A DNA stretch of 64,000 bases, from the NCBI GenBank assembly GCA_010093815.1, contig ML996566.1, one strand, 5' to 3'. The notes beneath the pieces are model-generated. The model did no database searches, was not told the DNA's origin, and was given only the letters and a program-made list of their open reading frames with translations. This DNA comes from Pseudovirgaria hyperparasitica. Taxonomy: Eukaryota. The position numbers and the translations under genes were made by a program. Shown in pieces: positions 1 to 64,000 of the stretch. Numbering within the stretch: position 1 is the stretch's first letter; every line of letters starts with the position of its first letter.

Positions 1-470
1 ATATATATATAGCTTATATTATTATAGAGATTCTAGTAGTCTATATAGATAGTACTCTATTAAAATTAGAGTATAAGACTATTTTTAATATTAATATCTC
101 TTTATTAATAGAGAGAGAGAAAATATCTTTTATCTTTCTTAGTAGACCTATAGTAGAATTCTAAGAAGAGTATTATTCTAAAGTTTTATATAAGTATAGC
201 TATTATTAATAGCTATATATAGATTATCTTTTATCTAGAATCTAGTAGTCTATAGAGATAGTACCTTATTAAATTAAAAGTATTTAAACTTTAATACCTC
301 TTATAGATAGAACTAGAAGAAATATTCTTTATCTTTCTTAATAAATCTATAGTAGAATTCTATAAAGGGTATTATTCTAAAATTTTAAGAGAGTATAGCT
401 ATTACTAATAGCTATATATAGCTTATCTTATATAAAAAGTAGTAGTATTCTATATAAAGTTAACTAGTAT
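1..470. repeat. Degenerate ~200-bp tandem repeat (about 2.3 copies)
   Basis: 'tatctttctta..ctatagtagaattcta..gtattattctaaa..gtatagctatta.taatagctatatatag' at ~131-222 recurs at ~330-421. 'ctagtagtctata.agatagtac' occurs at ~33 and ~242. Confidence 0.7.
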
Positions 471-807
471 AGACTCTAAATTTAGTACTAAGCTATTTAT
501 ATACTATTTATATCTTATAAGTATAAATAGGGAGTTAATAATATATATATAGTCTATTCACGCCCTATTAATAAGTAAGTAAATACCTAGTATATAGCTA
601 CCTAATTAACTAGGGATATACCGGTCCTAGAGGGGTATAAATAATATACTAACTAGTAGACTAAACTATCTCTCCTATATACTCGACTATAAATCTAATA
701 TCTAAGGAGGTATAGAGATAGATAGAAGTTAATGTATAAACCGTAATAATAGACTAGAGAATAGTACCTAACTTACTATACGATTATATATATCGCGTCT
801 AGTCTAA

Positions 808-1183
808 AATAATAATGATTACTACCACAAGGTAATAATGAAAATCACTACTATAAGATAATAAGGATTACTACTACTACGGTAGTAATTATCATCACCA
901 CGACGGGGCTTATTCATAGTATGGTAGTTATCTACCCGGCACTAAGGGCATAGATATAAAGGGAGCTATCAACTAAGGAATTAAACTATCCTTCGTAAAT
1001 AACCTATAATAGGTTAAATAGGCGGATTCTCTTTAAAATCGTTAATTATAAAGGGTGTATAATCCATAACCTAATAGCGTGCGTTAAGTCTAGTCACGAA
1101 GGCCTATTAGGGGAGGGAGGGTAATGTACACGATAATAATAATAACTATTACTACGGAATAATAATAATTATTACCACGATGG
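808..1183. repeat. Two short arrays of ~24-bp semi-palindromic units near the left end of the element
   Basis: 808-908 has about 4 units such as ggtaataatgaaaatcactac and ggtagtaattatcatcacc. 1132-1183 has about 2 units. Both arrays end in ccacga(c/t)ggg. Confidence 0.6.
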
Positions 1184-1399
1184 GTGGTTAGGGAAGCCTA
1201 GTATCAAGAAATAGTTTCCTATGAGCCCGGTAGAAACAGGTCGGATAACGCTCACTTATAAGCGGTCCGCTTGTAGCTTAACCCTACGCTACTAAAGTTA
1301 AGACTATTATATGGTTTATTATATGCTATTCTAGACGACATATCTAGAAGGTTTACCGTTCTATGTACGCCGACGTACGGACCTATAAGAGTAGCGTTT

Positions 1400-3584
1400 G
1401 TAGTATATTAAATCTTAGGGTATTTAAAGGTTATAGAAGCGTCTAGAATCGGCGATTCTAGGTGCTTATTTATATTAAGTGATGAAGTTCGTAGATACGT
1501 ACGAAAATATAAAGAACTAAGAATTAATAAGACGGCTGAATGCCCACTCTTTTAGTATTACGGTCTAGCTATTAGTCTACGGCTATAGTATTATAGTTAT
1601 GGGCCTACCCTAGTACTAGATTATAATTTACTAATAACTACTTAAATCTTATACGCATGTCCGCACTTAAGAAAAACCCAACCCTTTAACTACTTAAGTC
1701 CATGTCAATATTATTAGGGTCGGTCGAATCTACCAATAAGGGCGGCGGGAAATCTAGGTTAGATCCAGGGAACGCTGTATCATAGTAAAGTTCTTAAACT
1801 ACGTGTTCGTCCTTAAAAGGGCCATAATTAGCAAGATACTATACCTAGGTAGTAAGCAGCCGGTCTTAGTTAATAATAATGCCACTATTAGGCATACTAG
1901 GCTATGTATCGATCGTTGGCTGTTTAGATAGATCTAAGATCCGCGACCTAGAATCACCCTTACCATCCGATACGATAGCATCAGTGCCCTTAGGAGATAT
2001 ATACGATAACGTGGTAGTAATAGTCGGTATAGTTAGCGTAATTAAAGGAAAAACAGGAGGAGGGTTAAGGTCCGTAGAAGGTCCTAGAATCGGCGATTCC
2101 ACACGTTCCTTAGAAATAGTACTAGAGTCTACGAGGGGGTCTAGGGGGTTTATCCATATAGTATTATCGGGCACATTATCTAAAACCTTAGAGGCGTCTA
2201 TAATCGCCAATTCTAGTGCCTCCTCTAGTATCTCATTACTAAGTTTAACGCGCTTAACGGCCTTACTTAAATCGCTATACGACGCTATACGCTTCTTCCT
2301 TATAGTTACTTCGGCTATAGAAGACTTTTCGGCGGTATCAGCTGGCGGCTTCATACGACGTAATAAATCCTCTTCGTCACTCTCGTCGACTTCCTTAGAC
2401 GGGTTAAGGTCGGGATCGTTATACTTTAGCTTATCCCGAACTTACTATGTGGCGAGCTAATACGTAAAGCTAATGTTAGACCAATAATCATAGAAAATTA
2501 GACGACCGAGCGACTCCCTAAGTTAGCAAAGTACGGCGAGTTATCGCTCCTAATAATTAGTAGAAGTCTCGAATCTAGGTTCTTTATATACGGGCTAGGC
2601 GAGCCGAAGACAAAGACCCTCTACGAGAATTTTAGGGCTCCACGTAAGTCTCTCGAGCCGCTTATAGGGTGGAATCAAACGGTAGTATTCCTTAGAGCTA
2701 TAGAAGTATAGATCGATGTAGATATTAGGTCTATAGCCGCCCGCTCTAGCGCCACCTAGTATATATATAATCTTCGCGATAAAAGTAAATCTAGTATAGA
2801 GCTTGCCTTAATTCTCGAGACGCGAAATTCTCTCCGCTATAGCTAACCAGAACTACATAACGTAGTAGTATCTAACCGAGCGGTAGATAATAGGTTTACC
2901 TATTACTAGTCGATCAATAAAGAAAGCTATCGCCTAAGGTCGTAGACACCTACTAGGAAGCTTTGGGTCGTTAGAGATTATAAAGTTACTATCGTTTTTT
3001 TTGCGCTTTGGCGCTTTGGCCTTTTTTATAGCTGCGGCTATAACTAGAGTAGTGCTAGTCGGCTTTACGGTATCGGTTTAGTTTACCTTTAATCTTTTCG
3101 ATGGCGTTCTAACTACTTTCCAGACTTTAGATTTTAACGGTATTCGCGGTAGTAGCAAGTTAGAGGCATCGGGTTCGGAATCCGGATTATTAGGAAGTTC
3201 GCCATCTATAGGCGGAGGTATAGAACCTAAATCATTAGTATTATCTTCGGGTTCCTTTACCGAAGATAGTTCCGTAGTAGAGTATAGCGTTTCTATAGTC
3301 GGCTCTTTTACTACTATACTATTCTTAAGTAGCGGTGCGGTCTTAGACGTTTTACCGGTCTTACTTATAATAGAATCGGCGGTATTTTTAGTCTTAGAAC
3401 CCTTCTTCTTCTTCTTCGCGGGGGATAGTTTATTAGTTACTAGAGGACGGGCTACCACGGCTCGACCATATATAACGTTATCCCTAATTATATCCTCAAC
3501 GAAACGTGTACGGTTAGTATAAACTTCCTAAGATAGAGCTAACTTAATACTAGCGGCGCGAGCCGCATGTACACGAGGTGTCAT
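1400..3584 (-). pseudogene. RIP-degraded orphan gene (Lys/Pro/Ser-rich, unknown function); 3' end uncertain
   Basis: ATG at 3584 (MTPRVHAARAA...) is in frame with ORF 3078-3458, which has a KKKKK basic patch. Coding-like sequence continues through ORF 1902-2354, probably across an intron near 2450-2500. Confidence 0.5.
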
Positions 3585-3614
3585 CGGTATATATTAGATA
3601 GGTAGTTCTACGGT

Positions 3615-3739
3615 AGACGGTTAGTATAGAACATATATATCTTAAGAAGGGCCTGGAATCGTCGATCGTAGACGGTTATAGGGAACATATATATCTTAAG
3701 AGGGGTCTAGAATCGTCGATCCTAGACGGTTATAGGGAA
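3615..3739. repeat. 54-bp tandem repeat (about 2.3 copies) containing the 19-bp palindrome
   Basis: agacggtta..g.aacatatatatcttaaga.ggg.ct(g/a)gaatcgtcgatc.t is repeated. The palindrome copies start at 3653 and 3707, 54 bp apart. Confidence 0.85.
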
Positions 3740-3879
3740 AGACTATAGAGTATATATAATAACGAATGCGCGGGTATTGGAATCGCTAATCCCAAGGATC
3801 ACTAAAGCCGGGATTTAATATACCTAGAAACTTAATAGCGCGCGTTTCGATCGACGGGAATACAATACTAAAGGATATT

Positions 3880-4556
3880 AGTAGATGATAGTAATTCGTA
3901 TGATTAGAAACCCACTAGACAATAGGTATAATATTAAGTATATCCTCCGCCAATAGCACGACGAGTAAGATATCAAATGGTATTTTATCATTATTAGAGT
4001 CCTCGAAAGCCATTCGTATACCGAGAAGGGTAGAATAGGCTCCGGCGTCTATAGCCCATCTATACTTCGATATTCTAAGGATAGGATAAAGAATCCGAGC
4101 GACGCTACTAACATCCGGGTCCTAATGATTAACCGTAGTTTCGACGATGCTTTTATACAAACCTCTTAGAACGTTACAACGTTTTTTTATATCCGACTTC
4201 GTCTTTACACATGTTAGTATAGCCACGTGTATAATGATTTTTATATTAAGATTATATGGCTCCATTACTAGAATTTCCTCAGATTCCAAAACCTTATAAT
4301 CCATGAGGGCGGCCACGAGTTCCGGACCGGCTCCTTTACGGATAACTACGTTAATACCACCGAAACGCTTAGCATCCAATTACCTCTACGTAGCGTTCAC
4401 CAAACAGACGTCCTTCTCTAGTATCTATATAATATTACCGACCACGAACTTTACGCTATTCATACGTGACGGTATTAGTTTTTTATAAGATTAATAGAAA
4501 CGATCGTTCCCTACTAGATTGTTCAGGTCTTAAAGTATCTATTAGGCATAGCATAT
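3880..4556 (-). pseudogene. RIP-degraded orphan gene
   Basis: ORF 4122-4379 extends in both directions through isolated TAG/TAA stops as protein-like sequence (...SRMNSVKFVVG... and ...DPDVSSVARILYP...RWAIDAGAYS...). Confidence 0.4.
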
Positions 4557-5399
4557 GGATCTAGAAGTTTTAGCCGGTTCCGAAGGTCTAGTATCTTCCA
4601 CGGGTGGCGGAGCTAATTATACCGCCTTCCCTTTTCCTTTGCTTAGCTTAGTCAGAAGGCTCTAATCGCCTACCATTTTATTAAACCTATATAATCTATT
4701 TAGAGGCGTCTATGAATTACGATTACTAATAAGATAAACGAACGAATTATAAGACTTATTAACGTATACAAGAGTAAGTAAGTTAATATAGAAGAGAAAA
4801 AATTATAAGGTGGTATATATTCATATACCTTCGTGCAAATACTAAGCTAGTCTTATTTAGGTAGTAACATTATAAAAGTGAATAGAGGTTAATGAACCGG
4901 ATACAATATAGATAAGTAGTAAAGTAAAGTAATACTAAGTAAATGAAATGAACCCTCCCTTACGTCGCGTAAGTCGGAATAACGTAATACTAGTTCGAAG
5001 CCTATACTTACGTATACTAAGATGTTACTAGAAGTAAAAGGCTGTCGGCGCTCAACGTTTCCAGACGCCTCTAGTACAGAGTAGAACCACGTTTTAAAGG
5101 TATAGAAAACGAGTATAGGAATACTTAACGGAGCGTATAAGACAGTATTAGAAATTATAATAATATTTAACTAGGCGTCGATTATGAAAGTAAGGAGATA
5201 TAATAAGCCATAAGGACGACCATCCTTATATAGACTATTAAAGGAAAGATACTAGTAGCCACGAACACAATAAAATAACCAGTAGAATATAAATACACGC
5301 TATTAAAGAAAAGTACCAACCATAGACGCGACTAGAAACGCCGATTCCAATCCCTCCTAGAAGATAGTTAAGCCTTACCATTATCTCCACCTATGTTTA

Positions 5400-8300
5400 T
5401 TAGTATCTCATCTATTATAAACTACTCTACTATATAAGTAGTCTAGTCCTTATTAACGAATCGTTCGGTAGCGTGTTCTATTAGGAAGAGGTCTTTATAG
5501 TCTTCGATTAACTATATTATACGGATCGTAGGCTCTAATATAGATCTTAATAATATTATTTTCTCGCTGGCTTCTCGTAGTAAATGGATCCTATCTCTAC
5601 TATCTACCTCGTCCTTACCATAACTATAGGCACTACGCTTGGTAGGGTCCTTATCTAGGCGGTTATTAGGGCGGCGCATAGTATTACTAATAATGTTAAA
5701 TGTACTAGTAGCCCTCTCCGTTAGATTAGTAACACCTAGCCCCTCGCTTTGGTTAATAACGATACCACGGTTGAATATTAGGAGGCGTTTTATAACTTTA
5801 AGCACGGGAATAGCCGTGGATTCCGGTTTATATAGCTTCTTAAACTCCGGATCGTCTTCATAGATAATTAGACCGAAATCATGGTATACATCTCTAATTA
5901 TAGGATACTAGCCCTTAAGGATAGACGGAATAATAATATCGAGAGTAGTGTCGAGGGTGCCGTCCACGAGACTAGATAGAGTAGTAAACATCTTAGGTAA
6001 TGCTCGGCGAGTCATGGCCATGGACATTTTAGATGCCCATGTGTTTAGCATGTAGTACTTAGAAAGCAGGGTCGGTAAGAGCTATTTAAGTCGAAATATG
6101 CGACCTAAGAGCTGCCGTAGAAGAGCGAGATTAGCTGGATAAGAAAAGAAATGAACATTTCTATTCGCCTTCTATAAATTAAAACTAACCCCTATAATTC
6201 CGTATATATTAACGAACCAATCGATCCGGGAGGGAACTCTATTAATGTCGTCCTAATGGGTATTATCGCCGTCTAAGAACGCACTAGGATTAGCGATTCT
6301 AGGCGCCTCTAGTAGGTCGTCCTTATTACCGGCAATGTCGTTAGGCGTGGTCTTATTAAAGGTAGAGTCTATCTTCTAGTTGAATAGTCTATACTTTTAT
6401 TATCTAGTTAGCGCGTCGTCTTCGGTAAAGACACGTCCGACGTACTTAAAGCCTATTAGCCGTAACATATAATATACTAACTCACGCTTAATAGAATATT
6501 ACACCCATACGATGCCCTTCTCCTGGTACTTAAAGTACTACGTTATAGCTTATATAGCGAGTACTACGAGCCGAGGGGACCAGTTAAATAGAATACCTAG
6601 TAGTGCCACTAGCACGTTCTCTACTTCGTTAACTAGCTTAGTAAGTCCACTCTTAGGATGGCTTCGATCACGAGCTTAGGCGATATTTAGTAGGAAAGCG
6701 TATATCTAACGCGGGCTTACGTTCTTAGAGCCAGGACGAGGGAATTTTAGCTTCTATTCATTATCTTTCCTTAACGCTACTATGTCCCTACGCATGAAAA
6801 AGTGTGAATACCTAATATAGATAATAGTAGATATTAGTACTAAGTTCCGCTGTATGCGGAGTTCAGGCTTAATTCCGAGGGTCGGTGAGGATTCGGCTAA
6901 ATAAGCTTCTTTTGGGTCTCCTTACTAATCTTATCGTACTTAGCCTACACCTCTAGTAGATACGCTACTTTAATCTATACCCTTTCGGCCCGCGGAATAT
7001 AGTTACGGATTAAAGTAGCATTATTATCGCTATACCGTAAGTCGTTCGTGCGGCGAAGTATAAATACTCCGTATATTATACTTAAGTACTAGCCTTATAC
7101 TAGCTCTAATGGCGGCTTAGGATCATTACGGCCGGAACCTAGGTACTAGTACTTAAAGGCCGGAGAAGTTAGATATATACCTAGGACGCGATCTAGTTTT
7201 TCCTACGAAACGTCCGGATATAGTCTTACTATTATCGATAGAAACTTATATAGGTTAGACTTCGCCTTGAATGGCGGCTGTATACCGGAAATACCGTTAA
7301 AATAATCGTTAAGGGATGCGCTCTATTATATAACTTTAAGAAGACCCTATATATTACTAGTAAAGTTATAGACGGGAGTACTAGTCACGAGGACGTAGTA
7401 TTTAATATTAAGCTCGTAGATGGACCGGTTAGTCGTAGAGTTAATATTCCGGAAGCCGTATACTTCGTTAGCTACCGTATAGTCGAAGCACTAAGCGAGG
7501 TTCCAAGGGGCATCATATAGAAAATACTACTTCTCTATATATTTCATTTCTACTAATGCGACGGCGTCCTAATTTCTAGATTTAATGTTCTAGAACTCCG
7601 CGTACCCTCATATTTTCTCTCTCTACCTAGTAAGGCTATAACGGGCGTTAAACGTTGCGTAGGACATTAAGATAATAGTACGGGCGTTAATCTCCTCCGG
7701 TCTAAAGTACTAACTCTTCTATATTAAGATACCTACTAAACGCGTAGTACTAGTAGCTGATTTCCCGACCCTACTATTACCGTAACTAGTAATGACACGG
7801 AAGAGCGAGGAAAAGTCCGTAATCTACTCGGCGGTTTAGGTAAGAAGATTTACGGGTACTAATAGTAGGGCGGGCTTCGGAGAAGATACTAGAATACCCT
7901 TCTCGCGATTAGTGATGCGCTCGTTAATTAACTACATTTTAGTTAGATATATATAGGCGCGTCTAGAATCGGCGATTCTAGAGGCCACTAGGGGAAGGAA
8001 CTTACATGTAGCTAGTGCGCTAAAAGTGTAAATGTTTTACCTAGTCCGACACCATCTACTAATACTACACCCCGTGAAACTAAACTATCCATGCTCTTTC
8101 GGAGCTACTAAGCTCCTATAAGTTACTACTAATATAGAGTAACGCTAGGATTTATATTAAGAATCTAAGGTTTTCGGGTACTAGTAACTCGGAGACCCAC
8201 CGCGGCTATAACATAGTCTTATGGTTGGGCGGCGCCGTTATTACTCTAGTTATTTAACCAATCCTATAGTTTACTTCTCTTCTCGCTACCCGACTTTAAC

Positions 8301-9853
8301 TAATCCATAATTAGTACTATATTACTAAGATCCGTGTTAATGCGTGCGGTGATTACCGCCTTATTATTATTTACTTAAATAACCTCGTTAGTTTTAATCT
8401 CGGAGATCTTTTAAGTACCGCTTAAGCCCTTTATAAGATTCTTAATAGTAAGGTAAGAGTAGTACGGACACGTTTCTAGTTTAAGATAATCCGGATTAAC
8501 GACGTTACGATCCTTATAAGTTACTATAAGCATGGCCTAGAGCTCTTCTTTGGAGGGGAGACTCTCGAGATATAATCTAGCGAACACACGCCGATCGCCT
8601 ATATTAATGCCCTCGTCTTCGACTATAAATTCTAGATTATTATAGGTATCTATTAATACTCCCGATGGATTTAGACCGTGTTTCTATATATTAGTCCACG
8701 CTTTAGTATGGTACTCGGGTAATTTTTTCCTTAGTGCCTTTATAGGCTTTAAGGAACGTTTTAGTTTTACTAGGGTAGCTATAGGTCCTTCTTTTATAGT
8801 AGTATCTAGTATAGCTAGTGCGTCTAGCATGGGTGCGTCGAGGAGCGAGTTCGGATCTATTACTTAGATGTCTTCTATCGGGTCCTAATCTATAGTATCG
8901 CTAGTATTCTTACTAAGTTCCCTATTCCGGTTAGTGGTAGAGTTACCATCGGCGGCTTAGTGTTAATCTAAACGCCTTCTAGCTTTTTTCTTAGAAGGGC
9001 CTATAATCGTCGATCCTAGACGGGCCTATAGAGTGATTAGTAGATGAGTAGGGGGAACCTAGTTAGTAGGAACTTTCCGAGGCATTATAGACATCTACCT
9101 CGCGTTAGTATAGATAATTTTCATACGAAAGTTATCCTCGTATTCTTGCCCTTAGTTACGGGCATGGCGTCGGTATTTAAGTATATCGTTAAATAGAAGA
9201 TATTTATCGTTCTCCGATATACGCATTCGCGAAAGAGGATTCGTACGATTAGAAGATAGCTTAAGATCTATCCGGAGAATAAGAGACGCGCGCCACTAGT
9301 AATCTTCCTATTTACTACGACTAGCGGCTATTACTATAAGGTAATGGGCACGGTCTTCTTTAATAAGTTCTATAGCTAAAGTAAACTAGCTAAACGGATG
9401 CGAACCTTCTAGAATCCACGGGTTAAAGAACTCTACATAGTATTCATTAAGTAAGGCGTTAACTTTAGGATCCTAGAATAAAATGGCTGCTTTAACCACG
9501 CTAATTCCGAGGTTAGAGGTAATCTTACTAAGGCGACGGTCCTTTTCTAGCCTAGGTTCCTTTTTACGCTCCTATCTAGCCTCTTTTCCCGGCTTTGGCT
9601 CGATAGATGCGCCTTTTCCTACTTCGCCTGCTTCCTCCTCTATAGTAGCGACCTTAAGAAATCGCTCTATGGCTTTAGAATTATAGTCTATTAAGCTACT
9701 ACCTACGATAAGAGCGGATAAGGTGGTATATTTCTTCTATAACGCTGCTCTGGTTTCGCGAATCTCTTTAGTAGCTATATCTAAAAACGGATCGAGAAAA
9801 TTATTATCTTCTTTCTCTTATGCTTAAATATTAACTAGAAGAAAAGGAGCCAT
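5400..9853 (-). pseudogene. SNF2/SWI2-family helicase-like ATPase, RIP-inactivated (the N-terminal part may be a separate gene)
   Basis: Motifs in order: Walker A RGVVL(V/A)DGVGLGKT (~8030-8075); GTAAGT..CTAAC..TAG intron ~7932-8005; Ia KPALLLVPVNLL (~7850); motif II ANEVYGFRN = A[D]E[AH]GFRN (~7460); III VLVT(S/G)TPVYN (~7380); EKGIVWV (~6510); V GVSFNL*KAN (~6175); VI RQLLGRIFRL (~6100). Confidence 0.85.
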
Positions 9854-10350
9854 GATCTCTAGAAGGGTCTGTAAACGGCGATCGGTGGGTTAAATATATA
9901 TATATCGAAAAAATGAGATTACGTAAGAAAATAGTAAAATGATATAGGAGAGATGGAGAGAGTTAATGGAAATAATATATATAAATATATATTTTGGGTC
10001 TTATCACGTGTTATTACATAACCTTCTTATGTTACGTTATAACGTGTTACAAGTGAAGTGAATTAACCTATCGGTTTTATTAGAAATTCCAGCCCCTACT
10101 CTAGAAATCGCTATTTATAGGGTGCCCTATAGTTAAGGTCGTAGATTCTAGTTCTTATACTCTTATACTAAATGCGTAACTACGTTACTAGGAGAATTCT
10201 TTTCACGTCTCCCTCTTTATATTCTATTTAATATAGGGCGACGTGGATTAAGAGTACTAACTTATGGACGTTATCTATAGGCATTAAGATACTCTATAGA
10301 CTTTATATACTTCTAGACTTAAACTATAATAACTATAAATTCTACCGACC

Positions 10351-13300
10351 CTATCGACTAACATCTATAACTAGTGGAGTACCCTAATTAAATTCTAGAA
10401 TAGCATTCGTAATTTCATACGCCCCCTCTCGCCGCTTACGCTATAGCTAACGGGCTAATTCACTAGAGTCCCATGCACCTTCTCTTATTACCATTGGTAG
10501 TTGGCCCGTTTTCGAAATTCCAAACCCTTCTAACCGGGTAGCCTATTATCTAGATAGGTGGACTACTATTACGCTAAGAGCTCGATATAAACCAAATTTC
10601 TATATATACTTAATATTTCCCGGGAGCCGACGGAACCCTAGTTATCCCTCCAGTCTAGGCTCCCACCACGGATATAGAATTTATAGCTAGTAATAGGTGA
10701 AGTAGTACACGTGTTTGGGCATGATATTACTCTTTCGCATTTGGTCGGCTAGTACACGCTTAACCATGTCTATAAGTCGTCTATTATCTAAGTAGTACGT
10801 AGTATAGACTCCACTATTAGTACCGCATACATCGTAATAACTGGCCTACCATCGTCTCTACTCGGATAATAACTAGACGAGACTTATATATTATCTATTT
10901 TATAGACGACGTTCTTATGCTACCAGTTTCATAGACTATTATTATATAAACATTCGTTGATTATAAGTGTCCTCGCCCACGTAATCTTCGTCTAGACACG
11001 CACTAGGAAGTTCTAATACCCGCCCTTTCGCTGGTCTTCCTGCCTCGTCTATACTATTACCATGTACACGTGCTTATTTCATCTTATTCCACGTATAAGG
11101 CGGCTGGCGCGACGGTTAATTGGTCTAGGGTAGGTCGGGTTAACTATTTAAGGAACCCATAGGTGAGCTACTAGGAAGGTCTAGGATCGCCGATTCTAGA
11201 TCCTCCTAGAGGGTCTCTAAATGTAGTAGGAATGTTAATAGGGTAGGATCGCATACATCGTACTTCTCTTTAACCCCGTTATAGCTCTTTCTACTAAACG
11301 ACCCGTCGAGATACTCGTCTAGGAACACCCTACGACACCCTATCTAGTTTATATAAGTAAGTATCATCGCGTTCTTAGTAGTGGCTTCTTCTATCTTTAC
11401 GAAGATAGCGAGGCTTCTCGTTAGGTAGTCGCGACCGGCCCGGCCGCTTTCTTATATATAGTCTAGGAATGAAGAAGGAGCGCCTAAGTGTATCACGACG
11501 CGAATAGTAGCTAGGTTAACACCTAGGCCGAGAGCGTTTATAGTAACTATGATACCTTCTTCTTCGGCGATAAATCCGTTAAGGACCTACTCCTTAGCTA
11601 TACTCTCTTAATAGTACGCATTATAACCAAGCTCCCCTACGAGGCTAATAGCTTACGTGACCATAGGCGTAAAGACGAGACATCTACCGGTAATGCCCTA
11701 TCTAATACGTCGCACGTATTCCGCTTAACTACGGGTACCTCGAGCCTTCTTAGGTAGGCTCCTAAGCGTATACGTAATATTAGGCCGAGTTATAGCTTCG
11801 CGGTGGATGAATACATCTCTAGCGTTTATATATATGGCTTTCTATAGCCCTACTTTATCATCGGGTGGTAGGGTTATACTTAGGAGTATAATCTACACCT
11901 CTAGGTTAACTATTATTTAGATGTCGCGAAAGGCCGGCCGGAACTAGTTATTATTAATGATATAGTGGTACTTATCGATAATCACACGGTCGAGTAGTCC
12001 TAGGCTATTTATATGGTTTATAAACTATATGAACGGTTCGCCTTTTATAGACTCGGGCGTAATAATAATAATAGATATCCCGTAAGGGGGGTGCGTAGGG
12101 TCGAATGCTTCTATAGTAATACTACTATTATAATAACGGCGGATAAGGTTATCTCGAAGGGCCTTTAGCGGGATAATAACTAGTATTACTCTATCTAGTA
12201 CTATTAACGCAGCTAATATGAAAGGTAGACTTTTACCTAAGGTAGTCGGCTATATAACTAGTATCGGACTACGGCCTTCGACTAGCCCGGTAAATACCTT
12301 TTCTTATTAGGGTTATATTCTAGCGTTTTCATTACGGAGTACGACCTTAATAGTCTTATACGGGTCCTTCTCCCGGAGTGCAGCCTAATGGTAAGCCCGT
12401 GCTTATAAAATTCGTGTCTAGCTAGGTGTAACCTTATCGAACATAGATACCCCGATCTCGTGCTACTATACGCGACTAATCTAGAAGTACCTCTCTATTA
12501 CCGTCTTTACCGCACTAAACGGGCTACTTATATCACGACTATACGCGATCTAGATAATCTTTATACTATGACTAGCTTACTTATTAAGGATAGCGGTTAG
12601 ACTATTATCTCGGGTACCCGGATTCTAGTCCTCGTTCTATAGACTATTCTTATTAGCCTCGTCTATATAGTTAATCTCGTACTTCTAAAGCTTACGCTTT
12701 ATAATTGTAATCACGACTTAACGATAGTCTATAATACCCATGTTAACTACTCCTATACTAAGATGTATCTATTCCCTTATCGCATGGCTTATACGCTCGC
12801 TAGTCTAGTACGGTAATAGCTATATATGTATAGGGACGACTATCTATGTTAGATCCATGAATCTCTCGAGTTATTCCTTCCACGGGATAACTAACCAAAG
12901 ATACCATATTAGAATATTATATACGACCGGCGGTAGATATCGAAGAATTAGGCGGATATCTCCTTTACGTATATACCCTTTATGGTACTTTATTATAATG
13001 TAAAGCTTATTACTATAAAGAATAATATTACGTATATCACCCTATCGCGTGTTACGGTACCGTATACTTAGGATTTCTAGTCCGCGTGTAGGCTGTCTAG
13101 CTATTATATAGATAAGAATAAGTAGCTAACTAAGAAAGACTCGAATCTATTCGAGCTAGTCTTATGCTTTTTGTGTATCTAACTCTCCTCTGGTAAAGAA
13201 CGCTAACTGTATATTCTAGTCCTTTTTAACTCGCCTTCTAAACCATGAGGACTACTCCTAGAGGCACGCTAACTAAAGGAAGCTATACCTGATTATGTTA

Positions 13301-14991
13301 TCAGCCGTATTATCCGTAAGTAACTACCATAGAATTACTAGTACTCCCTCTATAGAAGATAGTAGAAGAATATTAGTATATAATGTTCGCGCTATTCGAT
13401 TTATTAAGCTAGAGACTATCCCTCTAAATGCATTTATTAGAATTATATGTGCATTATACGTAAGTGTATTATTAACCTACTGTATCTTTACGTCTATGGC
13501 TATGTTACCCACGATTTTAAGACCGTAAGCTCTAAGTTATATCTACTATCTAACTATACCGCGACTACCGCGGAGGAGATACTAGTTAATAAATGGTGAG
13601 AGATATCTAAGGATATCTATAGTACCACCCGCTTACTTATAGAAGACTTCCTAGATGGCCTACTTAAGGATAATAAGGCGGGAGAACTTAATAAGTACTA
13701 ATAGAGTAGACGTATAGTTCTATGGTGAAAGGAAGCCCCCGTTTCGATCTATATATAGTAGGCCGGATAATGGGACTAGTGCGGCCTCGAATAAGTATAT
13801 ATATAGCGTCTATTATAGTAATATAATGATAAGCTATATATAAAGGTAGGCGATGCGAGAAAGAGGGCGGGTTTAGATACTAAACACCTCGTATAGTTTT
13901 ACCCGACGTGTTTCCAGATCCCACTTACTAAGATTACCTTCTACTCTATAATAGTTATTAGTTATACTCGTCTCGGGTTTAGAGTCGGAGCTACTATTAC
14001 TCTCGCCGGATGGCTATTCCGTAGTAATATAGTCTAGAAGCCGAGTAATACACGCCTTAGTCTTAGCGTTAAAGACTAAAGCTAGGAGGTAGTAGAGATT
14101 CTAGTACGCTTAGATGGCCCCGATAATAAGACGCTAAAGATGCTTCGAGTAATCGCGGAATATTTTCTAGTTCTAATAACGTGCGAGAGGTCGCTATAGC
14201 CTAGGCTCTATTATAGAACGCGCTACTTCTAGGCATAGTAGTCTATTATAAGCGCCTACTATCTTATAGGCTTAGTAGAATAGAACTCTTAGACTAGATA
14301 ATACTATCTTTAGCGGCCCTTCGGTAGATATCTCTAGGATATTAGTAAGTGCGAGGATATCCATGCCTTAGAAGTAGTTAATAAATTTTATGCGTTCTAG
14401 CCATGGATTAACTTTGTCGATAGCGCCGGTTTATACTATATAACCTTCATCTTTAAGGACGTTCTACTAATTTAACTAGAGCTAATCGAGTGTGGTATTA
14501 ATTAGTATATGAGTGTATATAGTGGTACGTGTTATAATCGGGATGAGGCGGTTCAACCGGCCTATATTATATAGGTATTAGTATGGTATATTATCTCTAT
14601 ATCCACGTATCTTATCATCCGCTCTAGGTGGAGCCCCCCTACGCCTATTAAAGAACGCTACATGTTCGTTTTTAATATGTGATTTAAGATTCTTTAAAAG
14701 GCTAAGAACTAATCCGTAGTTCTCGATAATATATTAGAACCCTCTCTTAACCGGAATATATCTTATAGGCCGTGATAGGGCAGCGGGTATTCGAAGGTCG
14801 TCGATTATAGTAGCGGTATAACTAAGCGAGTAAATATAGCTTTTAATAATCTTATGATACTTCGGTCTTATTCCTCGGTATTCTTAAAGGAGGTGGCGGT
14901 CTAGCGCGGATAGGAGGATGGCGCGCTTATAATCTCGATAGATAATTACTCCGGTATCAAGGTCGACGACTAGTAGTAAATCTATAGACAT
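10351..14991 (-). pseudogene. DUF3505/telomere-linked-helicase-type protein: Zn-finger-like N-terminus + tyrosine-recombinase-like core + RecQ-like DExH helicase + Cys-rich C-terminus, RIP-inactivated
   Basis: One frame at all points sampled from ATG 14991. In order: II[C]RD[C]KRAIL..LDRHL; NPWLER; [G]QP[A]RG[P]EILSIRYRN..RNI..KYHKG..RYLP..WYLWLVIP; DYR[Q]; [D]K[Q]A[G]HS..AY[G]R; SPILVI*PTT.GKSLPF; IITPES; LDRVIID[EC]H; ALGLGVN; Y.[Q]ESGRAGRD; CRRVFLDEYLDG; [C]DVC. Brackets are RIP reversions. Confidence 0.9.
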
Positions 14992-15099
14992 CTATATATA
15001 TTCGTATAGTATTAGTAGATTAGCGTCGGGAGTAGACTATGATATATATAATTATATTCCTATAGATAGGTGTGGAAACGGCGATTCTAGACGGCTCTA

Positions 15100-16830
15100 G
15101 AGTAAGGAGTTTTTAGGTCCTTTGGTTTTCGACGGCCGTGCCGTAGGAAATCAATAGCTACTACTAGCCCCGATCTTCGGCTAAGGTATTCTACTATTAG
15201 TATAGTCGCTACTAAATTAGTGTATTTTATTCTCTAATCTACCTTATCATTATCTATAGTACGCATGTCCTATGGCGTACTTAGCCCTAGGCTATGGTCT
15301 TATAGATTAATTAGATTTATAAACTACTCTAGCGCTATATTCATAATATTTTCTAAGGTTATTCTCTCGATCGGGAACTACCTAGGTAGCGTAATGTCTC
15401 CATTTAAAATCTAATATAAATATAGCTTAACACCATAATAAAGTCGTCTAAGCCATAGATAACATCGGTCTACAAGGCCTAGGAAGTCCTCTAGTATACT
15501 AACCCTTATCTTCTAGAAGAAAGAGTCCGTAATTTCGGGTGGTAGTAGAACGAATAACCCGTCGCTAAACCTCTCGCGGATTAACGCCTAGTGCGCGCTA
15601 TAACTTAACCAATCGTTCATTTATTTCTACTGTCTTATCCGCTTAAAGGCCTCCCCTTACTATATATATATATTAATATCTAGGTCCTACGGTTATTCTA
15701 GACTTGGCGTATAATCTCCTATGAGTTGATTAATACGGGCATATAGGCGAGCCTTTATAATTAACCGGATGCCTTGCCTAGTACTAAGGGTGAATGTGCG
15801 GTCTGTTTTCAGTGCCTCCTTAGTAGCGTTTATAGCTTTATATATATCCGCGAGTGCTAGGCGACGTCTAATCCCGATAAGACGCGATGTGTATACTAGC
15901 TTAACGATCTTAAAGTAGAGTATACTAGCCTAGTCTATGAATATACGTACTAAGCGTTCCCTAGTCAACGTCGTATCCCTAATAATAATCTATAGGGGAT
16001 TAAGGCTATAAGACGCTATATCTACCGTCTTACTATCTCGCTATTCTTATATAAGTAATCTAAAGTAAAGTAGCGTTAACGGTAAACCAATCTCTAATGC
16101 GCGATTAAGAAGTTATCTAACTATGTTTATATCTTTAGGGAAGTATTATAATATGCCTATCTAATAAAGATAACTTACATTTATATAGAGCTATACTTTA
16201 TATTTATTCCGTGACGACGGGCTATCGGGGTTAGTAAATGACTCTATAACCTCCCTAAGCATAGCCTCATACTTTACTCTTAACTTAGCCCGGATTTTAT
16301 TACTTACTCTCGTGGTCGTTAGCGGAGTTCTCGTAGTTAACTATTCGTTCTAGTTAGATGTATCGTTACGGCGCCACTTTCTAGGGGGATTTATAGACTA
16401 ACGCTCTTCTTCGTCGTCCTCTTCTCGCTCTTAATCAGTATTATAGACTATTATCTCTAGTTATGCTAGTACTATACGAAGAGCTACCGTGGTGCTAGAA
16501 GTTATATAAGATTATTAAGAGGGTAGGGGAGATGTCGGAGGCGGCGGGCATGTATTAGGAACGAAATCGTCTTCTTTATTATTATTAGGTAAGTCGTTAT
16601 TCATATTAGTAACGTGTAAATAGGCTAGAATCTATTGCTCGTTTAGCTAACGAGCCGCTACCTCTAGTAATCGTACGATAAATAGTGGCGGGCTAGGAAA
16701 CGATAACGGTTGGAAGAAGACGGCTTAAGCTCTATCGCTCCCGCCGATAGGGAAAAGTTTAAATATAATGTCCTATGCTTAACGTATACTATCTATATTA
16801 GGGAGCGGTACTAAGGGGGGTGCTATAGCT
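15100..16830 (-). pseudogene. RIP-degraded orphan gene (~550 codons), unknown function
   Basis: Long protein-like frame broken by TAA/TAG: AVFFQPLSFPSPP, Pro-rich and acidic linkers (EREEDDEEER), and RERF(S/G)DGLFVLLPPEI near 15550. Confidence 0.5.
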
Positions 16831-19800
16831 TATAAAGTTCGTAAGTAGTAGAATAGATTAGAATCGGCGATCCTAGAGGTGTCTTAGAGTACACGATTCT
16901 ATAAGGATTACTAAGGTCCTTAGACGTATGCGTAGGTCGGCGTGTAGTATACCTAGGTACCGATCGCGCACGGTTGGGAAAATCAAAGTAAAAATCGCGA
17001 AAAATACGTAGTTTTTATGTATACTCTTCGCTACCCCCTCCGTGAAAATAATAATTATAAGTTAGCTAGATATAACTTTCGACCATGCGATTTCTTAATA
17101 TATAAAAATTATTCGGATGTAGGCGTGGGAAGGGCTGCCTTTCGACTCTACCTTACGGTGTCTTTTAACTACCTAGTTTTCCTACTAAGAGTCGTGCATG
17201 GTTACCGCCTAGGCCCGTATAATGTTCTTTCGTATATCGAAAGAACGGCTCCTAATTGTTAGCGTTCATTCGCTTATAAAAAAGGATCACTTGTACGTAG
17301 TTATATACTATGGTGCGGCTTCGGCCCTTTAGCGCCTAGGACATAGCCCGGCCATCAGCGTCGGTGCGTTTTAGGTACCGCTGCTCGAGGCATGCGCGCG
17401 TCGCGCTATAGTAGCGCACGGCGTTTAAGCGTGCTAATGCCGGTAGGGTAGGCCCTATGGTACTTCCGCACGGCCCGTGGTGTATACTTTACGCACAAGC
17501 CTATATCCTTAGATAGAAAAATGTAACATGTCTACATTCATAGCGATTCTCGGCCAGAACGTGACTAGGTAACTATAGAATAATTTAGAATAACTACGCA
17601 TTCTAGTCGGAGGTTAGTATTATAACCGACCGACGCTTTCACCTATAAAAGAATAATAAATCTTAGTCCCTAATGAGCCTTTAAGGCGAAAGACATCTAT
17701 TAGTTTATACCTAGCTATCTAGGACTTCTATTACTTATTACTTTTCCTTAACGATTTCTCCCTGCTTTAAATAACCCTAGAAGTAGAAGTACTAATTACC
17801 GCGATAGTTATATCTAATTCCTTCCGCTAGTTCTTATTTAGTATAGTATAGAGCTTTATAATATAAGTCTCTAGCCTTTCGTTCTAATACTATAAATTCT
17901 ATATAGCGTGCCTTATAGCTATAAACTTCTCTATAGAAATCTATAGGGCGGCGGGACCTAGAATAGAGAGAGATAGACTAGCGCGGGCACGCTAAGAATT
18001 ATATAAATTAGCGAAAAGATTTAACGATCGGTATAGAACTATATACCTTTAGTATAGAAACTTCTAGATTAGAGCTATCTTCTCTAAATTTATAGCTCTT
18101 TAGTATATATAAGAAAGGAACCTTAGCCTTTTTACTAGAACCTTTTCTAGAAATTTTAATATTACTAGTATATAGAAAGAAGTCTAAAGTAGTAGAGATT
18201 TTAGTACTATTATAGAGATTAATATATATTAGTAAGAATCTATAATGATTTAAGAAAATAATATTATCTAGTAATTATAGTAATAATAGCTATAGTAGAT
18301 TCTAATAAATCCTTATAGATCTTATTAGAATCGTACTTCTAGGTATAACTCTTACCTTAGATATATAGCTCGTAGAAAGCCTTCTCTAAGGCGTTATAAT
18401 CGGTAGTACTACGCTCCTTATTAGTAGGGGTTACTAGAGGCCTAGTAGTAATCTATACTAATATAAGTAAATCTACGTAAAGTTCTTTAAACTTACTTAA
18501 ATATCTATAAGTAATAATACTTCTTAGTTATATAAGTACTATATATTATAGATTTAGTACTACTATAAGTAATATATAATAGAAAGCGATAACTATAATA
18601 ATATATAGCTAGATTATTAGAGCCTGGCCTAGGTTAGGGTAGATTAATAGCTTTTAATATATCGGTAATATATACGAGATAGAGATTATTTAAAGGCGTC
18701 TATTTCTATACTAATTACTTTAGAGCGTTAAGATTTCGGGAAGCTATATTATAATTATTACTAATTTATATAGATTATTATAAATTATACTATTACTAGC
18801 TAAGGATGGTATAAAAATTAGTAAATTACGTAAATTATACTAAATTATAGTAAATCTATATAAATCTATATCTATAAGAATTAGGTAATATATCTAATAA
18901 TCTAAAAAACTCTATAAAGAGTTAAGAAGTTTTTTAAAGAAAGGAATATTTCTAAGAAAAGATTTTAATATAGGTAGTACCTAGACTTACCTAATTATAT
19001 TACGTGATACGCTAGGCCTAATTAGGTAATCTTATCTATATAAGAAGTTAGGATAGATAAAATCTAGTTTATTAGGAAAATACTTATATAAATCTTAGAT
19101 TAGTAAATATTAGTAAATATCTAAGACGAAGTATAGAGAATAACTAAGGTCTTATAAGACTTAGAATAGGGATATAGAGATAGATAATAATCTAGGTTAC
19201 TAAGGGTAGCTTCCTAGAGAGAAGGGATAATTATTAGAACTTAGTCTTAGGTAGAACCTAATCTATATATACCTTAGCTAATAGAGTTAGGAGATAACGT
19301 AAAGGGCGGTAAATAGTTATATACTAGATAGATTAGCGTCCCTTTATATATATACTCTTAGATTTCTACTAAAAGAGTTCGGTAGTAATTCGTTCTATAA
19401 TAGAATACACCCTATTATTCTATCTAACTACACTACTATCTAATAACCCTATTCTTATATATAGAGTGGTTTACGAAGATAAGAACTTTCTATTATTTAC
19501 TATTTTATATTTAAATAGATAGCGTGAATACTTACTTTAGAGTCTAAGTAGAAGTAATTAAACTATAATAAACCTTCTCTAATAAGGATGCGGCTTATCT
19601 CTAAAGTAGTCTATTATATAGAGTATTCTAGCTTTTCTAAAGGTAAAGGTACTTAGAGAGCTTAGAAGAGTATAAGTAGATTTATAATAAGTATTAATAG
19701 AGTATAAATAGTAACTAGCTAGTAGGCGAGTAAAGTAGTAATTATATTAGTATAAGTTTAAATTAATTACTATAGAACTATCTCTAGAGATCGGGTCTAA

Positions 19801-21687
19801 AGAGTCTATATAGTTCTACTAAGGTCCTCTAATTAGAATACTTATTCTAAGTATTTAGTATATTACTTAGAATACTAATATTCTATTTCTAATTATCTAG
19901 TAGACTACTTAGAATATCTATTCTAAGTATCTATAATTAGTTCTCTCTATAGATGCCTACTTTATCCTTAGATTATTATCTAAGGCTATCTATTATATTA
20001 TAGATACCTCTTCTATATATTATACTATCTCTTATACCACTCGTACTAGAGTCTATATATCCCGCTATGGCCCTAGCTAGTAATTTATTATAGTATATAA
20101 CTATTTACTACTATTTATACTATCTTCTAACTATATTAGCTAAGATATATATAGATTAGATTATATCTAAGACTAAGTTCTAATATAGAGTATTATAGAG
20201 TACTTACTATTATCTATAGTAATAATAACTTTAGACTCTTCTACTATAGGTTTAAAGAGTAGAGTAATAAGTACCTTATATAGTTATAGATAAGTAGATA
20301 TAAAAGTATAGTTAAGGCTTTAGTAATTACTATTAGACTATAGTATTATTAACTACTCTTACTATAATACTAGGTACTATATAAGGTAATAGACTTAGAT
20401 ATATTTATAGAAGAATATAGAGAGATAGAAGTATATATAGAGTAGAAGTAAAAAAAAAATTTTAGTACCTTTTTAATTATAGATTTAATTATTACTTATT
20501 AATAGAATAATAGTCGTTATATTCTATTAAAACTCGAGTATATATTAAGGACTAGGTTTGGATATATATAGATATAAATTTTTTTTCTTTTTTTTTTAGA
20601 TTTATTACCTAAGGAGGTAAATCCCTAGTACTTTTATATTATTATCTATACTTAAGATAATAGTAAGAAGTAGAAGAATTTAATATATAGTAGTTTATTT
20701 AGAGACTAAATAGAAGAGCTAATATCTACTATATCTAATAGTACTTTAGAGTTATTAATAGCGTCTACCATTAAGAGATATTTCTAAGGTTAATTTTTAT
20801 ATTTACTTCTTCTCGATTTATTAAGATAATATATTATAGTATTTAGCTACTATACTCTTAGAAGGGTAAAGATTAATAGTCTAGTAGAGAAGCTAATAAT
20901 ATAGATATAAGAGGGGGGGTATAGTTTTTATTATAGTATATAGAGAACTAACTAAAATAAGGTAAGAGAACGTCTATATACGCCTAATTACTAACCGCTC
21001 TTGTTATCCTTAAGAGGCGGTTGGGAACAACAATTATCCGCCGATTCGAGTAGGAGCCACTCATATGGTCTCCTGCCTCGACAGCGTGTCGATACTAAAT
21101 TCATCACGCAAAGAGCAGCACCACGACGAAAACGGGAAATACTTGTTTAGTGTGCATGTTTAAACTACTTCCATGTGTCTATTTGCCGTTTCCATATTTT
21201 TACTGTCTGCAACCAAACATCCCAAGCTATTGTTTGCGGTGAAAGTAATCTCCAAGGGTGTTCGTTGCTTTAAAGCCGTGGGCCGCATTCAAACATTCCT
21301 TGTCGTTATTCCGCAACTAATATCACATCTTGCAGCCTAGCTTGAAACAGAATAGAGCACCATGACTACAACGAAAGCCGGGAAACGACGAGTCTTGGGG
21401 AAGATGAAATGCAGTCAGCCTGCACCTCGGGCTTCTGTTGATTGTGACAAGCAATCTTTCACTTGAACAGTGTTGAAACAAAGCAAACAGGTAGTGAAAT
21501 TAATGGTGGGAGCAATAGAGGAGAACACCGGATGTAACTAAGGGATATCAAGTGGAAGGTAATCCTACCATGTATGTATATAAAGGGACTATCCCCATGT
21601 AGAGATTCAAAAACTAACTTGTTCTCCTATCACTGACACACACAAAAACAAGACCAGCCTCAATCTGACGAAGCCACGTTATTCGGC

Positions 21688-23112
21688 ATGGCAACCCCGC
21701 CTACTTCCCTCCGCGTCGGAGTCAACTTTCCTTCTTCCGAGCAGAGTCATCTTACGATAGGTGACTATGCTACAGTCGATCCTAGCGACATTATCGTGAA
21801 GGAGTGGTACCTTGTACGAACCGATATTGTCGATATCTTAAAACAACTACCGTGGGCAGTTCTGTCAGTGGTGCGCGGTCACCATTACTCTCTTGAACCT
21901 CAGTTTAGTGCAACCACGATTTTAGGAAAAAACGCCGTTGTCCTTGTCGGAGCGCCTGTGGAATCGCACGCTTCTTGGCAACCCATGGCGGAACACATCT
22001 ACTCCCTCTGCGCACACGCTGGCCTCGGGCATGTTCGTATTATGTTCGAGCCTGTGCCATACCCTTTGACGGCCTTGAACCAGGACCTCTTCGAACCTCC
22101 AGCTAGCCAGCTTCCAGAGGAGGGGCAAGTCCAGCAAACTGTTCCTATGGGTTCAAGTTTTGGGCCGGTTGGAGAGAGAGAGAGCACTGCATCCGTGGGC
22201 GGTACGATCAAGCTCCAGGACAAGGGCAAGGAGCCGGAGCCGTTTCTCCTAAGCGTGTTTCACCCCTTCGATAGTCTTGTCTCTGAACAGGAGAGACTTC
22301 ATGGATATCGGCGAAACACTGCTCAGCCTATCCAGGTGAGGATACCGTCTCCGCAGGATACAGATATCGCAAACGTTTGGAATACTAACCGGATCAACAC
22401 ACTGGAGGGGAGGCTCAAGGTAATGGACGGTAAGTTCAAATTGTTAGGAGACGAAAAGTTCCAAACCCAAGCGGTACAGCTCGAAGAACTCATCAAAGGA
22501 CATCAAGAGGACCTTCGAAAGCTCCATGATGCCACAAATCGACTACCAGGCATCTTGTACTACGGATCGGGTTTCGGACGAGCCACCGACTGGTCGTTGT
22601 CCTTGTTCGAAGATCGCATCCTACAAAACAAGCCGCCTTCAATGAAGAAAATCACGGATTCTATCAGGAACCATCACGTAGACTCAATCGACTTCAAACG
22701 TTTGGGTGAAGAGTTCATGGACGCTGCAACAGTTAGTGCTTTCGCCAGGCCAGAAATCGATGGACTGGCAGTTATGGAAGGGCGCACCTCGGGTCTGACA
22801 TTAGGCAAAGTCAACGCCCTCGAATCGGATATCATCATTATGAAATCTTTAAAGGTAAAGAAAGGACTCAGTTTCGAAGTACGCGCTATTCTAAGCGGAA
22901 AAGGCAAACCGGCCGTCCAGCCGGGCGACTCTGGTGCTTGGTTCGTCAATATGAAGGGCGAGTGGATTGGAAGTGTCGTTGGAACGCATTCCGGGCTGCG
23001 ATCCTCAATCGGGTTGGTTCTGGAAGCGGAGAAGATTGTGGAGGATATTGAAGCTTTCACTGGCTCAAAAGTTGTTTCTCCAGTGCGATCAGAAGTACCA
23101 GGCGCGGTTTAA
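21688..23112 (+). CDS. Trypsin-like (PA clan) serine peptidase domain protein, lineage-specific type
   Basis: Intact 474-aa ORF with a candidate triad His (LSVFHPF), Asp (ATDWSL) and Ser (PGDSGAW), plus GRTSGLTLGKVN. A coiled-coil-like insert lies between His and Asp. No signal peptide evident. Confidence 0.8.
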   Translation: MATPPTSLRVGVNFPSSEQSHLTIGDYATVDPSDIIVKEWYLVRTDIVDILKQLPWAVLSVVRGHHYSLEPQFSATTILGKNAVVLVGAPVESHASWQPMAEHIYSLCAHAGLGHVRIMFEPVPYPLTALNQDLFEPPASQLPEEGQVQQTVPMGSSFGPVGERESTASVGGTIKLQDKGKEPEPFLLSVFHPFDSLVSEQERLHGYRRNTAQPIQVRIPSPQDTDIANVWNTNRINTLEGRLKVMDGKFKLLGDEKFQTQAVQLEELIKGHQEDLRKLHDATNRLPGILYYGSGFGRATDWSLSLFEDRILQNKPPSMKKITDSIRNHHVDSIDFKRLGEEFMDAATVSAFARPEIDGLAVMEGRTSGLTLGKVNALESDIIIMKSLKVKKGLSFEVRAILSGKGKPAVQPGDSGAWFVNMKGEWIGSVVGTHSGLRSSIGLVLEAEKIVEDIEAFTGSKVVSPVRSEVPGAV

Positions 23113-24236
23113 GCATTTAAACCGGTTGAGTTCTTAGATAGGTACCATTCACTCAGTTGTTAATGTGCAACCTCTGCACTCGGGTAGGGTTGATCTCGCC
23201 CAAGTATTCACATCTTTGTTATTATCGTTGCACCGTTTCGCTCTTGTGTGAATGCGCTGCACTCGACTCCAGACTCTCGGTTCTGACCTCATCCACTTGT
23301 ATTTCGTCCGACCGGTCGAACATACAGTATAAGATGCGAGTATGAACATCAATCGTCATAATGCCGACTCCTACATAAAGTTATCGCTTCTCGTAATCTT
23401 CTAACAGAGATGATATCTATCGAATGACTGCTTTGAAGTCCGGGCACGCTCGCTCAGATTACCATTCTGGTTATGCCTTGTTGATTCGCAAGCAGCATCG
23501 TGAAAATTCTGCACGATGGTTCTACAGGCAGATCATTCAGCAAGCCGTTCGCTGGCGACCATGGCAACGACTCTGGCAACATCACGGCCTCAGCGAGGCC
23601 GGAAGCAACTGCATAAGCGATCAAATGGTGAGAATTGGTGTAATGACGGAAGCTTATCGTGAGCGAGGGTCGGGACGCATCCTGCTATGGCGGTGATCAA
23701 GATTTAAGGGAATTCAGTGTATCCCATACGTTCCATCAGACACACACTCGCAATATTATCGGATATCTGCAGCTATAGATTTCGCATGCTCCAGATTACA
23801 GAACAAAATGTTATGTCCATAATCTAGACGACGTGGTCAGGACGTTAAGGCTTACTTATGCGCTTTTGCGACATTCGAAAGACTCTCGCTCGCTGCTGAC
23901 AGCGTTGCTTCGTTGCATTCAATGATCTGTTTACAGCCTTGACTTTTTGGGGCAATTTTAAGAGTGAAAAAGTGACGTACTCTAAGATCTCTTGAGAAAT
24001 CCGATGTGGCTTCAGATACTCGTCACGCCAGCATGCTCTTCGTTGTTTCCCAGCATGTTCATCCAAGTGATCCAGCCGAAGTCTTGAACATCCTCGTGCA
24101 GCCTGAGTTTCTATCCCCATCAAGATAGATCTTCTCACCATTTTCGCAGCCTCACGCTCGGCTGTGAAAAGGGTTCATCCATGGCCACTGCCAAATCAAT
24201 ATGGATGCCCCTTTTGGGGTAGTCTATTGTATGACT

Positions 24237-24985
24237 TTACCGGAGGACAATATCTGACAAAGGGTGATTAGGGTTGACCACAATATCGATCAGATCCTTC
24301 CGATACTGCTCAATATCTTTTCTCAAGGTCCAACCAGCAATTTCCTCGATAGCGATGGATTTTCGAGCTTGGAAGTCTGACTCTGATTCCAACTCTTCCT
24401 CAGGAACCCATATTTTACCAAATGACCTCTCTTTGTAAATTCCAGCAGCAATTAGAGTCGCGAGATGGCGTTCTGGCTCCAACCTATCTAATGATCCTAT
24501 CTGATAATCCTTCAAGCATCGCACAAGGGCGATACAGAGTTCAGCTAGTTTTGGTCGATGAACTTTCAGGTCGAGATTCACCCAGAATTCGGACAATTCC
24601 GTATCCTTAGTTTGAAGGTGTACAAGCGATTGTGGAAGAATTTGTAATAGTGTTGGCGACCTGGTTTTGTCGTCTGAACTCACAAAAAGATGCCCTGCAG
24701 TGCCAAAAACACCGAGACATCGGAGAGAGAGGCTCGGTTCCACGCAGCAAAACCCTGCTTCCAGAAGAATGTGGCAGGCGAGGCCAATGGTCGAGTCGTT
24801 GACAGCGAAAGCAAAGACCTACACTTGACTTAGTAACCTCTTAACGATGAGGATCGATACACGCATACGCTTGTTACAGACGGATACCCAAAAGATTCAA
24901 GCACCTGATCGCCCCACTCGATAAGCTCAATATTATGGTCAAGAAGTCGGCGAACAGCTCGCGGTATTTCACGTGCTGTTGTCAT
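24237..24985 (-). CDS. Hypothetical protein, possibly nucleotidyltransferase-like fold (2 exons)
   Basis: ATG 24985 MTTAREIPRAVRRLLDHNIELIEWGDQVLESFGYPSV, then a GTATGC..TAG intron ~24819-24868, then VFAFAVND..LACHILLEAG joining ORF 24237-24743. The fold assignment is a resemblance only. Confidence 0.6.
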
Positions 24986-25701
24986 CGTTGATACTTACGC
25001 ATGGCCAAGCAGAGTAGATGAGGAATAGTTGGGTCCGGGGGATGTGTATATAAATACATCTAATGACTCATCCAGTCGGGGCGACATGGCAGCCTAGCAC
25101 CCATTCCTGAATGGGGTTGTTCTATCTAGGCATGCGGCACAGCTTAGAATACATATATAAATCCTACATGCACTATCATAAGAGAGGTGATGTTATTCTA
25201 CGAACTTGTCATTGTGTAAAGGATCTGCTATAAGTTACTCGTTCAATTTCCACCATTAGAGGCATTTATATACTCCAGCACCACGAAGCTTACACGCGAT
25301 GTGTGTCGGTGTCGAAGTCTCAGTGCCCTACAGGATGTCTCGTTGTAAGAAGATCCCCGACACCATATTTCCGAGCAAGAGCTAGTCCACTTGCCCAAAA
25401 CAGCCAGTGACAGGCCCAGAGACTTGTCCGGATCGCGGCACTCTCATGAAACCTATCAATACTAGTACGACTACAAGAATCGGAGACTGTCTATGCTGCA
25501 TAGAGGACGATTGGTATGTTAATTCTGGAAATCCTAACGATATATTGACCTTCTCCAGAAGATAGTAAACAATGTTACTACAGACAAAGCGAAGACGGTT
25601 GTTGTTGCGATAGAGGCGTAGGCGGAAGGCAGGAGCGAGTGGTGGTGCCGTTTTCGAATTGCTAAAAAGGTTAGCAGGTGTCATAGCTAGTAAGAGTGTC
25701 T

Positions 25702-26442
25702 CTAACCCTCAATGCACATCGATGCTTCTTGCGCACTTTTAGTTTTGCCTCGCCAACAATCTTGAATGATCTCCCCCATGGACCCTAGGCTTCTTGTATC
25801 AGGAAACTTGGACTTGGTAGACAATTTCATTATTTCATCTTCTTCGGCCTCGCCATAGGGCGCTTTGCTCGTTAAGATCTCGTAGAAAGTTGAACCGAGA
25901 GCAAATATGTCCGCGTTAATGGACTTTAAATTTCCGTTACTGCGATGGCTTGCTGTTACCATGATCAACAAGTCAGAATCATCAAGTGAAGAGCCACCAA
26001 AGTCTGCAACCTTTGTACGTAGTGTATCATCCAAGAAAATGTTATTGCAATTCAAATCCCCGTGGACGACTCCGTTGGCATGAACAAACGAGAGCGTATC
26101 TGAGAGCTCTTGACACCACCGAAGTCGCTGTTCAAGACTAATTGTACTCTTATGCTCTTGGAGGTATGAGAGAAGGCCCTGATTTGTAGCGAACTCAAGT
26201 CGTAACCCGTCCTTGAATTGTCCAAAGTAGCGAAGGAGACCATCATGTCCCCCTTGTTGTGTAAAGCGCTCATATATTTTTCTTTCAATCTCAATGGCTG
26301 CTTCATCCATTGCCGAATGAGGAACTTTTATGACAGTGTTAGACGCAGAGTCGAGGAACACCAAGCCAAATGTTCCCCATGCAATGATGTTCTTCACACT
26401 GAACCCAGATGGAATGTTCATTTCCTGTACGTCGGAACTCAT
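25702..26442 (-). CDS. Ser/Thr protein kinase-like protein
   Basis: Gly-loop-like AWGTFGLV, VIK, HGDLNCNNIFLD catalytic loop, ADFGGS, DIFALG, CW. Confidence 0.9.
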   Translation of the reverse strand: MSSDVQEMNIPSGFSVKNIIAWGTFGLVFLDSASNTVIKVPHSAMDEAAIEIERKIYERFTQQGGHDGLLRYFGQFKDGLRLEFATNQGLLSYLQEHKSTISLEQRLRWCQELSDTLSFVHANGVVHGDLNCNNIFLDDTLRTKVADFGGSSLDDSDLLIMVTASHRSNGNLKSINADIFALGSTFYEILTSKAPYGEAEEDEIMKLSTKSKFPDTRSLGSMGEIIQDCWRGKTKSAQEASMCIEG

Positions 26443-26974
26443 GTTTGCCAGGAAGGAGAGCTATCTGTGAATTGGAGTTGACCCCGATCAGCTCGATGTC
26501 GGCCTGGTGCGTAAATAGAATTAGTCCATCGAACAACACGGAAGAAGGCGGCGCGCACCTACAGGAGATTGGGGCTGGTTTGCGGAAGGTGCTACACCAA
26601 AGGGTCTTAAGCAGCAGGCAGCCCGTAATTCGGGAGAGGTGTTCCGCTGCAGCAGTTTGACATCATATGGATGTCTTGAGGGATGAATTGTGATTGATCG
26701 AATGCGGTCGTGGCTGTTCGGACGTAGCTGGGACCTATGGCCTCGCGCTGTCACAACTTGACAATCGTAGTACGAAGGTGCTGTTCGTGTAATGGTATAT
26801 TGTCTATTGGTAGAATGTAGAAGAAGCCTACCATAAGCTCCACTGAGATACTAATTACCCACGCCTACCATAGAGATATCCTTCTCTCTCTATACAAGTA
26901 AGTCTACTAAGTATAGCTCTAACCCATCTAGGCCTACGGCGGCTTGGATGGCAAAGGGACCGTGCCTGATTGTA

Positions 26975-27187
26975 CAGCACAATCTATTGATAAACAATGG
27001 GAATATTGCAAGTCTGCTTGACTGGGAATACGCAGGTTGGTATTCTAAGTATGAGAATTATATAAAGTTCTTCGAGAGACCATCCAAAGACATAGACTAG
27101 AAGAACCGAGTAAGTCAAATCTTTCCTTAGTCTTATAGTGTGGAACTAGCTTGCCATTAAGCCATTGTTCGGTGGTAACGACCGTAA
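26975..27187 (+). pseudogene. APH/choline-kinase-like phosphotransferase C-terminal fragment
   Basis: QHNLLINNGNIASLLDWEYAGWYSKYENYIKFF..ID*KN..IFP*SY..ELACH*AIVRW*RP*. Contains the DWExAGWY motif and four RIP-type internal stops. Confidence 0.75.
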
Positions 27188-27526
27188 TCCTATTATTAAT
27201 GTATATACTATATACTCTTACCATAGTTTATCTAAAGTATTACTTTTTCATCATTGGTTTTTAAAGCGAATCTCTAATATAGTTACAACTATATCTAAAA
27301 TAAATGTTCTTATAGATATGTAATGCTTTAAGACATAAGATAAAAGTATATTTATATAAATCTTAATGTAAACATATATACAGATAAACATATTAGTAGA
27401 CTATGTTATTAGACTAGTTCATATGAAGTAAGTTACTAAGATACGGTAAAATAGTACAAGAACAAGGAAGATATAGGGTATAGCGCAAGAAATTTCAAAG
27501 ATTAGCTACATGTAGGTGGTCATAGA

Positions 27527-30162
27527 TCAAAAGGCTTCTGCCTCTCCGTCGCCTTCAAGCATTCTCCTCGCATTAAATAGGCGTCTCCTCCAGAGCTTTC
27601 GGTCGTAGGTGCCTGGCTCTGTGGATTGTAGCTCCCTGTATACCATTTCAAGACTGTCGGCAAGAGAGCGGAGGAGGGCCGTATCTTGATTTTCAAGCGA
27701 CGATTGCCCTTGTTCAGATTGCACTGAGGTCAAAATAGCCACGAGCATGTCGGGTATGCTCTTAGACTCTGTTATGCTGCTCTGCTTATCAAGGATATGC
27801 ACAACAGAGTCGACGCGGTGATTCTGGAAGCCTGGGCTCCCGAGTGAGGATATACGTTGAGGCAAAGGCGGCGTAGGAGGAACAAACTGTTGGTATGAGT
27901 TTTGACGAATTAGTTGATTGGTGGCCTCGTCCAGGGCTTCGTGGTCATCGTGATAATCAGATCCCGCATTTCGAGAGCTTCGGCCTTCTGTAGCAGTTGC
28001 GAATGTCTGTACAGTAGAAACGGAATCATTACTACGAGTACGACGATGAGTCAAGGTTAATTCTTGTGAGCTCCTCGATCTTGATGCAGTGGCTGCTGAA
28101 GCACTGCGAGGTGGCGACGAAGGTCGTGTTGTTTCGACCGAGTCCTCGGAACCGACACTGCCTCTCCGGTTTCGATCAGCCGTGTATGTACCCATAGCAC
28201 TGTGAAGGAAAAAATTCTCATAGTCGAAGGCATCCGCGCGATCCTCATGTCGTTCAGCGACAGGCTGTTCCCATTCAGCGTCTTCGTAGACAGACTCTGT
28301 ATCCCCTGTCGAAGAGGCCTCACCGATTGCTTCGCGCTCAAGCTCATCATTATCGTTGTCATCTGGTGATCGACTCCGTTCCTCATCCTCATAGTGGTCT
28401 GTGTGGATGGTGGTGCTATCCTGATAGCTCGGGTCGTTGTCTTGGGGGGTGGACTCTGTGCCCCAGTCGCGGAGATCGGTCAGGAATGCATTTTTATCTT
28501 CATACTCATTAAGGACATTCAAGTCGTCCATCTTCTGGTCACTGCTTCCTCTCACATGTTTTGACGAGCTTTCTGTGTGATGAGAAGGTAGGTCATGACT
28601 CTGCGCTGTTACCGGTGATGGCTCTCCTCTCCATCCAATGCCTCCATCTGTGGCAATCGGGCTGCCCTCTTTGTACGCGTCTGTACCAGAATACCAAGAC
28701 TCAGCAGCAGTGAATGGACTGGGCGTTCGCAAGGTCTGTAGACTCTTTCGTTTCATACCCTCTTCCTTTGCACGCTCCTTCAACGACGAAATACGTCCCT
28801 TCAATTCTTGCATTTGTGTTTTCAGGTCGCTTGTCGTAGATGCAGAACGTTCGATTTCGGTATTTGGGAACGCTTCGTCCTCAGGTAGGGTGTCTAGATT
28901 AGCATTCGGTGACGCTCTCGGATCCGGCGACAGTCTTCTCGCAGTCTGCGCATCCGCGGCACCTTGCCATGCATGCAGTCGTTCTTGACGCATTTGTTCC
29001 TGGCTCCGACTTGAGCGAATTGAAGGAGTACGAGCGAATGAGACGGTGCCCTCTGACGGCGACCATTGTCCTCTAATCGGCCCAAGAGCACTAGAAGCGC
29101 GCTTCTGAGAATAATGGATCTTCTTGACTGCGCCAGCTGGTAAAGAGGATGGCGTAAAAGTCTCACTTGATCCCCTCGTATGGCCGGGCGTGATGTTTGT
29201 GAGAGGAGAATTATCATGAGGTCGGGGAGGTATGGACCCAATGCCGCCATACAGTCTTCGATCGCGCTCACGCGCAGCATGAATTTGCGCGGAGAGCTCG
29301 GTCTGCATCTTCAAACTACTGAGAGCCTGTGAAGGGACTAAGAGCGAGGATCGGGCACCGCGCAGGTTCCCTTCCATGACCTACTCCACATTAGAAAAGT
29401 GACGGCAAAAGTTTAGGAATATGAACCGACATTCAATCGCTTTTTTGCGTTAGCAAGAATCATCTCTGCGCGCTTGCTCAGGGCAGTATGCGAACTGAGA
29501 TCATACTCGCTCCCGTCCTGCTCTTCATTTCCTGGCTCGTCATCTATACCTTTAGGCCTTGGAAGCGCTGCCAACTCATCCTCTGCTTCATCATCACCGC
29601 CAATATTATCTGCATCTCTTCTGCGCGTCTCGCTCGGTACAAGATCATTGTTCAAGTCCAGGAGCTCAAACGTTTCGGACATGGTGTCCAAAGCGGTGGC
29701 TTGGGCCTTGTTCGCGTCTGGCTCTTCCGCGCGCAGTTGGCCTACCGGCGAATTACTCCTCGAGGTGTCGTGAGGGTAGTGGTAAGCATTGAGGGTGCTC
29801 TGCGAGGGAGTCGAGCGCAAAAAATTTGCTGCTACCATAAGATCGACCGAACGGCTATGCTTCTGAGGCGCGGGACTGGTTTCATTGTTTGACGGTGCGC
29901 TGTACGACGAGAATGTAGTCGAAGTCGGTGTCATAGTGCGCGGAGACGAAAGGCCACGGTGGCCCGGTGGCGCATCCAAAAGCTTGATGGAGTTCAATTG
30001 TTGCACGAAGATGGATGGTGAGGACGGACGGTCGGGTTGTGTCAGAGGATAGTCTTCAGTGTGGCCCTGCTGACCATCTGGAAGAATCATGTCGGGATTC
30101 GTCAAGGTTGGGGAGGGCGGGAGGATGTCGTGTCGGAAATTTCGTGTAGCCATGGCAGCCAT
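27527..30162 (-). CDS. Conserved fungal hypothetical protein (low complexity, coiled coil), 2 exons
   Basis: ORFs 29413-30162 and 27527-29377 are joined by a GT..AG intron ~29381-29430, giving SKRAEMILANAKKRLN|VMEGNL. Further conserved-looking blocks include HEDRADAFDYENFFLHSAMG. Confidence 0.85.
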
Positions 30163-32049
30163 TGTCTCCCAAGTGGAATATGGGGACGCCCTGCAGGAAG
30201 CGGCCCACCTGCAAGTGATGGGTTCAAGGCCTGTCTGTTCAGGGATCCGGGTTTGGATGTTGGCCTATGGCTGTATGCTGTATGCGCAGGCGTGAGTAGA
30301 CCTAAGCACGAATTGCCGGCGCCTCCAAGAGCGACGATGGGTCGGGGCTTGGATGTGATGTCGAGGTGGAGCCGATCTTGCGAATTGAAAACATGAAGTC
30401 CTGAATCTTGAAGCTATTGCGCTGGGGAAATAACGGTTTGATAACAGAACAGACAACAAGAAGCAAAGAAAGTCTTGGTGGGGCGGCAAGGGGCATCACC
30501 TAGCCCAGCATAGCTAGCTGAGCTGCTAATTACTACTTTAGGTACCTGGATAGGTACTGGTAACTATACCCTCTCATCACGTCCACGGGTCTCAGACTGA
30601 ACCGAGGCTATCTATCAGCGCGGCCAATGAGACCGGCAACTACAACACAATAATTATAATGACACATCAAGAAGAGGGATAATGACGCTGGCAGTCAAGT
30701 CTAATTGCATGCGCACTGGATGCTGACGTTCAGAATAGGGCAATTCTGCAGGAGCCAGTGAAGGTAATTAGTATGCTACCCAGTACGCATCTCCAGAAAA
30801 CTATAAATCCATCCTTACCTAGGATCAGGTGTGTTCTTCTTTCGAAATTCGGCGCGCCAGGCACAGGTCCGTGTCTAGCGAACATGTCACTTTTTAGCGC
30901 CTGTAGATCTATGGGATACCTTTGACCTCGTCAGTAATTTGTTATGATGGCCTCCGGAGAAGATGCAGACCCAGACACGTACATCAGCGTATCATGCTCC
31001 AGGCTGACTCACACGAAGACACGTCTAGGACACACAGAACATATTAGCCCATATGATGCAACGAGGAAGAAAATGCTACCAATTGAGCTGTGTAGAATGA
31101 TCGGGCTAGGTAAGGACGCCTAGAACGGTTGTCCCTAAGCCTCCACTGACAACAGTCTCGATCCCGTCCAACCTCCCTATGACAATATCATCGTCAAAAC
31201 GTTAATGTCAGACGTCTCATTCGCTAAAGTACTCAAGAATGCGCTAACAACAAGCTTATTATTATGACGGCTCGCACGCACCGACATAGCAGCCCAACCC
31301 AGGGCCATCCTTCATGATCGTCTGAACCCTCGCAGCTCTCGTTCTTCGTAATCAAGATGAATGCCTGCAAAGTTATAACGTCAACCTAGATGGACTCCCT
31401 TACTCTTTGTATATCCTACAACTTATGCATCCGCCATCACGAATAATCCAAGTCCCCTTGGCTCACTCACGTAAGGCCGTCCCATGAGACCGCCCCAACT
31501 ACTGTTACCATTATCACCACTCACTTCCATTGAGCCTTGATCAACTTGATACGACTTCTACTTAATTGAGTTCCTTTCGAGGTTCAATGACTCCTTAGAC
31601 AGAAACAGCATTTTGAGTTATAATACACCCATGGATATGCATATCTGACAGGAGCGAAATGCTTTACTCCGATATTACTCATAAAGCTTTCAAAACTCAG
31701 GTATACGATGTACTAGATATTCTAGTACCGAATAAATGCCTTGTGATTGACGTGTTATATCGCAGACGTTTCTCTGGCGTCTAACAAGACGCTTCGATTA
31801 AGACTAGTATTTTCTATTTCCGTAGTCTATCTTGTCTTGTAGAAAGATACTCTTAATATACCGTATTCATAACATTAAATGCACTATCACCATGTCATAG
31901 TCCAGCTTGTTTACAAACCATGGATCTACTCCGACGCCAACTGACACTGTATTTCCTATGCGATGGGCCCAAGATGTATCCCACCCAAACCCCCCGAAAC
32001 CCAAGACTACACTTGCTCAGCTGTAGACTTCATGCCGCATCGACACCTC

Positions 32050-33240
32050 TCACTGTATAGGCATACCATCAGTAAAGCCTGGACTGCGACTGAATTGTTT
32101 TCCCGCACGTGCCCCGCCACTCATTCCATATCCTGAGAAGCTAGTGAAAGAGTCCATGTTTCCGGCAGGTCTACGAGCAGACCTCTCCGACACGTCTGGA
32201 TAGCTGTTTGGGTTAGGTGCATGGCCTCGATTGACTGGGAGCTGTACCCTGTGCGAAGGCGTACCCAAATGCACGGTATCTGAGGTAGTCAGTTAATATG
32301 CTTATTTTCGACACAGGTAACTGACGTCCAGAAAGCACTCTTCCCATGCTTGACATGTTGTAAGCATTCGGAGTGCCATATCCGTACGAAGGATTCCTGT
32401 CGTCTTCTCCACTTTGCCGTCGCAAGTGTGATTGGCCTTTGCCGGTCATGTCCCTCTGAAAGTGAGCTGGGGCGGGATTTATCATGCCGCTGCCATGACC
32501 TCCATCACCATAATGTTGGGTCTGACGACCTGATCGCAAAATCTCGTCAGCATTGTGAGAGGCAGCTTTTGCAACGTGAGGCTGCATGGTCTTCGATTTC
32601 AGATTCATGTAGCACTTGTTTGTCTGGTTGTACTGCTTCGTTTTCGCGGCGAGCTGGTCGTGAACTTCAGCATACTTGGCCTTCAAGTATGTAATTTGGT
32701 CACCTGCAGCCTTCACTTTGCCTTTCAATCTGGCAACTTCGGCGTTGGCATCATGTATGACATTCTCGAGGTGAGATTCGGCATTCAGACATTGCTCATT
32801 CAAGTTCCTGACCTGGTGTTCTTGATAGAAGCTTCTTTGGTCAGCTATATGCGAAGCAGGGGCATTTATCCTCACATCTCTTGAGTGGTCTGATAACAGT
32901 AGAACTGCAGGCCTCTTCCAGCGCACTCCATAATGATAAATGGACTCAGACCGCTCAGGATACTTGTCTTGTAGTCCTGTGTAGGGTTGAGCTTGCTCAC
33001 GACTGCATCATCTGGGTTCAGTAGATGAGCATGGCAAGCGGGACAATCCCTAGTAGCGTTGAATGGCTGTGTGAGACCCAAGTCGTTCGCACAAGCAATG
33101 CAGAAGATATGACTACCCAAGATATTTCAGTCTCCAAGAGCATGCAAAGCATGAGATACTCACCTGCAGGTGGTGACGATTGCTTGTTCATTCAATTCGG
33201 CTCGACAGGTTTGCACATTGCAACGTAAAGAGAATTCCAT
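32050..33240 (-). CDS. HEI10: Meiotic RING E3 ligase HEI10/CCNB1IP1 homologue (multi-exon)
   Basis: MEFSLRCNVQTCRAEL..AIVTTC|SHIFCIAC..CPAC..LNPTQDYKTSILSGLSP..IMECAGRGLQFY, followed by a coiled coil and a disordered tail. Confidence 0.85.
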
Positions 33241-33662
33241 CTTCAGTATCGTGGTTATGGGCTTCTTAGCCGACTTACGGGTCGACGTAGGTGATCAGAT
33301 TCTACTAGAACTACCTACCTGATGCTGTATTCTGGGAAAATTTGCGGCGGATAAGTGAAGTATGGAAGGCGCGCAAGGTGCAACATCCATCAGTCATTAC
33401 GGAGCCTGCATGGAAGCAGCGGCCTTAGCCACACACATCTTCAACCTGTATAAGGTAGGTAGGACGAGAGGAAGGTAGAGAAGTGAGGTAGGTAACGTTC
33501 ATGAGCACGTAGATAGCAAGGGCTTCGGGGATCGAAAGCATTCGCCGCAGCAGAGATAATAGTTTACTTGTGTTCTACTTCTCAAATTTTTTTCTGGGGG
33601 TTTGTTGGGGGCGCGGGGAGCCCATCCGTATATACGCAGCATGTGTGCAGGTACTACAATGA

Positions 33663-34776
33663 TCACCTAAACCACCAGTTCGCCTGTTTGATGTTAGCTA
33701 CGTCCTGGTCGTGTAGTTCAGAATATATCCCATACCGAACCCACGATGCCTTGTCCAAGACCTTTAACACTGTGCCACCAACCCTTGGGTATATACAAAG
33801 CATCTCCCGGTCCGATCGTCGTCTCGAGAGTATTGGCGAGACCGATCGTTTGCATGCGCTGCTCGTCCTCGGCTGTTGCTCCTGGAGGAGGTTTTCCTGA
33901 CTGACGATTCCAATATATCCTTGCTTCATCAGATGGTATGTCTCCGAGACACTCAAGATCCTCTGAAAGCTTCCGAGTACCGTCATCTCGCCAAACCAGT
34001 TTATCTAGGATGTCTCTTTCTTTGCCAACCATCATCTCTTCACCTCGAATACGCGCATCCATCTTATATGCCTTTTGAAAGACTCGTGATTTGGCTTGCT
34101 TGTATATTGCATCTCCGACATCTGGTTCTGCAAGTCGTATCACCTTACGCCCCGCTAGTTGTACGAGTACGTTGTGATTCGGATCGCGATGGAATGGAGT
34201 ATATGTAGGTGCACGGCCGATCCAAATACTGCTGCTATATGCATCGCCTTTTGCGCCCCAATTTGTCATCTTGGGCTTGACTAGATCTGCCTGCATTTCT
34301 GGCGGAAGCTCGTCAATTGGGCATTGCGCAAGGTATACATTTGTGTCTTGCGGTGCGTCCGCCGAAAGCTTCATGAACATACTCAATGGCATCATAGTCC
34401 GGTTAAAACACTCGCCTCGACTCACCTCCACAGGAACGAGATGGTCTCCGTATTGTTCGAGGTATTCTACTTTCAGCGCGGGATGAGATTGTGACTTCAG
34501 CCCAGGTAGAAACCACTTTGAAATTGCCGGCATCTGAGCATCGCGGTACTGTCGGCACACCAAAGGACGACTTGGCTCATTGTAGTAGCGATCTTTGAAA
34601 GTCCCTGGATGTACTTGCTCGTGGCTGCGAAGAAGTGGCACGCCACCGGCCGTCAGTTCAAAGGGAGTTCTCACCCATGCGAAAATATTTGGGTTGAACA
34701 CGGTTCTAAGGGATCGATTCTTGATCAATCTCCACCAGGAATAGGACGCCTTTCGTATGATGAGCTCTCGTTTCAT
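33663..34776 (-). CDS. JmjC/cupin-8 domain protein (JMJD5-like hydroxylase)
   Basis: YLAQ, TPFHRDPNHN (HxD), PGDALYIPKGWWHSV, and a short last exon ANWWFR* after an intron. Start codon uncertain. Confidence 0.88.
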
Positions 34777-35121
34777 GTGCGGTTGTCGAATATGCCAGCG
34801 GCAAGGTATGTACAAGTGGGAGAAGTTACAGCCGTGAATGGAAATTCAAGCGCTGGCATCAGCCACAGATCCCGCCACGAGTATTCCAAGCCACCTCGTC
34901 GACGGTACTAGTCAGCGCCCTATTTGCCGGACTAAGGCCGCGCAGCTCGAAAACCCACCTTGATTGGGAGCTGTCGCATGCTTGCATCTGGTATTACAAC
35001 TTGCGAGACGTCACCCTATCTGAACTTTTCGAACGTCAATCTATCTAAACTCTTCGGATGTCGCCCTACCTGAACGTTTAAGCTTATATGTAAAGACTTT
35101 ATAGTGCTCACCACAGCAGAT

Positions 35122-35609
35122 ATGAGTGTAAGTTGCGACTGTAAATCATTCAGTACCTCGGCGTCTCGCGATATCAAGTCACAATGCTAATAATGATGCA
35201 GTTCGTACCTCTAAATCCGCGGCCTATGCTGCAAAATCTGTGCGTATTCCAAATATTTCATACTCCTGGCAAGCTCCAGCCAACATTTTCAACCTGTTCG
35301 TCGGCCTTTGAACACTAACAATAGTTGCAGTGTCAATAACGACGTGATCGTGCGATTGAAGTGGGGTCAAACCGAGTACAAAGGCAAATTGATCAGTGTT
35401 GACTCGTATATGAACATTCAACTAGCTGGTACTGAGGAATTTATTGATGGCTCAAAGACCGGCGATCTAGGTCAAGTTCTAATAAGGTACGTCAGGCCCA
35501 GCTACTCTGACCATTGATCGCAGGGCTTCATGTTGATTATATCGGCAGATGCAATAACGTATTATGGATATCGGCGGCTGATAAGCATGACGCGTCTATG
35601 AGCGGATGA
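35122..35609 (+). CDS. SMX3: Small nuclear ribonucleoprotein Sm F (4 exons)
   Basis: [60 protein letters not shown], with canonical GT..AG introns. Confidence 0.95.
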
Positions 35610-35819
35610 AGGCACTGCTAGGCAGGACACAGGTGCGACGTTCGGAAGGGAAAAGGCAGAAGATGACCTTCGATCATGGGTGGATTTCAAAGGCCTGGAA
35701 GCTCTGCAAACGCGGCGGGCGCATTTGTGACGACGAGTGCATAAGGCAAGAGAAGTCATCAAAAGATGGGCAAGGCCGTGAACCAACGACACACGTAGTT
35801 CTACGACGGTATCCAAGCC

Positions 35820-38800
35820 TTATTCCATCTCCTCCACCAATGAAACCCCCCCAGTTAGCTCGCCAGTCTCGAACTGTATACCACGAAGACCTGCCGATAG
35901 ACCGTTGTCCATTTCAATTTCATGATGCACAGCCTCGCGCCCAACGGCCATTTTCACCGTCAATGTCTCCAATCCGTCAATAACAGCCTCTGCATGACCT
36001 CGCACAGTTTCATCGCGGTCCTCGCTGGCCAGCCACCTCATAATCTGCTGCATATCCGACCATTTCCTGCTTCCTTTATGGAGCAAGTGATCCACAACCG
36101 TAGTATCGTTCCCCTGAAGCAATGAATCGATGCCTCGTAATATGGACATGACCACCATGACAGCAGCACGACGCAATATGATACGATCTGGCTGCAACTC
36201 AAATACAGATATTGATAGCGCTATATCAATGGCATGCACCATTCCATCTCTCAACTCGATTATATGCACGTGTGATTCGAAAAGAGTACACAGTATCGAA
36301 AGAGCAGAGGTCCGCACGCGAACATCTTCCTCGAGACCTGTATCTTCCCACCCTTGTACTATACTCTCCAGATACTCGCGTTCTTTCGCCTGCTGAGTTG
36401 TTTCGGGCTCATGATTCGGATCAATGAGCTTCATGTCAATCTCCGGAAACCCCCCTCCCCATGCCTTAAAACCGTCTTCGTGCTCTCGCTTGATTCTTGT
36501 AGCCTTCTTGACTGCGGCTGCTTCGCGTGCCGCTCTTGTTAATGGCCGATGGCCTCGTCGACTTGCTAATTTCAAGCATACCTCGGCGATTGCAGCAGCA
36601 GCCGTGGACCTGCTGTCATGCGAGGTCTGACCTTTGACGAGTGCATATTTTCCGAGACTGTCGATTGCCTCGCCGATGCGTAGTCGCCCGTCTATGCCGC
36701 CGTTGTTCTTTTCTTCGACGTCTAGGAATGCATCGAGAGTGATACGGCACACGAAATGAGGACGACTATGTTCTTTGCAGAGTTTGGTGAGAGCCCGGAT
36801 GGCGGGGAGATAAACGTAGGAGTCTGATTCCATGCGGATCACTTGGACGAGGAGATGAGCTGTTTGAGGTACGTCCAGTTTTACTGAGCAATGGTCGTCA
36901 ATGAGACCATCAATTTGCGCTATGGCAGAAGCGCGAATTGGGGCTTCTTGCGCAGCGAGATCTCCTATAATAGCATCCCAGGCTGGCCTTGACACGCGGT
37001 CAGCTTTTTCCCAATTCACCTTTTCCTCAGATGTCCCAATCCATAGATTGATGATATCCAAGGCTGCTGTTGCGGGGTCTACGAGGTTCGTGGAAAATCT
37101 TTCGTTTCTGGAGCAAATATATCGCAGTGATGCAGCTATGCCTCGGAGAACCTTGTCCGTCACGTCGTTGCGCGGCATCGAGGATGTAAGGAACAAGCTC
37201 AAGATGCTGATGCCAGTTATCGCTAGATCTTCAAAATCAGACTCCATAGAGGACAATGAGTTTTGACCTTGCTCCCTCTTTGTCTCAACGATACGCCCAA
37301 GACTCTTGATCGTCGGATCTTTCAGCGAGAAGATGTTGCTTTGTCGCTGCTGGTCAAGGGTTACGAACTCTTGCATGATCTGGTCAAATAAAGCCATTAG
37401 TCGACCAGGATCTTTGATCAACCTTTTCTGCAGCTTTTCGAGTATAGCCTGAGACAACTTAGCGTTGATCAGCATACCGAAAGCATCGCTGTGAGAATCT
37501 TGACCTAGTGTCTTATTGGCCGACTTCAATGTTGCAGGCGTTAGCCAACGTCTCAGTATCTCGCAGAAAGCTGATGTGATAACATCATAGTTAATTTGGC
37601 TGGTTGGCAGCAACTTGACGAACGTCTGAGTACGTTTATCGATGCTTTCGAGGTTCGCCAGCGCACTCTCCATGTATTGGCCAACGAGGGGGCGAAGACG
37701 AATATCAACTCCGCCATCTGCACCAGTCGAAAAGGTCCACTGAGATGACCCATCCCAAAGGAGATTCCTAGCTATCTCGTCGATCTGATGCACTTCTGAT
37801 TCTAGCTCGAAGTATCTTTTCAGGATGGACTCAAGAACGACGGACCATCTCTCAGGAACAATAACTTTCTCTTTTGGAGCCTTCACGCAGTGAAGTAAAC
37901 CCCATAGACCAAGCTTTACAGGTCTGACAAGCCTAGGTGTTACACCTGTGTTCGGGTGCGAGGATATGATCGTGGCCATTCTTTCCAAAGCTTGTAAGAC
38001 TTTACCTGAGGGCACAACCACAGTGAATGCGTCCTCACTATTCTTTAGAGAGCTGTAGTCTTGTTTTGGGTTTATTGCTGCGATCAAAGGAATGGCAAAA
38101 GTATTCCAGCCTGGCTTGCCAGGGGCTCCGGTAGATCGTTTGCTCAAGAATCCACTCGAGATTATGTGACCGGCCGCTCGAGCCATGTCTGACCCCTCGT
38201 TTCCATCCAACATGTTCCACAATTGGGGTGCTATTTTTTCGATCCATTCTTCCATCCTCATAGACGCTGGTGGTGCAGCAATTAGCTTGGTGGCCTGTTG
38301 CATAATCGATAGTGTAATAGGCAGTCGACTCGAGAGGGCCTGTCGTTGATCTCCACCATTCGGCTGATGTGACATTGATATGTACTCTACTATATGCCTA
38401 ATACCTCGAGAACGCAGGGGTAAAAGTGAGAGTGACTCCGTGATATGTGGTCGCATCCATATCGGTAGATCTTGGGATACATAAGATGTAAGAAGCGGTA
38501 GAAGGCGCGATGTTGGAGTCCTAAGGGATTAGCTATATGTTTCCCAGGAGGTGTTCACATGGATCAAGACATCGGAGATGAAATCGATGGGTTACTTACT
38601 TGACCAAGAGAGTAGCAAATCGCCGTTGCCATAGTGCCTGATCTTCAGTATCTGCTATTCTTGGTGCGAAAGCCAATTCAGCAAGGGCAGACACAAGATC
38701 AGGAAGGAATCTTTGGGATATGATTGGCGATATGCCTCCGTTGGGGTCGGTACCCAGACGGTCAACAGTCTCACATATTGTCTTTAAGCACCATACTTTG

Positions 38801-39231
38801 TCATGCTTCTCATTCGTTTGAACAGCAGACAAGGTCGATTTGGGCCGGTGCGGGAACACAACGTTTGGCGATAGACATGGAAGCACCCATTGTGTCGCAA
38901 TCAAATCTATCAGTGCATACAAAATGCTCATGAGGGTGCTATCATATTCGGATTCCGGGCTGAAGCCTTCTCTGACGGCAGCAAGATGTATAGCTTCTAG
39001 GTGGCGAAGAGATTCCAGGAGATATGGTTTACTACGGCCTTCTAACTCGTGCACGCAAGGATTGGGGGTATGCGAGTTTAGGAGTGTCAAAATACTTGGA
39101 TCTGATAATAGTGCATTATCTGCTTCATGTCAGATTCTACGCCCTGGCATGATGATTGGGTACGAGCCTAGACCAGTCAAAGGACGCACAAAGTCCGCAG
39201 CAGACACGATTTCCGCAGCCAAAGATATCAT
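35820..39231 (-). CDS. RTP1: RNA polymerase II assembly/import factor Rtp1 (TANGO6-like, HEAT repeats)
   Basis: ORFs 38596-39090 and 35820-38456 are joined by an intron ~38522-38598. Motifs: DLAAQEAPIRA, DSYVYLPAIRAL, DGRLRIGEA, EEDVRVRTSALSIL. First exon approximate. Confidence 0.8.
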
Positions 39232-41876
39232 GTCGCCTTAGACTCATACACACCGACACAAGAGCTGCTCAGACAGGAAATTGACGGTAGAGCATGATGC
39301 AAAACTGCGCGCAGGCAGAAGATGGTATGCCAAGAGTTCACACGTGTCTCGTGTCACTAGCGCGATCACGTCGCGTCTCCATCCGGATAACAAAGCTCTT
39401 GTGAGGCCGGATTCCTCCATTTTCACGACCGCCCATGACACCCAAGACGACTCACGATTACCAGCAATGCCCTCTCAGATCTTCAAATCGAGATCGCAAT
39501 CTCCCTACACCAACCGATCTGACCATTTCGATGCCCTTTGCCGACGTCAACGGACCTGGACCGCATCAAGAACACAGACTACTCTCAACTTCTGCCTCTT
39601 CATTCTCAATCAAACCAACGCGTTTCCCTCTCCGCATGTGCCCGTTGATCGTCTCTCCACTCAACTGAGTGGGGATGCCAATCGGCCTTTTTCTGTTACC
39701 TGCATCATGGCCTACGATGCCTCATCCCGAGCCTCATAGCATGGTCTCACTGGGTGCATGGCAGACGTGTGGTTCATGGTGCTACAGCAGATAAAACTGT
39801 TGTAAACGAGGTTCCAGTGAGAGGATGGTCTTCGGAACTTAACCCTAATCTACTCTCGGTTTGTTGCTTGCGCAACTCAGTCACACGGTCAAATGTTGCC
39901 GGCCTCTCGATTACGTCTTATTGATCCGAGCTGTGTCTTCGCACGGCCTGGCGATAAAAAACCAAATTGAGGCTGAGGCCCGGTGGAATGCAGGACTCAT
40001 GTGTCTAATTGGGTAAGATCCTCAGATGAGGGCGCACGTCGAGTTCTGCAACTGGGCAACAGATACTGGTCAGCATGGACAGCTCAGATCGCGATAGTTC
40101 ACGATGTTCCAAAGAAGAGACTGGAAGATACGATGGCGGGCAGTTTCTTACTGTCACTTTGGCAGTCCAAACTACAGCAGACCTAAAGACAGACAACATT
40201 ACATTTTACCCACGAGCATATCAGATGTCGGACGCAGACATTGCAATCGACACTTCACACAGCGCCCTCAATGGTGTCTACTTTGACTCACGTCGCCTAC
40301 CTGATAGTATACCACTTGAGTTTCGGGATTGAGCACAACTTTCGCTGTCGAAAGACGGCGCGCAAACACACAGACAATGCAGCATGTGCCTCGGAGCCTT
40401 TAGGCTAGCTATACAAAAGACTCACTCGTCAGAACTTTGCGCTATACTGTAAACAGCGAGGTCTATCAGCATACATGCAGAGGCATAGCACACATCGTCA
40501 TTTTTTGCTGCAAGGTTGCACCGCTCCGAATCTCGACACCATGAGAAGTGAAACTTTTTTTTGGTTTGCGTGACTGATCAAAGTTGGTTGAGTGTCGCAT
40601 TCACTCTGGATGCTCCAAGCAGGCACATAACCCATCTGATCTGAACATGTGCACGTCTCCTGTCACTGTGAATGGAAGACTTGCGGTACATCTATTGTGT
40701 GTAAGTAGAGACCCTTGTGATCTCGAAAGCAGCCAGTCTCCACTCCCTGCCATCGAGATACCTATGTCATCGAGCCTCTACTACGGCACAAGCCATCAGT
40801 AGTGTGGTGCACTCTCATGAGTACAACTTGTCTCCGACCAGCCGTGTTAATCATCTACTTGTACGTTCTGCGTACACCTGTGATGAGCGCCGACTGACCC
40901 GTCTGTACCCGACTTATATCTGTCGATCAGACATTCCTCCCTCTTGTAGGGGATGAGGGCGATTTTTGTTGATGTACTTTGTGCGCCTACCATGCCCTCC
41001 AACGTACACTGGCTGAAAAGCCGTGTGCCCTGGAGCGGAAACAAAGACGGTCTCTATGAGGAACGCCAAAACATACAGAAAGAAGCCCTCGAGGCACTCG
41101 GAAGAGGTCTCAGGTCTGGAATTGGAAAGTCTAGTGTTCAGCATGCGGTCTTTCGAAGTTTACCGAGAAGGGTTTCGGTGGACCTATTGCGAGGGACAGT
41201 TGTTTCTATTAGGAAGAAATTGCTAAGTCGGCGTTGTGTGAGTTGTTCATGGCGTTCTTCGGACTTTTGTCACTCGTCATCTCAACTCTTTTTGCTGCGT
41301 GGTCTACTCATGGGCTCTTAAAATCACACATCTAGTGGATGCAACAGGTTCTATCCAGACTATCTGCAAGCTTCTTTTCAGTTGGACGCATGGCTCTGCA
41401 CTGAGGGCGAATCGAGTGCAGGAGTAACAGAACCTCAAGACGGGACCTCTCTAGAGTGAGGATCAAAGTCGCGTGCTTGTCTGTCTTGAGATCCTGCCTG
41501 CCCTAGATCCGTTTTTGTTGCGTAACTTGGCATCTTGTAAGCCTGAAAGAGAAAGTTTCCAGTGTGTCAAGGATAATACGACTGTCTTGCCTCTCTGTGC
41601 GAGAATGGGAGCCCCTGAGAAAGCGACCGCATCAAGACGCGGATGGCGAAGCAAATTGATGGGGGATGCTCGGTGTCTGCGGTCCACAATCCCGCCGTCT
41701 CTGAGGAGACGGCCAACCATTTTTTTGATAAGTCGTCCCCCTCTGCTCGGCGGCATCATTCAAGGACTGACTATATACAGAAAACCAGCTTCTCTCCTCA
41801 GAGAAATCGCCCGTCATGAAAAAGCAGCCCAGGCGAACGGACACAACCACGAGAGTGTTCCATGAGGATGCTCACC

Positions 41877-42979
41877 CTACGCCATCTTTCCGGGTACAAA
41901 CGGATGACCTGCGCTTAATCCACCACAAACAGCCCATGCCTGCCCGTTGACATAGCTGCTTTCGTCGCTTCCCAAGAAGAGTGCCACACGCGCAACCTCG
42001 TCCGCCGCCGCACCCCTCTTCAGCGGGTTCAATTGTCCAATCTTCTTCTGCGTTCCCTTCGCCCTTGCAGCATCGTACATGGGCTTCGTCATACCCGTCT
42101 CGATAACACCTGGGCAGATGGCGTTACACCGAATTCCAGTACCAGCCAGTTGATAAGAGACTGTCTGAGCGATGGAAACCACAGCGGCTTTAGATGCGGA
42201 GTAATCAGTTGACCCAGCGTTCGAGCGGATGCCAGCAACGGACGCTGTCCCAATAATAGAACCGCAAGGGTAGGGCTTGTCCTTTGATGTCTTGAGCATA
42301 GCTTTCGCGCCATACTTTGCAGCAAGAAATACACTTCAACTTATCAGCACGCGGTTCCCACAACATGTCAGATCAAAATACCTCAACGTGTTAACCCTCA
42401 TCATCTCCATCCAGTCGTCAGCGTCTATATCAGTGAACACACTCCCGCTCGCCCGACCCGCATTGGCAAAAAAAACGTCCAGTCGTCCATATTTATCTAG
42501 TGCTTCTTGTACCACATTCTTCACTGCCTCTTCCTCAGCGGCATCAAATTGCCGGATATGAACGTCCATCTCCGGGTACAAGCTTTCCAGCTCTCGTTTG
42601 TGTACAGGGAGGTGTTCATCATCGTAATCGCATAAATATACGGCCCGTGCCCCGTTATGCGCGAATTGGTGGGCTGTCGCGCGGCCGATTCCCATGGCGG
42701 AATTTGTGCCTAGCGTATGTGTTGGAACAATATGAGGAGAGTGCAGTATTCTATGGTTTACCTACCGGTTATTATAACAACTTTGCCTTTTGTGCGTCTG
42801 TAACTTTGCTTAGTGTATGGCTCACGTAGACGGGAAGGAATAGATTCGTACTGTCCAGCTGAGTCACCTGCAATCCGACGTATCTTCGGGATGTCTTCGA
42901 ACATACCCGGGTCTTCGGCGGGCACTGCGAGTTGCTCACTCAGCATTGTGAGGCGTTGGCGTGCTTTCTCAGAGGTCAT
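41877..42979 (-). CDS. Short-chain dehydrogenase/reductase (multi-exon)
   Basis: KGKVVIITG|..MGIGRA, FFANAG, SVAG..YSASKAA (YxxxK), NAICPG, SSYVNGQ. Confidence 0.93.
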
Positions 42980-43365
42980 TGTGTAGAGTGCAGTATGATA
43001 GATCCAGGAATGAGCGGAGAGGAGGCTACGTCTGGAAATGCTTGAGGTCGTTTTGCGGGGAGCTCGGGTTATGGATATGGGCCTCGGCTGACGGCCGGGA
43101 CGTGTACCTGAGGCAGATCCGTTCATCGCCGCACATTAACATTGCTGTCCTGGTATGCAACCTTTCTAGAGTCGCCAATAGTGCTAATATACCTGTCTCG
43201 CTGGGCTTCAACCATTCTTGTCAGCTTATCCGATATATAATTGTTTACGTACAGCCAACCCATACATCTAGCACACCACACTTGAAGATGGTACAAGTGT
43301 AGTGCGTTGTTTTCTATCAGAGTTGAGAACCAACAGTAAAAGTCTATAAGGATAGCCCGCCTCTT

Positions 43366-45963
43366 TTACATCAAGCAGCCGTTGCGCTTGCTCGAATGCA
43401 ACGCCGAAGTACCCAAGCGTATCCTCTTGTCTCCGAGCCTGATATAGGACTCGACCAACCATTCATACCACACCTTCCTATCGTCCGTCTGCCTCCACAT
43501 GCTGATATCAAGTTGGGAGTCCTCGGGTATGTAAAGCGGCTCCTACGGGAATCAGCGGACTGAGTGGCAACATATGTAAGGAGGGAGCCAAAACGTACCT
43601 TGAGTGGCCAGAATATCGGGAACCAACTAATCATATCTTCACTCTTGCTCGCCATGGTCACAGGGTTGGTGCTAAGCTCTACCTTTCCGTTTGTCCCTTC
43701 GTAAAGAACGGTCTCGAAATAACCACCGATACCATGACAAACGCCTCTGTACTTACAGTCAAATGTGGCACGTACAGAGCGAACGTTGTGTTCATTAGCT
43801 CCATCCCCACCTGTTTGCCCCCCTATCCCACCAGAAGCTCCACCGCCCCGTCGTGTATTCGATTGATCAAGTACCGCCTTTGGTATGGGATGCATAAACT
43901 CCCACGCAAGTTTGACTTTTGGGACAGCGTTCCAGATCTCAATCTTCGGAGGGCCCTTGTGATCACTTTTCTCCGACGTCGCTTTCGCAGGTGGCTCTTC
44001 GATATCCACCGACAAGTAATCAATTGCATGCAACATTACAACATACGACGTTTCGTATGCGCTTAAGTCCGAACGTGAAAGAATGTCTGCGTACAAATTC
44101 GGTGCTGAGATTGGCGTAAAGTGTGCTGTATACGACTGCGGTATCGATATGCCATGTGTGGAAGCCATGACATGCTGAACCCCATCGAGGCACTCTGGCG
44201 AAAGTTCGTTGTCTGCGAACGATCCAAGAAGCTCGGACACGATGATGTCGACATGACCATAGGTACCATCCTCACGCTTGGGTCCTTTCCAGGCCCTCAT
44301 GTCGGACTTTACCAGAGTAACTTTACCTTCCCAATCTGACGTATTGTGGCGTTGCAGTACTACGAATGCATTCGGATTCTTTTCAACTGCATGTAGTTCT
44401 ATCTCAACTCCAGTGCTCTGGCTGGCTTGTATGGCACGGGTCACGAGAGGGCCACGGCCGGCACCGACGACGGCTACAACCACCGCACCGCTGGGCGACG
44501 ACGTTGGTTTCTCCTGGATCTTCCAGTCGCTCAAGGCTTGTTCTATGGCGCGTTGATACCATGCGTATTTGATTGGGTCTTTCTCGAAAACCTCGTATGT
44601 AATACTCTCGAGATTGTCAGTCAAGGGTTGAAGAGGAGATTGCAAGTAGTCTTGATAGCCGGCACCAAATCTTTCAATCATTGACTTGACTGGCTGGTTT
44701 CTTTGCAGGTATCTCATGTAGCTGAGGTGAGGGGTTGGGTCGTCCTTTGAATGACGACTTGCTGAAATTTGCACCTGAGACGACTCGGCGGGTGTTGGCG
44801 ATGGCGACATGCTAGAATTGGCATCTGACAATTGATCTGGTTGAAGTAAAGCAGTAGCTAATGGGAGTTCGACATTGGAGTCGTCAAGGCCCGGTATCGT
44901 CCCTACATCCGAAAGAAGTATCCACGGGGCATTGCGGAGACGCATACACCGCGCAATGAAACCTTGATGGGATTTCGAGAGCACATATGACCCACGGACA
45001 TTCTTCAAGAACGAACCTCCTGGTAGTAGCAAAAGTTTCAATGGCTCCGAATACCACCTAGACTGAACAGCCAACGGTGGTAAGCGACGTGGGAGTGATA
45101 GAGCTACATTTCGGGCCCATCAGCAGTGTTCTGATAGGCACAGAAAGTTGGGAACAATGTTGGGACGCAATTTATGACCGAAGTACCTTGGTTGCTTACC
45201 TACGGAAAGTCTGGAGCTATATTTACAGACGCTACGAATGGCATTCCATGCGTCCCAGGTTCCGAACAAGTCGCACTCTTGAGGCTCGAACGCTTCGATA
45301 TTTCCGAAGTATTCGGGTCTGGCGAAAGCATTCAGATCTCCAATCTCTTGCTCTGGTTCGGTGTCTGGGTCCCAGCTCATGGACAAGAGTATGTGAATGT
45401 GCACATAGGGCCCAAGTGAAGATGCTTCCAAGATTGCCCGAGCATACTGTGCAATGTCTGCACCCTCGTACAGCTTCGGACCTTCTATATAGACATTGAC
45501 AATACCGCAGAATGCCGCATATGCAATTTCTTGATTCAGTACTTGTCTGGATAGATGGGCGACCAAGGGGTCAGGTGATGCAAGGTCCACCCATGAGCTG
45601 GTGAAGGCCAGAAGCTGTGAAACTGTCTCGGTGGGTGTCAAGGGAGTATCAATGGGTCGAAAAGGCGCAATGAGCGGTAATGGTAGAGAGTTCGCATCAA
45701 CACCATCCTCTATTTTAGACATGTAGTCGGAGAGCAAAGTCAGAACACTTGAATGAAACTCAGAGGTCGAGATTGGGGTTGATAACATATCATACTGCAT
45801 CACACATCAGCCAGCACTTCTAGAGCCGGTATGTTTGCTGTCTCACATTGCAATCATGAGCTTGTTGTAAAGTTTGTTCCGTAACATGACATGACCGTCG
45901 AGTTTCATGCTGCCCTACATAGAAAACGGGCATAGGATCCCCAGAGCTCCCCTCATAGTCCAT
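43366..45963 (-). CDS. PRMT5: Protein arginine N-methyltransferase 5 (Skb1/Hsl7 family), multi-exon
   Basis: YQDYLQSPLQPLTDNLESITYEVFEKDPIKY, VVGAGRGPLV, VEKNPNA, VSELLGSFADNELSPECLDG, MISWFPI. Confidence 0.96.
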
Positions 45964-46211
45964 GATGTTATTTTATCAAATGAAGTACCGTCTAGATATT
46001 AGTGATTGTCCATGTTTTCTATCGGAATTGAATATGAAATGATCCGTGAGAAGATTACTGTTAGTGGGGAGAGAAAAAGAAGCATAGTGCCCTCGCCCCA
46101 CTTCCGGAGAGAGATCCCACACGCTAAAAGTGTGGCTTGCAAGCGGAATGTGGCGCAAGGAAAAACATCCTGACGGACCCTTGAGCAAACTTTCCGGTAA
46201 CCGCTACATGA

Positions 46212-48621
<2,410 letters not shown>

Positions 48622-48892
48622 GGCGCACTACTGTAGGTAAATACTGTATAGATACTTGATTGGGCGTCACCTCTGGTCTCCGACTAGATTTGCAGACTTA
48701 TATAGAAAGCAAGGCACGACTCATGGGTCCACTGTCGTAACGCAGGATCATCTTTTTGTCGAGTTCGAATACCATGTGATGAAATCTGACCTGAGTAGTA
48801 TATAATCATAGTAATTCGCCGAATACATGTGAGGTTCCCTTTCCATCACTCGTCGGTGATGCGACCCTTAAGACTTTAGAACAGCTAGGCAT

Positions 48893-51800
48893 CTAGTACG
48901 TTGGCTCAGGCGTTGTAGTAAAGCTCACTATCTCGTCCAACGTGGTCTTCGGGTCCTGGTGGACATCTGCAGCAAGGAAGCCTCGCGCGATCTGTTCCTG
49001 GGACAGATCAGCTTGTCAGCATGAGACAGGCTCTTTCAATGATCACTTACAGCATCTTCGAGCTCTTTAATTTCTGTCTTAGGCATTTTCGAGCATTCGG
49101 CCACTAGATCAGCTCCTTTTGCAGCTAAAACGATCAAAGTCTCTGCTCTTCGCACAATTACTGGCGGTATCCCATACAGGGCGGCACATATCGTACCAAA
49201 ACTACTAATACTTTTACCTTCGCGGAAATTGTATAGGTACGTGATCTGATTTCCAACCTCCAGAGCCTCTTTGTCGACACGGATTTGGAGATGGCCGAAT
49301 GCTACCGACGGCTGAGGTCCAATAAACCCATTTTCGAAAAGCTCGTGGAAGTGAGTTGCTACAATGACCTTCGGACACTCATCACCAAGGCTAATGAGAT
49401 GATCCAAGACGCCGCACATTAAACCAGCGCCATCGCTTGAATTGGTGCCTTTACCGAATTCATCTATCACAAGTAGGCTGCGGTTTGTAGCCATGTTTAA
49501 GGATTGCGAAACTTGTTGAAGATCAATCGCGAATGCGCTTTGCATTTTTGACACTGATTCTCGTGTACTGATTCGTGTAAGAATTTTGTCTGTCAGGCCG
49601 ATCTGTGCACTCTCTGCGGGCACGAAGCTACCAATATGGGCCATGAAAACAATCAATGCTGTTTGTTTCAAGTAGACACTTTTACCAGAGTAGTTCGGGC
49701 CTGTCATTATGAGTATTCTTGGGGCATGAGACGCTTCGAGTCCCGTATTTCTTATAGTCGAATTCGCAGTTTCAGTTTCTCGCAAAGCTGCCAGTGAATC
49801 ATCATGCGCATGATGTTGATGTGGTATGCTTCCTCTACCTCCAAGTATATATGCGCTGTTTGTCACATATGAAGGTACCGTAAGCTCCTGGAGTAGATGT
49901 CTGCCCTTCTGAATATGAATGACATTGTCCTCTTTTACTTTTGGCCGTACGAGCTTGTATTGAATCGCGCCCTGAGCGAGTGCGGACAAGCAATCGATTT
50001 CACCGCATAAATCGGATGCTGTACTGAGGATAGCCTCGTACTCCAACACATACTGAGCAAGTTCATGTATGATCTCAATTTCTCGATCACAAATCAACCC
50101 ATGTATATCGCCAAAATGATTGTCCATCTCTTCCATATTGGTGTTTTTGTAGTAGACTGTAGCCTCGGTGACAAATATTCTTTCCCATACATCATCGGCA
50201 GCTCCTTCGTATGCGCCTGCACCTGTCTCTGCATCCAATGGTACCGCTATCAGAAATCCGATCTGAGGGAAGAACACCACGTTGAGCTGGACCTCCAGAT
50301 CCGGTGGCATCTTCTGAGCCAAATATCGTGCCACTTCACCGAGTATCGACTCAATACCATAGTAAGTTCTCTTCAAATTGTCCAGCTCCTCATCAACACC
50401 AGCATGGACTACCGTCCTGTGTTCTTCAGCAGACGTTTCGAAGTCGACAATTTCCGTAATCCTCCGACCGACTTGAGCGAAGTGATGCGGTTCAAACTTC
50501 TCGAGAACTTTGTGTCTGATCACAAGGCAGTCCGATCCATTAATCTCAAGTAAAACGTCCTTGATCTTGAGAGCGTGAAAGACAAACTGGCGAATACTTA
50601 TCCATACATTCCGACCGATGCCGCTACTTTTATTCGATGTACCACTTACACCTTTCCGCAGACTAATGATTACCATACGCATATTCTTGATAGCTTTGAG
50701 ATGTGAAACTAGGTTATCAAGGACAGTGGCGTTCTCTGGTCGAGTGAGCACACCTATAGTCCTCAATCGCTCATTGATGACCTCCAAGTTCAAACTCGGT
50801 CTAAGGAACTGCTGACGCAACAATGTCTTTCCCTGGGGTGTCCTCGCTAGATGGTGAAACAACCCGTATATGGAAAGACCTTCTTTGGATCCTGAATTCT
50901 TCGGTCCTTGGTTGTGGGAATGAGGATGAAATTCAGCTTGCAGGACTTGGAGCGACCGCAGTGTGTTCGAGTTCACAAACCTGGTAGTGCTGTGAGCTGA
51001 TAGGGTCAACAGTGGAGGATAGGGGAGCTTACATTGATTCCTTCAAGCTGACTGTTTCCACCCTAGCTATCCGAAACATACCATATGCAGCGGTATCCCC
51101 AGGTAGATAACTTGCAGCTCTCCTCCGCTGAAGGTAGGCTATAAGTGCGCCAGCGCAGCCGACCTTCTCATATCAGCATAGCACGATAGTGGAGCGACAA
51201 ATTGTGATACCGTGAGTCGACTGTCAATGTCCATCCACGTGGATAGTCTGAGGACCTGGCCTTGTCTCCCAGAGGACCCGACATGACGACAGTCATTAGT
51301 ATCAACACCAATATCCACAGGTGTCGTAAAATCCATTCGCGGCCCATCACCATGTTGGAGGCTGAGTGCTACAAGCTTGCTCTTTGCGGCTTCATATTTG
51401 AACTCGCTTGAAGGCCTCAATTCAAAGAGATATGGTAATCGGCGGATCGAGCCTACAAAGGATTAGAGTCTGCGTCGTGTTTCTCGGCGCATGGTGTATA
51501 GTACCATCGAGTTCGGATGCCTCTGCTTCGGGCTCAGGGTTCAACAGATCTATGACCGAGTCGTCGATTGAGGTCGGTATCAACACAACCGTCGGTTGGA
51601 CGAAGAGCTTCACTGGGCGTGCATCAGCCTTAAGCGAATCCAATCAATGATATCGAAAGCTTGAGCACCTACAAGTATCGACCGCTTCGAGACCCCCAAG
51701 CAAAATATCCTCCGTGACATACAAAGTTTCGTCGCGAGCGATGTAGTATGCACACCCCACGGTGCCACGCTCGCGCATGTCCACCGACATCACCACCTCG

Positions 51801-52093
51801 TGCAGGGTATCTTCATCTCCACCAAACTCCTTATCGCCACACCCATCTTGCACGTAGGCTTCACTATGAATAGTCGCCAAGGTACGACTCGGTCGTGGTG
51901 CTGGAGACTGAATAGTGACGCGACGACAGACGCGTTCTGGGGTCGTGCTCGATGTTGGCAAGCACGTTGACATCGCGATCGAGCTCTGTCGAGCTCGGCT
52001 AGAAGACGATGGCAGTGAGTTCTGACGCCGCCTGCCAGATGTTGATCTGGGCTTCCGAGGCCAGCTTTTCTGCGAAGGCACCTTGCTAGACAT
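48893..52093 (-). CDS. MSH5: Meiotic MutS homologue 5 (multi-exon)
   Basis: [64 protein letters not shown]. No mismatch-binding N-terminal domain evident. Confidence 0.93.
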
Positions 52094-52506
52094 GCTGAGC
52101 AAGATCCTCTTTTAACACGTACAATGCAGGTATGTACTCGAGTATTGTTTATTGGCGATCTTCCGAGGTTCAGAAATTACAAAGTGTAGTCGACCGTTTT
52201 AAGAAAGCACTCCGCTGTGCGGAGCGATAGGTACCGTGCAGATAATCTGCCAGAGAGCCAACTACCTACGTAGGTCAAAAACGTGATGATCGGTCTATGA
52301 TGCAGACCTTTAGAATATAAGAAGTGTGGACGGAGAAGTATCTTCTAATACATATTCTGGTGTATTAAAGTATAGCGCAGTGTGCTTAGGACGGAAGTCC
52401 TTTCAATGCGTCATCAGGAATACCAAAGTGGAGTTTGGCATAGTATATATACAAGACTATATCAGATAAACATACCTGAGCATCATAAATTTTTATACAG
52501 TGCAGC

Positions 52507-54888
52507 CTAGATCACTTGTGACGAGTGATTAAGCACAACTAGTCCCTCACCCCCTTCTTTGATCGCGACTGTTGCTGTGTCTCCAGTCTTGACCTGACCG
52601 CGAATTATCTTATCCGCCAATCCATTACCAATCTCGCGTGCTATCAGGCGGTTGAGAGGTCGAGCACCGAATTTGGGATCATATCCACGTTCACAGAGCC
52701 AATCCTTAGCCTCATTCGGCACGTGTAGCGTGATACGCCTATCATCAAGTCTTGCCTGGAGCTCTTTTAGTCGGATCTCGGCGATGTCGCGTAGTGCGGA
52801 GCGTGACAGTCTTCTAAATACTATAAACTCATCAATGCGATTAAGGAATTCTGGTGGGTAATTTGACGCAACCACATCCATGACCGCGGCTTTGACTTCT
52901 GGTGAAATCTCTCCATCTTCTTTGAGCTTGCGGCTATGAATTGCGTCATCCCCAAGAATAATCTTAGCGCCCAAATTTGATGTGAGCACGATCATTGTAT
53001 TGCGAAAATCGATTTTATGCCCCTGCGCATCTGTGAGAAAACCTTCATCCAACACTTGGAGCAACAAGGCTGAGATGTCGCGGTGGGCCTTCTCAAATTC
53101 ATCAAACAGAAGGACGGCGTATGGCTTACGTCGAACTGCTTCTGTCAGTTGACCAGCGTCTTCGTATCCAACATAGCCAGCAGGAGAGCCAATCAGTCTG
53201 CTGACAGTATGTTTCTCCTGAAATTCGCTCATGTCAAAACGGATGACTGCTGACTCAGTGCTGAACAAGAAATTTGCCATCTTTTTGCACAGTTCAGTCT
53301 TGCCCACACCAGTAGGTCCGAGGAACATGAAGCTAGCCAAGGGTCGATTTTCTCCATTCAAGCCAGCACGTTGCATCCGGACTGCATTCGCAACAGCGGC
53401 CAAGGCTTCATCCTGACCACGTACCGATTGTCGTAAGGTATCCTCCATATTGATGAGCTTTTCGACTTCGCCACTCATCAACTTGGTTACCGGGATCCCC
53501 GTCATCCGTGAAACTACGGTAGCAATATCGTCCGATGATACTGAATCATGTATAAGAGAATCGGGGCCCTTTCTTGCGGACTCCGCGCCCTCTTTGGGCA
53601 GCTTGTCCTCCAACGCAGGGATTCGAGAGTACCTCAGTTCTCCTGCCTTCGCAAAATTCCCCTCACGTTGCGCCTCCTCAAGCTCTTGCCTGGCTTGTTC
53701 GAGTTCGGCTTGTGTCTGTTTGAGGTCGGCAATCTCTTTCCGCTCTTGTTCCCACTTCTCTGAAAGCTTTGCTACTTCGTCTTGTTTAGACTTCAGCTTC
53801 TCCTCAAGTTTTTCACGCCGCTCTTTACTGGCGATATCAGTTTCTTTCCTGAGCGATTCCAATTCGATCTGGATAGTCATGATCTGTCTATCGAGTTCCT
53901 GTATGGTGTCTGGTTTGCTTTCTTGCTGAAGACGTAATGCAGACGCAGCTTCATCAACTAAATCGATCGCTTTGTCTGGTAAGAACCGGTCGGTGATGTA
54001 GCGATTACTATAAGTTGCGGCGGCAACAAGGGCCCCGTCCGTAATTCTCACACCATGATGTACTTCGTATCGTTCTTTGATGCCTCGAAGTATGGAGACA
54101 GTATCTTGCACGGTGGGTTCCCCAACTTGAATAGGTTGAAATCTGCGTGCAAGCGCAACATCCTTCTCAATCAGACGGTACTCGTTGAGCGTCGTTGCTC
54201 CACAGCATTGGAGCTCGCCGCGAGATAGCATAGGTTTGAGGAGATTGCTTGCGTCAATACTGCCTTCGGTCTTTCCAAGGCCTAGAAGAGTATGTAGCTC
54301 GTCAACAAAGAGGATAACGTCTCCTTTGGCCTCCTCGACCTCCTTCAGCACTTTCTTCAAACGTTCCTCGAAGTCACCGCGGAACTTCGCTCCTGCTATT
54401 AGCTGTCCGAGGTCTAGTGATATGACACGTTTGTTCTTCATGCTTTCAGGAACGTCTCCTTTCACTATCCTTTGCGCCAAACCCTCTAGAATAGCAGTCT
54501 TTCCAGTGCCAGCGGCACCAATGAGGACCGGATTATTCTTCGTTCTGCGGCTCAAGACTTGCAGCGTGCGGTGAATCTCTCCATCTCTTCCAATTACGGG
54601 ATCGAGGCGGCCATTTTTCGCGCGCGCTGTGAGGTCGACACCGTACGTCTCCAGCGCCGATTTCTCATCTTCACCATCCAGATTCATGCGGTGCGTGCCG
54701 CCTGGAGGATGAGGGTGACCGTTCGCATAGCCTCGCCATGGTGTTCGTGGCGTGTTCAGCGGGTGTGTTGAATGTGTTAAAGGTTCTCGCAGGGAAAGTA
54801 TAGGTTGAGGTGTTCGAGTGAGACTCCGGATGGAACTGGAGAGACGCAATGCGCCTCGCGCCCGGAATAACTGCATTTGGTGTGGCAT
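52507..54888 (-). CDS. HSP78: Mitochondrial ClpB-type disaggregase Hsp78
   Basis: Arg/Ser/Leu-rich presequence, no ClpB N-domain, two AAA+ modules ([16 protein letters not shown]), middle coiled coil, [10 protein letters not shown]. Confidence 0.96.
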
Positions 54889-55480
54889 CCAACTAAAGAA
54901 GACTTTTGCAGTGAGCTGATAGAGACGGAGACCTACTATGTATACGTAGAATCAGCGCGACGCGCACCGCATAGAGCCGTCCTGCCATGACGTTCGAGTT
55001 GCTTCTCGAAAAGTCCTCGGTCGAGCTTAGGGCGACAGCTGTGACGCTAGCGCGACAGGGACATAATTTTGTACTATGCGTGTCCGAAGCACAGAATTGT
55101 GCCATGAAGATAAAATCGACTGGAGAATGGAGGGCACGCATTCATCACATCTTTAGGTACTGACTCGGTTTGAGTCTACATCTTGGACCTGGAATGTATG
55201 ATACAAATGTCGTCCCAAACATGACACTGTTTGTTCCTAAAGATTTGCGCCGTAAATTTGGCTTGGGTGGAAATGATGGCTGGCTGGTCCAAAGCGGCAT
55301 AGCGGCGGATGCAAAGCCTTGACTCCACCTCAAATTTCACCAAGAGACGATTTTTCCGTTCCTCTACAACATCCCTCTCGACTTCGACCACAAGTTCTTT
55401 CAACCCCACCACATATCCCACTCTCAACTACCAGAGTCTACTGCCCCCTTCCACATTATACATATCTCACTCTTCCAAGA

Positions 55481-56541
55481 ATGGGTTTCACCGACTTCGT
55501 CTCCGATGCTGGCTTGACTCGTTCGTACCCCGCGCTGGATCTGCCTTCAGACGACAGTCTCTGACCTCGACCACAGTGCTCAACACCTGGCTGGCAAGCC
55601 GTAGTTACATCATCGGGTACGTAGGATGAATGTCCCTATACTTTTTATCATTTCCTTTTGCTTCTATGATGAAAAGAAATTGGTCCGTGTTTAAGAGCGG
55701 CTTAAGACCCCGCGAATGACTACATCCAATGCGCTCGTCGCACCTCTGATCTCCTTACCTTCGAAATCGATACAAATGATCACTTCAATTGAGATCTATA
55801 GCTAAATGACCATAGACATGCACCTACTCAAGCCGATGTGAAGGTCTTCGAGGCCTTCAAGGAAAAGCCCGCAGTTGAGAAGTACCCTCACGCCGCCCGC
55901 TGGTATAAGCACATCGCCACGTACGAGTCTGAGTTTACTTCGCTGCCAGGCGACCCATCCAAGGCTGCAACTGCGTACGGCCCCGAGGTTTCCACCCTGC
56001 CCATCCAGCCCAAGGCTCCCGCTGATGATGCGGCTGCTGCTGAGGATGATGATGAGGTTGATCTCTTTGGCAGCGAGTCTGAAGAAGATGAGGAGAAGCA
56101 AGCAGAGACTGCTCGCAGATTAGAGGAGTACAAGAAGAAGAAGGAAGGCAAGACCAAGCCTGCTGCCAAGTCGATCGTTACAATGGAAGTCAAGCCATGG
56201 GGTACGTCATAAATATATGTTGGCCGCGGTGAACGAATATTAACTAGCAGATTAGATGATGAGACCGATCTGAAAGCCATGGAGGCGGCAGTGCGAGCCA
56301 TCGAACAGGATGGACTCGTCTGGGGTGGGAGCAAACTTCAACCCGTCGGCTTCGGTATTTTCAAGCTCCAAATCAACTTGGTCGTGGAGGACGAGAAGGT
56401 TTCTCTTGAAGACCTCCAGGAGAGTATCTCCGAGCTCGAGGACTACGTCCAGTCCACCGATGTTGTAAGTTTCACCACACAAGTTGCTTATCGTGGTCTC
56501 GTATTGATCGGCTGTTATAGATTGCCATGCAGAAATTGTAG
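55481..56541 (+). CDS. EFB1: Translation elongation factor 1-beta (multi-exon)
   Basis: [13 protein letters not shown]|..[10 protein letters not shown]|..[72 protein letters not shown]. Confidence 0.97.
55664..55752 (+). ncRNA. SNR18: Intronic box C/D snoRNA U18/snR18
   Basis: Box C ATGATGA at 55666, guide TTGGTCCGTGTTT (complement of the conserved LSU rRNA AAACACGGACCAA) at ~55680-55692, box D CTGA at 55746. It lies inside an EF-1beta intron, the known host of snR18 in yeast. Confidence 0.88.
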
Positions 56542-56990
56542 AGCGTATATAGGATGTGCGCTGGCAATACCGCTCACCGCATGGTGTCATATGATTTACG
56601 ATGAGGATGCATGGAACCGGAGGCCATATATGACTATGGGCATGAAAACGGATGGAAACGTTGATAGACTACGAACGCATTATATGGCTGGATGAAGCCG
56701 TTGAGGAACATGAATGATACCAAGTGAACTGTCATTTCCCATATCCGTGCCAGAAAGTGCCAGTCATGAATTCGATCTTTTTAAAGTCAAATCGCATTTG
56801 GCGAAACGACTGATGTGAACATCAAGGTCATCGACACATGCACAGCGATGCCCTGATTGGCCACAGCTTTGCGGGGGGTCCACTTTCGATTCCCAGCTTG
56901 TCAACATCCACACGCCGCAGAGTTTCATCCACAAAGGCTCACAACAGCGCCTACGGACCATTGACATAACTTCTGCTGCGTCCTGTCAAG

Positions 56991-57484
56991 ATGAGTTTCG
57001 TATCCACGATACTAAACGCCGTTGGCCTCATCTTCCTCACACACGCGTAAGCTTCTCAGAGTAATATCGTCGTAACCAGCTTCTCACCAAGCACCAGTGT
57101 CTACTCTGCCCACGAGCACACTGCGCTCAGCAGCACATCGCAAAGCAGCGCCTCCGGAACGCCCGCAAATCCTGCCTCGTCTCTCCCTCTAGATATCGTC
57201 ATCGAGCTGCTGGTAGCCGTCGTGGTGCTCTCGATCGGAATTGTGCTGTCGAGCACGCCGCTCAAGCCGATACAATGGAATAAATGGGCAGGAGCGATTG
57301 AGAAGAATGGGAGGAAAGAGAATCCTTATAGGATACTGGAGGAGCGGGTAGGGTTCTGGGACGTTAGGGTTAGTAGGATTCTGCAACGATGATGCTCTGG
57401 GGCGGCGAGGACGTTTTACTGATTATGGTGTTTAGAGCTAAGAGAAAAGAGTTTGCGGACTGGGTGAGACAGGGTGGGCAGTGA
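56991..57484 (+). CDS. EMC5: ER membrane protein complex subunit 5 / MMGT family (3 exons)
   Basis: Not in the ORF track. Manual splicing gives MSFVSTILNAVGLIFLTHA|VYSAHEH..SLPLDIVIELLVAVVVLSIGIV..LKPIQW..LEERVGFWDVR|AKRKEFADWVRQGGQ*. Confidence 0.88.
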
Positions 57485-57850
57485 GTCTCATGGATGGATG
57501 GGATATGTTGCTAAATGTAAGCATATTACAGTCTAATGAGTAATGAGCACTCAAGCTAACACGAAGACCATGCAGAGCGCGCCCCAGATAGACAAGATGA
57601 ATCGAATTAATGGACTGATTTTCAGTCATGACGCCTAACGAACTGCGTTATATGCCGAGCTTACAAAATAGACAAACCCAGATGAACTCCCAACGCCCAA
57701 TCCCTTTTCTCGTTCGCATTCATTTTCTTGTGTACGTCCATTTTCTCGTTGGCATCACTTTTCTCATACGTTCGCCGGACGCTCTGTCAATCTGTTCCTA
57801 TTCTCGCCGCGACCATTCTTCCACATGTTCAGATTCGTGCACGAAAGCCC

Positions 57851-58672
57851 TCACAACGCAACCCGACATGCCCCAGTCCTACACTCCCTCCCGCTTTCAA
57901 CACCCTCCGGCACACTCACCTCATCATCCCTCCCTCCAATCTTCCTCCCACTAACCCACCAGGCCGCAGCACTCACAATCTCCACCAGAACCCTTACATC
58001 TTCCTCCTCACGCGGGGCATACACCATCATAAACTCCCGTGGCACAAATCTCCTCATCCACCCTCCCTGGGCAAGTGGATGCCTTTCGCCCCAGCCGGCC
58101 TCAAGCACAATCTTCGCGTCTGCGGGGTGCAAGCTCAGATGCATGCTTCCATCCGAAGGGTGCAGATGGCACACTTCCCCACGACACGTCCGCACAATAG
58201 GCGCCAGACTGAACAGTCCTGTCCCGTGTTTCTCGAAGCAACTCGTGCCCTGGACGAGATGATTCGCGGGGTCCTTTGCCAGGCTCTTCAGTACATCACT
58301 GAATAGTGCGTACATGCCCGGCGTGATGCGCTGTGTTGTTTGTCGATGGGGTGCAATGCCTGCGACACGCGGTCTCGGCGCACCACGCTTTGGTAGTGCG
58401 GACAGTACGCCGGGCGTAAAGTGCGGGTGGACGAATGCTGGAGCGTACGGATCGCGCAGTGCAAAGAGGCTGAGGAAGCGGATTTTCAGATAGCCGTAGG
58501 GCGTGCTGGGGGTGCCGCCGGGGCCGAGCGAGGTAAAGGCCGTGTAGTCGTTCACGATGATGTACATTGGCGGGATGAGTGTCAGCAAGAGGAGAGACTT
58601 GAGGAGGGTGAGGAGTGGCGTGGAAGAGGCCTCAATGGAGAAGGAGTTTGGATCATGAGTATCGAAATCCAT
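57851..58672 (-). CDS. Luciferase-like domain (DUF5519-type) protein with N-terminal TM segment
   Basis: DYTAFTSLGPGGTP, GIAPHRQ, GEVCHLHPSDGSMHLSLHPADAK, GWGERHPL, MVYAPREEED. Confidence 0.8.
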   Translation of the reverse strand: MDFDTHDPNSFSIEASSTPLLTLLKSLLLLTLIPPMYIIVNDYTAFTSLGPGGTPSTPYGYLKIRFLSLFALRDPYAPAFVHPHFTPGVLSALPKRGAPRPRVAGIAPHRQTTQRITPGMYALFSDVLKSLAKDPANHLVQGTSCFEKHGTGLFSLAPIVRTCRGEVCHLHPSDGSMHLSLHPADAKIVLEAGWGERHPLAQGGWMRRFVPREFMMVYAPREEEDVRVLVEIVSAAAWWVSGRKIGGRDDEVSVPEGVESGRECRTGACRVAL

Positions 58673-58983
58673 TTTCTCTCTGTGTGTGTGTATGTTCGTC
58701 TCGTATCGACAAATCGTGCGTGAGGTGGCCTGTCTGCGGTGTTTGTGTGTGTGTGTGTGGATTGATGTCAATTGCTGGGGTCTGGGATTGACTGGACGTG
58801 AGATCAGGCGAGGTCTTTTGGAACCGGAAGGAGAATATCGAGGAACTCGTTTTTTTTAAGGTTTTTTAAGCCTGGCTCGGGTACCTGAGAGTGGATGCAG
58901 GCGGAACGAAGCTGTTTGAGATTGAGGTTTTGGAGAGGGCGAACAGAATTGGAAGCTTTGACAGTAACAACAATCACAATGCT

Positions 58984-59088
58984 GATGATGATGATGATGA
59001 TGATGATGCTGCTGCTACAGCCCTTGTAACGCCAACACACGTCAACTGCAACCGACAACAACAACGACAGCAACAACAACGACGACGC
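58984..59088. repeat. Microsatellites (GAT)n/(GCT)n and imperfect (CAA/CGA)n
   Basis: gatgatgatgatgatgatgatgatgctgctgct at ~58984-59016 and acaacaacaacgacagcaacaacaacgacgacg at ~59055-59088. Confidence 0.85.
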
Positions 59089-60123
59089 GTATCTGAACGT
59101 CCTTCTCTTCTTGAATGATACCCAACCTCGCTCAATCGATTGACAACATTGCAACCAAACCAGCCAGAGTCCCATATCACTCACCTCTTTAAATACCCGC
59201 CCAAGCAACTTGCCCCTCCCCTTAAAAAACTTCCCCACGTGTCGACCCTGCTGCGTGGGTGTGCGTGACCACCAACCCCCTCCCTCTCCCAATAGATCTT
59301 CACCCTCTCAGCTCGCGAGACAACTCCGGCGCCCATTCCCGCAATTGCCAAAGGACAATAAAGTTCGAAAATCGCAGTCCCTTCAGCCAATCAGCAGCCT
59401 TCACATTTCACACACAAGAACGCGCGTTGCTAGCGCGCAGGTACGTACAGCCAGCCAGCTCAGAGGAATACCTGCACGCTTGGCTGCACCTGCAGCAGCA
59501 AAAGGAAGCCTATTGCCGAGACATTGCTGCTGTGCTGGAGCGCGACGAGAGGGGACACATCATGGGGTGCGGCTCGGCAAGGAAGCAGTGATTGGAGAAG
59601 TTGGGCCCGGAGAGCTGGGAGATTCCGGTGCTGCTCGTAACGTGTGAGGTGGGAAGAGTGGGATGTGCGGATTGAGAGTGAGAGGTGCATGGTATGGGTG
59701 TGTGGCTGGCTGGGGAGAGCACGCGACATCGGAGTCAGCGCGGTTGGGCGTTCGCCTTGGGATGTACACGAGATAGCAGATAGACAGCTGGATTATAGAG
59801 TTTTGTACGAATGTTCGACTCCGACATACGGCAACGCAGAAGCACGAATTGACCGACCCGTGTCTTGGGCGTGTCCTCGATATCTCAACAAGTAGTACAT
59901 GCAATACCAACAGTAACAACTCTAGGGTATCATTTGCCGCACGTCCCTCTTTCGCGTGTGGTATATATCCTTTTCCCCGCTTCTTAAGCTACTTTACACG
60001 GCGTAAAACCATAGCCGCACCAGTGAAGTCAAAGCAAAAACGCCGTCATGGGATATCTCAGCCTCGTGCGATGCATTCGAGGACAACGACATTGTAAAAG
60101 ATTGTGCTGCAGATAATAGTGTT

Positions 60124-61614
60124 TCATGGCTGCGGGGGCCTGTAGGGTATAAACCGGCCTCCCTGTGTCTGACCACTGGTCGGTCCTACTGGTCCCTGGG
60201 GCTGAGGATGGCTCTGAGACTGGGTGACTTCACCCTCTTGTACTGGCTGAAGCGATCCACCACCGAAATGTGCCGCATGTGCGCCCTTGATTCTCAGATC
60301 GTCTTGTGGAACTTCAACGTTCATAGATGATATCGATACTGGAGAGCTTGGGAAGTTGCCTGTGCCGACTGCTGGCGAAATCGAAGAACCGCTGGGTGTT
60401 TCGGAATTGCGAGAAGCATTTCCAGGTGCAAGGTTGTTCTTCGACTGTCGAGCAAACGAGTTTGGCGGTTGTGCTGGCGATCCTTCAAGCTCAGAGTGTG
60501 TCTGCGATGGACTATTCTCGGGCAGCTCCGTAAAGTTTGAAATGGGCCTGCTGTCAATCTCTACAGGATTACCCTGAGAACCGGTCGGAAGTACATTGGC
60601 ATACTTCGCATCTGCAGTGATCTCTGTGGGTGATGTCGTCTCGGTGGAAGTTTTGCCAGGTTTTGAAAGCGTTGCGGCAAATGGGTTGCTGGTATTACCG
60701 GTGTCGCTACGCCCAGCCTGTTGTTGTCGTCGACGACGCCACAGAAAGAACAGAATGCCGGCAATTGCGATGAGACCCAATGGAATACCGACTGCCAAAC
60801 CAACTATCATGCCGGTATTAGAGGATCCACCAGAGTCGTCATTATTGGTTGGTGTGTCGGTTGAAGCCGGAGTGAGAACAGTGGTTCGCACGATTGTTAC
60901 GGGACCATTACTACCCGTCTCAATTGAAGTGAATTCAGAGACTACAGGTGTACCAGCTGCAGTTACATCTGATGTAGGTGCAGGCGAAGAGGGAGGATTC
61001 GAAGTAGGTCTTGTAGAACCTCCATTCGACGAACGGACCGAGGACTGAGCCGAGGAGGGACTACCGTCAGTAAAGGAAGATGGACCAGCAAGAGAAGTAG
61101 CCTTGGCGACGCCATTCGTGCTCAAGACCGTTGCGAATACGTTTCCAGCCGAGAGGTTATCCACAAACTCGAAACCCTGGTCTGTACAGCAGTTTCCGGC
61201 TTGTCTGTTCTTGTCACAACAATAGCGACCATCATTGCAAGCCAGAATGGCCTCGTTTCCAATAGCTGTGTTGTCTGGTGAAGGTCAATTAGCAGCTGGT
61301 CGAGTGACACGAGAGGCAAGGCAGGTAGAATCACCGTATGTGCAGTAGTTGTTCGCACAGCCAGCACCAAAATCACCATTGGTACAGGAATAGCGACCTA
61401 GGATTTTCGCAGCAGGATTGTAGCAGAGGCCATTATCGAGACACTGCCATTGAAGCGGACAGCATACCACATTATCGCCAGTACCACATGCGAAAGAGTC
61501 TCCTGCTTTGTCGCCGTTGGGGTAGTAACAGGTTTGCGCGTCAACAGCAATTATCAGAACAAAGGCTACGACATAGCGAGCGATGGGCGATTTGAAGGAC
61601 AGTTGAGAGCGCAT
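60124..61614 (-). CDS. Single-pass membrane protein: signal peptide, Cys-rich ectodomain, Ser/Thr-rich stalk (Mid2/SKG6-like)
   Basis: MRSQ..YVVAFVLIIAVDA-QTCYYPNG..CC..CLDNGLC..RYSCT, an intron ~61290-61337, an S/T-rich region, and TM GMIVGLAVGIPLGLIAIAGILFFLW followed by RRRR. Confidence 0.85.
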
Positions 61615-62763
61615 CGCGAGGGTATGCCAGGCCAGAGTGCGCCTGAATTGCAGACGCGACGCTGGAGGCGACGTATAAAGAATGAAAGGATGGAGGAAGA
61701 ATGAAGGTGGGTATAATAAGGTGGACCGCACACCCACAGTAATTAGAAGATGATAAAGATAGACGACGAGTGGCGGTCCCCAGATAGCAAGACTGGGATG
61801 TCTGTGTGGGTACAACGATGTGAAGTGTGGCGTGTGGTTTCACAGCCAGGTTGGATGGTGACAATGGTGGTGATGGTGACGGCGGCGGTGCAGATGAGGG
61901 AATTCAATTGGAAACTTCCTCAAGCAAGGGGGAGTCCAGAGTTACATCCTTGGAGGTTGGACGGGGGGCAGTGACGCTACAAAAAGGCACAAGCAGAAGC
62001 ACAAGCACAAGCAGTCAACCATCAATTGCCGTGGCACAAACAATCATCTGCTTGATGCTATTAGTCCATGCCATCATACCTCATCACACTACCATAGCCT
62101 AGGTATCGTCAACAAACTTATCTCATTATGGTTACGCTGCCAATTGAGGCGTGACTCTCAGGCTCTGTGGGAGAAAAGCAGGTGTGGTCGGCCGAGGCTA
62201 TCACGACGGTGTGCCCTACACCTACAGTACACGAACTGTTCTGCCGTCCCGCGAGGAGCCGCGATACCGCAATACCGCAATAATTACTGCAATACTGCAA
62301 TACGCCCATACGTAATTATGGACTCGTCGGAAAGGAAGAGGGATAAGCTTTTTGGCGTTTGAAACGGTGGAGACGCCAGCTGGCAAACAAACCGGTCTGA
62401 TTCGCAGAGCTTGAAAAGGGGAGGAGAAGTGGCAGCCAAGTAACGCCCCAGCCCAGTGCTACTGTGCCAGCCTGTGGTCCTGTCCCTGCACACTAATTTG
62501 CGCCTTTTTCTGGCCCGTCCTGGCTAAGCGGGCCCCCGCATTCTCAGTTAGCAATCATCATGATATAATTACTATGTATAGCATTCATTCCACCTCCTAT
62601 CCTGCACCATTCATTACTTATCTTCTTGACTTTGACCACCGCAACACCTCCATTACAATCATTGTCTTTTTGGTCGCCATACCGCCAATGGAAATATCAA
62701 AACACAGCCCACGTTGATACTTTCATGCTTTCTCTCCGAATCTCTTTCTCCTTGTCGTCATGT

Positions 62764-63763
62764 TCAAACTGCCTCCTCCTTGGTCAACTCCTTTATCGCT
62801 TCAAGAAGCTTGCGATCCTTTTGCAGTCCAGCAATCTCCTTCGCCTGGTCCTCATAACTTTCTTTGACTCCTTTGAATTCCATTTTCACATCCGACAAAT
62901 GCGTCGTCAATTCCGCGTTCACTCTTCTCAGCTCTGCCACTAGAGCGTTCTCCACTCCTTTCCTGTGTTGGCTGACTGTCATCACGAGTTTCTCTCTCTG
63001 CATTTCCACCTTCTTCTTCTCGGTGCGGAGCTGGTCGATGGTGCACTGCATCATTCGCAACATTTCGGTCTGTGTTGAGGCCTTTGTTTTCCAAACAGTG
63101 ATCGTCCTTTCTAATTCCAACTCTCGCTTTTCCGACCGCTCCAGATACGCTGTAGATACCGTCATCAGGCCCAGTGCCGGTTCGTCGGTGCTTGGACAGT
63201 GACTTGGTTTTGGCCTCTTCGCAGGAGGAGCATGGTGAGCCTCGAAGCGTCTCGCTGGAATTTGCAAGTCTAGCTGTCGATCCATTTCCAATCTCCTAGA
63301 CCCCATGAGCATTGGAGCTGCTGATGCACATTCAGGTTTTATTAGGACAGGCAGACGAAAGATATTTATATGGGTATGTCGATCCAGAGAACTCACTTGG
63401 CTTCCTATTCTCGACTTGGTCCATAATCGGACTCCCCTTTCCTTGTACCAGCTGGTTGGTGTTGGCAGCTACATTTAAGATCTGGCCCGGAAGTGGACGG
63501 CAGAAGCTCAACAGGTCCACTGATGGCTCATCGTCGTCATCTTCCAACTTGATATCGTCTCTCTTGCGCTTGTCCACCGACGGGGTTTCATTCAACTTGG
63601 ACATGCTGCTCACAGCCGTCTCTAGAATCGCAAACGCAACGAGTTGGAGACGAAATAAGGGTGGGAACTCAGTTCGAATAGGTAGAGAGTCTGCTTGTGG
63701 ATTCACCAGCCAGCTCAAGCTCATATGGTAAATACTTTTGTTGCTTTGAAGCATCAGGGTCAA
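62764..63763 (-). CDS. Hypothetical coiled-coil protein (spliced; 5' end uncertain)
   Basis: ORFs 63332-63763 and 62764-63396 can be joined by a GTGAGT..CAG intron ~63325-63396. The C-terminus is a long heptad-rich helix. Confidence 0.55.
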
Positions 63764-64000
63764 GTCCGAGCTTCAGCTAGCGCGATAAGAAAGTGATTCG
63801 CGTCGCGTCCTCATCTTCAGATGTCAAGCGTAAGAACCTGACTCTCCTTGCTTGTGCAAATCTCCTCTAATCGATATTTTTCAATGACTCCAAATACAAT
63901 GACAGTAGTGTGATGTCCGCGATCATGTGTACACCACAACAGCGCTTCTCCCAAGCTTTTCCTATACCAAGTCAAAGCTAAACATACAACATTCCATATG

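Follow-up and report, generated by a model that had tools for sequence, protein, structure and literature searches.

A RIP-inactivated gene block of Pseudovirgaria hyperparasitica with a predicted telomere-linked helicase at its centre: a probable copy of a multicopy region

Results

A decayed five-gene block on the minus strand

The window analysed here is a stretch of 64,000 nucleotides from Pseudovirgaria hyperparasitica (contig ML996566.1, assembly GCA_010093815.1). Frame reading over ~1.4-16.6 kb recovered five co-oriented pseudogenes, all on the minus strand and separated from gene1 to gene5 by spacers of ~100, 520, 695 and 340 bp; the five packed genes proposed by the first-pass annotation were thus found close to where it had placed them. 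No gene is intact: of the 4462 codons in the five frames, 227 are stops (226 TAA or TAG, one TGA), and 1-20000 contains just two ORFs of at least 100 aa. The features are as follows.

1..600, no strand: AT-rich DNA downstream of the gene array, GC 0.20-0.27, containing 2.1 copies of a 199-bp unit
3584-1461, minus: gene5 pseudogene, one frame, ~708 codons, 24 stops
4676-3921, minus: Macro-domain pseudogene (ADP-ribose-binding/hydrolase fold), 252 codons, 10 stops
9853-5371, minus: plausible SNF2-family ATPase pseudogene, ~1,460 codons over three frames
14991-10374, minus: predicted TLH (telomere-linked helicase) pseudogene, one frame, 1538 codons (~1,540), 96 stops
~14960-14660, minus: C2H2/OrsD region of the TLH gene (Pfam OrsD)
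~13540-12440, minus: TLH domain, predicted tyrosine-recombinase fold (alignment and fold comparison of models)
13086-13084, 12981-12979, 12723-12721, 12570-12568 and 12543-12541, minus: conserved R, K, R, H and Y, all five readable in the dead copy
~12300-11430, minus: RecQ-like helicase of the TLH gene (Pfam DEAD and Helicase_C)
~16604-15090, minus: gene1 pseudogene, ~505 codons, 29 stops, without a family match
16605..17560, no strand: upstream portion of the repeat; it contains a CpG-rich island (GC 0.50-0.58 at 17200-17500)
1433..16888, no strand: imperfect ~37-nt palindrome, ten aligned copies (sequence alignment), consensus TAGAAGGGTCTAGAATCGGCGATTCTAGACGnTTCTA
~1433, 2074, 3643, 3697, 5322, 7953, 8991, 11171, 15063 and 16848, no strand: the palindrome copies

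A much more abundant AT-rich repeat starts past ~17.3-17.6 kb, and housekeeping genes, which begin only 4 kb beyond the block, occupy 21.6-64 kb. No TTAGGG/CCCTAA array lies within the window. The first-pass annotation had also reported neither a Starship captain nor a DDE transposase, and this was borne out and extended. At E<=0.01, both strands of 1-21500 yielded no captain (DUF3435, PF11917-type), a search whose sensitivity RIP lowers; on both strands, Pfam found no DDE transposase (Academ or others), no RT domain, and no HUH Rep or Pif1-type family of Helitrons, the helicases present being RecQ-like and SNF2-like.

RIP decay and copy number

Four of the five genes carry much the same RIP load, with TpA/ApT of 1.57-1.71 and (CpA+TpG)/(ApC+GpT) of 0.36-0.37, and the Macro gene is milder (1.26 and 0.55); the same two indices are 0.70 and 1.23 in the housekeeping genes at 21.6-64 kb. 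Overall, the load is similar across the genes, as claimed earlier.

From the RIP it had been deduced that the block was once multicopy, and depth and variant contigs in the source sample agree, as does a public gene model. We aligned source-sample contigs at 80% identity or more and summed their depths, obtaining ~1300-3300 over 668-17342 against 219-340 for single exact contigs. This is a 4-15-fold excess, from which copy number can be read approximately, as depth is not copy number. At one site, up to 7 distinct contigs carried the other base. The copies are separated by RIP-type changes that are almost exclusively transitions (1607 of 1636 variant places in X1, 1548 of 1573 in X2). The public P. 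hyperparasitica gene model P0125 aligns at 87-90% with gene5 and with the end of the Macro gene (for a short Macro piece, 65%), and since its differences from the window go both ways, it represents another copy. Repetition in the source sample extends to the bin at 1-667 (summed depth 1018 versus 219-340), and because repeated DNA thus reaches window position 1, the block edge formerly drawn at 610 is no demonstrated boundary.

A palindrome confined to the block

The palindrome core GAATCGGCGATTC, allowing up to two mismatches, gave 17 strand-matches where 1.64 were expected, a number reached in none of 100 shuffles. All 17 fall within 1446-16873, that is, inside the block only, which upholds the idea of a private palindrome. 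Five of the ten sites lie just 3′ of ORF ends and three in frame within ORFs; one coincides with a frame change of the SNF2 gene and one lies upstream of gene1. P0125 translates the palindrome at the same place, so it is older than the copies. Like the 37-nt palindrome, lox, FRT and dif sites are built of inverted arms about a short centre.

The central gene is a predicted telomere-linked helicase

Pfam recognised OrsD, DEAD and Helicase_C in one frame of the central gene. The DEAD (E 9e-6) and Helicase_C (E 2e-8) matches define a RecQ-like SF2 helicase core in the window copy. OrsD scored under the Pfam cut-off in the decayed copy (E 0.0053) and aligned column for column with the OrsD of P0001-3 (E 1e-13 to 1e-22). 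Two C2H2 finger motifs were found N-terminally with Cys read as Tyr, as expected given that RIP produces G-to-A changes. Three intact proteins of 1520-1584 aa share the architecture (E 1e-96, 5e-89 and 4e-79), the best being a 1584-aa relative, and the alignment with the intact relatives is colinear from start to stop; weaker matches were bacterial and eukaryotic RecQ. At E<=1e-30 the family comprised 204 clusters, most of them on 5-8-kb contigs, as is typical for repeats, and its named sources were Alternaria, Pyrenophora, Plenodomus, Didymella, Aspergillus, Penicillium and lichens.

In its accessible parts, the published account defines the TLH domain as a conserved region, ~250 residues long, that lies upstream of the helicase (10.1101/2024.02.27.582403). 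The corresponding block of the window copy keeps QPxRGxE, YHKGY, YLWLV, YR..AI, AxH and Y.R. Judged from its sequence, then, the central gene is a telomere-linked helicase combining C2H2/OrsD, TLH domain and RecQ-like helicase. This assignment draws on the architecture, the literature's description and telomere-adjacent relatives. We considered and rejected a new YR/RecQ invention, the architecture being that of a known TLH.

The TLH domain is predicted to adopt the tyrosine-recombinase fold

We compared two AlphaFold models of the TLH domain, built independently, with 48,161 chains (VIA-align). Model 1 (pLDDT 71.8) matched an archaeal Xer with Z 11.7 (rmsd 3.3 Å over 171 residues), its top 17 rows all being recombinases or topoisomerase IB; model 2 (pLDDT 82.7) matched Xer with Z 11.5 (3.4 Å over 174 residues), and its top 28 rows all had the recombinase/topoisomerase IB fold, with unrelated rows from Z 4.7. 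Ndc10 was also among the fold matches. The leading Foldseek entries were XerA, XerH and Cre, at a probability of 0.99-1.00 and E values of 2e-3 and 5e-3 against a bar of 1e-3. According to the two models, the TLH domain is predicted to take the tyrosine-recombinase fold, which is new here; together with the Pfam matches they agree with the first-pass proposal that the big gene joins a recombinase-like domain to a RecQ-like helicase.

Among 70 sequences, R, E and YHK never vary, and R, R, H and Y reach a conservation of 90% or more. The conserved residues are arranged R..K..R..H..Y, and H and Y are 9 apart, the spacing also seen in Cre (W315-Y324) and lambda Int (H333-Y342). At the position three residues ahead of the second Arg there is no conserved His, and the Tyr helix has a pLDDT below 50. 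At the sequence level, P0001-3 gave no Pfam Phage_integrase or DUF3435 match at E<=1, the A2 profile found no recombinase in the PDB, and hhalign against Cre and lambda Int returned a probability of 0.2%.

The accompanying genes

The second large gene reads in three frames (9853-7990, ~7925-6840 and 6801-5371) and so has either two introns or frameshifts. Motif I (GLGKT) lies near 8010, and C-lobe-like motifs were seen by eye in the adjoining frames. SNF2-rel_dom scored 22.6 bits (E 6.7e-5), below the cut-off of 24.9, the C-lobe had no Helicase_C match, and a word search found no homologue; an SNF2 identity is plausible. The small gene earlier called an orphan at 4.55-3.9 kb turned out to encode a Macro domain (PF01661, 28.2 bits against a cut-off of 22, E 2e-6, profile positions 1-91 of 118), with weak PDB matches to the macro domains of PARP15 and MACROD1. 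Pfam searches with gene1 and gene5 returned no family match. Gene5 is lysine-rich, acidic and of low complexity, and its sole relative is a fragmentary model from another repeat copy.

Animal CHD1L/ALC1 carries an SNF2 ATPase followed by a macro domain, an order and orientation that the window repeats, although as two genes ~700 bp apart rather than as a fusion. CHD1L/ALC1 was the best PDB match of the window SNF2 (E 0.017) and of an SNF2 gene beside a TLH at locus L045 (E 4e-6), where a Macro domain was looked for and absent. Both matches are restricted to the generic DEAH-box region, and we treat the resemblance as a lead, not a finding.

Neighbourhoods of TLH relatives

At three of 60 metagenomic TLH loci (L006, L054 and L055), the sequence terminates in a TTAGGG array that lies 3-5.5 kb downstream of the gene, and four loci have a pair of TLH segments on the same strand. 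The neighbours of the TLH gene vary between loci: the orphans or the Macro gene accompany it in none of the 60, and a downstream SNF2 gene was present at one of the 14 with enough downstream DNA. The expectation that the five-gene set recurs elsewhere was therefore not sustained, and given this absence the extra genes may be part of another duplicated segment in which a TLH just happens to lie.

Discussion

We consider it probable (roughly 60%) that the block is a copy, inactivated by RIP, of a multicopy TLH-containing region that is specific to its lineage and of the kind found at chromosome ends in many fungi. The observations behind this reading are the gene content, the multicopy status, the RIP decay and the telomere adjacency of three relatives. 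The core gene would have encoded two C2H2 fingers, a TLH domain of tyrosine-recombinase fold and a RecQ-like SF2 helicase, and in this lineage the duplicated unit may have taken along four more genes, for an SNF2-family remodeller, a protein with a Macro domain and two proteins that match no family. Multiplication could have proceeded by recombination or break-induced copying between ends, as is thought for TLH regions and Y′, after which RIP in sexual cycles would have destroyed every copy seen, leaving the window copy as presumably inert AT-rich DNA next to housekeeping genes. For recombination-based end maintenance or repair, the live genes would have offered a fitting set: a helicase, a remodeller and an ADP-ribose reader. 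Weighing against this reading, the window holds no telomere array and ordinary housekeeping genes follow within 4 kb, so that a subtelomeric position is no more than possible for this copy, and the extra genes do not accompany TLH relatives elsewhere.

The same evidence can be read as an autonomous tyrosine-recombinase/helicase transposon in which the TLH acts as a captain-like recombinase, the other genes (SNF2, Macro and orphans) travel as cargo or accessories, and the palindromes are binding or recombination sites. Both models match tyrosine recombinases first (Z 11.7 and 11.5), as do the first Foldseek entries, the conserved residues keep their order and spacing, and the palindrome resembles lox, FRT or dif in build, is confined to the unit and predates the copies. 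Against this, both Foldseek E values miss the bar, PDB profile, hhalign and Pfam provide no sequence-level link to recombinases, and the fold alone does not imply catalysis, Ndc10 having the same fold without activity. Moreover, ten scattered internal sites, some within ORFs, are unlike known recombinase elements, and the TLH neighbours change from locus to locus, so that we regard a transposon as unlikely. Any duplicated DNA is a target of RIP, and a gene cluster of ordinary chromosomal origin that underwent a few segmental duplications and was then destroyed, without any special link to telomeres or mobility, would also account for a block that adjoins housekeeping genes, lacks telomere repeats and centres on a gene with unconserved neighbours. 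X3X3R8 of Stagonospora nodorum offers a case of this kind in the accessible part of its description (PMC3017866). However, the family of the central gene is characteristically multicopy and telomere-adjacent, the copies are several rather than two, and a unit-wide private palindrome is unexpected for a chance set of unrelated host genes, all of which makes an ordinary cluster improbable. An integrated virus-like element, also suggested by the first-pass annotation, has in its favour just the close packing of genes in one orientation and the presence of hairpins at gene 3′ ends. As Pfam found no capsid, polymerase, integrase or packaging family on either strand, 2.9 million viral contigs gave 108 pattern matches, none of which encodes a TLH relative, and the core gene belongs to a widespread fungal chromosomal family, we consider this origin extremely improbable.

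The conserved recombinase-type residues of the modelled domain hint at an active, element-like mechanism beyond what a TLH-repeat explanation needs. TLHs could be working fusions of a tyrosine recombinase and a RecQ-like helicase, and TLH units could be recombinase-driven elements that home to chromosome ends and are able to transport cargo, in this case an SNF2 remodeller and a Macro protein, with short palindromes, among them the 37-nt one, serving for protein binding or recombination. We rate this as a long shot; if true, TLH units would be a so far unrecognised class of mobile elements. A full-text literature search, judged on term counts, nowhere joined TLH or telomere-linked helicase with tyrosine recombinase.

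Returning to a decayed TLH-containing region as the preferred reading, we compared the unit with known systems. The Y′ element of Saccharomyces cerevisiae has a single helicase ORF of a different helicase lineage and, to our knowledge, has no C2H2 or recombinase-fold domain and is not subject to RIP. Available portions of the sources describe it as a multicopy subtelomeric helicase repeat that spreads between ends by recombination, and in this it resembles the unit (10.1101/721753, PMC4522978). With Cryptons and Starships the unit would share a tyrosine-recombinase fold and R, K, R, H and Y encoded within a repeated element, which makes a Starship-like arrangement of recombinase and cargo conceivable; it differs in lacking a Pfam DUF3435 or Phage_integrase signal, in the fusion of its recombinase-like domain to a RecQ-like helicase and, from Starships, in being far smaller at 17 kb.

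Among Dothideomycetes, the accessible text on S. nodorum describes X26, a RIP-degraded subtelomeric RecQ repeat, and X3X3R8, an endogenous cluster of SNF2/Rad5-like helicase genes that RIP has degraded (PMC3017866). Like the window unit, these are RecQ or SNF2-like repeats recognisable only as RIP-mutated remnants, but there the two helicase types form separate families, whereas the window has them in one unit. Pyrenochaeta is described, in the part available, as having genes with OrsD, DEAD and Helicase_C in RIP-affected subtelomeres (10.1101/721753).

The closest parallels that we found are TLHcr (Fusarium oxysporum, Magnaporthe oryzae) and DHX_G198-type repeats (Colletotrichum higginsianum). 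As far as the accessible reports go, F. oxysporum has C2H2, TLH-domain and RecQ proteins from ORFs of 4.7-4.9 kb, with near-identical 6-13-kb TLH regions at 79-92% of its chromosome ends (10.1101/2024.02.27.582403), and C. higginsianum has 11.3-18.5-kb helicase/DUF3505 repeats at all 24 subtelomeres (PMC5576322). Shared with the block are a multicopy unit of 6-18.5 kb, one ~4.7-kb gene for C2H2 (DUF3505/OrsD), TLH domain and RecQ-like helicase, and RIP-degraded copies in sexual species. An undescribed class is thus not what the block represents, its core gene having the architecture of TLHs, the basis of published 6-18.5-kb subtelomeric repeats in the parts of the sources available (PMC5576322, 10.1101/2024.02.27.582403, 10.1101/721753). 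The literature search did not find macro domain combined with RecQ or subtelomeric terms. In contrast to these repeats, the window copy has no telomere repeats in or beside it, and the unit adds a putative SNF2 gene, a Macro gene and two orphans, unreported in the accessible descriptions of those systems, together with a recurrent 37-nt palindrome.

Gene remnants of the block

The first 21 kb of the window are AT-rich (GC 0.24-0.44 vs. approximately 0.50 for the remainder), and positions 1-20000 contain only two ORFs of at least 100 aa. Reading the frames of the block with stops as X exposed five co-oriented gene remnants on the minus strand, separated by spacers of approximately 100-700 bp, in the arrangement that the first-pass annotation had proposed:

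Gene remnants of the 17-kb block
16604-15090, minus strand: gene1, frame read-through without a family match
14991-10374, minus strand: telomere-linked helicase (TLH) gene, 1538 codons
9853-5371, minus strand: SNF2-family gene, spread over three frames and hence with two introns or frameshifts
4676-3921, minus strand: Macro-domain gene (PF01661, 28.2 bits vs. a cut-off of 22)
3584-1461, minus strand: gene5, frame read-through without a family match

Among the genes previously called orphans, gene1 and gene5 retain that description, but the second of the three encodes a Macro domain. The SNF2 assignment is based on an SNF2-rel_dom match (E = 6.7e-5, slightly below the Pfam cut-off) together with helicase motifs in neighboring frames. 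Pfam returned no family at E ≤ 1 for gene1, the SNF2 N-terminus, or the upstream frame at 16.8-17.4 kb. A word-based search with the C-terminal 477 residues of SNF2 detected no homologs at E ≤ 1e-3, which is little informative because few exact words survive RIP. For gene5, HMMER run exhaustively against 1.84 billion representatives returned a single relative, the public Pseudovirgaria hyperparasitica gene model P0125, with which an Atlas search gave no usable match (scores ≤0.77, model pLDDT 0.39). Rfam and tRNA scans of positions 1-22000 detected no RNA family or tRNA.

The central TLH gene carries OrsD/DUF3505, DEAD, and Helicase_C in a single frame. Its read-through aligned from start codon to C-terminus with three intact proteins of like architecture (1520-1584 aa; E 1e-96 to 4e-79), with finger cysteines changed to Tyr in the window. 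A search with one intact relative yielded 204 clusters at E ≤ 1e-30, which by name include Pleosporales, Eurotiales, and lichen fungi and derive mostly from 5-8-kb contigs.

Positions 21600-64000 are gene-dense, with GC of approximately 0.5 and without a RIP signature, and encode a JmjC/cupin protein, RTP1, PRMT5, a DEAH-box helicase, a MutS homolog, and a ClpB/Hsp78-type AAA ATPase. The dead repeat accounts for the gene-less, AT-rich 17 kb adjoining these core genes.

RIP decay and copy number

The five block frames contain 227 stops in 4462 codons, and all but a single TGA belong to the 226 TAA and TAG triplets, a bias predicted by CpA-to-TpA mutation. The TpA/ApT and (CpA+TpG)/(ApC+GpT) indices are 1.58 and 0.37, respectively, for the block vs. 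0.70 and 1.23 for neighboring genes. A similar RIP load had been claimed for all five genes; the indices are alike in four of them but milder in the Macro gene.

Copy number was assessed with contigs from two public runs of one sample, placed on the window at ≥80% identity. Summed contig depth was approximately 1300-3300 over positions 668-17342 vs. 219-340 for single exact-match contigs, up to seven different contigs carried the alternative base at one site, and transitions accounted for 1607 of 1636 variant places in one contig set and 1548 of 1573 in the other. The copy number of the block can be put only at several, perhaps five to ten, summed depth not being equal to copy number. P0125, a 423-aa "hypothetical protein" on a 147-kb contig, aligned with window positions 4013-3825, 3524-2943, and 2420-1848, with 87-90% identity over two gene5 pieces and 65% over a short Macro piece. 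Since window stops correspond to Gln in P0125 and substitutions between the two run in both directions, P0125 represents a gene model over another, differently mutated copy of the repeat, which assigns the window to P. hyperparasitica or a near relation. This independent copy, along with the depth, the variant contigs, and the transitions, bears out the earlier proposal that the block is multicopy. The model itself is an annotation artefact that attaches two gene5 pieces to the C-terminus of the Macro pseudogene and omits the stop-bearing parts.

A palindrome confined to the block

An imperfect palindrome of approximately 37 nt occurs in ten copies between positions 1433 and 16888 (consensus TAGAAGGGTCTAGAATCGGCGATTCTAGACGnTTCTA). 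With up to two mismatches allowed, its 13-nt core gave 17 strand-matches vs. 1.64 expected, a number reached in 0 of 100 shuffles; core matches are absent from the other 47 kb of the window, and the palindrome is private to the block, as had been suggested. Five copies lie directly 3' of ORF ends (gene1, SNF2, Macro with a tandem pair, and gene5), one lies upstream of gene1, one sits at the first SNF2 frame change, and three are within ORFs in a stop-free frame (TLH, the SNF2 N-terminus, and gene5). The gene5 copy is also translated in P0125, and the palindrome is thus older than the divergence of the copies. Hairpin folding as RNA exceeded that of shuffles in four of the ten copies (z ≤ -2.4). 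The most obvious roles would be as a hairpin at transcript 3' ends or as a site of protein binding. Across 60 metagenomic contig loci with TLH relatives (539 kb), the core had 12 near-matches, all scattered and single.

Limits of the repeat and flanking DNA

Contig depth remained elevated to window position 1 and jumped approximately 100-fold past about 17.3 kb, and no discrete unit ends could be defined from depth along the window. Positions 17343-20000, in which no protein family was detected, have a GC content of 0.24 and a summed depth of 66,000-280,000, approximately 100-fold higher than in the TLH block; they represent an AT-rich repeat of very high abundance or, alternatively, low-complexity DNA on which RIP degradation has converged. 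A CpG-rich island at 17200-17500 (GC 0.50-0.58), lying within AT-rich DNA, is covered by exact-match contigs at a depth resembling single copy and gave no match in Rfam, tRNA, or Pfam searches. Same-sample contigs of 2.3-3.3 kb align to 17261-17676 only, at approximately 84% identity, which indicates that related pieces occur in other contexts. At the window start, downstream of the gene array, positions 4-434 comprise 2.1 copies of a 199-bp unit (80% matches, GC 0.20).

Accessory genes beside other TLH genes

We compared the three minus frames of the window with the 60 TLH loci by tblastn. All 79 matches at E ≤ 1e-5 fell within TLH, and a single further match was obtained at E < 1, linking 49 aa of SNF2 to locus L045. 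A co-occurrence of the five-gene set with TLH relatives was therefore not borne out, the other genes being unmatched in the 60 loci at E ≤ 1e-5.

In L045 (763-11067), an intact TLH is accompanied by a co-oriented SNF2-family gene, 1.4 kb downstream and approximately 1,450 codons long in four ORF pieces, which matched SNF2-rel_dom (E = 8e-17). Of 14 loci whose downstream sequence extends for 3 kb or more, L045 alone shows such a pairing, and outside the window no other association of TLH with SNF2 was seen. The best PDB match was CHD1L/ALC1 for the SNF2 genes of both the window and L045, over the generic DEAH region only. L045 lacks a Macro domain, and its SNF2 ORFs had no match in other TLH loci.

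Clusters among the 331 ORFs flanking TLH genes joined near-identical loci only, apart from one pair (L004/L028), which implies that the five-gene set is lineage-specific. Pfam scanning covered 65 of the 80 flank ORFs of at least 190 aa, and nine of the 15 others were scanned separately (two through near-identical equivalents), the six outside these scans being overlapping or antisense. The 65 ORFs include kinase, DDE, gypsy, NLR-TPR, Piwi, permease, and ankyrin families, a mix typical of variable fungal DNA, and no Macro or SNF2. Immediately upstream of TLH and co-oriented with it, four near-identical contigs (L008, L010, L011, and L039) share a 1037-aa ORF that has no Pfam family (2858-5968 in L008) and may be another lineage-specific passenger of a TLH unit.

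In the TLH-type repeat of the window, genes for a chromatin remodeller and an ADP-ribose-binding protein were amplified along with TLH. Such a DNA-repair-flavored gene set could bear on how TLH repeats serve or exploit chromosome ends.

Predicted fold of the TLH domain

The TLH domain was modeled twice, from 20 sequences (pLDDT 71.8) and, as the domain alone, from 70 sequences (pLDDT 82.7, pTM 0.84). When compared with 48,161 solved chains by a method independent of Foldseek, both models had the same archaeal Xer chain as best match (Z 11.7, rmsd 3.3 Å over 171 residues, and Z 11.5, rmsd 3.4 Å over 174 residues, respectively), followed at Z 9-10 by XerH, XerA, Cre, a mycobacteriophage integrase, and XerD. 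Recombinases, topoisomerase IB, and Ndc10 filled the first 17 and the first 28 rows, respectively, and unrelated proteins began at Z 4.7. Foldseek placed the same enzymes on top with probabilities of 0.99-1.00, though with E-values of only 2e-3 and 5e-3. The 70-sequence alignment contains an invariant Arg, Glu, and Tyr-His-Lys triplet, with two more Arg, one His, and one Tyr at least 90% conserved. The conserved residues run in the order R..K..R..H..Y with a His-to-Tyr spacing of nine, as also found in Cre (W315, Y324) and lambda Int (H333, Y342), positions that we checked in the phage records.

Counting against a recombinase reading are the lack of sequence similarity to recombinases in Pfam, in a profile search of the PDB, and in hhalign comparisons with Cre and lambda Int; the absence of a conserved His three residues ahead of the second Arg; and the low model confidence of the Tyr helix. 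A tyrosine-recombinase fold is nevertheless well supported by the two predicted structures, and the "YR-like" part of the earlier label "YR-like/RecQ" holds for the fold but finds no support at the level of sequence. Among the publications listed by full-text literature searches, judged by term counts, none joins TLH with a tyrosine recombinase, and the parts of the TLH literature examined assign no function to the family-specific "TLH domain". With the predicted fold and the retention of residues that tyrosine recombinases use, a catalytic role would be a candidate function, and two long-standing questions would become testable: whether subtelomeric helicase repeats are domesticated or active mobile elements, and by what route they spread between ends.

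Nature of the block and comparison with known systems

We consider it probable (approximately 0.6) that the block is one copy, inactivated by RIP, of a TLH-containing repeat present in multiple copies. Repeats of this kind are known; the variant here would have amplified SNF2, Macro, and two orphan genes together with TLH, and it is studded with a private palindrome. A transposon mobilized by the recombinase-like domain of TLH itself would be the interesting possibility, to which the predicted fold points and against which the missing sequence similarity counts, and we regard it as unlikely. In line with the first-pass annotation, a search of both strands of positions 1-21500 (E ≤ 0.01) found neither a Starship captain (DUF3435) nor a DDE transposase, and the same search, its sensitivity lowered by RIP, detected no HUH/Rep, reverse transcriptase, or viral hallmark families. 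The suggestion of a virus-like unit finds no support in this lack of hallmark families or in a viral contig collection in which no TLH relative was found, leaving a virus-like element highly improbable. That a host gene cluster simply underwent segmental duplication is quite unlikely; the central gene has TLH architecture, and multicopy TLH-containing repeats are already a known kind, which also argues against the block being an undescribed class of element.

In the literature, fungal TLH genes are defined by two C2H2 motifs, a "TLH domain" of approximately 250 residues, and a RecQ-like helicase, together in a 4.7-4.9-kb ORF, and in F. oxysporum they occupy 6-13-kb regions of near-identical sequence at most chromosome ends (10.1101/2024.02.27.582403). 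Further published cases are helicase/DUF3505 repeats of 11.3-18.5 kb at 24 of 24 subtelomeres in C. higginsianum (PMC5576322), genes with OrsD, DEAD, and Helicase_C in Fusarium and in subtelomeres of Pyrenochaeta affected by RIP (10.1101/721753), a subtelomeric RecQ repeat of S. nodorum that RIP has degraded (PMC3017866), and, in one Botrytis strain, 14 subtelomeric TLH genes flanked by a helicase-bearing 15.5-kb element (10.1101/2022.03.07.483234). The TLH gene of the window is oriented toward position 1, and no telomere array lies within the window; among the 60 loci with TLH relatives, three have TTAGGG arrays at the contig end, 3-5.5 kb downstream of the gene. Four of the 60 (L019, L027, L038, and L051) contain two TLH-like segments on one strand, an arrangement like the tandem arrays of TLH regions described in Fusarium. 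The central gene of the window shares the architecture by which the literature defines fungal telomere-linked helicases, and the lineage-specific gene set of the block resembles TLH regions, whose content, in the accounts consulted, varies from species to species.

Follow-up and report, generated by a model that had tools for sequence, protein, structure and literature searches.

A long palindromic DNA motif recurs throughout a decayed, RIP-mutated element that occupies one end of a stretch of the Pseudovirgaria hyperparasitica genome (the window, 64,000 nucleotides). As a cis-motif it is genuine and not random, and it sits on a subtelomeric element of a kind already known, apparently a fungal telomere-linked helicase (TLH) region. 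We propose a mechanism for it: the predicted operators would keep the element active, and an unrelated LINE retrotransposon would borrow them. We assign this reading as a whole a probability of about 0.4; its parts differ in strength. From the way the sites vary, it is very probable that a dimeric, sequence-specific protein binds the motif on double-stranded DNA, and fairly likely that this putative binder is encoded by the element.

The pattern CTRGAATCGNCGATTCYAG has 12 matches in the 64-kb window at three mismatches or fewer, against 0.09 expected, and none of 100 shuffles gets to 12. A RIP-aware scan of the window recovered the core at 3777; a weight matrix recovered that at 9869 and an additional, one-sided site at 5046-5064, for a total of 15 sites (Table 1). 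Every site listed in an earlier, sequence-only reading of this DNA was recovered, the one-sided site being extra. That reading described a 19-bp palindrome, which is real but too short. The half-site is TAG-AAG-SGY-CTGGAATCG, with information from column -9 to +9 across 26 half-sites, so that a full site measures about 37 bp, with a single free base at its centre. The flanks, which had been remarked on at several copies, belong to the motif: columns -9 to -1 are informative, with A at -8 in 25 and G at -7 in 23 of the 26 half-sites. Columns -22 to -13 carry no information in the same half-sites, and no common sequence extends beyond -12. The pre-RIP consensus that had been inferred also stands, its core CTGGAATCGNCGATTCCAG being present unmutated in the C10 copy of the element.

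The variation among sites argues for recognition by a protein. Core departures not attributable to RIP repeat at the same columns (A5G seven times, G4T three times, T7A three times; p=1e-5 against a random spread), and in just 2 of 24 cases does the other arm carry the mirror-image change. The two flanks of a given site resemble each other no more than shuffled pairs do (p=0.88). Recurrent, unmirrored departures of this kind fit imperfect sites recognized by a symmetric protein rather than a stem. RIP levels are flat with distance from the sites and show no reduction nearby, which argues against a role in protection.

Table 1. Palindrome sites and element features in the window (core coordinates; limits of broken genes are approximate where so marked)
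Feature	Position	Strand	Remarks
RIP-mutated TLH-type element	1..17262		left limit open in ~200-bp tandem array; right end sharp
AT-rich ~200-bp tandem array	4..495		contig-end side; also in gene-less C15 derivative
Broken macrodomain ORF and downstream ORF	1750..4560	-	possibly one gene, intron ~3823 to 3540
Broken SNF2-type helicase gene with introns	5430..9853	-	limits approximate; Pfam SNF2-rel_dom E 0.0014, below curated cut-off
Broken TLH-like gene: OrsD (zinc-finger-like), tyrosine-recombinase-like domain, RecQ helicase	10390..15000	-	limits approximate; Pfam
Broken ORF-A	15150..16620	-	no family match
Palindrome core	1443..1461		3' of last ORF; full unit ~9 bp longer each side
Palindrome core	2084..2102		coding frame, reads VESPIP
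Palindrome core	2198..2216		coding frame
Palindrome core	3653..3671		unit 1 of 54-bp tandem duplication; probable intron
Palindrome core	3707..3725		unit 2 of 54-bp tandem duplication
Weaker palindrome core	3777..3795		probable intron
One-sided site, one strong half-site	5046..5064	-	intergenic; absent from the earlier list
Palindrome core	5332..5350		intergenic, after SNF2
Palindrome core	6284..6302		SNF2 coding DNA; frame differs from other coding sites
Palindrome core	7963..7981		within 74-nt intron 7932-8005
Palindrome core	9001..9019		SNF2 N-terminal coding DNA
Asymmetric site	9869..9887		~15 bp upstream of SNF2 ATG
Palindrome core	11181..11199		TLH gene, linker after helicase domain
Palindrome core	15072..15090		~80 bp upstream of likely TLH start
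Palindrome core	16858..16876		~250 bp upstream of ORF-A

Ten of the 15 sites are non-coding, in an element with about 19% non-coding DNA; on our rough gene map this excess has p=8e-5, or p=0.005 if the 3653-3777 cluster is counted as coding. The likely starts of ORF-A, TLH and SNF2 each have a site just upstream, and the 3.9 kb of the helicase gene that encode its folded core contain none. Placement of the 7963 copy in an intron is borne out by splicing signals at 7932-8005 (GTAAGT..CTAAC..TAG). Sites occur in introns, in intergenic DNA and in at least two reading frames, and their variation does not fit a peptide motif, in agreement with the earlier view that protein coding does not explain them.

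The element is RIP-mutated together with its surroundings (window bases 1-21000), the remainder of the window being ordinary genic DNA. We found five copies, the window copy and those on C1, C3, C10 and C31, which are colinear and 90-95% identical, with more than 99% of their differences being transitions. All five are dead, and the assembly holds no intact helicase copy. Each is found no more than about 13 kb from the end of a contig, with its genes directed outward; the adjoining stretches, which contain gaps, showed no tandem telomere repeats. On the right, the last base of all five copies corresponds to window 17262, with unrelated DNA beyond; on the left, the end is lost in the tandem array, insertions and gaps. 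Two copies are joined to the interior of a high-copy 1.7-kb repeat, and the AG with which each of them ends is also present in the intact repeat. Such sharing is seen at two of the three junctions with a reference; the third, that of the window copy (C2 compared with C20), has no clear AG sharing, and its C20 counterpart follows a telomere tract. A diverged, gene-less derivative on C15 still has the left tandem array, along with 136 bp from the right end; it lacks the palindrome. The site closest to the right end is about 390 bp away, so the element does not end at a palindrome, and neither the five copies nor the contigs compared show any site-to-site deletion or inversion. Colinear copies and an end remote from the sites argue against a crossover role, and use of the palindromes as crossover sites is not supported.

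The nearest named proteins are gene models of P. hyperparasitica itself, 89-94% identical. The macrodomain is recognized in the C10 copy (Pfam Macro, E 2e-8), and gene models P0277 and P0278 join its ORF with the downstream one, for which we found no homologues other than the species' own gene models. A splice donor is present for the possible intron between the two. ORF-A matched nothing among Pfam families and PDB sequences. DNA of TLH relatives was not found in the viral and prokaryote collections searched. Two DNA sequencing runs of one sample gave matches; two others filed under the same species label gave none and are uninformative. No RNA run was listed among those with a match.

The RecQ part of the TLH-like gene carries DEAD and Helicase_C domains (Pfam), and RecQ structures rank first in a family profile search. 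OrsD reaches E 0.004 in the RIP-mutated copy, below the cut-off, with several cysteines eroded by RIP, and E 1.5e-19 in the relative P0001, which matches the window gene with E 4e-103 over 93%. Another relative, P0136, is 27% identical (E 8e-46). Judged from these two proteins, a conserved domain lies upstream of the helicase at the position of the TLH domain. The central region of P0136 has 3664 homologous clusters and could be modelled with a pLDDT of 85. An unbiased fold search with this model gave a best match of Z 11.2 (rmsd 2.7 over 168 residues), and the best 30 rows comprise Xer, Cre, integrases, topoisomerase IB, telomere resolvases, Ndc10 and related proteins; Foldseek with the same model returned no match at E<=0.001. 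The candidate active-site residues R, K, R, H and Y are conserved in 109/109, 109/109, 106/106, 104/105 and 102/103 family members, stand in catalytic order with an H-to-Y spacing of 9, and survive in the window copy. On this predicted structure of a relative, the central domain of the TLH-type protein appears to fold like a tyrosine recombinase. Structures of Ndc10, MrpR and SroF are among the fold-search matches; these proteins are recombinase-fold DNA binders that do not cut. No Starship or Crypton Pfam match was found in the element.

The motif was said not to be seen outside the element. This is true of the window, where the best weight-matrix score outside the element is 5.8 bits, but not of the genome, where just 29 of the 165 sites at one mismatch or fewer lie in the five element copies; a reversed-pattern control gave 0. 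Of the others that were examined, most belong to a LINE clade unrelated to the TLH-type element. Among 50 perfect sites examined, 41 are in this clade and 9 in the element. Searches with LINE-type flanks excluded placed 25/26, 23/23 and 20/20 matches in element copies, the single exception being a fifth LINE subfamily. In 923 kb of partly redundant, repeat-enriched DNA, the 128 distinct sites of at least 20 bits divide into 55 in the element and 73 in LINEs, with nothing else. A further 18 genomic sites comprise 16 in LINEs and two weak host matches with four mismatches. Host single-copy DNA is thus essentially without the motif, two weak matches apart. Exact matches in metagenome contigs number 20, all single; none comes with a second copy or with TLH or LINE homology, and we take them to be chance occurrences or terminators.

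The LINEs that carry the motif have one site each, located in the ORF2 linker between endonuclease and reverse transcriptase, where it reads DLES(A/T)IPD. Five subfamilies, 62-73% alike, carry it, one copy (on C52) being almost free of RIP. With a matrix derived solely from the element's own sites, the intact LINE's site reaches 38.9 bits, compared with a top score of 18.2 bits in 18 Mb of simulated DNA. Of 30 LINE-like loci retrieved with a protein query, 27 carry the site; one exception (L170) is a different family in which the linker is covered, and in the other two (L172 and L174) the similarity is confined to the part downstream of the linker. An alignment of 43 homologues shows no insertion at the peptide encoded by the site and little conservation of it, although its L and P are the preferred residues of the family (51% each). 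The two differences between subfamilies fall at the centre and at the tolerated A5G column. The site ranks in the top 7-9% of windows for conservation across three subfamilies, and in the top 6% by transversions across five, ranks that carry an ascertainment bias since the subfamilies were mostly found via the motif. Constraint at the DNA level is therefore suggested at most. An earlier, cruder alignment had ranked the site more strongly. The LINE site can also form a 15-bp stem.

We suggest that the motif is an odd-centred operator of about 37 bp for a dimeric sequence-specific protein. The most likely binder would be the TLH protein, since no DNA-binding modules are recognizable other than its zinc-finger-like and recombinase-like parts, although the binder could instead be the product of ORF-A or of the ORF that follows the macrodomain. 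An element-encoded binder is plausible because the TLH-like protein combines OrsD and recombinase-like domains and because host single-copy DNA essentially lacks the motif. The earlier proposal of a dimeric protein encoded by the element is supported, as to the dimer, by the pattern of variation, by the spread of sites over introns, intergenic DNA and more than one reading frame, and by the lack of target-site duplications, and remains plausible as to origin; the exclusivity to the element that it implied is lost, as the LINE clade holds most copies. The sites may have arisen singly, by substitution and small tandem duplication, and their position beside the starts of genes, within introns and in protein linkers that tolerate change would leave the whole 16 kb tagged. 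By analogy with VANC and VANDAL elements, the bound protein would not cut, and would keep the element open and transcribed where chromatin at chromosome ends is silenced; the cargo proteins, SNF2 and macrodomain, would be the likely effectors. The unrelated LINE clade, with its one full site, would benefit as a hitch-hiker. Marking of the element as 'self', one of the functions suggested before, comes close to this best reading.

Other explanations take up parts of the same evidence. The element may encode the binder and yet use the sites architecturally for its movement, in loading, copy pairing or chromosome-end tethering, with cutting confined to the element end. The near-invariant R, K, R, H and Y, retained in the window copy, would fit such a role, as would the common end base in all five copies with unrelated DNA beyond, the final AG shared with the target at both intact-reference junctions, and a gene-less derivative that keeps both end regions. 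However, that derivative has no site, the closest site is some 390 bp from the end, sites are spaced as if at random along the element rather than evenly, the third junction lacks the AG, no site-to-site rearrangement is seen in the copies or contigs compared, and the LINE site is left unexplained; we regard this use as unlikely, if worth keeping in mind. It is likewise improbable that a host protein, whether an activator, a boundary factor or a nuclear-periphery tether, was adopted by both repeat families. This would account for two unrelated families without cross-talk, and for a LINE site older than its diverged subfamilies when the element copies are young. But so long a site should have host targets, of which single-copy DNA offers just two weak candidates, and none of the 20 exact metagenome matches is repeat- or fungus-borne.

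It is also quite improbable that the element sites are functional and the LINE match neutral, either an old capture or the product of protein- or RNA-level constraint. Conservation at the LINE site is not clearly above background, its L and P are family-preferred residues and a stem is possible; yet the out-of-sample score of 38.9 bits, one flank included, is far beyond chance, the subfamily differences fall where the motif tolerates them, and the protein shows no insertion. Very little weight, finally, is left for hairpins or cruciforms, or for relics of a tiny insertion element, both largely refuted. The best sites do fold well (z -4.3 and -3.2), but those at 5332 and 9001 fold no better than shuffles and the changes are uncompensated, for which reasons the hairpin reading was rejected. 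A MITE, the independent element with its own target-site duplications that had been raised as an objection, was rejected as well: the palindrome sites have no consistent target duplications, share no outer sequence beyond -12 and make no insertion in the LINE protein.

The architecture of the element matches that of described fungal TLH regions, a likeness that we judge from the sequences of unnamed relatives rather than of named TLH proteins. Such regions lie near chromosome ends in M. oryzae (TLH1 with HARs), F. oxysporum (TLHcr) and Botrytis (BcTLH), according to the accessible parts of the reports (PMC1635262; 10.1101/2023.02.05.527183; 10.1101/2022.03.07.483234; 10.1101/2024.02.27.582403). 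They share with the present element an OrsD/C2H2 part, a central domain and a RecQ gene, multiple copies near chromosome ends, genes pointing to the end, tandem arrays and discrete boundaries. Unlike them, it adds SNF2, a macrodomain and an ORF of no known family, and no copy is seen beside a telomere tract. HAR-D of the M. oryzae region contains a repeated 23-bp palindrome (PMC1635262, in the part available). We find it to be 11+1+11 with one mismatch, and hence odd-centred like the present motif, but of another sequence; moreover, the present palindrome is dispersed through genes and introns, not confined to arrays. Where accessible, PMC1635262 and 10.1101/2024.02.27.582403 describe the role of the TLH gene as unknown. 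The word recombinase is absent from the available portions of 10.1101/2024.02.27.582403 and PMC8381367, and in a literature search covering few subscription papers and no preprint supplements, no paper linked TLH with a recombinase or gave this motif. We found no description of two features, namely the sharing of the motif with an unrelated LINE and the recombinase-like fold in a TLH-type protein.

Among other mobile elements, Starships and Cryptons, like Ndc10, MrpR and SroF, resemble the TLH-type protein in fold and in the order of catalytic residues, and a sharp end with short target identity is reminiscent of Starships and Cryptons. Here, however, the recombinase-like domain is fused to zinc fingers and RecQ and is not the first gene at the end, and of the element only one sharp end, and no target duplication, is defined. 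The closest functional parallel is that of VANDAL elements in Arabidopsis, whose VANC motifs lie for the most part outside coding DNA, expand through tandem repetition and also occur in an unrelated transposon (PMC5735166, available portion). The present motif has the same element-specific character: it is dense in the element, with many copies, mainly non-coding and in part tandemly duplicated, and rare elsewhere except in the LINE. It differs in that VANC motifs are 8-9 bp, in the same orientation and on Mutator-like elements, whereas here a palindrome of about 37 bp lies on a fungal helicase element; homology between VANC and the present proteins is not expected.

A recombinase-like fold together with a candidate DNA site makes two questions about TLH regions testable: are they mobile, and what does their protein bind? 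We may further speculate, with considerable doubt, that the TLH regions of fungi form a class of selfish elements of recombinase-helicase type. Each would encode a protein with zinc-finger, tyrosine-recombinase and RecQ parts that reads a long, lineage-specific palindrome dispersed over its own DNA, and the LINE here would have evolved the same operator within its coding sequence so as to exploit this protein. To our knowledge, exploitation of another transposon's cis-tag is known elsewhere only from plant VANC. A long operator that an unrelated retrotransposon shares with a DNA element would add a fungal example of such exploitation between transposons.

Next to the right end of the element in the window lie a segment matching another contig of this genome and a repeat (table). 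The match on C20 begins 9 bp after a telomere tract, and an old chromosome end may have been the landing place of the element copy in the window. Two element copies terminate within the repeat.

DNA beyond the right end of the element
Feature	Window position	Match in this genome (G000)
C20-matching segment	17263-17779	G000:C20:104-621
High-copy 1.7-kb repeat, RIP-mutated	17778-19460	

In the C10 copy, the final bases of the element (window 17252-17260) agree in nine letters with those that open HAR-D of M. oryzae (PMC1635262); this identity is probably due to chance. A diverged version of the element, devoid of genes, lies on C15 (L223, G000:C15:907453-910588): the right-end segment is fused to the left tandem array, and the element ends 9 bp earlier. 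Comparison of summed contig depth with single-variant depth gives a rough hint of slightly more element copies than the five assembled.

Among the LINEs, L150 (G000:C52:7933-11931) is nearly free of RIP, with both ORF1 (486 aa) and ORF2 (925 aa) open; its relatives in the same genome are heavily RIP-mutated. Other stop-free LINE stretches are L172 (G000:C39) and L170 (G000:C105), the latter from a separate family lacking the palindrome motif. Some LINE subfamilies also carry a second, single half-site scoring 16-22 bits, about 1.5 kb downstream (L175:1754, L189:3647), and a weak, overlapping palindrome adjoins the main site.

Follow-up and report, generated by a model that had tools for sequence, protein, structure and literature searches.

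Telomere-linked helicases (TLHs), known since the late 1990s from model and pathogenic fungi, are annotated as RecQ helicases only. In the published genes a C2H2/OrsD region, a "TLH domain" and a RecQ helicase are encoded by a single ORF, about 4.6-4.9 kb long, which is linked to a telomere and reads towards it; the TLH domain is described in the literature as being of unknown function. The association of a tyrosine-based DNA-cleaving domain with a helicase, within one large ORF that accounts for the greater part of a mobile unit, is a feature of the Helitron Rep/Hel protein, composed of an HUH nuclease (5'-phosphotyrosine) and a 5'-to-3' Pif1 helicase. Eukaryotic, fungal and multi-copy units built around an enzyme of tyrosine-recombinase fold, to which the TLH genes are likened below, are represented by Cryptons and by the Starship "Captain" family (DUF3435), the DNA transposons of fungi that depend on a tyrosine recombinase; no description of a fused helicase was found in the literature for the Crypton or DUF3435 families.

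The sequence analysed here, referred to as the window, is a stretch of 64,000 nucleotides from contig ML996566.1 of Pseudovirgaria hyperparasitica (assembly GCA_010093815.1). A previous sequence-only reading of it had proposed that a set of tyrosine-recombinase motifs is fused in frame to a RecQ-like helicase, and that TLH proteins are integrase-helicase fusions which could mobilise the surrounding element.

A RIP-degraded TLH gene

The gene occupies positions 10351..14991 on the minus strand, in a single frame of 1547 codons, interrupted by 97 stops and by no frameshift. The stops are exclusively TAA or TAG among the 60 listed of the 97, and comparison with intact proteins by tblastn produced one colinear segment (13791-11251), also without frameshift. 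The RIP indices calculated for the gene and for positions 21001-64000 are 1.57 and 0.70, respectively, for TpA/ApT, and 0.37 and 1.23 for (CpA+TpG)/(ApC+GpT). At 345 conserved columns the window is unlike the family: the family residue is reached by RIP reversion in 124 of them, and by the opposite change in 21. These values support RIP, by which this copy of a fungal TLH gene was killed. A Pfam scan of four low-stop frames in the RIP block detected only the remnant of a Macro domain.

The layout is that of the published genes: on the minus strand, a weak match to OrsD/C2H2 is followed by a middle region without annotation and then by a RecQ helicase. The N-terminal OrsD/C2H2-like region (PF12013; 14662..14961, residues 11-110) scores below the cut-off (E 0.0023); the same match is clear in the intact relative P0004 (E 3.6e-16). 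The DEAD/ATP-binding lobe of the helicase (PF00270) is found at 11866..12303 (residues 897-1042) and includes a remnant of the Walker A motif, TTLGKS, at 12246-12229; the C-terminal lobe (PF00271) spans 11431..11697 (residues 1099-1187) and includes ESGRAGRD at 11451-11428. The family profile, compared with PDB, matched RecQ5 at 3.4e-72, followed by RecQ1, BLM, E. coli RecQ and WRN. By these sequence comparisons, with both lobes present and RecQ proteins as the nearest solved structures, the family belongs to the RecQ helicases.

The middle region, at 12448..13506 (residues about 496-848), corresponds to the TLH domain of the literature, and is described below as the remnant of a predicted tyrosine-recombinase-fold catalytic domain; its limits were transferred from residues 35-381 of a structural model of P0004. 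The motif strings quoted in the sequence-only reading were all located, as had been claimed, in one minus-strand frame (the frame starting at 15198) and upstream of the Walker A remnant: LILIYIIARQPTRGLE at 13122-13075, KYHKGY at 12990-12973, RYLPP at 12942-12928, DYR*VV at 12729-12712 and ASHSIKII*IAYSR at 12576-12535. Each of the RIP reversions which that reading invoked needs T>C or A>G changes alone, as verified for R632 (from G), T635 (from A), L638 (from P), stop 758 (from Q), N803 (from D), stop 805 (from Q), S807 (from G) and S818 (from G).

Predicted fold and active site of the TLH domain

Structural matches assign the model of the P0004 domain to the fold of the catalytic domain of tyrosine recombinases and type IB topoisomerases, and its top three matches are Xer recombinases. 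In the model the first Arg of R-x-x-E stands at the start of helix 176-180, and K210 is found in the beta2-beta3 hairpin, after strand 201-208 and before strand 219-224, a position which suggests its equivalence to K201 of Cre. In model numbering, the five active-site residues are R175, K210, R298, H341 and Y350. Several structural alignments stop at Tyr350 of the model, or one residue beyond it. The alignment with human topoisomerase I covers 438..723, and the title of that entry (1r49) names Y723F; the alignment with the Tn1549 integrase covers 189..380, and the title of that entry names Y379F. The putative active-site geometry is read from the ranges of the alignments and from the secondary structure of the model. 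A core-binding domain was not recognised upstream, where a second model returned generic helical matches only. The present results show that, in intact members, about 350 residues immediately upstream of the RecQ motor are predicted to fold like the catalytic domain of a tyrosine recombinase.

Conservation of the putative active site was evaluated in the family, for which intact relatives are plentiful (842 representatives, with E down to 4.9e-51). Residues were counted across 270 members, using as denominators the members covering each column. The first catalytic Arg (CGC, 13086-13084) and the Glu of R-x-x-E (GAA, 13077-13075), both within ARQPTRGLE on the minus strand of the window, correspond to R645, kept in 268 of 270 members, and to E648, kept in all 270. 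The candidate catalytic Lys (AAA, 12979..12981, minus), within KYHKGY and on the beta-hairpin of the model, is K680, kept in 269/269 covered members. The second catalytic Arg (CGT, 12721..12723, minus) is found in DYR*VV, where the next stop is a RIP-type change from Gln; as R768, it is kept in 246/246. The His of an A-G-H motif, A-S-H in the window (CAT, 12568..12570, minus), would be equivalent to His/Trp-III and is kept in 236 of 240 covered members (H811), while the putative nucleophile, a Tyr nine residues later (TAT, 12541..12543, minus), is kept with the same spacing in 236 of 238 (Y820). In a first set of 56 relatives, all five residues were present in 56/56. The rare exceptions at these columns are mostly of RIP type (R>W, H>Y). 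By sequence, the active-site set is intact in the family: an Arg within G-x-P-x-R-x-x-E, a hairpin Lys, a second Arg, and a His followed by Tyr nine residues on.

The classical His of H-x-x-R was not found in the alignment. Three residues before the second Arg, A occurs in 95, Q in 64, S in 44, R in 12 and L in 8 of the 248 covered members. The string DYRQ of the sequence-only reading holds the second catalytic Arg and not the His of H-x-x-R. According to Gibb et al. (2010, PMC2943603), Cre can do without this His-II, its replacement leaving the enzyme active in all cases except five, and about 13% of recombinases have no His at this position.

Sequence searches gave a different result from the structural model. 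Phage_integrase (PF00589) or DUF3435 matches were found by Pfam in none of 6 full proteins and in none of 43 domain fragments (E<=10). A first family profile, compared with PDB, was dominated by helicase matches; a profile of the domain gave no recombinase match among PDB sequences, and with XerD, lambda Int and an alignment of 14 E. coli recombinases as targets hhalign returned a probability of 0.2. Neither of the two outcomes that would have refuted the earlier reading, a lack of structural similarity to the recombinase fold or a lack of conservation of the putative catalytic residues in intact homologues, was obtained. Sequence methods are blind to the link with recombinases, which may account for the missing annotation.

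Compared with Xer, Cre and lambda-Int, to which no sequence-profile similarity was detected, the TLH domain has A, Q or S in place of the His of H-x-x-R, and contains large insertions, with about 139 residues, against about 41 in Cre, from the first helix to the first Arg, as estimated from alignment ranges. It also differs in its fusion partners, a zinc-finger region of OrsD type and a RecQ helicase, and no core-binding domain was recognised. Differently from Cryptons and Captains, TLH proteins have no DUF3435 or Phage_integrase Pfam match, and the ends of a TLH element are undefined. Because both the fold and the near-invariance of Arg, Lys, Arg, His and Tyr in intact homologues agree with it, the notion of an integrase-helicase fusion holds as far as the fold and the active-site set are concerned; it does not extend to the His of H-x-x-R, to mobilisation or to the dead copy in the window.

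Alternative readings of the domain and of its spread

The TLH domain is very probably a catalytically competent recombinase-fold domain. Type IB topoisomerases and the hairpin telomere resolvases TelK, TelA and ResT have in common with it the superfamily fold and the R-K-R-H-Y chemistry. An alternative which we consider possible, though rather unlikely, is that it works as a catalytic topoisomerase-IB-like swivel or nickase serving the RecQ helicase in host telomere maintenance, the gene itself not being moved; by removing torsion, or by dissolving joint molecules, in recombination-based telomere repair, it would follow a logic like that of RecQ-Top3 or reverse gyrase. This is opposed by the three best structural matches, all Xer recombinases, and by the Glu of R-x-x-E, invariant in the family, which Gibb et al. 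(2010, PMC2943603) present as characteristic of recombinases and absent from type IB topoisomerases. The family does not fall within the definition of the latter, an R-K-R-H-Y pentad without recombinase-specific Glu and His. The topoisomerase alternative is also opposed by the M. oryzae study (PMC1635262), according to which telomeres without TLH propagate normally. In Botrytis, published data give 14 TLH copies in one strain and none in two others; a patchy occurrence among strains and a high number of copies are more readily reconciled with a selfish unit than with a housekeeping enzyme.

Subtelomeric spread can also be explained by ordinary recombination or break-induced replication. Two further observations count against a role of the domain in spreading the TLH unit: six loci (at most four distinct places) have at least 5 kb of downstream sequence without telomere, and the copy in the window has no telomere repeat nearby. 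In the window no (TTAGGG)3 was found at up to one mismatch, and (TTAGGG)2 at up to two mismatches is no commoner than chance. On the other side, arrays of (TTAGGG)7-20 end 6 of 74 metagenome loci of relatives; in each case the array lies on the downstream side of the gene, and its orientation is constant. The relatives are true telomere-linked helicases, as the published genes are; the window copy differs from these in being RIP-dead and not beside a telomere repeat. Short (TTAGGG)2 sequences occur 125 bp after the gene at one locus (L031) and 286 bp before it at another (L052). Comparison of paralogues among loci provided no usable element boundary, since identity outside the ORF vanishes at 82-90% coding identity. 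A palindromic motif, considered as a possible recombination site, is missing from 89/89 loci and hence is no family feature. The loci studied yielded neither an excision product nor an empty site or element terminus that would document mobilisation of the surrounding DNA; the window copy itself is dead, with 97 stops, and neither telomere repeat nor defined element ends surround it.

A third explanation regards the domain as a recombinase-fold DNA-binding module only, like Ndc10 or the phage repressors MrpR and SroF, tethering the helicase to subtelomeric repeats. It is very improbable: of the 238-270 covered members, 98-100% retain the five chemistry residues and the organising Glu, which is unexpected without selection on catalysis, and the few exceptions are mostly, as noted, RIP-type changes. 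Least credible of all is a fourth explanation, in which the motifs resemble those of recombinases by chance and the recombinase similarity of the model is an artefact. By sequence comparison the pattern exceeds chance, its residues being near-invariant in homologues retrieved at the E-values reported above.

Proposed function and implications

From its active-site residues, intact in the family, the domain would be expected to cut DNA through a 3'-phosphotyrosyl link and to rejoin it. Published subtelomere anatomy suggests, less strongly, that it might act as a site-specific recombinase on telomere-like repeats: in M. oryzae, as described in PMC1635262, the TLH region gives way to unique sequence at a constant position within a repeat that contains CCTAACC. 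By such an activity the TLH unit would be inserted or copied at the ends of chromosomes; the role of the fused 3'-to-5' RecQ helicase would be to open the substrate, or to push the branch point along the repeats. The mechanism, integration at a short common core, would be like that of Cryptons and Captains. In comparison with Helitron Rep/Hel, the proposed pairing of a 3'-phosphotyrosine enzyme with a 3'-to-5' RecQ helicase would have a mirror polarity. Hairpin telomere resolvases are tied to telomeres of another kind, hairpins, whereas fungal ends are TTAGGG repeats; ATP-dependent unwinding activity is reported for ResT (PMC5388405), and the TLH helicase, unlike TelK, TelA and ResT, is a separate fused RecQ domain.

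Mobilisation by the TLH protein is what we infer from the above. We give it nearly, if not quite, an even chance that the role of the domain is to move or copy the TLH unit. Taken as a whole, the best explanation, a dead TLH copy whose recombinase-fold domain would in intact relatives cut and rejoin DNA and spread the TLH unit, is about evenly balanced between right and wrong. More speculative, and on the doubtful side, is the proposal that TLH units form a new superfamily of eukaryotic integrative elements, each with one giant tyrosine recombinase-RecQ protein and with telomere-like repeats (TTAGGG/CCTAACC) as crossover core; this would make the TLHs of S. pombe, Magnaporthe, Fusarium, Ustilago and others selfish elements which target telomeres, and not host telomere genes. 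If true, a telomere-like crossover core would account for the published position of TLH units at chromosome ends, for TLH arrays with telomere repeats at both sides, for the sharp inner TLH boundary at a telomere-like motif, for strain variation and for the occurrence in one choanoflagellate.

No paper linking the TLH domain to tyrosine recombinases or integrases was found in the literature searched, subscription journals and automatic structure-based annotations being outside its scope; in the Fusarium TLH preprint, "recombinase" and "integrase" occur 0 times. A recombinase-fold identity of the TLH domain gives it a concrete and testable chemistry, adds a recombinase-helicase fusion to the known DNA-rearranging enzymes of eukaryotes, and suggests a mechanism for the colonisation of chromosome ends, the hidden domain being a route by which TLH genes may spread among them. 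It bears on the plasticity of fungal subtelomeres, where effector and secondary-metabolite genes often sit.

The RIP-degraded copy and its surroundings

Bases 1-21000 of the window are AT-rich and carry the dinucleotide signature of RIP, with TpA/ApT of 1.5-1.6 and (CpA+TpG)/(ApC+GpT) of 0.05-0.39, as against 0.70 and 1.23 for bases 21001-64000. No ORF of at least 150 codons was found between 2461 and 21687. A single minus-strand frame, running from 14991 to 10351 (1547 codons, 97 stops), was analyzed by Pfam: it contains a RecQ-type DEAD helicase (residues 897-1042, E 2.8e-06), Helicase_C (residues 1099-1187, E 9.6e-09) and, below threshold, OrsD (PF12013, which we take to be the former DUF3505; residues 11-110, E 0.0023), with no Pfam match between the OrsD and DEAD regions. 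The sequence-only reading had proposed a tyrosine-recombinase motif set in frame with this helicase; all the strings that it quoted were found in this one frame, each where it had been placed, and each of the RIP-type reversions that it named is reachable.

Intact relatives, compared with the window by tblastn, match one colinear segment (13791-11251) with zero frameshifts, and the same search found no second telomere-linked helicase (TLH) copy in the 64 kb. The window differs from the family at 345 well-conserved columns, of which 124 are reachable by a T>C or A>G reversion and 21 by the opposite change. The colinear segment without frameshifts, this ratio and the reachable reversions together mark the frame as a RIP-killed pseudogene that has retained its reading frame. 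The copy, which sits inside the 21-kb RIP block, is a relic and cannot act; no telomere repeats were found near it within the window, and no ends of an element can be recognised around it.

The RIP block has other features. The window starts with a tandem repeat of 199-nt units (4-434; 2.1 copies at 80% matches), and the RIP index is most extreme (0.05-0.17) in two blocks of GC about 0.25 at 18001-21000. At about 4130-4400, on the minus strand, the remains of a RIP-degraded Macro domain (PF01661, E 1.4e-05) lie within a frame spanning 4856..1443 (1138 codons, stops only 4%), a sign that the block may contain another dead gene. A 21-nt palindrome, TCTAGAATCG-N-CGATTCTAGA, is present in 9 copies at up to 3 mismatches, against 0 expected, all contained in the RIP block (1442-16877, at 1442, 2083, 2197, 3706, 7962, 9000, 11180, 15071 and 16857). 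One copy falls within the C-terminal part of the helicase ORF and another just upstream of the ORF start; their flanks are only 60-70% alike, and none was found in the 89 loci scanned.

Intact relatives and conservation of the active-site residues

The region upstream of the helicase was used to search for intact relatives. A word-indexed search returned 6 intact proteins at E<=1e-3 among 6582 candidates, the best match (7.1e-38) being from a Teloschistes lichen fungus; an exhaustive search with the same region returned 842 representatives at E<=1e-3, 343 at <=1e-10 and 26 at <=1e-30. With residues 600-890 of the intact family protein P0004 as query, 379 proteins were matched. The usual domain order is PF12013, an unannotated stretch, PF00270 and PF00271, and a profile of full-length members gave E values of 1e-59 to 1e-72 with RecQ5, RecQ1, BLM, E. 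coli RecQ and WRN. Alternaria, Pyrenophora, Plenodomus, Didymella, Coniosporium, Fusarium and lichens account for the named members, all of them called 'RecQ helicase' or 'hypothetical'.

Helicase-less forms of 871-961 aa recur (P0159, P0160, P0201, P0270, P0012, P0008), with OrsD and the recombinase-fold domain present and a stop just short of the helicase. They may be frameshift-split genes, of the kind described in the Fusarium preprint, or a real helicase-less form. C-terminal of the helicase, a Cys/His cluster (P0158 1394-1446: C1394, C1397, H1407, C1412, C1443, C1446) is invariant in 12 of 12 sequences of A2, a closer family alignment, and is probably a further zinc-binding module.

Conservation was evaluated, in P0004 numbering, on the 56 of 156 matches covering the entire motif region: G641, R645, E648, R663, K680, R693, R768, H811 and Y820 are invariant (56/56). 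R663 and R693 are extra arginines, having no obvious recombinase counterpart. In a larger set of 270 family members, counted over those covered at each residue, the figures are R645 268/270, E648 270/270, K680 269/269, R768 246/246, H811 236/240 and Y820 236/238; the deviations, several of them RIP-type changes, consist of R>K, R>W, three cases of H>Y, and H>P, Y>H and Y>S. The proposed Arg, Lys, Arg, His and Tyr are near-invariant. The His of H-x-x-R is missing: three residues before R768 an unconserved A, Q or S is found, and the residue immediately before R768 is aromatic (Y or W). The window copy still has codons for all six, on the minus strand: R at 13086-13084, E at 13077-13075, K at 12981-12979, the second R at 12723-12721, H at 12570-12568 and Y at 12543-12541.

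Predicted fold of the domain upstream of the helicase

Pfam, at E<=10, gave no Phage_integrase or DUF3435 match in 6 full proteins and 43 domain fragments; a domain profile produced a single chance match (E 2) against all PDB sequences; the hhalign probability was 0.2 when the targets were XerD, lambda Int and an alignment of 14 sequences (E. coli K-12 recombinases and lambda Int). This failure of all sequence-based methods may explain why the domain was left unlabelled.

A template-free AlphaFold2 model of P0004 471-900, built from a family alignment of 91 rows (pLDDT 87.1, pTM 0.84), was aligned in turn with 48,161 representative solved chains. Ranks 1-31 all belong to one superfamily: archaeal Xer 4a8e is topmost (score 11.9, rmsd 3.0, 173 aligned), followed by XerH (10.8), XerA (10.7), bacterial topoisomerase IB (10.2), Cre (9.9), integron integrase and phage Brujita integrase (both 9.5) and, lower, by variola and human topoisomerase I, Flp, HP1, P2 and lambda integrases, Ndc10, TelA and TelK. 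The first unrelated fold, at rank 32, scores 4.6. Foldseek independently returned XerH (E 1e-3, probability 1.00), together with XerA, Cre, lambda Int, Tn1549 Int, TelA/TelK and human topo I; its high rmsd suggests that the modelled sub-domains are placed differently relative to one another. A protein-language-model look-up had just two named neighbours, a cluster of tyrosine recombinases (0.82) and NDC10_II (0.81), both far below TLH's own family and taken as a lead only.

In the model, R175 (R645) is at a helix start, K210 (K680) between two hairpin strands, R298 (R768) within a helix, and H341 (H811) and Y350 (Y820) on either side of the last short helix, adjoining a low-confidence stretch that is presumably mobile; the predicted placement fits a canonical active site. 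Several structural alignments stop exactly at Y350 or one residue beyond. By alignment ranges, Y350 is opposite human topo I 723 and Tn1549 integrase 379/380, in entries whose titles name Y723F and Y379F. Residues 76-144 and 253-272 of the model are large insertions with respect to Cre and Xer, and the stretch from the first aligned helix to the first Arg is about 139 residues long, compared with about 41 in Cre (alignment ranges). No recognised fold was found for the upstream helical region, in a model of a different protein, P0041, which stood in for P0004 140-620.

The main alternative is a topoisomerase-like role. According to Gibb et al. 2010 (PMC2943603), the Cre active site has seven residues, Tyr and Lys being strictly required, and the Glu following the first Arg, which 'organizes the active site', has no equivalent in topoisomerase IB. 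The TLH domain keeps six of the seven positions and, like topoisomerase IB, is without the His; it shares the Glu with recombinases, and in structure it is matched best by Xer recombinases. It is read here as a divergent recombinase.

Telomere linkage and possible mobility

Among 74 metagenome loci encoding relatives, 6 end in (TTAGGG)7-20, in constant orientation and in every case downstream of the gene, at a distance of about 0.4 to 4.6 kb from its end. A telomere is reached in 5 of the 23 loci having at least 2 kb downstream; 6 loci show none despite at least 5 kb, though they stand for no more than four distinct places (L019 coincides with L021, and L041 with L042). In three loci the space following the gene is occupied by a long array of short tandem repeats (L017 6412-7660; L023 about 1624-4800, lying between gene and telomere; L037 about 2212-6227), resembling what PMC1635262 describes in M. 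oryzae as 'helicase-associated repeats'.

Interstitial (TTAGGG)2 occurs 125 bp past the gene in L031 (5560-5571), 286 bp ahead of it in L052 (1460-1471) and 6.5 kb upstream in L018 (111-122), always oriented as in the terminal arrays. The strand bias of the hexamer in TLH genes and flanks is strong: in loci L016-L089, near-duplicates and terminal arrays included, the sense strand has TTAGGG 81 times upstream, 138 inside and 249 downstream of the gene, and CCCTAA 18, 2 and 13 times. Intragenic TTAGGG mostly represents Leu-Gly codons; of the 86 Leu-Gly pairs in 9 intact ORFs, 17 are so written, where codon usage would predict 5.6.

The 'TLH domain' was reportedly defined by Rehmeyer et al. 2009. 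In the Botrytis and Fusarium preprints, TLH proteins (ORFs of 4.7-4.9 kb) have C2H2 motifs, this domain, which spans about 250 residues immediately upstream of the helicase, and RecQ motifs; the function is stated as undetermined. The Fusarium preprint shows an alignment of the domain with proteins of M. oryzae, M. anisopliae, S. pombe, U. maydis and Monosiga, and its text contains neither 'recombinase' nor 'integrase'.

The suggestion of an integrase-helicase fusion able to mobilise its element is supported for fold and active site, while mobilisation is unproven. What the analysis shows is the fold, a chemistry set that is conserved, the RecQ fusion and the telomere linkage of relatives. Beyond this, the domain would form a 3'-phosphotyrosyl intermediate and then reseal DNA and, more speculatively, might recombine at telomere-like repeats. 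RecQ helicases move 3'->5' and migrate junctions; the fused one might unwind the telomeric substrate or push the point of exchange along tandem repeats.

Ordinary subtelomeric recombination is enough to explain TLH spread. M. oryzae telomeres lacking TLH are stable (PMC1635262), which argues against an essential host role and is no proof of mobility. The same source describes seven subtelomeres in which unique sequence takes over at a CCTAACC-starting repeat, at its first or second C, on a scale of 181 bp upstream of the TLH gene; copy number in Botrytis, according to that preprint, is 14 in one strain and none in two others. Three published observations, these junctions and this copy variation among them, fit a unit integrating at a short shared core.
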